The translations under genes and the position numbers were made by a program. The notes under the pieces are model-generated. The model saw only the letters and a program-made list of their open reading frames with translations. It searched no databases and was not told the DNA's origin. A DNA stretch of 40,560 nt. Source: Nemertoderma westbladi (Eukaryota > Animalia > Xenacoelomorpha). Shown here piece after piece: positions 1 through 40,560 of the stretch (within the stretch, counting starts at the first letter, position 1; each line of letters begins with the position of its first letter). The stretch covers positions 1-40,560 of the forward strand of contig JAUCBJ010003643.1 of the NCBI GenBank assembly GCA_032718475.1, read 5' to 3'.

Positions 1-193
1 GTAATTTGTGACAAGTTGTGTGTGTGGTATTTGTGAGTTTATAGGTGAATGTTACTGCTAAGGTGTGTTTACAGTAGCTAGTCGCAATCGTAAAAGTAAC
101 CTAACTCTCCAAGGAAAACCTGAAGTACATCTAAGCCTTTGGGACGGACAGTTGAGTGACTTGTGCCGGTTGTCGTTGTCGTTGTGCGGCTAC

Positions 194-1655
194 GTCGTTG
201 GCGAAAGTACAGAGGCGACGACACATCGGCGCTGAGGATCTCGTACTGTCCGGGGGTTAATTGGAGTAGGCAGCGACGCTCGCTAGCCTGAATATAAACT
301 CCTTATAATGTGGATAAACTCATATATAGCAGACATGATGGAGTTGATAGCAGATGTTCTTGGTATCGGGGAGCGATATACTCTACTTTTGCAAGCGTTT
401 GTTGATTCGCTGCTCGATATACGCAGCGTAATGGTACGTATGTGGTCTTCTTAACTACTGGTCATCCTATCGATTTACACAATACGGACTATGTCGACTA
501 TATATCCTGCCCAGCGGAGTCGGAACCATAAACGGAAATTCGAATGCGAAAATTCTATTCGAAATCGACTCGAAAGAAAAGACACTTAAGAAACAAATGG
601 ACGCGGTAACTCCAACGTATATTTGGAATTCTTGATAGAAGCATTGTAACAACAAATAAATATCACCCGCGTTTACCCTACCAGACGTGCGTCTTTGGTA
701 TTATGACGATAAATGCCCTAGACCCAACTAATAAACGGAAAGACATAAACATCCACGTAAACCGAAACTTGTTGACGTATCACCTATGCTCACTCGGCTC
801 GAACGATCCTGGAGTAAACCTACGATCAGAGTCCCGGAATACTCGGTCAAACCTCCTCATTCCTTAGTTGGACCTCAGACCTGCGATCTTGGTGGTGTCG
901 CGGATCCTCGCGGACGGTATTCACTGTTCAAGATCTAGTGCTACCCTAACAATTAATCGGTAACACTCCGACAGTGATTTCTAGCTAGCCGCCCATCTTA
1001 CCTAGCCGGATTGTGACGCGGACACCTAATATCACTATCCAACCGTATGGTCGTCCACGTTTAACGCGATACAACCCCTCATCAAGGTGAAGGAGAGCGT
1101 TGTACGAAACGAGTTAAACGCTATTTTATAAAGATCAAAAGGGAAACCTGCGTTTGTTCAGATAAACGTAAGTTATAACAGTGAGTCCAATCGATAAACG
1201 AATTGGCCTTATCTCAATTCGATTGGGAAATCCAGAATCTCTAAGAAGTTATCGAACTTGGACGATCCTATTCTCTGCGAGAGTTTTTGGATGAACGTAT
1301 CCAGCTACGAGCGGAGGAAAATCAGCTCGAGGAGAAGCATATCGAAACGGCAGATACCTCGACCACAATCCTACACCTTCTGATGCAATCATATTGCACC
1401 CTTTACCCAGGAGTTATGGCCCTCCTAGTAAAGTGGCTCCCCCCAAAGAGAAAAAGACTCTTGCTAGCCTCAAAAAACTGCGTAAACGCCGTCTGCGTAA
1501 GAAAGACTAACTGTTTAGAGTATCTTTATGTTTTAGAAACTGTGATTTTTATATTTTATAGACTGAAAATCCCATTTTCTGGGAGCGGTGTAAAAGCCTT
1601 TGCTGAATTGCCCCGTTATTTTATTATCTTTTACATTAAAATACTCTGTATTTGA
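194..1655 (+). pseudogene. degenerate ORF upstream of the LTR, possibly env-like or an accessory ORF
   Basis: One frame reads RRWRKYRGDDTSALRISYCPGVNWSRQRRSLA*I*TPYNVDKLIYSRHDGVDSRCSWYRGAIYSTF... with an RQRR/S motif and NxS/T sites. ORF 1287-1655 runs into the LTR. Multiple stops and frameshifts. Confidence 0.25.
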
Positions 1656-2803
1656 TTTAATAAGTGTAAGAGACCGTATTATTGCTGTATCGGTGTTTTT
1701 AGAGGATCTAAGACCTATTTCCTCCGTATGTGTACTGTGAAAGGCATATTTTATGATTCTATGGCAATTCGTGACGCAAAGGGGTGATAGCTACTCTTGA
1801 ACAGTAGTTACTATGACTACGGTTAACAGCTGACATTCATACGTGTTGATTTCCTTTGTTCTACGGCGTCTCTCAGTTCAGTCAGCCAATTAGAGCGTTT
1901 TTGTGGCTCCTTGTACAGAAAATTTCCGAGAAATGACGCAATGCCTATGTGCAGTGTTTACATTCAGTCTTGAGCCAAAGAAAGAACGGTTTGGAAGTAT
2001 TTTGTGCTGTACTGCTTTTTAGTCGTACACTAGTAGGTTTAATTATAAAGGGCATATATCCTTTAACTGTAAATATCTCACTGCTGACATACCGGTACTG
2101 ATGTACCGATCTACCTAACTGTTCAGTTGTTGTTTTATACTGCTATTTACTGTCGGTTCTTCATAATATGGTTGATGAATTATTATATTTGGAATAACGA
2201 TAAATAACCCCGCAACCCAATATTCTTGATATACCGAAGGTAAGAGAGAAAGGTTACCAATAACGATTGTGACTTATGTTAAAGTGGTTTGAAGTGAATC
2301 TAATGTTATTTGATAGACCCTACATGAGTCAGCCTGTGTTCCTTTTATATGTGACTAAAATCAGTGAAGATTGGCAGATTAGTGTGCAGTATTGTGCAGC
2401 ATAGTGTATGAGTGAGTCTGTTAAAGAAGCAATTCCTAAAGAATGCGTCATATATGTGGATTATAATTAAGCCATATCGTTGTGAGTAGTTTAAGTCATA
2501 ACTCTGTTTATATAGATAAAGCGCCACGTCCTAAAGGAACTGTTAATATTACCGAAGGTGAATAATATTGTCAGAGATTATATAATACTGTCAGTCGAAT
2601 AATACATTAGGCTTACATAGCAATAAAAATTAAACCGTCGAACCCAATCTCCCGGGAATATCCAGCGGGTGAATGGTCGCGCACGGATTGGTTTCGACTA
2701 GTGTAGTGAATCAAATACTTGTCATTGACTAAAAGCAGATTTAATATCTAGAAGACATCTTGATTTGGTGGGTTAAACTGCCAAAGGTCTGAAAGCGCGA
2801 ACA
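1589..2803 (+). repeat. LTR copy A1 (~1.2 kb, TGT...ACA)
   Basis: Homology to 3116-4227 begins at TGTAAAAGC and ends at GCGCGAACA; AATAAA near 2622; preceded by a purine tract. Confidence 0.7.
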
Positions 2804-3115
2804 CAGGCTTACACGCCTTCTGCTCAATACTGGCCTACAAATAAATAAAACTGACAGAAATAAGTAAAATCTCAATAAAAAACCAGGGCGGGCCCTCCCT
2901 GATTAATTATTAAGGCCTACTGGTATATAATAATCAAAATCGAATAATACTGCTATACCTGTACTGGAAGTACCGGTTAGGACAGTTGAGCCTACGGGCA
3001 GTACCGGTTCAGGCAGTTGGGCCTACAGACGTACCGCAGTACCGGTTCAGGTTTACCGGTTGACCGGTACTTTCAACTTTATTGCTTACTGCAATAAAGA
3101 AGCTATATCCGTTAT

Positions 3116-4227
3116 TGTTCGCGCTTTCAGACCTTTGGCAGTTTAACCTGCCAAATTAGGATGTCTTCTAGATAATAAATCGCTTTTAGCCTCTGACAAG
3201 TATTTGATTCACTACACTAGTTGAAACCAATCTGTGCGCGATCATTCACCCGCTGGATATACCCGGGAGATTGACTTCGACGGCTTAATCTTATTGCTAT
3301 GTAAGCCTAATGTATTATTCGACTGACAGTATTATATAATCTCTGACAATATTATTCACCTTCGGGGAATATTAACAGTTCCTTTTGGACGTGGCGCTCT
3401 ATCTATATAAACAGAGCTATGACTTAAACTACATGCAACGATATGGCTTAGTTACAATTCACATATATGGCGCATTCTTTAGGAAATGCTTCATTATCAG
3501 TCTCACTCATACACAATGCTGCACAATACTGCACACTGATCTGCCGATCTTCACTGATTTTAGTCACATATAAAAGGAACACAGACCGACTCATGTAGGG
3601 TCTATCAGATAACATTAGATTCACTTCAAACCACTTTAACATAAGTCACAATCGTTATATGTAACCTGTCTCTCTTACCTTCGGTATATCAAGAATATTG
3701 GGTTTTCGGGGTTATTTCTCGTTATTCCAAATATAATATTTCATCAACCATATAATGAATAACCGACAGTAAATAGCAGTATAACGTTATTAAAGTATGC
3801 ACGACAAGACCAGCCAAGCATTGAGTAAGTTGTTAACCATTGAGTTACCCAGATAATGGATATATGTCCTTATAATTAAGCCTACTAGTGTTAGGCTAAA
3901 AGCAGAAAAGCACAAATATTCCAAAAGCCGTTCTTTCTTGGCTCAGGACTGAATGATAACACTGCCCATAAAGCATTGCGTGATTTCTAGGAAATTTCTG
4001 TACAAGAACAGTAAAAATGCTCTGATTGGTTGACTGAACTGAGAGGCACCGTAGAACAAAGAAAATCGACATGTATACAGCTCAGCTGTTAACCGTCGTC
4101 ATAGTAACTACTGTTTCAAGAGGATCTAGATCAATAATACGGCCTCTTACGCCTACTAAACCAACTACAGAGTATTTTACGGGAAAAATAAGGAAAATAA
4201 CTGGGCAATTCCGCAAAAGCTTTTACA
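3116..4227 (-). repeat. LTR copy A2 (solo-like, inverted relative to A1, diverged)
   Basis: Reverse complement aligns with 1589-2803 (e.g. paralogous spurious ORFs 2345-2527(-) and 3385-3573(+)). It lacks ~100 bp present at ~1690-1790 in A1. Flanks GTTAT/CCTAC are not a TSD. Confidence 0.7.
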
Positions 4228-5290
4228 CCTACTTCTAACGGAGTATCTTTAGCAGAGCGATTGGGATGTGGATTTTTGGACTGTGCACTATGGGGATGAT
4301 TGGCCAAACGACGGCGAAGTTGCTGGTCGATCAGCTCAGAATCGATGAGAGGGAGTTGAGCGCCAGTAAACTGATCGCGTTGGAGCAGAATTTCTCAGGC
4401 GGATACGCCGCTCGACCGGATACGCGCATTTAACCGGGCGACGGCGAGGGCGAGAGACACAGCGGAGTAGGGTCCCCCGGAGGGATGGAGTTTAAGGAGT
4501 TCATCTTCTAAATCGCGGACGGCGTGTTCCGCGACCGGATTTTTGTCTTTATTTTTGGCGCGTCCCAACTCAATACGGATATGGTGGGCAGATAAAACTT
4601 TGTCGCCGACTAACGCACGGAATCCGGGTGCGGGATCGGTACGAATGACTGCGTGGGGGCCGCTAAGGGGGCACATACCGACGCACAACGTGAGGAGGCC
4701 ATCCCGCAACGTTGTGTGTTGCTCATCAGAGAGGAACATGGCAGCGGAGTACGACGAGGCGGTTTCGCGGAGGGTGAGGATGTACTGTCGATGGCGACGG
4801 ATGACATCGGCAGCGAATGCGATTCCGATGGCGGCCGGAGGGTCACTGGACGACTGCTCGATGGATCGCCGTGGGGCGGAACGCAGCGCGGCGCATTGGG
4901 CGCACTGCGAGTGGATGGATGTGATGGCTTCTTCCATGTCGAGGGCGTAGAAGTACCGCAGAAACGTAACGCGCAGCTGGGTACGCGACGGGTGCTGCAA
5001 CTTGAGGTGCAGTGACGTAAGGAGACCAGAGAGCGCATGGCGAGGGACAACGATCATTTCCCATGGAGTCGAGAACGCGGTGTGTCGAGGAACAACGAGG
5101 AGTCCGTCCATGGCGACGGACGCGCAGCCGATGTACCGCTTAACGTCGCGGATGGTCGTTTCCTTCTTGGATGGACGCGTGCCCTGTGCGAGGTGCGCCT
5201 TGGCGCGACGGATAGATGCGCATTCCTGCTGGGTGACGAGCCAGGTACTACGGGTGGCGTACAAGGGACGCGCTGGAGGGGGGGGGGTCT
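4228..5290 (-). pseudogene. Gypsy integrase (disrupted by upstream frameshift, internal TGA at 4395-4397 and 3' truncation)
   Basis: HHCC motif HLKLQH...CAQC and D,D,E residues FAADV / RTDPAP / NPVAE. The frame continues after the TGA as EILLQRDQFTGAQLPLIDSELIDQQLRRRLANH...PLEVG up to the LTR A2 junction. Confidence 0.88.
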
Positions 5291-8200
5291 TTGGTGAGAC
5301 CCGCCGTACGGATGATGGGTTCGTCGGCGAGCTGATTAACGAAGTCGCAGACCTGGCACTGTGGATTAACACACTCGGGAATACTGCGACTTTGGAAGTC
5401 GGCTGGTAGGTTGCGCAAACCCTGGATATGGACCACGAGGAGGGAGAACTGGCTCACCGTGGCGAGGAAGGTAGTGAGTCTCGGACTGTTGGAGTAAGCT
5501 CCACGAGTAAGTTTAGCGAACGCCTGGACGCAGGGTTTACTATTGGTGACAACGGACGTGCGGGTAGTAGCGTGAGTGATATAGGGAGCGAAGTGATGAA
5601 CAGCTGCGGCGATGGCGAGTGCTTCCAATTCGCAAGGAAGCCACGTACGTTGATGGGTTCGCAACTTCGAGGAGTAGAACCTGGCAACGAGGAGTTTCGA
5701 CTCGCGGCGGATATATAAGACAGCGCAGAGTCCATCGACGCTGGAGGCGGCGTCGGTGACGATGAACAGCTCGTCGGAGGGCCGTGGGAGAGCCACAGTA
5801 CGGCATGTTTTCAAGGCGGCCTGAGCGCGCCGGAATGCGCAAGTCGAAGGATCCGTCCACTGAACGATATCGGCGGAAGCGCCGACTGCGAGTTCGTCGA
5901 CGTCGGAGAGGAGTGCTGCGCAATGGGGGAGAACGCGCGCGAGGACTTTATACGATCCCAGGAAGGAACGGAGGGACCGGACAGTGTCAGGTTTATCGCA
6001 GGTTGCGAGGGCTGAAACGACATGAGACGACGCGGTCAGGGAGCCAGCAGTCCATTGCCAGCCAAGAATGGTAGTGGAACGCGGGCAAATGACGGTCTTC
6101 TTGGGGGATAAACGTAAGGAAGAGCGTGCGAGGGCTGTGAGTAGCGCGTTAAAATTTGCAGCTAATTTGGATATCGTGTTGCCGCCACAATACAAATCAT
6201 CTGCGAGTTTACTGACGGCGCCCTGCTTGATAAGTTCCCCAAGGACACGGCACATCAGTTCTTCCAAGGCGGTCTCGGATCCGGGCATACCCATGGCGCA
6301 GCGGGTATAGACTCGTACGCCGCGGAACGGTGTAACAACGCCGCAAAACTTCATGGAGTTGCGACTAATGGGGATCTGGTAGAACGCACTCGTTAAATCG
6401 GTTTTGACGAGGAACTTATAGGAGCCGATTTCGCGCAGGGTAGACTCGACACTAGGGAGGAGTGATGGCTGGGGTTTAGCATACCGGGCAATCTCGTTAA
6501 AGGCCATAACGAGACGGGTTCCTCCGTTGCGTTTGGCGACGAGGAAGGAGGGACTGAGGTACTCCACGTGTACCCCTGCGTGTTCGGGTATAGCGAAGAC
6601 ACCGCGTTGTTCAAGTTCGTCGAACCGGTCCTGCAACTCGACGAGGCGGTTGCGGCCGTATTGGGGTACGCGTCCTTTCTGTTGAGGGGGTAGGGTTGGT
6701 GCCATGTTGACAACCGCTTCGTAGGGGCCCGCGGCGCCGTTGTATCCAGGGTACTTGGCTTCGAATACCGTGGAGTGCGTGGCGAGGACGTCGGAAAACT
6801 GGCGGCGTTCAGCGCTGGTGAGGATGTTGTCGGGGTCTAAGCGTACGCTGTCGACGGAACGGGGATTGGGGCGACGGGTAGAGCGCGATGTAGGCAGTGG
6901 GACTGTGTCAACGGCAGCGGTCGGTATTGCCGCCGGTTGGATGGGTGTTGCCAAGCAAACGTGAGAGTTCCGTTTGATCCTGATGGGGATCTGGGTGGCG
7001 TTGCGGATGGCGACGGAACTGTCGCGCACGTCGGCAAGGAATGGTTGGAACCAGGGCTCATTCAGAGACGTAGTTGGATGGTGGGGTGCCAGTAAGAGGG
7101 GCACGGAACTCGCTACCGGTAGAGTGAGATCCGCTTCTGGCCAGACTACGACGGACTGGGTAGATGCGCGTATCAGTGTGGACTCGGGTCTTCGCGGGCG
7201 CATGGAGGTTGAGTGCTGGCCTCCGAAGGGTATTGTGGTGCCGTCCGGCAGGGTAATCGTCATATGGGCGGGACGTAGCGTTATATCATTGCGGTATAGG
7301 AACGGCATTCCACAAATGATGGGACATCCGAGCTCCGGGGCGACGAGACCGTTAAACTCGAAGGGGGTCGAGCCACGGTGGACGACAAAACGCGTTTCGC
7401 CGGTAACCTTCATCTTAGACTGTCCATCGGCCTGTTCGGGAACCTGGCAACTACTCGGGGAGATATGGACGCCCAGCTGGCGGACGAACGCCTCCCGGAT
7501 GAGGTCGGATTCTGCGCCACTGTCGAGTAGCAATCGAAGTGGACGGGACTGATAATCGGCTTCTAAGACGGGAGAACGCATCACAGCGACTCGGCGGGTC
7601 GCTGGTGGTTGGTTGTAACTCATTGGGGAATCATCGGGGGGCTCGAACTCGTCATTTGAACTGGCGGAATCGGCGATATCGACGGCGCGAGTCCGGACGA
7701 GGAACTGTTTATCCTGATCGGGGAGGAACGGGCAGGTACTGAGGAAGTGGTCGAAGTCCTTGCGTTGCGCCTGCTTGCACAGGGGGCAAATCCGGGCAGG
7801 TCGTGTGTGGTGCTGTAAACTACGGCGGTCCAGCTGGCGCACACGGTTCAGGTGGCGCGGGGCGACCTCCGTCGTCTGGGAGCGGAACATGCGCACGTCG
7901 GCTGACATGCGGAGCTCTTCCAAGAGGGACGGCATAGCCTGGCTGATCTCAGCCTTGACGGAAGCCAAGGTGCGGGAACGAAGTTCGCAGCCATATCGTT
8001 GCTTAACCAACGCCGGTAAGTCCTCGTGGATGAGACGTAACCAAGTCAACACGAGGAAGTTCTCCACCGTGGGGGATATCTCCTCGGCGGCGGCGGGGAG
8101 CTCGCCGTGGTGGGTAATGCCCCCGAGGGGTGAGAGGAGGTTGTCATCGAAAAAGGCTGCGAGACGTTGGAAAAGGTCTTCATGGCGTTCCTCGTGTTCG

Positions 8201-8613
8201 AGGTGGATGGTGGAGAGATCTAGGAAGTGGGAGCCTGTCCGTTGAAAACCGTAATGTAATCGGAGGGCTTGCCAGACGTATGAAAGAGATGTAGATTTTA
8301 GTACGATGGTGTTACGCGCGATAACCTGCGCGTAGTTGGCGATTTGGCCCAGCATGAACTCGAGGGAGACGAGTTGTTGCTGCGCGGTACGTCGTTGGGC
8401 GTCCGGAACACCGGCGGCGTCGTCGACGAGACCCCGGGTCGGACTCGCAGGAGAAGCCTTCTCCCATACTGCGCCAGCGGCGGTAAACCGCGCGAACTCT
8501 GGGTCGAGGGACAGACTATAAATCAACGTCTGGCGCCAGGACTCGAATGACGTGATGGATTCCTGCGTAGTGAGTTTAACTAAGCGTGGAGCCTTGAGGT
8601 GTTGATTCGCCAT
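5248..8613 (-). CDS. gag-pol: Gypsy gag-pol polyprotein (gag, aspartic protease, reverse transcriptase, RNase H), frameshifted before integrase
   Basis: Zn knuckle CPLC-x9-H-x4-C; protease LLDSGA; RT DLTSAFYQI, AMGMPGS and KLADDLY; RNase H TDAAS and ELEALA. Confidence 0.92.
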   Translation of the reverse strand: MANQHLKAPRLVKLTTQESITSFESWRQTLIYSLSLDPEFARFTAAGAVWEKASPASPTRGLVDDAAGVPDAQRRTAQQQLVSLEFMLGQIANYAQVIARNTIVLKSTSLSYVWQALRLHYGFQRTGSHFLDLSTIHLEHEERHEDLFQRLAAFFDDNLLSPLGGITHHGELPAAAEEISPTVENFLVLTWLRLIHEDLPALVKQRYGCELRSRTLASVKAEISQAMPSLLEELRMSADVRMFRSQTTEVAPRHLNRVRQLDRRSLQHHTRPARICPLCKQAQRKDFDHFLSTCPFLPDQDKQFLVRTRAVDIADSASSNDEFEPPDDSPMSYNQPPATRRVAVMRSPVLEADYQSRPLRLLLDSGAESDLIREAFVRQLGVHISPSSCQVPEQADGQSKMKVTGETRFVVHRGSTPFEFNGLVAPELGCPIICGMPFLYRNDITLRPAHMTITLPDGTTIPFGGQHSTSMRPRRPESTLIRASTQSVVVWPEADLTLPVASSVPLLLAPHHPTTSLNEPWFQPFLADVRDSSVAIRNATQIPIRIKRNSHVCLATPIQPAAIPTAAVDTVPLPTSRSTRRPNPRSVDSVRLDPDNILTSAERRQFSDVLATHSTVFEAKYPGYNGAAGPYEAVVNMAPTLPPQQKGRVPQYGRNRLVELQDRFDELEQRGVFAIPEHAGVHVEYLSPSFLVAKRNGGTRLVMAFNEIARYAKPQPSLLPSVESTLREIGSYKFLVKTDLTSAFYQIPISRNSMKFCGVVTPFRGVRVYTRCAMGMPGSETALEELMCRVLGELIKQGAVSKLADDLYCGGNTISKLAANFNALLTALARSSLRLSPKKTVICPRSTTILGWQWTAGSLTASSHVVSALATCDKPDTVRSLRSFLGSYKVLARVLPHCAALLSDVDELAVGASADIVQWTDPSTCAFRRAQAALKTCRTVALPRPSDELFIVTDAASSVDGLCAVLYIRRESKLLVARFYSSKLRTHQRTWLPCELEALAIAAAVHHFAPYITHATTRTSVVTNSKPCVQAFAKLTRGAYSNSPRLTTFLATVSQFSLLVVHIQGLRNLPADFQSRSIPECVNPQCQVCDFVNQLADEPIIRTAGLTKDPPPSSASLVRHP

Positions 8614-8834
8614 GGTGAATGGTGGATCGGGTTGGGTACTGCGTGAGTCCGCAGTACCGGTTAGGTAAGTGGTGGCCTAACTGGTGGGTGGATCGCCAGT
8701 AGGTACCGGTAATGGCTGACTGGATAACAGGAAGGCGACAGAGGGAGCTCTGACCCCGGGTCGCCTGGTGAAGAGAACGTGTAGCGACTCTGACTTGCTG
8801 TTGACGGGCTGAGGAGTGAGAATCGAACTCCGAA

Positions 8835-8846
8835 ACGTTGCCACCA
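8835..8846 (-). promoter_or_regulatory. primer-binding site TGGTGGCAACGT (tRNA-Leu-like)
   Basis: Begins with TGG immediately after the LTR terminal CA and resembles the TGGTGGCAGCG PBS class complementary to tRNA-Leu 3' ends. Confidence 0.6.
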
Positions 8847-9173
8847 TGCCAGAGGGTAAAAAGAACAAGTGTCGCGGACACGTGGGTAACTGGTATATTA
8901 ATATATATAAATGGTTATTGATACAGTTACTTAAGTTACATATGATATGGGTAAAGAGGGCTGGAGTAATCATACGATCATACGAAGTACCAGTATCACG
9001 GTAACAGAGCAGGTCTGCTATCCAGCAGTCAGGGTAAGGGTGATACAGCTCCGCAAGTGTGCAGAGCCAGGTAATCAGATAGTCTGATCCCTGCTCACCG
9101 GGGGACCGGTCTTACACCTAGCAGTATGACGTCACCCGGTGTGATCTAACTAGTGACCACACAAGGTCTGTCA
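8847..9173 (-). repeat. 5' LTR of the Gypsy element (327 bp)
   Basis: On the minus strand it starts TGACAGA and ends TCTGGCA (6/7 inverted-terminal match) and is followed by the PBS. No second copy is in the window, so the outer boundary is inferred. Confidence 0.65.
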
Positions 9174-9464
9174 ACCGGCTTGACGGTTGGCTGGCGATTA
9201 TTTAAAAATGGACTGAAAGCGAAATAGTTATAACTAAATAGATTATTTTATATATTTACTTTTTTTAATATATTTTGGAATCAGTAATGTCGGCTTACCA
9301 TCAGAATTGCGTACATAACTTCGTATTTTAAATTATATAAGTACCGGTATAATATATGTATTGTGTTTATATTTTTATTAGGCCTCTACTGATATTTTAA
9401 TAACTTATACTTTATACTTTACAATAAAAATTTTATTACATATGTAAATATTTCCCTTCCACAG

Positions 9465-9575
9465 AAGACTGCCAGGATGGTAAAGCTCACTGCGTCTGTC
9501 CCCAGGACCACTTTGAACCGGGACCTTGTCGTTGTGAGCCCACCCATCAGTTCACACAGGATCGATCCTGTAGAG
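9465..9575 (+). CDS. exon 1 (EGF-like) EDCQDGKAHCVCPQDHFEPGPCRCEPTHQFTQDRSCR
   Basis: ttccacag acceptor, G|gtaaaa donor, 111 bp, phase 1-1, 6 Cys. Confidence 0.85.
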
Positions 9576-12500
9576 GTAAAATATGTTGTTCTAGAATGTT
9601 TTACATTGGTTTTCACAAAATATATTATTCTAGAATACTTGTCATTACTCTGAGTTAATTATACATTATTAACAATGCATTGAAGAAATTTAAGGCCAAC
9701 TATAATTCTTTAAATTTATTCATCAAATTTTCACAATTCGGGCACAGTATGTGGTATCTTTTGTAACAAATTATTCTAGAACACGCCTACTTCAATGCAT
9801 GTATCTGCGGTACCACATATGGGACAGTGTTATGCAAAAGGGTGTTAAGCCACAAAAGTTCAATTTGAGATAATCGATGTCAAAGATTTTAACATCCCTT
9901 GTGATCCTACTAATGATCCTACTAATCATACTGTTGTGTTTTTATAAGAAAACATTTATAGAAATTAAAGTATTTTTTCAAGTTATTGTGCTAGAATATA
10001 GCATTTTCTCCGAAATATTGATCAAAATGTGGCTTAACACTTTTGGAAAACTTCATATTTGGCAAAACGTTAAATTGTCAAAAGGTGTCATACTTGCAAA
10101 AATATGTCAAAAGATGTCAAGCCACATAATTTTTATGTGGTTAAATCTTTTTTTCAATATAATTTGTGGTTTAACACCCTTTTACTAATCACAAATCCAA
10201 ACTGTGGCTTAACTTTCTTGTATTTTTAAGGCATTTCTTCGTATTATTGGTCAATAGAATCTCATAATTAGGTAGATTGCACTTTCCTCTATCGAATGAT
10301 ACCAAAAACACCGTCCATATAATAACCCGTTTCCTTACCCTTTACTTTCCATTACAGAAGTTGAATGCCGTAATGGTGCGCCGTGGTGTAGATGTTATCC
10401 TGAACACGAACCTTATCCTTGTAGATGCGAGATTGGATACATACCGGATCCTTACCATATAGGATATTGTGTAGGTAGGTCAACCCATTGGATACATACC
10501 GGATCCTTACCATATATAGGATATTGTGTAGGTAGGTGAACCCATTGGGTACATACCGGATCCTTACCATATAGGATATTGTATAGGTAGGTGAACCCAT
10601 TGGCTACATACCATATAGGATATTGTGAAGGTAGGTGAACCCATTGGATACATACCGGATCCTTACCATATAGGATATTGTGTAGGTAGTGAACCCATTG
10701 GATACATACCGGATCCTTACCATATATGATATTGTGTAGGTAAGTGAACCCATTGGATACATACCGGATCCTTACCATATAGGATATTGTGTAGGTAGGT
10801 GAACCCATTGGATACATACCGGATCCTTACCATATATAGGATATTGTGTAGGTAGGTGAACCCATTGGATACATACCGGATCCTTACCATATAGGATATT
10901 GTGTAGGTAGGTGAACCCATTGGATACATACCGGATCCTTACCATATAAGATAATGTGTAGGTAGGTGAACCCATTGGATACATACCGGATCCTTACCAT
11001 ATATGATATTGTGTAGGTAAGTGAACCCATTGGATACATACCGGATCCTTACCATATAGGATATTGTGTAGGTGGGTGAACCCATCAATCTGGGGTCTAT
11101 ATGTAAGTGAACCTACGGAATTTGGCTATCGCCTTACGGTTATCTTGCATTTGTTCTCACCTATTCGCTCGGATACTTTTGAAGTGCAGCGCCATTTTCT
11201 CCTGATTGTTCTAGTCGACTAAACCCTGCCGCATGTGTAGGACATTGGATGATGAGTCTAGATTTTGCAGATGACCTTGGTCAACTCTACTGTAACTGAA
11301 CAGCTACCAATGCCTTTTGGATGAGTACGGAAGAACCAGCTTAAAAGGCTGGATTATTAGTAAACTTCGACTTACAACATAACATTAGAGTCCGAAAATG
11401 TGCATAGCTTGGGGGCGTTGAGCATGAGCATACCATGATGGTGCTAGCATATTTTGAGGCGCTGAGCATACCTTGGGGCGCAGAGCATACCTTGGGGGCG
11501 CTGAGAATACCTTGGAAGCGCTGAGCATACCTTGGGGCCCTGAGCAAACCTTGGGGTGCTGAGCATACCTTGGAGCGCTGAGCATAACGTGGGGGCGCTC
11601 AGCATACCGTGGGCGCTGAGCATATCTTGGAGCGCCGAGCATACCTTGTGGGCGCTGAGCATACCTTGGGGCGCTGAGCATAACGTGGGAGCGCTCAGCA
11701 TACCTTGGGCGCTGAGCATATATTAGGGCGCTGAGCATACCTTGTGGGCTCTGAGCATACCTTGTGGCGCTGAGCACATCTTGGGGCGCTGAGCACATCT
11801 TGGGGGCGCTGAGCAAACCTTGGGGTGCTAACTTGGTGCGCTGAGAATGACTTGTAATAAATTTGTCATTCCAGAATATTACATTAAATTAACGGTGAAG
11901 GGTTTCAATGTGTATTCGATTTTAGTACTTTATGGCGTTATGGCCCTCGTTTTTTTCATGACACTCGTTGCGCTGGTGTAATTTTTGATGACTTTATATA
12001 CCTACGCCTACGTGCCTCCTACAGGTTATCTCTGTGAGAGTGGTGTAGATGGATTTGTAGCTGAGAACGTATCAAATATTGACCCAACACTTCTGGCCTT
12101 GGATAACGATACAAAGATATGCGGAGATTGTGAGAACATGACAACAATCGAGGTTAGCGAGTTAACGGATTGTACTGTACAGTAGGTCTTGAAAGACTGT
12201 TATTTTTGTCATACCAATTAATTTTTTTTCACAAAATTTTGCTACAAAATTGATTAAATCACTGAGAGAGAGGTAACATCCATCTGCTTATAATTTATAT
12301 TAATATATACGGGACAAGGTGTATACGGGATAAGGAAGGTTAATAATATTGGGCGCAGCTACAGCGAAAGATCGATTACCGTAGCTCTCTAACTCTATAT
12401 CTTGGGATGACGTTATTGAAAGAAAAGGGAAAGGAGCAGGTTGTTACAGTAAAGTGCGAATAATATTATATACTTTATTACGTTTAGGCTCGCCTGCGGT

Positions 12501-15500
12501 GTCGCTGTGTAGACAATAGAGTCAGCAACATAGTCAATAATGTTCAGTTCCAAGGACGGATGTGTGTCCAGGGGAGATCCTGTCCAGCAGAGGACATTCA
12601 ACCTGGACCATTCTTTTGTACAGGTAATCTAGCATTAACCTTGATAATTAGATATTTAATTTATTAATTTCGTAATTTTCGAAATGCTGAATTATATTCC
12701 AAGGCGAATATAATATTTCCACAAATAAATTATATTGATGATATTTTTGGGAATTAAAACAAAACTTGGACAGCGCACCAATCCAATGACATACGGAAAT
12801 AATGTACAATCAACCACACAGCAACCGATATAAACAAAATGCCTCGAATGTTGCTGAGCAACTCACTCCTCAAAATAATTAAGGAGGCAAATTTTAAATA
12901 TCGAAATTTGTTATTGTTTTGCTGAGTTGCAATCTGGACTGGCAGACAGACAGAGCGGTGCTGTTTATACAGTATTACCTGTTCATCTGTACAGAGCTGT
13001 ATAGGTGAAAATATGTAGGCCTACAGTTAGGCCTACATATTTTAACATTTGCATATCGTATGTCTAGGTATGTGTAAGCGTACCTACGTATTTAACTGTA
13101 AAGAAAGTGTCAGTATTCTACTGGCAATAATGGAGTAAGGAAGTATAGCATAGGATGCCTATTTCTGATACAGGTGTCACAGCATATTTCGCCCAACCGG
13201 TTAAAATACGCTAGCGTAGTATGGCTCTGCATTAGAATAGGTAGCTACCGGTGTCAACTGCCTTCTGCTACATAAAAAACATACATCATCGGGCCCTAAC
13301 AACATAAGTTTACTTATGTCAGTCTGTAAGTATATGGAGTACAGTATTGACAGTCTTTACGCCTCCTTGCTCTTATATTCGGATATGTATTAAATTACGG
13401 TAGGCCTTTATCTTTACTAAAGGTTAGTGAAGGTCGCCTTGGCACAGTACCAGAGTACTGCAGTAGGCCTACAGCAGTGGTCTATGTTATCATAATATAC
13501 TATCAGTATCAGACTATACAATACCAATACAGTGCTACAGGAAATGAATGCATCGCACCCTCTGTGTTCTCGAGAACCATAATGGCTAACCAGAATAGCT
13601 AGGCACTTGTCAAGCAAAAGGGTCCCAAAACAAAGGATCCCATAGTCCCCCTATTTCACCAGTCCTTTATTAGTGTTTTGTAATGCTTTTCAGGTATTGG
13701 TGAATGCTCTAGAAAATTCATAGATGTTTTTGAAAATTAGAAAAAATAGTATAAACTGTAAACTGTTGGTAAACCTGTTGTAGTTTAAACTTGAAATATC
13801 AATGTTTTCACATTTTTTTATAGTTTCAATAAATACTAGCTAGTAAAAAAAACACTAGCTAACATAAAAAAAAACATTTCTACGAAATTTCTAGAACGTT
13901 CACCAAAAAAGCATTAAAAAAGGAATGGTGAAAAAAATGGCAGGGGTGTCGACAGGGCGAAGTAGGACCCTTTTGCTTTTGTGCCAATACTGTAGCTAGA
14001 CATGTTTGTTATTATAGACCGCACACTCGGTAATTTATATAATAATTAGTGATTTAATGAATTTGTCAAAGAATAAGATAAATGATCAGTTTACTTTTTA
14101 TTGGAATTTTATATATGAAGATTTTTTATTTTTTTAATTTATCTTTATTAAGTGTTTTATAGCGCTCATTTCTGTCTAATAACCTGTACATATACTAATT
14201 CGTTTATTGTTTTGGTTATATATTCAGCCCTTCTGTAACCTGTGTTTTTGGTGAAAACCTGGTATTCTTCACATGGGGTAACATGCAAAGTGAACTATAA
14301 CGGCAGAAAGTCTGGTATTCTTCACATGGGCCTTGGTATTGATATATTTCGCAGAAATATTTAGATTGTGAAACTTTATTTATTAAACATGATAATTATT
14401 AGACATAGATAGACCCTTTAACAGCCCCTTTTGTCTATACCCTTTTTCATATTAGATATATATTTGTTTACCGGTATGCATAATTTATATTAATTATTCA
14501 ATAAATGTTATGTTAAATATAGTGGTAGTAAAATATGGTAGGTTTTTATGTTCTTTGTGTGCTTCTTAAAATAGTTATTACCTTGCGTCAATAAAGAAAA
14601 ATATATAATCTAATCTAATATTATACTATGTACGTGATTATTCTAGCATGTCATGTCGCTAGTTGTACTTGGGGATGGTGATGATGTTCTGGGCTGTACT
14701 AATATGTACTTATGGTGGTATTACAGTTGTGTTGTAGCGCAGTTCTGTTGTACAGCTGTACTACCTGACTCTGTCTTTGTTTCAGTTTTGTTCTGTACTT
14801 TTCAGCTTATTGTTGTTTCACTATGTCCCAGATTGTTATTCGCTAGGAATTATTCATTCATTTACATTGGATATCATTTCCAGATGAATGTAAACCAGGA
14901 TACCCGAATTGTAAATGCGCTCTACATAAGAAACTGGCAATTAGGAAATGTCTATGTGAAACTGGTTTCACTATCCAATGGGATCAGACATGTTTACGTA
15001 AGTTTATTCATTAGTTAAATATTTATTCAATAACGTTTGAATATTGATTGTTTTTATATATTTTTTTATATTTTCTAAGTTTATAAGATTATGACTTAGG
15101 ATTAGGGTTACATGACAGTTTTAATTATGGTTGAACCCTGACCAACTAACCCTAACCAAAATAATAAACAAACTAAATAACCGCCTTGTTTGTACCCTTT
15201 GACTCGTTTTGTCTTTGACTTTTGCCTTTGACTCTTTGACCTTTGTACCCTTTGACCTAAAGCGCTTTTTCAACCTTACTCCCTGTTTTGATTTTAGTTG
15301 AGTTCGTGATGCAAGACGCTCCCTAGAAGTACATACAGACAGCAGTAGGCCTATTATTTATATTGTTTGAAGAATATTCGAGGAAATAACAAAATTTTAA
15401 ATAAAAATTAACTTACAATACAGGAAACAGCAGAGAATATAGTGGAGGGGCAAGTGGCGCTCTGGTCTATAAATGGAGGACTGAGTGTGATCAGGTTTAC

Positions 15501-18500
15501 TAGATATTTAACCGTTATATCTTATTTATCTTGACATACGCCACCAAAACACAGATACTGTCCTCCCGTCTATAAACTAATTTGAGTTGAAATCGTATAT
15601 ACTATTATTATGAATAACTAATTTATTTTAGTGTATCAATAACATATTTTTATGTATCTTTTTTCCTTAATAATTGTGTAGCAACTCAATGCGATCCGGG
15701 TAATCCTTTCTGTGAGTGTATAGAACGGGGACCTAATACGACACTGTGTGTCTGTGAAAATGGATACACTATAGACACCAGACCAGAGTTCCTAGGGCAT
15801 TGTCGAGGTGAGCTGATGAAAAGTACATTTATATTTTATTATTTAACACCAAATATAAGCTGACATGTTGCAAATCGAACGAGATTTACTGACCGACGGA
15901 ATTACAAACATTCACTGAGGATTACTTGTTTCCTAGGCTACGCCTGCGAACCTGGTTCCTCCGACCCCCATTGCAAACAATGCCCGTACTCAGACTCGCC
16001 CAAGCAGGACTGCAGATGCGACGACGGCTACGAACCAACTCTGTTTTTCGGGAAACGAAGATGCATAGGTTAGTTGCGGAATGTTATATTCTATAATTGT
16101 GCAGTTTCTATCGACTAATAACATTCAGTCTTCTCTTCCTCAATACTAAATGCGATTATTTTTTACAGCTATTTGCGATACTGAAGGTGAAATTCCCCAA
16201 TTCAGTGGCCAAACAAGTGGCTGTGTGGTTCATCCTGAATGTTTAACTTTCGAGGTTTGTTAATTAATTATCAATTAATCTTTGTTTGTATCGACAGTGT
16301 ATTAAAATAATTTAGCAACAAAAATTATGCGATAAATAATAATTTGTTAATTATTTTAAATTAATTAATTATTCCATTGAGGTTGCTGTAAACGACCACG
16401 TTAATATAACCTGTAAACCCCAATGCGAACCGGGCTACCCCCACTGTCTGACAGTCCCCGGTTCCCAACCAGGGGACCCGGTAACTGACGCTGATTGCGA
16501 CCCCGGATTCGCCACCGTCTGGGACCGAACCTGTGTCCGTGAGTTAAACATTCATTTAACGTGATTCCTTAGGGTGGCATTTATACCGACTCGATTAAAT
16601 ATTATCTCTACAAAATTAAACTATTACAATTAAAACTATTAAATAAAAACATATAATATTCCGAACAAAAAATTCAAAACGTTTGAAAGAATTTCTTTAA
16701 ATCTCTAAATAATTGAAAACCTCAACAGTTTTTGGTCCAAATGTTGTTTAAACCCTGAAGTTTTTCGTACCTTTTGACTTCATCAGCACCTCAATCATTC
16801 TCAGCCGCCATATAAAGTTATTCATATACTTACTGTTCTACCTGCGGAGTTATATAATATTATAATAACATTATTTATATTTGTTTTTGGTCCTTAGGGG
16901 AAATATAGGTGAATTACTTTTACGGAAAGTTTCTGAAATTTCTGGAAACTTCCGGGAAAATTCCTTGAGGAAACATATTCCCGGGAAACTCCCATCCCTA
17001 GACAGTAGCTAAATAACCAAACGTAAAGGAGGTAAACCTTGGCCTATACATTTTTATTTGGTGCGAAATTTTTTAATAAAATTTTATGAATTAACTCTCA
17101 ATTATAATTAACTCTAATTAAAGTTTTTAATTAATATTTTCCTCAGGTGTTGAATGCAACGAAGAATTCGATCACTGTGTGTGTCCGAACTCCAGGGACC
17201 CAACCAGCTGTAAATGCAATATAACCTACGTCTCTACAGCCGACGGTCGTTGTTCGGATGTCTGCATTCCTAAACGGAGTCCAGCTGTGGCCTACCTGAA
17301 CCACTGTAATGTAGGTGGAAGTGCAGACATATAGTAGGCCTACCGACCTGAACCACTGTAATGTAGGTGGAAGTGCAGACGTATAGTAGGCCTACCTGAG
17401 CCACTGTAATGTAGGTGGAAGTGCAGACATATAGTAGGCCTACCTGAACCACTGTAATGTAGGTGGAAGTGCAGACATATAGTAGGCCTACCTGAACCAC
17501 TGTAATGTAGGTGGAAGTGCAGACATATAGTAGGCCTACCGACCTGAACCACTGTAATGTAGGTGGAAGTGCAGACATATAGTAGGCCTACCTGAGCCAC
17601 TGTAATGTAGGTGGAAGTGCAGACATATAGTAGGCCTACCTGAGCCACTGTAATGTAGGTGGAAGTGCAGACATATAGTAGGCCTACCTGAACCACTGTA
17701 ATGTAGGTGGAAGTGCAGACATATAGTAGGCCTACCTGAACCACTGTAATGTAGGTGGAAGTGCGGACATATAGTAGGCCTACCGACCTGAACCACTGTA
17801 ATGTAGGTGGAAGTGCAGACATATAGTAGGCCTACCTGAACCACTGTAATGTAGGTGGAAGTGCAGACATATAGTAGGCCTACCTGAACCACTGTAATGT
17901 AGGTGGAAGTGCAGACATATAGTAGGCCTACCTGAACCACTGTAATGTAGGTGGAAGTGCAGACATATAGTAGGCCTACCTGAACCACTGTAATGTAGGT
18001 GGAAGTGCAGACATATAGTAGGCCTACCGACCTGAACCACTGTAATGTAGGTGGAAGTGCAGACATATAGTAGGCCTACCTGAACCACTGTAATGTAGGT
18101 GGAAGTGCAGACATATAGTAGGCCTACCGACCTGAACCACTGTAATGTAGGTGGAAGTGCAGACATATAGTAGGCCTACCTGAACCACTGTAATGTAGGT
18201 GGAAGTGCAGACATATAGTAGGCCTACCGACCTGAACCACTGTAATGTAGGTGGAAGTGCAGACATATAGTAGGCCTACCTGAACCACTGTAATGTAGGT
18301 GGAAGTGCAGACATATAGTAGGCCTACCTGAGCCACTGTAATGTAGGTGGAAGTGCAGACATATAGTAGGCCTACCTGAACCACTGTAATGTAGGTGGAA
18401 GTGCAGACATATAGTAGGCCTAGCCTGAACCACTGTAATGTAGGTGGAAGTGCAGACATATAGTAGGCCTACCGACCTGAACCACTGTAATGTAGGTGGA

Positions 18501-21500
18501 AGTGCAGACATATAGTAGGCCTACCTGAACCACTGTAATGTAGGTGGAAGTGCAGACATATAGTAGGCCTACCTGAACCACTGTAATGTAGGTGGAAGTG
18601 CAGACATATAGTAGGCCTACCTGAACCACTGTAATGTAGGTGGAAGTGCAGACATATAGTAGGCCTACCTGAACCACTGTAATGTAGGTGGAAGTGCAGA
18701 CATATAGTAGGCCTACCGACCTGAACCACTGTAATGTAGGTGGAAGTGCAGACATATAGTAGGCCTACCTGAACCACTGTAATGTAGGTAGAAGTGCAGA
18801 CATATAGTAGGTCTACTGGAACCACTGTAATGTAGGTGGAAGTGCAGACATATAGTAGGCCTACCTGAACCACTGTAATGTAGGTGGAAGTGCAGACATA
18901 TAGTAGGCCTACCTGAACCACTGTAATGTAGGTGGAAGTGCAGACATATAGTAGGCCTACCTGAACCACTGTAATGTAGGTGGAAGTGCAGACATATAGT
19001 AGGCCTACCTGAACCACTGTAATGTAGGTGGAAGTGCAGACATATAGTAGGCCTACCTGAACCACTGTAATGTAGGTGGAAGTGCAGACATATAGTAGGC
19101 CTACCTGAACCACTGTAATGTAGGTGGAAGTGCAGACATATAGTAGGCCTACCTGAACCACTGTAATGTAGGTGGAAGTGCAGACATATAGTAGGCCTAC
19201 CGACCTGAACCACTGTAATGTAGGTGGAAGTGCAGACATATAGTAGGCCTACCTGAACCACTGTAATGTAGGTGGAAGTGCAGACATATAGTAGGCCTAC
19301 CTGAACCACTGTAATGTAGGTGGAAGTGCAGACATATAGTAGGCCTACCTGAACCACTGTAATGTAGGTGGAAGTGCAGACATATAGTAGGCCTACCTGA
19401 ACCACTGTAATGTAGGTGGAAGTGCAGACATATAGTAGGCCTCCGACCTGAACCACTGTAATGTAGGTGGAAGTGCAGACATATAGTAGGCCTACCTGAA
19501 CCACTGTAATGTAGGTGGAAGTGCAGACATATAGTAGGCCTACCTGAACCACTGTAATGTAGGTGGAAGTGCAGACATATAGTAGGCCTACCTGAACCAC
19601 TGTAATGTAGGTGGAAGTGCAGACATATAGTAGGCCTACCTGAACCACTGTAATGTAGGTGGAAGTGCAGACATATAGTAGGCCTACCGACCTGAACCAC
19701 TGTAATGTAGGTGGAAGTGCAGACATATAGTAGGCCTACCTGAACCACTGTAATGTAGTTGGAAGTGCAGACATATAGTAGGCCTACCTGAACCACTGTA
19801 ATGTAGGTGGAAGTGCAGACATATAGTAGGCCTACATGAACCACTGTAATGTAGGTGGAAGTGCAGACATATAGTAGGCCTACCGACCTGAACCACTGTA
19901 ATGTAGGTGGAAGTGCAGACATATAGTAGGCCTACCTGAACCACTGTAATGTAGTTGGAAGTGCAGACATATAGTAGGCCTACCTGAACCACTGTAATGT
20001 AGGTGGAAGTGCAGACATATAGTAGGCCTACCTGAACCACTGTAATGTAGGTGGATGTGCAGACATATAGTAGGCCTACATGAACCACTGTAATGTAGGT
20101 GGAAGTGCAGACATATAGTAGGCCTACCGACCTGAACCACTGTAATGTAGGTGGAAGGGCAGACATATAGTAGGCCTACCTGAACCACTGTAATGTAGGT
20201 GGAAGTGCAGACATAGTAGGCCTAAAGACCTAAACCACTGTAATGTATGTGGAAGTGCAGACATATAGTAGGCCTACCTGAACCACTGTAATGTAGGTGG
20301 AAGTGCAGACATATAGTAGGCCTACCGACCTGAACCACTGTAATGTAGGTGGAAGTGCAGACATATAGTAGGCCTACCTGAACCACTGTAATGTAGGTGG
20401 AAGTGCAGACATATAGTAGGCCTACCTGAACCACTGTAATGTAGGTGGAAGTGCAGACATATAGTAGGCCTACCTGAACCACTGTAATGTAGGTGGAAGT
20501 GCAGACATATAGTAGGCCTACCGACCTGAACCACTGTAATGTAGGTGGAAGTGCAGACATATAGTAGGCCTACCTGAACCACTGTAATGTAGGTGGAAGT
20601 GCAGACATATAGTAGGCCTACCTGAACCACTGTAATGTAGGTGGAAGTGCAGACATATAGTAGGCCTACCTGAACCACAGTAATGTAGGTGGAAGTGCAG
20701 ACATATAGTAGGCCTACCTGAACCACTGTAATGTAGGTGGAAGTGCAGACATAGTAGGCCTAACGACCTGAACCACTGTAATGTAGGTGGAAGTGCAGAC
20801 ATATAGTAGGCCTACCTGAACCACTGTAATGTAGGTGGAAGTGCAGACATATAGTAGGCCTACCTGAACCACTGTAATGTAGGTGGAAGTGCAGACATAT
20901 AGTAGGCCTACCTGAACCACTGTAATGTAGGTGGAAGTGCAGACATATAGTAGGCCTACCGACCTAAACTTAATTAATTAATGATTAATTAATTAATTAA
21001 TTAACTAATTATTGGTTTGTTGAAGCACTTATTTAAGATATACGAAGTTATTGTTTACGCGAATCGTTCGGTACAATATGAACCTGGATTCTGTTTGGAG
21101 AGGAGCGGGGGGTGGGGTAAAGAAAGTGTTTGATAGTTATCGAGTGTTTACTCTTGGGAGTTAGTGTGTCGTCCTCCCCGCCATAGAGGTACAGCCTAGA
21201 GCGAGGAGTTCTTTGGTTTTATGTTTAATTTTTCCCATTAGAGATAACTTTCATTTTCACTTGTTTTAGACTCGTTGCGATCACAACGACGATAATTGCC
21301 ACTGTAACCCCGGTTACACGGCTGTCTTTGTTAATGGCAAGGTCGACTGCGAGCCAGTTACCTGTAACCATGGTAATCCGAACTGTCTGTGTAACGACGA
21401 CGTGTCCAGCGTTTATTGGAGCCCAAGAGAGACACATTGCAGGCTAGTAATAGCTGGTGTCTTACTAAGGGTGTAATACTCTATGTACAGTTGTAGCTAA

Positions 21501-24500
21501 AAGTTATCTATAACCAACTGGCCCCCCATTTATTCACCACACTTTTTCGATACTATGATAGAGTTTATTTTGTAGTTTTATTTGAATAGGAGAACATTTA
21601 CTTATAATTAAAGTTAATTTAAAAAAACTTAGGTAATTTTGCAATTATGAAATTAAATGTGGAATGCCTGTTCACCACCATGGGTGATCTTCCACAGTAA
21701 ACCCTTACACTCTGTTTCCTAAAGGAATGCCGGTTCACCACCATAGGTGATCTTCCACTGTAAACTCTTCCATTCTGTTTCCCAAAGGAAGGAATGCCTG
21801 TTCACCACCATGGGCGTGGGTGATCTTCCACAGTAAACCCTTCCACTCTGTTTCCTAAAGGAATGCCTGTTCAACACCATGGGTGATCTTCCACAGTAAA
21901 CCATTCTAATCTGTTTCCTAGTGGAATGCCTGGTCACCACCATGGGTGATCTTCCACAGTAAACCATTCCACTCTGGTTCCTAAAGGAATGCCTGTTCAC
22001 CACCATGGGTGATCTTCCACAGTAAACCCTTCCACTCTGTTTCCTGAAGGAATGCCTGTTCACCACCATGGGTGATCTTCCACAGTAAACCCTTCCACTC
22101 TGTTTCCTAAAGGAATGCCTGTTCACCACCATGGGTGATCTTCCACAGTAAACCCTTCCACTCTGTTTCCTAAAGGAATGCCTGTTCACCACCATGGGTG
22201 ATCTTCCACAGTAAACCCTTCCACTCTGTTTCCTAAAGGAATGCCTGTTCACCACCATGGGTGATCTTCCACAGTAAACCCTTCCACCCAGTTTCCTAGT
22301 GGAATGCCTGTTCACCACCATGGTTGATCTTCCACTGTAAACCCTTCCACTCTGTTTCCTAAAGGAATGCCAGTTCACCACCATGGGTGATCTTCCACAG
22401 TAAACCATTCCACTCTGGTTCCTAAAGGAATGCCTGTTCACGACCATAGGTGATCTTCCACAGTAAACCCTTCCACTCTGTTTCCTAAAGGAATGCCTGT
22501 TCACCACCATAGGTGATCTTCCACAGTAAACCCTTCCACTCTGTTTCCTAAAGGAATGCCTGTTCACCACCATGGGTGATCTTCCACTGTAAACTCTTCC
22601 ATTCTGTTTCCCAAAGGAAGGAATGCCTGTTCACCACCATGGGCGTGGGTGATCTTCCACAGTAAACCCTTCCACTCTGTTTCCTAAAGGAATGCCTGTT
22701 CAACACCATGGGTGATCTTCCACAGTAAACCATTCCAATCTGTTTCCTAGTTGAATGCCTGGTCACCACCATGGGTGATCTTCCACAGTAAACCATTCCA
22801 CTCTGGTTCCTAAAGGAATGCCTGTTCACCACCATGGGTGATCTTCCACAGTAAACCCTTCCACTCTGTTTCCTAAAGGAATGCCTGTTCACCACCATAG
22901 GTGATCTTCCACAGTAAACCCTTCCACTCTGTTTCCTAAAGGAATGCCTGTTCACCACCATAGGTGATCTTCCACAGTAAACCCTGCCACTCTGTTTCCT
23001 AAAGGAATGCCTGTTCACCACCATAGGTGATCTTCCACAGTAAACCCTTCCACTCTGTTTCCTAAAGGAATGCCTGTTCACCACCATGGGTGATCTTCCA
23101 CTGTAAATTCTTCCATTCTGTTTCCCAAAGGAAGGAATGCCTGTTCACCACCATGGGCGTGGGTGATCTTCCACAGTAAACCCTTCCACTCTGTTTCCTA
23201 AAGGAATGCCTGTTCAACACCATGGGTGATCTTCCACAGTAAACCCTTCCACTCTGTTTCCTAAAGGAATGCCTGTTCACCATCATGGGTGATCTTCCAC
23301 AGTAAACCCTTCCACCCAGTTTCCTAGTGGAATGCCTGTTCACCACCATGGTTGATCTTCCACTGTAAACCCTTCCACTCTGTTTCCTAAAGGAATGCCA
23401 GCTCACCACCATGGGTGATCTTCCACAGTAAACCATTCCACTCTGGTTCCTAAAGGAATGCCTGTTCACGACCATAGGTGATCTTCCACAGTAAACCCTT
23501 CCACTCTGTTTCCTAAAAGAATGCCTGTTCACCACCATAGGTGATCTTCCACTGTAAACCCTTCCACTCTGTTTCCTAAAGGAATGCCTGTTCACCACCA
23601 TAGGTGATCTTCCACAGTAAACCCTTCCACTCTGTTTCCTAAAGGAATGCCTGTTCACCACCATGGGTGATCTTCCACTGTAAACTCTTCCATTCTGTTT
23701 CCCAAAGGAAGGAATGCCTGTTCACCACCATGGACGTGGGTGATCTTCCACAGTAAACCCTTCCACTCTGTTTCCTAAAGGAATGCCTGTTCAACACCAT
23801 GGGTGATCTTCCACAGTAAACCATTCCAATCTGTTTCCTAGTGGAATGCCTGGTCACCACCATGGGTGATCTTCCACAGTAAACCATTCCACTCTGGTTC
23901 CTAAAGGAATGCCTGTTCACCACCATGGCTGATCTTCCACAGTAAACCCTTCCACTCTGTTTCCTAAAGGAATGCCTGTTCACCACCATGGGTGATCTTC
24001 CACAGTAAACCCTTCCACCCAGTTTCCTAGTGGAATGCCTGTTCACCACCATGGTTGATCTTCCACTGTAAACCCTTCCACTCTGTTTCCTAAAGGAATG
24101 CCAGTTCACCACCATGGGTGATCTTCCACAGTAAACCATTCCACTCTGGTTCCTAAAGGAATGCCTGTTCACCACCATGGGTGATCTTCCACAGTAAACC
24201 CTTCCACTCTGTTTCCTAAAGGAATGCCTGTTCACCACCATGGTTGATCTTCCACTGTAAACCCTTCCACTCTGTTTCCTAAAGGAATGCCAGTTCACCA
24301 CCATGGGTGATCTTCCACAGTAAACCCTGCCACTCTGTTTCCTAAAGGAATGCCTGTTCAACACCATGGGTGATCTTCCACAGTAAACCATTCCAATCTG
24401 TTTCCTAGTGGAATGCCTGGTCACCACCATGGGTGATCTTCCACAGTAAACCCCTCCACTCTGTTTCCTGAAGGAATGCCTGGTCACTACCATGGGTGAT

Positions 24501-27500
24501 CTTCCACAATAAACCCTTCCACTCTGTTTCCTAAAGGAATGCCTGCCTGTTCTCCACCATGGTTGATCTTCCACAGTAAACCCTTCCACTCTGTTTCCTA
24601 AAGGAATGCCTGTTCACGACCATAGGTGATCTTCCACATTAAACCCTTCCACTCTGTTTCCTAAAGGAATGCCTGTTCACGACCATAGGTGATCTTCCAC
24701 ATTAAACCCTTCCACTCTGTTTCCTAAAGGAATGCCTGTTCACGACCATAGGTGATCTTCCACATTAAACCCTTCCACTCTGTTTCCTAAAGGAATGCCT
24801 GTTCATCACCATAATAGGTGATCTTCCACAGTAAACCCTTCCACTCTGTTTCCTAAAGGAATGCCTGCCTGTTCTCCACCATGGTTGATCTTCCACAGTA
24901 AACCCTTCCACTCTGTTTCCTAAAGGAATGCCTGTTCACGACCATAGGTGATCTTCCACATTAAACCCTTCCACTCTGTTTCCTAAAGGAATGCCTGTTC
25001 ATCACCATAATAGGTGATCTTCCACAGTAAACCCTTCCACTCTGATTCCTAAATGAATGCCTGTTCACCACCATAGGTGATCTTCCACAGTAAACCATTC
25101 CACTCTGGTTCCTAAAGGAATGCCTGTTCACGACCATAGGTGATCTTCCACATTAAACCCTTCCACTCTGTTTCCTAAAGGAATGCCTGTTCATCACCAT
25201 AATAGGTGATCTTCCACAGTAAACCCTGCCACTCTGTTTCCTAAAGGAATGCCTGTTCAACACCATGGGTGATCTTCCACAGTAAACCATTCCAATCTGT
25301 TTCCTAGTGGAATGCCTGGTCACCACCATGGGTGATCTTCCACAGTAAACCATTCCACTCTGGTTCCTAAAGGAATGCCTGTTCACCACCATGGGTGATC
25401 TTCCACAGTAAACCCTTCCACTCTGTTTCCTAAAGGAATGCCTGTTCACCACCATGGGTGATCTTCCACTGTAAACCCTTCCACTCTGTTTCCTAAAGGA
25501 ATGCCAGTTCACCACCATGGGTGATCTTCCACAGTAAACCATTCCACTCTGGTTCCTAAAGGAATGCCTGTTCACGACCATAGGTGATCTTCCACTGTAA
25601 ACCCTTCCATTCTGTTTGCTAAAGGAATGCCTGTTCACCACCATGGTTGATCTTCCACAGTAAACCCTTCCACTCTGTTTCCTAAAGGAATGCCTGTTCA
25701 TCACCATAATAGGTGATCTTCCACAGTAAACCCTGCCACTCTGTTTCCTAAAGGAATGCCTGTTCACCACCATGGGTGATCTTCCACTGTAAACCCTTCC
25801 ACTCTGATTCCTAAAGGAATGCCTGTTCACCACCATGGGTGATCTTCCACTGTAAACCCTTCCACTCTGTTTCCTAAAGGAATGCCTGTTCACCACCATG
25901 GGTGATCTTCCACTGTAAACCCTTCCACCCAGTTTCCTAGTGGAATGCCTGTTCACCACCATGGTTGATCTTCCACTGTAAACCCTTCCACTCTGTTTCC
26001 TAAAGGAATGCCAGTTCACCACCATGGGTGATCTTCCACAGTAAACCATTCCACTCTGGTTCCTAAAGGAATGCCTGTTCACCACCATAGGTGATCTTCC
26101 ACAGTAAACCCTTCCACTCTGTTTCCTAAAGGAATGCCTGTTCAACACCATGGGTGATCTTCCACAGTAAACCATTCCAATCTGTTTCCTAGTGGAATGC
26201 CTGGTCACCACCATGGGTAATCTTCCACTGTAAACCCTAATATAAAACGTGATTACTTTCTGTAAAACTATTAGGTGCACCGATGGTTGGTGGTCTAATA
26301 TCCGGGTATTCAAACCGAACCCAGGTCACTGCGTTCGTTATTACTGCCAGCAGGAGGGTTGCTCAAGCGACTGGAGGTGCCAAGACTGTTCGTTAAACAG
26401 CGAACCCATACACTGTTCCTGTATGGCGGAGACACTGCCATACACATTCAAACCACGATTCTCTAAAAAATCACTAAATATATGTGTAGGTAAGAGAGTA
26501 CACATTATATATGCTAGAAAATATATATTTAATTAGTGATAATATTTATACATGAAAAAGTGACAATATACGTGAGAATATATATTAAATATATGAATGA
26601 TGAGTGTGTGAGTACATGGGGTAGTATCCTGGTTATGTTAGACTTTCGGTGTCGTTACATTAATATTTACTAACTCCACTCTATACAGATAAGGATGTTA
26701 CCCCACTTGGATGTTGGAGGACCAGCGGTACTGTGAATATACCCAGTGCAGAGGACGACCCCGAGAATAATTACCTCAGTATTGCAGCCAATCAGAGAAC
26801 AGATGATACCAAAGAGGCGCTATGTGGTTGGTCGGCGCTCAGGAGAGGTGGGAATAATAATCGATATTCAATGTGGTGTATCACCTTTTATAAAAGCAAA
26901 CAGTCGGCCGAAGCCGGAGGCGACCCGAAGGCTCCTCTTTCGATAGCTGCTACCCGAGGGTAGGGGTGGGCGCTACTCCTATCCCAAGATTTGCTCCCAG
27001 TTATTTAACTGGTACTCATTTTATCGACCCCAGTGGATGAAAGGCTGAGTGGACCCTGGCGGGGCTGAACCTACAACCAGTAGATTGCAGGCCCGGCGCT
27101 CAACCAACTGAGCTACCCCGCCGTCACCTTTTATACATTTTATTTATTATTAAATTTATTAAATAATTAAAAACAAAAGCTAAAATTTAGCAACTAATAA
27201 CGTTGATGACGTTTATATTTGTAAACTTTACTTCACAATGAGACTTTCCAAAAGTAACATATTGTAATAATTTCTATTGTTTTAGTGTCTATAATCATGG
27301 AGCTACTGGTCCGGTACCGGTACTCCTGTTTGCTTACAATTTAGGCTACAACGTATTTGGGTTGCGCGATGGAGGCCGCTGCCACTTTGGTGTAGCTGAC
27401 GACAACTCTTTGTACGGGAGGCACGAAACGTCCATCTCCGATGCGGATTGCGGAGTCGAAACATCTCGATTTGGTTCCCCGTTGCAGATGGCCGTGAACA

Positions 27501-28956
27501 GACAGAATAATATTTGGTGCGTTTATTTGTTATTTATATTTTATAGACTAAACAATAATAACTATTTAATTGGTGGAAAAAAAAAGTAGTTTTTTGTTGT
27601 CGAGCGATATTATTTGGCGAACGAAGGCGAGACAAATAAGAAAACAAGGAACAAATGTTACTTTTTACCGCCACTTATGTCGTTTTATTTGTTGTAAATC
27701 TTCTCTCACTTTTATCTGGGCCTATTTCAGCATAAATATCGTCCACCGAAGCTTCTTCCATAGTTAAATACGGGTATTACTATACCTTTGTCACCCAGAG
27801 TATGACCAAATTTTTTTATATGAAAAAGGCTTTTATAATATGAGGTTTTTTTTCTAGAACTAATATTTGACCTTCTGACAGTAGGATGGTATTTTTTTCC
27901 AAAAAATGCTCTATAAAAAAAGTGTTCTAGAAAAAATTGATAACTAACACGTGTAGAACTAGCTATTACTGTATAAAATATGGGAATTTATTCAACATTA
28001 TTGTTTTGTTGACAAAAAAATGTTATTTTTTGTCAAACTTGTTTAATTAACGACAATAAAAAGTGACAACAAATAAACGTATTTTAATGTACAACACATT
28101 CTAATATTGAGTCAACACTTTTCTAAAATTCAACACAAATTAAACATTTTCTCCTTTAATTTACTATAAAGTTGTTCACGCAACGTCAAATAAAAAAGTT
28201 AACTATTATTTGGTCGTAAGGCCAGTGATTACGCACAAAATCTGACGACTTATTCCAGTGAGGTCCCCCCTAGAACTATACTCCCCAAAGGAAACTCTCA
28301 TACTCATTTATATACCTTTTAACTTTAAGGATGCAAGGCAGATATGTACCCATGGCTGTGCCATCTTTCTATACTCATCAGACTTCGTGCCTAATCCCTG
28401 TCCTAACAGCCGAAATAAAACTTTACTTTTTTCTCTATAATCTGTTTCTCGGAAGGTACGGTAATCTCCGAGGTTGCTTCACGGGCAGCAGTTCCCTTCT
28501 GGACGCGGCGGCCACCACCTACGACGAGTGTATGAAGGCCGCTATAGCCGCCGGGGTTACGGGGGTTGAGTTCGGGTTGAAGGGAGGGACGCAATGCGTG
28601 ACCGGGTTGGATGAGGGCCAGTTGGAGATTAGCGCCTCCTGCGATGGAGCTAATGATATAGAAGTAAGTTAATCCTGCTAAATATCGTGTCTTAATTCAG
28701 TATTTATTCAGTATTTCACTATAGAAATAAAGACGTTTCTTCAATATGAACTCAAACATATTATGTTTTAGACGTTTAAGCGATTCACCGACGCCCAACT
28801 CATCACTAACACCGTCTCTACTGTGTTGGTACCGGTGCGGGATTGGGAATCGATCCCGTACCCCGACCCGGATGCGGGTCTGTCTTTCTTCAGGGACATA
28901 CCGATGCACGGTCTCTACTCGCTAGGGGATCAGTTCGGACCCCAACCAGATATCGG
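9465..28956 (+). CDS. multi-exon gene (16 exons seen, partial): EGF-like Cys-repeat, 2x WSC-like and Vps62-like extracellular protein
   Basis: All 16 exons have AG acceptors and GT (one GC) donors, and splice phases chain into one stop-free frame of ~2.4 kb. The first exon is phase 1, so the start lies upstream of the window. Confidence 0.85.
9835..10215. mobile_element. MITE-like fragment with inverted repeats aaagggtgttaagccaca / tgtggtttaacacccttt
   Basis: Inverted pair at ~9837 and ~10165, plus repeated tgtgg(c)ttaa motifs near 10028, 10136 and 10203; boundaries uncertain. Confidence 0.4.
10358..10474 (+). CDS. exon 2 (EGF-like) VECRNGAPWCRCYPEHEPYPCRCEIGYIPDPYHIGYCV
   Basis: attacag acceptor, G|gtaggt donor, 117 bp, phase 1-1. 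Confidence 0.85.
10432..11085 (+). repeat. 55-bp minisatellite (~12 copies) = exon 2 3' end + splice donor
   Basis: Unit attggatacataccggatccttaccatataggatattgtgtag|gtaggtgaaccc; the first unit overlaps exon 2. Confidence 0.95.
11408..11845. repeat. 19-21 bp GC-rich minisatellite (gcgctgagcataccttgggg), ~20 degenerate copies
   Basis: Direct reading; explains spurious ORFs 11341-11816. Confidence 0.9.
12025..12152 (+). CDS. exon 3 GYLCESGVDGFVAENVSNIDPTLLALDNDTKICGDCENMTTIE
   Basis: cctacag acceptor, gttagc donor, phase 1-0. Confidence 0.8.
12488..12623 (+). CDS. exon 4 ARLRCRCVDNRVSNIVNNVQFQGRMCVQGRSCPAEDIQPGPFFCT
   Basis: tttag acceptor, gtaatc donor, phase 0-1. Confidence 0.8.
13602..13985. 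mobile_element. foldback MITE (GGCAC...GTGCC ends)
   Basis: ggcac...aagcaaaagggtcc pairs with ggacccttttgctt...gtgcc; internal arm tggtgaatgctctagaaaattcataga pairs with tctacgaaatttctagaacgttcacca. Confidence 0.65.
14884..14997 (+). CDS. exon 5 (EGF-like) DECKPGYPNCKCALHKKLAIRKCLCETGFTIQWDQTCL
   Basis: tttccag acceptor, gtaagt donor, 114 bp, phase 1-1. Confidence 0.88.
15682..15807 (+). CDS. exon 6 (EGF-like) TQCDPGNPFCECIERGPNTTLCVCENGYTIDTRPEFLGHCR
   Basis: tgtag acceptor, gtgagc donor, 126 bp, phase 1-1. Confidence 0.88.
15937..16068 (+). CDS. exon 7 (EGF-like) YACEPGSSDPHCKQCPYSDSPKQDCRCDDGYEPTLFFGKRRCI
   Basis: ttcctag acceptor, gttagt donor, 132 bp, phase 1-1. Confidence 0.88.
   Translation, partial: ATPANLVPPTPIANNARTQTRPSRTADATTATNQLCFSGNEDA
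16169..16254 (+). CDS. exon 8 ICDTEGEIPQFSGQTSGCVVHPECLTFE
   Basis: ttttacag acceptor, gtttgt donor, phase 1-0. Confidence 0.78.
16382..16538 (+). CDS. exon 9 VAVNDHVNITCKPQCEPGYPHCLTVPGSQPGDPVTDADCDPGFATVWDRTCV
   Basis: Unusual ttgag acceptor, gtgagt donor, phase 0-1; the GC-rich, Cys-rich coding block is clear. Confidence 0.78.
17147..17310 (+). CDS. exon 10 (EGF-like) VECNEEFDHCVCPNSRDPTSCKCNITYVSTADGRCSDVCIPKRSPAVAYLNHCN
   Basis: cctcag acceptor, AAT|gtaggt donor, phase 1-0 matching the next exon. Confidence 0.85.
17289..20965 (+). repeat. 48/52-bp minisatellite (~75 copies) = exon 10 3' end + splice donor
   Basis: Unit ggcctacctgaaccactgtaat|gtaggtggaagtgcagacatatagta; the 52-bp variant has a cgac insertion; copies nearly identical. 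Confidence 0.97.
21270..21442 (+). CDS. exon 11 TRCDHNDDNCHCNPGYTAVFVNGKVDCEPVTCNHGNPNCLCNDDVSSVYWSPRETHC
   Basis: ttttag acceptor, phase 0-2, AG|gctagt (GC) donor. Confidence 0.82.
21661..26238. repeat. 63-bp intronic minisatellite (~72 copies) with higher-order variant structure
   Basis: Unit ggaatgcctgttcaccaccatgggtgatcttccacagtaaacccttccactctgtttcctaaa; recurring variant units. Confidence 0.97.
26275..26489 (+). CDS. exon 12 (R)CTDGWWSNIRVFKPNPGHCVRYYCQQEGCSSDWRCQDCSLNSEPIHCSCMAETLPYTFKPRFSKKSLNICV
   Basis: attag acceptor, gtaaga donor, phase 2-1; within ORF 26249-26536. Confidence 0.82.
26689..26847 (+). CDS. exon 13, N-half of WSC-like domain 1: DKDVTPLGCWRTSGTVNIPSAEDDPENNYLSIAANQRTDDTKEALCGWSALRR
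   Basis: tatacag acceptor; LGCW motif; donor G|gtggga (an alternative same-phase donor follows 26826). Confidence 0.72.
26893..27123 (-). mobile_element. tRNA-derived SINE (tRNA head, conserved core, LINE-like 3' tail) with 12-bp TSD
   Basis: Minus strand reads GGCGGGGTAGCTCAGTTGG (A box)...GGTTCAGCCCC (B box), then ACTCAGCCTTTCATCC...GGTCGATAAAATGAGTACCAG. TSD tcaccttttata at 26881-26892 and 27124-27135. Confidence 0.88.
27345..27516 (+). CDS. exon 14, C-half of WSC-like domain 1: GYNVFGLRDGGRCHFGVADDNSLYGRHETSISDADCGVETSRFGSPLQMAVNRQNNI
   Basis: tttag acceptor, gtgcgt donor, phase 1-2; WSC-type GYxVFGLxxGGxC motif. Confidence 0.78.
28456..28663 (+). CDS. exon 15, WSC-like domain 2: WYGNLRGCFTGSSSLLDAAATTYDECMKAAIAAGVTGVEFGLKGGTQCVTGLDEGQLEISASCDGANDIE
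   Basis: aag acceptor, gtaagt donor, phase 2-0; GCF...C...FGLxGGxxC motif. Confidence 0.8.
28772..28956 (+). CDS. exon 16, Vps62/DUF946-like start: TFKRFTDAQLITNTVSTVLVPVRDWESIPYPDPDAGLSFFRDIPMHGLYSLGDQFGPQPDIG
   Basis: ttttag acceptor, phase 0; SFFRxIPxxGxYSLGD motif. Ends at a gttggt donor (28957) or, if unspliced, at TGA 28979-28981. Confidence 0.68.
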
Positions 28957-30129
28957 GTTGGTGTTTCAAAAAATCATCTGAAACTACCGGTACCGACTGA
29001 CAGACTGTCTGATTTTTGACCAAACCTTGTTTTGTTTGATTCCATCAAGTAATGACCGAGTTATTAGCGATCATAAATTTACGATGACGACAGACGATGA
29101 CAGACAACTCGTTAATGGTAGCCACATACCAAGGCTCTCTTACTTCGTTGCTCGCCCCACAATGTACGTATAAATGTCAAGTTTTTGATTTGTTCCGTTT
29201 TTCTTCATTTTATTATGACCTGTTTAAATTCGTGCATGGACATTATAGGTACCAGTAGCTGTATGTTATGTAGATTACTGAGCTCAAGGGGCTTCAGTTA
29301 TTTAAAGCCAAATATAAATGTGATAATTAAGGGTCATGGCTACAATCCAATCAAAATTTATTGGGTTGTTAAATGAGATGCTCGCCATGACGTGGCGTCT
29401 TGTTCAATTTTCCAGTAGTTTTCCATGAAATAAAGTTTAAATTGTAATTACAGAACTGAAGAATGAAATGAAATGGTAACTGCAATTATAGATCATCGGT
29501 CTCTGATTGGTTAATGTAATTATGATTGAGTACACTGAAAAAATGGAACTCAGCTTATTCTTAAAAAAAGCGCTGTTTCTCAACAATAACCACAGTTTAA
29601 TCTCGTGACTTATTGAGCTGAGGTTATATTGAGAAAACAGCGCTTATTTATGAATAATAAAGTACAGCTTATTAACAAATTACAAACTGTGTTTAATTAA
29701 AAAAAAACACTGCTTTTTCTTAAAATAAATCATAGGTTATTTCATATTGATTATTGACAGTCAGGAATATAAACTGTGATTTTAAAAACAATTAAGCAGA
29801 GGTTAAATAATAAAAACTGTGCTTATATGGAATATCCAGGGGCAATAAATGGTGCTTATTTTCAAGATATCAATGCTTTTCCTTATAAAAACAGAGTTTA
29901 TTTCTATCTTGATTATGACAAGCCAGGAATATAAACTGTGCTTTTTTTACAAGCAGATACCACCCTCCCTGCATCCCAGATATGTTCCGCCATATTTATC
30001 CACATAGTTATGATGGGTAAGGGACAATAAACTAAAACATTTAACATCATATTATCTTTCTTAACATATTCATATTCATTCTTAACATATTACCATCTCC
30101 TTCTCCAACTTTAACAAACCTTTCAGTTA

Positions 30130-30421
30130 GGGTCCTGCGAATTTAGAATTTTTATTGAATTCGAAATTGGATGTCGAATTTGATAAATTCTAAAAGAAAC
30201 GATTTTGAATAAACAAAGGCCTAAAGTAATGAAGTCAAACGTGGCATTTTCGGATGCCCATTTTCATATCACATAATTTGAAACGAAATTAAGATTTTTT
30301 ACAGATCTGGATTCCTCATATAACGTCGAAAGTGCCCTTTTCCATTGATAAAAATCATGAAAATGGAGAAGCATAATACATAAAAATTCAAATTCGAAAA
30401 AAGTTCCAAATTCACAGGGCC
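30130..30421. mobile_element. small MITE-like inverted-repeat element nested in the CACTA 3' region
   Basis: ggtcctgcgaatttagaattttt pairs imperfectly with aaaaagttccaaattcacagggcc; no clear TSD. Confidence 0.4.
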
Positions 30422-30526
30422 AGTCCAACTATCATTAAAAACTCCACTAATAATATATTATGAATTCACAGCTGGCCAGTCCAACTATCATTATGATAAA
30501 CTCCAACTCCACCTAAAATATAATGT

Positions 30527-31876
30527 TCATTCCTCTTCTGTAACCGGTATGCTACTCGAAAGGACCTCATCAGAACAAATGATTTCATATTCGTCAGCAA
30601 TAGCTTCTGTTCCACGAATAAAGGCATTGGAACTTGTAGGCTTTGGTTGTGAGAGCTTTAAATTATCAAGGTATGGGACAATGTAGTCGGAGGTATGTTT
30701 AATCCATGCGTAATTGTTTGAGCCGAAAAAGAATACCCATTTAAAAGAATCTTCGTCATTTCTTGGCTTTGGAGCAGCTGCCCCCTCGGGAGGTACCTCA
30801 ATTCGCGCAGGCCAAAAAATATTGGTCTTCCTCTGGCGCGCCCAGACTAAAGCCTCTACTCCACACTCGACTTCTTCTTGTGTGTTATCTTCACTACCAT
30901 CTGCCGATGTATCTTGATATACTATTTCTTCTTCTTCTGAGCTACTTGATATATATGGTTCAGGGATAGTTTTCTTCCGTTTCCTTTTGGGTTGGTCACG
31001 CTGAGGCAATGCCGATTTTCTTGATATATATTGCTTCTGCAATTTAGCTGCATCAGCCAAAGTAGCCGATGATACAGAGACAGGCAGTTGAGCTTCTTTG
31101 TTAACAGTATTAACAGTGAAACTAGTCGCAGCTACAGAGACAGATGGCTGGGCTTCATCAGTAACCTCAGTCGTAATGTCTGACGTTGGGGGAATTACAA
31201 CAATGTTATCCTTTTCCTTACCTATCCTGGCCCCATGTGATTGTCTCCATTTATAATTATGTCGTGATTTAGAATATTCATGACGAAATACTAACATCAA
31301 GTCATTTCGGCGGTTCGAATGTTTCATCTTAAATTCAGTATAAACTTCACATACAGACCTTGCTATGTCATCTAAATTATTTATTTCTCGCATCTCAAAA
31401 TCCCTAACAAATGTTCGCATGCACATATTGTAAAAGTTTGTATTCGTGGTGGACTTAGACATCAACTCCTTTGAATTTATACTGTTTATGTCAATTTTTA
31501 AAACTGGTAAAATATTTTCACCTGCTTTAACTGGCAATGGAGGAATATAATACAGTTGGCCATTTGGAAGGGTGATTAGTTTTAACGTTGAGCGTAGCGA
31601 TTCACCATGATCATCTGACGACGATGGATCTATCAAATCTGAATCTATGGTTCCAGGTGTAAGTGGCAAAGGAACAGCTGGAGAACTCACACTTTTATTA
31701 CCAGGGATACTGCAGCCATTAACAGGACATATTAGCCAATGTTCCTTAATTATTAATCCACAGCATTTGCGAGGTGGTTCTGGTTCCACAATTTGAGAGA
31801 GACACTTTGGACACTGTTTATAACATGGTAGAAGTTCTTCACTGCAGTTGTTGACTCCACAGACTTTACTTTCCAT
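30527..31876 (-). CDS. transposon ORF2: N-terminal Cys-rich double zinc ribbon, helical middle domain, basic NLS-like motif, acidic tract, C-terminal PWWP domain (449 aa)
   Basis: Intact intronless ATG-TGA ORF. CGVNNC..CPKC..CC..CPVNGC; PKRKRKK; LVWARQRKTNIFWPARI...WVFFFGSNNYAWI matches the PWWP consensus. Confidence 0.88.
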   Translation of the reverse strand: MESKVCGVNNCSEELLPCYKQCPKCLSQIVEPEPPRKCCGLIIKEHWLICPVNGCSIPGNKSVSSPAVPLPLTPGTIDSDLIDPSSSDDHGESLRSTLKLITLPNGQLYYIPPLPVKAGENILPVLKIDINSINSKELMSKSTTNTNFYNMCMRTFVRDFEMREINNLDDIARSVCEVYTEFKMKHSNRRNDLMLVFRHEYSKSRHNYKWRQSHGARIGKEKDNIVVIPPTSDITTEVTDEAQPSVSVAATSFTVNTVNKEAQLPVSVSSATLADAAKLQKQYISRKSALPQRDQPKRKRKKTIPEPYISSSSEEEEIVYQDTSADGSEDNTQEEVECGVEALVWARQRKTNIFWPARIEVPPEGAAAPKPRNDEDSFKWVFFFGSNNYAWIKHTSDYIVPYLDNLKLSQPKPTSSNAFIRGTEAIADEYEIICSDEVLSSSIPVTEEE

Positions 31877-32057
31877 AATATTTATATAAGATATATATAT
31901 ATAATGTCAATATTATAATGTCAATCAATATATACAATAGTATAATTGTAAATATATAGACCTATTTACTAACTGCAAAATACACTATTATTATTACTGG
32001 TACTGTATAAAAATCGATGAGTGGGAATGGACTGATATCGAGAGAAAATTAATTTAT

Positions 32058-34595
32058 TCAGAAATTGTCAAATCGATACCGAACAACAAAAGAGTCAAAG
32101 TATGTGGATACACGAAGTTCAGAAGTTTCATCTAGTTCTGAATACCACAAGAACAAGTGAGTGGGAATTGAAGGTTCATCTATGACGTAACATCCGATAT
32201 GGGGAATGTAGGCCTTTGTTAATAATTGTTTGCACATAATAAGGCAGTCTATTCCAACTTCAAATAAGTATAAATCGCTGACCAGAACAAAACTTGGCAG
32301 ATTGCTAGAATTCGATTTATTTGGTACCAGTAGTACACTTTTATGTGCAACTAAACTATTACCCGCGTGTGAAATTTTTGAATAGCGTTCAAATCTATTG
32401 TCTCCAACAAAAGATAATTTGGTATGTTTATTTGAGCCAGATATGCGTGCATACAAAAACCCTGAATCATTTACCGTAAGGAAATAAGCAACATTTTCTT
32501 GATGGCGATTGGACAAATACATCGGAATGTTTTTGAAATTCTTTTGAATTTTAACCCATTTCTTGAGAATGGAATGCTGACCTTCAAAACGCATTGCCCA
32601 GTGACACCTCGGGGGGCCAAAATTGCGTATGTCTTGGACAATGTGCATCATGTAATGCAGTTTTGGAAATTCTTTTTCATATAATGTAAAATAACTCTTA
32701 CAATGCGTTTCTATTAACCACTCTAAAATGACCAGATTGGATGAACTGATAGTTTTAGATAAACATATTTCCATTATTTCATAAAGCTTCATAAAGCAGA
32801 GCCATTTGCTATCATCCTCTTTAAACAAGTCTCCTAAAACCACAGGAAGAGCTTTCATCAATATTAGCATTTGGACTGCTGTTTGTCGCAAAGAATAAAG
32901 ATCACTGGATTGCAGTTTGGCAACATCAATTCTACAAGGTATATCATTTTTTTCAACTTCAGAAAAATTATATGAAAAAATACGACAATTCAACTCTCTA
33001 ATGGATAACAATCCCCGCTCACAAACTGCATATTTCATCAACTGCTTTACTTCAGCAGCAACAACACCCTCAAGCATATCATGATGGAAATCATGAATGA
33101 TACAGCGTGTCATATCGAAATAAGGCATATCATATAATGGGCTTGGACCATTCAGACCAAAGGTAATTGAATTTGCCTTGCGTGTACTGGGTGGCAATGA
33201 AGGATCAATCACTGCATTTAGCTGCTCTTCATAATCAGCAGGTGTTCTCAATTGTAATGATTCAGTGTCAAAATATTTGGAAATTTCACCCTTGTGAACA
33301 GTGCAGCTTCGGCAAAAAGATATGGCTGCAGCGCTTTCTTTGAATCCTGCAACTAAAGCTGCAGCGGGGTTATCAGCCACAAAGCAGAGCAAAGCCCCAT
33401 AATAGATCTTACTATCAACGAAATAGCCTTGCTGCAAAACTATCATCGCATGCTTAAAATCTGATAAAATTTCAAAAATGTGGTCCCGCAAATCATATGT
33501 GTAGCACAATGCAGCAACGAAAACACATTGAAGTTTCGCCCTGTATTTCGGTCTCAAGTTTGATATTGTCCAATAAAATGCTCATATTTTATGAAATTTT
33601 GCATATGAACCAATAGGATTTGCAATTTCCATGTCATCAAAATACAACTGGAATTCTAAAAAAAAATTATCGTCATTTTCATTCAGGCAGAGTTGGAAAA
33701 GTGGATGATTCCTATAAAATTCCCCATCGCATACATACTGGTAATTTCTATCAGGCAATGGGAATTCTGCGGCTGCTGCAGCTGTGTACTTTTTCCGCAA
33801 TAATAATTCATTAAGTACTTCATTGTTTCTTAGCAGTTCTTTCAACTGAATTAGTAAAGGAACATAAGAGTAGCTTGATCCATTCGAAAGCCTAACCGGA
33901 ACAGCATCAACCATCCCACAATAATCAACATAAAATTTATGACGTTGAGATGTGGTGGACAGATTACAGAATAATCGATCAGCATCACCATAACCTCGAT
34001 CAGCTAAAAGTGTCTTAATATCATTGACAACATTTGTAAGGGCAGACTCAGTTATATCATTGTTATGTTTAGCTTTTAGTAAAAACTTTGCATCTAACAT
34101 AGAGCTATTAATATTATCACTGTTAGTGACATCCAATGAACTACTGGCACAACTGGGCAACATGGGAAGTTCAACACCTCCAGGATAATTGAAGTTCAAG
34201 TTACAGATATTTGAAGGATCCAAAGAGTCACCATCATTTTGTACAGGTAAATCTTCTGGAAAAAGTGGCATTGGTACAGTAGGAGTGCCGGTAGGCCCAG
34301 GCGTTGGTACTGGTTGAGGTAAGCGCACAAAGGGAGAACTGATGAATTTGTATATATTCTTAACGCCAATTCCATGAACCCTAAACATATGAAAACGCAG
34401 GGTGTCATACGAAGTTATAGTTTTTAAACACTTATGGCCTATATAGGTGGAGTTTTGAGCTAAACACATAACAGTAAATGATTTAGCATATTTATGATTA
34501 GTTAAGTATACATTCATAGCCGTGGTATACTCATTGTTGCAATCACTGGTATTTATATTATGTTCACTTGTGCTGCTCGTAACCATGGGTTCCAT
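32058..34595 (-). pseudogene. EnSpm/CACTA transposase (Tnp2/TnpD-like DDE) split by one in-frame TGA at 33582-33584
   Basis: ORFs 33582-34619 and 32058-33557 are in the same frame (24 bp apart). Motifs YFDDMEIANPIGS, HKI*AFYWTISNL, ADNPAA..GFKES..FCRSC, HDFHHDMLEGV, PKLHY..H, GP..HWAMRFEGQH; N-terminal C2H2-like finger. Confidence 0.88.
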
Positions 34596-36767
34596 CTTTG
34601 CTAACAGCGCAACACCCAAATACCAACACTGGTTGAGATATCAAACTTTTAAAATTGCTTCCCAATAACCCCTCGACAGCAAACATAAACGATAACGTAA
34701 CAATACATAAAAAAAACCAGGGTTCCAGGACGAAGGTCGACTTTCCGAATGGGGATATACGGTACTGTAGGACCGTAGTAGATATATAGAGGGCTTACAT
34801 CCTACGCCTACTGAAGTACTCTAAGGAACCCGTAAGTCAGAAGTCTGAAGCATTCCGTACACTGGTTGACTGGTACAGACTGACTGTAGGTTAGTAGACT
34901 AGGTAGGCTACCGCTGTACCGGCTGACCGCCATTACTTCTGTACTTACCGGGTTACCTTACCATGCTTCGTGCAGCATGATAAATGTTGAAAATAACTGT
35001 TGAAACTGTTCACAGGCCTTCCCGCATCATGAGAAATACTGAAACATAAAACTGTTCAGATGCCTTCGGGCAGCACATACAGACATACAGGCATAGCCTG
35101 AATCCTGATAGCTGCATAGTGCTTAGTGACGCTTAGTGAGCTAATGCATAGTGAAATTTTTTATGGCTAATTATTTTTCTCATTAAATTCAGAAATTGCA
35201 CACTAAGTAAGTCCTAAAGCACAAGCACACCAAGTACCTAGCAAGTAGGACTGTAGGAGGCTTATTATTTCAGTATTTCTTACAGTCTTATCTATTGTCA
35301 TTACCCTGTTACCGGTAGTCGGCAGACTGCCAGGGGTAGGTCTACTTACCGGTACTGACTTAGTGCTGTAGGCTAGTGCAAGTCTGAGCCGTGCTATCAA
35401 TTTTCTGCGCCTGCGTATGTCGCGCCGCGCTCTAAATTTTCTGCAACTGCGCGCGGCGCTGCATGGCGCTGCGCTGCGCTCTCAATTTTCTGATTTTCTG
35501 CGCCAGCTCCAAATTCTGGAAAAAATTGTGCGCCGAACGCGTTCGGCGTACATGCCCTACTTAGCAGAATGGATGGTCGGTATCGGTACGGGTACGGTAC
35601 CAAACGCTGCAACGGCTGAACGGTACCGGTACTGGTAGGCTACAATCTGACAATGCCTTCAGCCATGTGTACTGCGTTTCACAACTTTAATCGTTTCCAG
35701 TTTCTGTTGTGAAATACGGTACCGGTACCGGTAAACAGGTAAAGCCTGAAAGCAGTAAAGCCAGTACAATATTAAGGCTGTAATGCTGTAAGGCCTGAAA
35801 GGTAGAGCAAATAGCCAGATAGCCTACAGGTGTACAGGCTGACAGTGACAGGACAGCTGTACAGGCTGACAGGCAAATAAATGAAGCAATGCACTATTTG
35901 TCATCAACCGATTATATACACATACAGTATACACTATAGTACTATAATTATGACACAAGTAGTTGGTTGACACCATCCACACAATCAAGAATTTCATACA
36001 TATGTCTTAAATATGTCTATATTATTAATAATCTTTAGTTTGTTTCGCTCATTTGGAATAAATTTTTCCTTTTTTAATTTACATAAAGTTAAATTAATTT
36101 CATAATCTGCAACCCCCACCCAGTCAAACACTGTATTTAGCAGCATTATCGTTGGTATCGTTAAATTTTAACATGTTAATGTTAATTGGATTTAAAAACT
36201 GTCAACTTATAAATTTGTAGGCATCAATTGGACTAAAAGCTGATGATCGGCATGCAGTTATCATGTCTACTGCTTAAGGGCGAAATGTCCGATTGGAAAC
36301 GTTCACCCATTTCCATGTTCTACCATTCGGACTGAAACTTAGCCTAAATGTACATAAAGGACCTCATCTGTAATTCTTTAGTGTGTTGCTAGAAGGCGTA
36401 ATGACTGAAACTGAAACCCACCACTTAGAATTATTATTTTTACAAATTAATAATAAACATGACTTTTTAGAAACCGACTGACCATTACAAATGTAAGAAG
36501 CAAAGATTAATAAAATTAAACACAGTTTTCTTCGGATATCTCAGAGAATATGAATAAAGTTGTGGTTTTTATATAAGAACTGTTTGTATTATATTTAAAA
36601 GCGCAGCTTATTTTATTTCATTTGATTGGGTAATAAATAACCGCAGTTTGTTATTTTAATGGTTCCCGAAACTGTGGTTATGTCAAGTATAACCGGTGTT
36701 TAATTTTATAACCTACGTTTTAAACCTAAGGTTAAATTTATAACCTCTGTTGCGTTTTTTCAGTGTA

Positions 36768-37000
36768 TACATACAAGCCCAATTTTCCTATTGTTTAAAA
36801 TACAAGTACAAGCACAAACGGCACTGGTTAAGAGATTAAAATTATCGGATAGCTCATCCTTGATGTTTAGTGTGGTATATGGTATACCGGATTTGATAGC
36901 GATTAAAGCACCACCATGTGAGGATACACCATCGGGTTTACCTGGTCTTTCTGCACGAACTAAGTTATATTAAATAGATGGATGATGTTGTTATATTTTG
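36768..37000 (-). mobile_element. fragment of a non-LTR retrotransposon (CR1/L2-type) APE endonuclease
   Basis: Minus frame YNLVRAERPGKPDGVSSHGGALIAIKSGIPY...NRKIGLVCI resembles the Y..R.DR....GGGVLIAV...IY motifs; it stops at the CACTA terminus. Confidence 0.55.
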
Positions 37001-37163
37001 GATTTTGTATTAATATTAATTATGGTTAGAATTAAAAAATTTTGTTTGAATAATATTTATTTGATAATTAAATAAATATTTAAAATTTCCCGGAATCCAT
37101 CTCAAACCTTTGTTGGGCGTCAGGGACTGATTGTTGGGTAACACCTAAACTCTATCTCCATAG

Positions 37164-37327
37164 CGAACTACTGCATCAACCCTCAGTACGAGATCTCATT
37201 GGTTGATTCAGAAGATGACGAAGACGAGCTGTGTTCATTGGTTGTCGCGTTGCTCCAGAAACACCGTAGATTAAAGCGCTACCAGGAAGGTATCCCCTAT
37301 TTGGCGATTGGCTTTCACATATACGAG
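37164..37327 (+). CDS. calpain-family domain III (CBSW/C2-like) exon: NYCINPQYEISLVDSEDDEDELCSLVVALLQKHRRLKRYQEGIPYLAIGFHIYE
   Basis: NPQY, acidic loop, ALxQKxRR and IGFxIY calpain III motifs; ccatag acceptor, gtttgt donor, phase 1-0. Confidence 0.9.
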
Positions 37328-37695
37328 GTTTGTTGGCCCCCTTGTATTGGTCTGTTTCTGTTTATTAAGTGATTCAGTGACCATTCTGGTTACTGTTTCA
37401 ACGCTTCGAGATACTGGTTGAGCCGCGCACAACGTATTTCCGTTCAGTTGTATCTCTTTGATTATTCTCCTCAAGGTTGTTGTTTTTGCTTGATACTTTT
37501 TTTGATGAACTTTGTGTTACTTCTGTTTCTCTACTTTGTAGTATTTATATATCTTTTATATATCTTTATTATCTGTATTGGGCGATCGATTATAACTTAT
37601 GTTTGTTGTGGTTGATAGTCCCCCCCCCCCCCCCCCCCCCCCCCCATACAGCGTATCCGAGGATACTGTAAGTTTCGTTTTTCCGTTTATTGTAG

Positions 37696-37816
37696 TTGGA
37701 TCCTTCGATTCAGTTGCCGGTTAACGAACGTTTCTTTGGGGAACATCAACCGGTGGCGCGGTGCTCCGCATATATGGAATCACGGGAGAATACGAGGAGA
37801 TTCAAACTGGCCCCGG
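37696..37816 (+). CDS. calpain domain III exon: LDPSIQLPVNERFFGEHQPVARCSAYMESRENTRRFKLAP(G)
   Basis: FF...PVARS..Y...RE...RF.L.PG motif; tgtag acceptor, gtaagt donor, phase 0-1. Confidence 0.9.
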
Positions 37817-40302
37817 GTAAGTTAAAACTGGCACCGGGTAAGGACAAACTGGCCCGGGTAAGTACAAACTGGCCCCGGGTAAGTACAAACTGGCCCCGGG
37901 TAAGTACAAACTGGCCCCGGGTAAGTACAAACTGGCCCCGGGTAAGTACAAACTGGCCCCGGGTAAGTACAAACTGGCCCCGGGTAAGTACAAACTGGCC
38001 CCGGGTAAGTACAAACTGGCCCCGGGTAAGGACAAACTGGCCCGGGTAAGTACAAACTGGCCCCGGGTAAGTACAAACTGGCACCGGGTAAGTACAAACT
38101 GGCCCCGGGTAAGTACAAACTGGCCCGGGTAAGTACAAACTGGCACCGGGTAAGTACAAACTGGCCCGGGTAAGGACAAACTGGCCGGGTAAGTACAAAC
38201 TGGCCCCGGGTAAGTACAAACTGGCCCCGGGTAAGTACAAACTGGCCCCGGGTAAGTACAAACTGGCCCCGGGTAAGTACAAACTGGCCCGGGTAAGTAC
38301 AAACTGGCCCGGGTAAGTACAAACTGGCCCCGGTAAGTACAAACTGGCCCCGGGTAAGTACAAACTGGCCCCGGGTAAGTACAAACTGGCCCCGGGTAAG
38401 TACAAACTGGCCCCGGGTAAGTACAAACTGGCACCGGGTAAGTACAAACTGGCCCCGGGTAAGTACAAACTGGCCCGGGTAAGTACAAACTGGCCCCGGG
38501 TAAGGACAAACTGGCGCCGGGTAAGTACAAACTGGCCCGGGTAAGTACAAACTGGCCCCGGGTAAGGACAAACTGGCGCCGGGTAAGTACAAACTGGCCC
38601 CGGGTAAGTACAAACTGGACCGGGTAAGTACAAACTGGCCCCGGGTAAGTACAAACTGGCCCGGGTAAGTACAAACTGGCCCCGGGTAAGTACAAACTGG
38701 ACCGGGTAAGTACAAACTGGCCCCGGGTAAGTACAAACTGGCCCGGGTAAGTACAAACTGGCCCCGGGTAAGTACAAACTGGCCCCGGGTAAGTACAAAC
38801 TGGCCCCGGGTAAGTACAAACTGGCCCCGGGTAAGGACAAACTGGCGCCGGGTAAGTACAAACTGGCCCCGGGTAAGTACAAACTGGCCCCGGGTAAGTA
38901 CAAACTGGCCCCGGGTAAGTACAAACTGGCCCCGGGTAAGTACAAACTGGCCCGGGTAAGTACAAACTGGCCCCGGGTAAGTACAAACTGGCCCGGGTAA
39001 GTACAAACTGGCCCCGGGTAAGTACAAACTGGCCCCGGGTAAGTACAAACTGGCACCGGGTAAGTACAAACTGGCCCCGGGTAAGGACAAACTGGCCCCG
39101 GGTAAGTACAAACTGGCCCGGGTAAGTACAAACTGGCCCGGTAAGTACAAACTGGCCCCGGGTAAGTACAAACTGGCCCGGGTAAGTACAAACTGGACCG
39201 GGTAAGTACAAACTGGCCCCGGGTAAGGACAAACTGGCCCGGGTAAGTACAAACTGGCCCCGGGTAAGTACAAACTGGCCCCGGGTAAGTACAAACTGGC
39301 CCCGGGTAAGTACAAACTGGCCCCGGGTAAGTACAAACTGGCCCCGGGTAAGGACAAACTGGCCCCGGGTAAGTACAAACTGGCCCCGGGTAAGTACAAA
39401 CTGGCCCCGGGTAAGTACAAACTGGCCCCGGGTAAGTACAAACTGGCCCCGGGTAAGTACAAACTGGCCCCGGGTAAGTACAAACTGGCCCCGGGTAAGT
39501 ACAAACTGGCCCCGGGTAAGTACAAACTGGCCCCGGGTAAGTACAAACTGGCCCCGGGTAAGTACAAACTGGCCCCGGGTAAGTACAAACTGGCCCCGGG
39601 TAAGTACAAACTGGCCCCGGGTAAGTACAAACTGGCCCCGGGTAAGTACAAACTGGCCCCGGGTAAGTACAAACTGGCCCCGGGTAAGTACAAACTGGCC
39701 CCGGGTAAGGACAAACTGGCCCCGGGTAAGTACAAACTGGCCCCGGGTAAGTACAAACTGGCCCCGGGTAAGTACAAACTGGCCCCGGGTAAGTACAAAC
39801 TGGCCCCGGGTAAGGACAAACTGGCCCCGGGTAAGTACAAACTGGCCCGGGTAAGTACAAACTGGCCCCGGGTAAGTACAAACTGGCCCCGGGTAAGTAC
39901 AAACTGGCCCCGGGTAAGTACAAACTGCCCCGGGTAAGTACAAACTGCCCGGTAAGACAAACTGGCCGGGTAAGTACAAACTGGCCCCGGGTAAGTACAA
40001 ACTGGCCCCGGGTAAGTACAAACTGGCCCCGGGTAAGTACAAACTGGCCCCGGGTAAGTACAAACTGGCCCCGGGTAAGTACAAACTGGCCCCGGGTAAG
40101 TACAAACTGGCCCCGGGTAAGTACAAACTGGCCCCGGGTAAGTACAAACTGGCCCCGGGTAAGTACAAACTGGCCCCGGGTAAGTACAAACTGGCCCCCG
40201 GGTAAGGACAAACTGGCGCCGGGTAAGTACAAACTGGACCGGGTAAGTACAAACTGGCACCGGGTAAATTAAAACTGGACCCGGGACAGTACTACAAACT
40301 GG
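37803..40302 (+). repeat. 21-bp minisatellite (~120 copies) = calpain exon 3' end + splice donor
   Basis: Unit caaactggccccgg|gtaagta; 20-bp variants lack one C; the first unit overlaps the exon. Confidence 0.97.
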
Positions 40303-40421
40303 TTCCTATTAAATTTAATATTATGTTTAATTGATTTTTTTTACATTTTTAATATTTTTATCCCCCCCCCCCCCAAGTATTTTCGCCACTGTTCCTTATT
40401 TAGTATCGGTTCCACCCCCAG

Positions 40422-40560
40422 GTCGTTACGTCATTATTCCTTCCACTTACGAAGAGGGGCCAGGAAGGCGAGTTCCTCCTTCGTCTGTTCTCGGAGAAGG
40501 AGTCTAGACTGAAGGAAGACGGACCACAACTGTACCCAGCCAATCCGGAGGCTACACCTG
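40422..40560 (+). CDS. calpain domain III C-terminal exon (runs off window): GRYVIIPSTYEEGQEGEFLLRLFSEKESRLKEDGPQLYPANPEATP
   Basis: GxYVIIPST...EGEFLLRxFSEK motif; cccccag acceptor, phase 1. Confidence 0.92.

Follow-up and report, generated by a model that had tools for sequence, protein, structure and literature searches.

The window, a stretch of 40,560 nucleotides of DNA from Nemertoderma westbladi, contains a DNA transposon of 7,233 bp (29533–36765) with two genes, both on the minus strand. On the plus strand, TA precedes CACTGAAAAAA, which begins at 29533, and TA follows TTTTTTCAGTG, which ends at 36765. The element and its immediate surroundings comprise the following features.

27287–27519, plus strand: exon-like piece
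28448–28664, plus strand: exon-like piece ending at GT
28772–28957, plus strand: exon-like piece ending at a GT donor, 575 bp before the element
29531–29532: left target duplication TA, from the sequence; other insertion flanks in runs X1–X3 also join at 29531
29533–29543, plus strand: left terminal inverted repeat, 11 bp exact, or 28 bp at 82% with the TA
29578–29940: left subterminal repeats, AAACTGTG five times in both orientations, plus variants
30527–31876, minus strand: second gene (ORF2), 449 aa, single exon
30590–30850, minus strand: PWWP domain, GLYR1/NPAC-like, aa 343–429
30863–30964, minus strand: acidic tract, aa 305–338
30971–30991, minus strand: PKRKRKK, aa 296–302, NLS-like with a putative function
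31241–31456, minus strand: basic helical middle domain, approximately aa 141–212, candidate DNA-binding part
31712–31861, minus strand: Cys-rich N terminus, aa 6–55, double-zinc-ribbon–like
31877–32057, minus strand: AT-rich spacer of 181 bp with TATA-like runs and one acceptor-like site TTTTGCAG
32058–34595, minus strand: transposase, 845 codons, D320-D408-C428xxC431-H647xxxH651-E671
34884–35795: high-copy repeats nested in the 5′ noncoding part, upstream of the transposase, contig depth in the thousands
36521–36676: right subterminal repeats, AAACTGTG twice plus a variant
36755–36765, minus strand: right terminal inverted repeat
36766–36767: right target duplication TA
Approximately 37142–37328, plus strand: calpain domain III exon, Pfam E 7e-12

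An initial annotation of the window had placed an intact ORF between CACTG termini, on the same strand as the transposase. This arrangement holds, with the termini at 29533 and 36765 and a gap of 181 bp to the end of the transposase. The target duplication, which had been overlooked, is 2 bp (TA) and not 3 bp as in plant CACTA elements. Within the left 480 bp, there are five occurrences of the motif AAACTGTG, and within the right 330 bp two, compared with a single one in approximately 11 kb of flanking DNA. Observed over expected CpG amounts to 0.67 for ORF2 and 0.59 for the transposase, compared with 1.03 in the adjacent flank and 0.76 in another host stretch. The first 50 to 70 bases of the left end (29533–29600) are common to other families and diverge thereafter, with loose ends at 29583 and 29600.

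Surroundings of the element

The position "among spliced genes" initially given to the element stands insofar as exon-like plus-strand pieces lie on either side of it, but only loosely, as the window is full of tandem arrays and repeats. The element may lie antisense inside an intron or between genes. The calpain domain III exon may belong to a repeated family, since a 3,147-base contig of run X4 with a depth of 304 matches it. The minus-strand flank 36766–36969, with YNLVRAER..SHGGALIAIKS..IGLVCI ending at the TA, and possibly 29150–29532 may represent a decayed LINE endonuclease remnant; neither Pfam nor BLASTP supports this reading. The element seems to interrupt the remnant.

Exon-like pieces, some of them Cys-rich, are strewn over 9465–28957 on the plus strand and belong to a long spliced gene whose introns are taken up by tandem arrays; Pfam assigned no family to the pieces scanned. 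The minus strand at 4395–8613 contains an LTR-retrotransposon gag-pol frame of 1,121 aa that encodes protease, RT, and RNase H, and behind it a piece of an integrase. A long fold-back at 1587–4229 has nested inverted arms of 75 to 340 bp at 82 to 100%. Tandem arrays occupy 17240–20560, 21660–26220, and 37790–40290 with units of 48/52 bp, 63 bp (with higher-order steps of 73 bp), and 21 bp, and very high-copy short repeats, again with contig depth in the thousands, occupy 28977–29163.

The transposase and its placement

In the window copy, codon 338 of the 845 transposase codons is an in-frame TGA (33582–33584), which the initial annotation had likewise passed over. D320, D408, C428/C431, H647/H651, and E671 are invariant in all eight aligned transposases. 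C(2)C, H(3–4)H, and the catalytic motifs define the CMCT clade of EnSpm, Mirage, Chapaev, Transib, and their kin (PMC12730594), and the window transposase possesses all of them. The ends CACTG..CAGTG and the TA agree with the 5′-CA..TG-3′ termini and the duplications of 2 to 5 bp of this clade, and the CAC..GTG termini with subterminal repeats agree with EnSpm/CACTA elements. The label CACTA/EnSpm originally given is upheld for a two-gene DNA transposon of the CMC/EnSpm type, but not with respect to the 3-bp duplication found in plant and rust-fungus EnSpm elements: it is 2 bp here and in L005, one of the distant relatives described below. Since the 3-bp duplication is missing, the transposon is filed only as EnSpm-like within CMCT, by motifs and ends and not by a tree. 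Some animal EnSpm families have 2-bp duplications; our literature search returned nothing on such duplications in animal EnSpm families.

The sole Pfam match of the window transposase is Plavaka (E 6e-5, below the cut-off), and its relatives match Transposase_21 and DUF4218, also below the cut-off. The NCBIfam search gave no match, and the viral contigs searched matched neither the transposase nor the PWWP domain. A 1,172-base contig of X4 matches two short transposase motifs (33063–33662) in the right spacing and represents a diverged transposase family of the same species.

Architecture of ORF2

ORF2 is open over 449 aa and needs no intron, as annotated, and an open frame of this length is expected by chance at approximately 1e-14 at the base composition of the element. 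From the N to the C terminus, it consists of the Cys-rich N terminus, a basic helical stretch, a low-complexity linker, PKRKRKK, the acidic tract with no basic and 12 acidic residues, and the PWWP domain. The motif and the acidic tract are present as first described. The N-terminal zinc ribbon is borne out by nine Cys in aa 6 to 55 but not by Pfam, where DZR is reached only at E 0.068, below the cut-off.

A search of 7,408 candidates of 246 to 786 aa detected no homologue of ORF2 at E ≤ 0.001. Among 1.84 billion representatives, six matches were obtained, five of them to the PWWP domain only; the sixth, a repeat protein, aligned through Cys spacing and was discarded. The ESM Atlas gave no match for aa 1 to 230 or aa 138 to 218. 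Outside the PWWP domain, ORF2, thus, has no homologue in these three collections, and no similarity to GLYR1 was found there either. A single-sequence AlphaFold model was unusable (pLDDT 35.8), and a wide fold search with it returned nothing at Z ≥ 5. The TnpA/SAMD3-like homology suggested for the middle domain found no support, as homology tests were negative: hhalign against the animal second gene described below gave E 0.37 with a narrow profile. Equating the middle domain with the helical domain of that gene was rejected because the control failed, with 244 of 1000 and, for hhalign, 41 of 100 shuffles scoring as high.

The PWWP domain

The C-terminal PWWP domain annotated from the sequence is confirmed by PF00855 at E 1.8e-9, its 38.4 bits exceeding the cut-off of 25.6. 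A model of aa 333 to 439, built from a six-sequence alignment, reaches a pLDDT of 83.5, and Foldseek lists nothing but PWWP domains in the top rows for it. Both marks of PF00855 membership are, hence, found, namely a profile match above the cut-off and a five-strand barrel plus helices. As the rows of the alignment are themselves PWWPs, the model speaks for compatibility with the fold more than for its independent discovery. All nine columns that are invariant in five host-type PWWPs are kept in ORF2, and its core is 36 to 46% identical to them, compared with 35 to 56% among those five.

The five PWWP matches score 36 to 38 bits. Two are named GLYR1, one shows the full GLYR1 domain order, one is cut short where the dehydrogenase-like domain begins, and the fifth is a different PWWP protein; four of the five are, thus, GLYR1 by architecture or name. 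Human HDGF/LEDGF chains score 18 to 22 bits. Hence, a host gene of the GLYR1/NPAC/NDF type is the likely donor class, judged by best match and not by a tree, and the LEDGF label of the initial annotation finds no support. ORF2 itself does not have the N-terminal PWWP and C-terminal dehydrogenase-like domain of the GLYR1/NPAC family, as only its PWWP matches.

In HRP3, the methyl-lysine cage is formed by M19, Y22, W25, and F48, and Y22A cuts H3K36me3 binding 15-fold; PWWPs bind DNA and H3K36me jointly, and DNA binding dominates HRP3 recruitment (PMC6547440). By alignment only, the equivalent positions in ORF2 are Q348, N352 (T351 in MAFFT), W355, and F383, with two of four kept. An incomplete cage had been suspected from the Asn at the Tyr/Phe position; two positions are lost, not one. 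The canonical Met/Tyr/Trp/Phe cage that reads H3K36me2/3 is not present in the ORF2 sequence: the PWWP fold is retained, and the canonical pocket is half gone. Reading of H3K36me3 is doubtful, since the Met and Tyr positions are Gln and Asn/Thr, and Y22A alone is so costly to HRP3. Y389 and W391 lie near the cage. The K18-equivalent DNA contact of loop 1 is kept as R347, and loop 2 has fewer basic residues. With 11 basic and 10 acidic residues versus 12 to 17 and 7 to 10 in the five matches, the domain carries almost no net charge.

Copies of the element in Nemertoderma westbladi

Copies were surveyed in the contigs of four runs (X1–X4) of the same species, from three samples and three studies. 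X1 is possibly the source of the window; without it, the survey comprises three runs from two samples. ORF2 is open and covered at >99% identity in all four runs, with Q243H (X3 and X4) as the one coding change. One X3 contig spans both genes with five changes, a 4-base gap in the spacer, and no frameshift, and its codon 338 of the transposase is GGA (Gly); an open allele of the transposase, hence, exists. In each of X1 to X3, the left end is joined to two or three other flanks, again at the TA. A joint from 29815 to 36651, present in three of four runs, marks a deletion derivative of approximately 399 bp if both ends are kept. Contig cover has holes, with none over the transposase in X4 and none at the left flank 29250–29437 in X2 to X4. 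In X1 and X2, the depth over ORF2 and the 3′ end of the transposase is approximately double that over the 5′ part, a hint that a second, truncated copy exists. These features of the contig cover were kept out of the evidence.

A diverged relative at high depth (40–225) in X1 to X3 matches the PWWP core, with 24 differences over 209 bp in X2; the start of ORF2 is matched by a separate contig, with six differences over 59. Alignment at ≥80% is confined to these two parts, and the X3 contig with the diverged PWWP extends 553 bases beyond without aligning at 80%. We infer that both pieces stem from one related element; depth is herein no copy number. The diverged PWWP is damaged by W345C, F384L, and frameshifts in X1 and X3. 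For 19 of the 24 differences, changes fall on 13 of 162 nonsynonymous and six of 42 synonymous sites; the resulting pN/pS of approximately 0.56 gives no significant sign of the purifying selection on ORF2 that had been proposed as a check (Fisher p 0.23). With ORF2 near identical in all four runs and a diverged PWWP piece at high depth, the capture of the PWWP is likely older than the window copy and not a one-off. Restriction of ORF2 to this one copy, which the initial annotation had named as evidence against its proposal, is unlikely in view of the runs.

Distant relatives

A metagenome scan yielded 14 loci (L001–L014), largely of one clade, from 508 candidate stretches. Their transposases are 25 to 32% identical to that of the window in the six loci aligned, which makes them distant relatives. 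None of the 14 contains a PWWP, so that the expected linkage of transposase and PWWP was not recovered at this distance. Two of the 14 are complete between CACTG(C/T)AAAAAG ends (L002, 620–10837; L005, 124–8818); the duplication of L005 is AG (2 bp), and the flanks of L002 do not match. The right end is visible in six loci and lies within 1.5 kb of the transposase in five, with no long ORF there. Seven of the 14 carry an exon of a spliced second gene, which lies upstream in head-to-head orientation and contains a domain matching an NCBI-named protein from the coral Oculina patagonica. The conserved second gene of L002 and L005 (spliced product P0020) belongs to no Pfam family. Its helical domain aligns by eye with the middle of ORF2, not above shuffles.

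Possible roles of ORF2

The reading that we tentatively prefer is a two-gene EnSpm/CMC-type transposon in which ORF2 is a TnpA-like helper with a PWWP likely captured from a host gene of the GLYR1/NPAC type, binding the ends of the element and gripping nucleosomes. Herein, the half of ORF2 with the zinc ribbon and the basic helices would bind the AAACTGTG repeats or the transposase. The PWWP would contact nucleosomal DNA via R347/R349/K350 with little H3K36me specificity and would, thus, hold the transposon complex on nucleosomes; such low specificity would tether the element to chromatin in general and not aim it sharply at gene bodies. In maize En/Spm, TnpA binds the subterminal repeats. The helper role is supported by the terminal inverted repeats, the TA duplication, the catalytic motifs, and AAACTGTG being found seven times at the ends versus once outside, by the recovery of ORF2 in all four runs, of an open transposase in X3, and of the deletion derivative in three runs, and by a PWWP with its nine invariant columns and R347, this core and the ORF2 start being the only parts alignable at ≥80% to the diverged relative. 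In addition, CACTA ORF2 proteins help transposition in some families (PMC4158355). Against it stand the p value of 0.23 for pN/pS, the broken diverged PWWP, the less basic charge of the domain, the zero of 14 relatives with a PWWP, and a middle domain with no homologue detected.

A rather unlikely alternative is that a GLYR1-type PWWP exon was captured in frame long ago and is decaying, dispensable for any function of ORF2. The loss of two cage positions, the reduced basic residues of loop 2, the spread of a diverged relative with a broken PWWP, a pN/pS not different from 1, and the 14 distant relatives without a PWWP are consistent with it. However, 449 codons have remained open with the domain core intact, although the adjoining transposase already has a stop, and no other part aligns with the diverged relative as well as the PWWP core does. 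Moreover, a trans-acting helper need not stay intact in nonautonomous copies.

It is improbable that ORF2 binds its own element and maintains its transcription or escape from silencing, like NDF/GLYR1 or VANC, with the acidic tract and the PWWP loosening or occupying nucleosomes. The family-specific end repeats recall the target motif of VANC (PMC6719617), and GLYR1, located on transcribed gene bodies, destabilizes nucleosomes and aids elongation (PMC6004073, PMC12112590), but ORF2 does not match GLYR1 outside the PWWP. Likewise, CpG is low in ORF2 and the transposase relative to the adjacent flank, but the other host stretch is low too.

A similarly small chance is given to the proposal of the initial annotation, a two-component transposon with a LEDGF-like factor, in which ORF2 would link the transposase with nucleosomes marked by H3K36me2/3 and direct insertion into gene bodies. 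The two genes, the true PWWP, and the other copies stand; the likeness to LEDGF finds no support, as the best matches are of the GLYR1/NPAC type. In its favor, the host member of this class of PWWP fold binds H3K36me3 across transcribed genes (PMC6004073, PMC12112590), W355 and F383 are kept with Y389/W391 nearby, and 575 bp separate the element from the end of an exon-like piece with a GT donor; yet Gln and Asn/Thr occupy the Met and Tyr positions of the cage, the latter at a site where substitution costs HRP3 15-fold (PMC6547440), and the single known insertion site sits in repeat-rich DNA. No more probable is an element encoding its own LEDGF, an adaptor joining the ends to a remodeled GLYR1-derived PWWP and steering insertions into transcribed gene bodies, in which Y389/W391 would replace the lost Tyr or the pocket would have a new ligand.

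Comparison with known systems

Like maize En/Spm and other plant CACTA elements, the transposon has two genes between CACT(A/G) ends, a DDE transposase, repeated subterminal motifs, and an ORF2 as putative helper (PMC4158355). Unlike them, it has a TA instead of a 3-bp duplication, CACTG ends, two single-exon genes, and a PWWP in ORF2, for which no TnpA homology was detected. The EnSpm-like loci L001 to L014 share the related transposase, the CACTG-type ends, and, in L005, a 2-bp duplication, whereas their second gene is spliced, upstream, head-to-head, and devoid of a PWWP, with no significant homology to the middle of ORF2.

With the PWWPs of GLYR1/NPAC/NP60/NDF, its best matches, ORF2 shares the patterns xxFFGSxNYAW and WP..I..PP. 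In contrast to GLYR1, its PWWP is C-terminal and not N-terminal, a dehydrogenase-like domain is absent, the cage Met and Tyr/Phe are replaced, and one extra residue precedes WP. LEDGF/p75, the lentiviral integrase tether, has the PWWP fold in common with ORF2 and, as an idea, the reader-guided integrating enzyme. However, it is a host protein, whereas ORF2 is encoded by the element; no integrase-binding domain was detected in it, and its score against LEDGF is below that against GLYR1.

Host reader domains on mobile elements are also found in chromodomain Gypsy elements (MAGGY), PHD fusions, and hAT-chromo elements, but these captured readers are mostly Chromo or PHD and are fused to TE domains in one gene (10.1101/2021.11.30.470311). 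The 823 fused transposon–reader gene models described, mostly PHD and chromo, represent recurrent capture, and readers of active chromatin seem rare among transposon-borne readers (10.1101/2021.11.30.470311). ESTA/Plavaka elements (fungal CMCT) resemble the window element in C(2)C, H(3–4)H, CA..TG ends, and TA/2-bp duplications, and their TET/JBP cargo also acts on chromatin or DNA marks (PMC12730594). Plavaka differs in its TGT or CATCA ends and its dioxygenase cargo (PMC12730594).

The capture of chromatin readers by transposons is, hence, already known, and a PWWP in an EnSpm/CACTA element is new within the literature searched. That search, mostly of titles and abstracts and with Repbase and most subscription journals outside it, returned no such case, and none appears in the portion of PMC11244446 covered. 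The reader-fusion section of 10.1101/2021.11.30.470311 makes no reference to PWWP, and cases may be contained in the paper's Supplementary Table 6 (single-gene fusions).

If the PWWP proves a passenger, the element represents an ordinary capture. A PWWP from an elongation factor would instead mean that the transposon maintains, as a separate helper gene, a domain that reads gene-body chromatin. As the system is small, with two single-exon genes, an open transposase allele, and a natural mini-element of 0.4 kb, the question of whether a transposon carries its own chromatin tether is directly testable with it. The element also gives a handle on the function of the second genes of animal EnSpm transposons.
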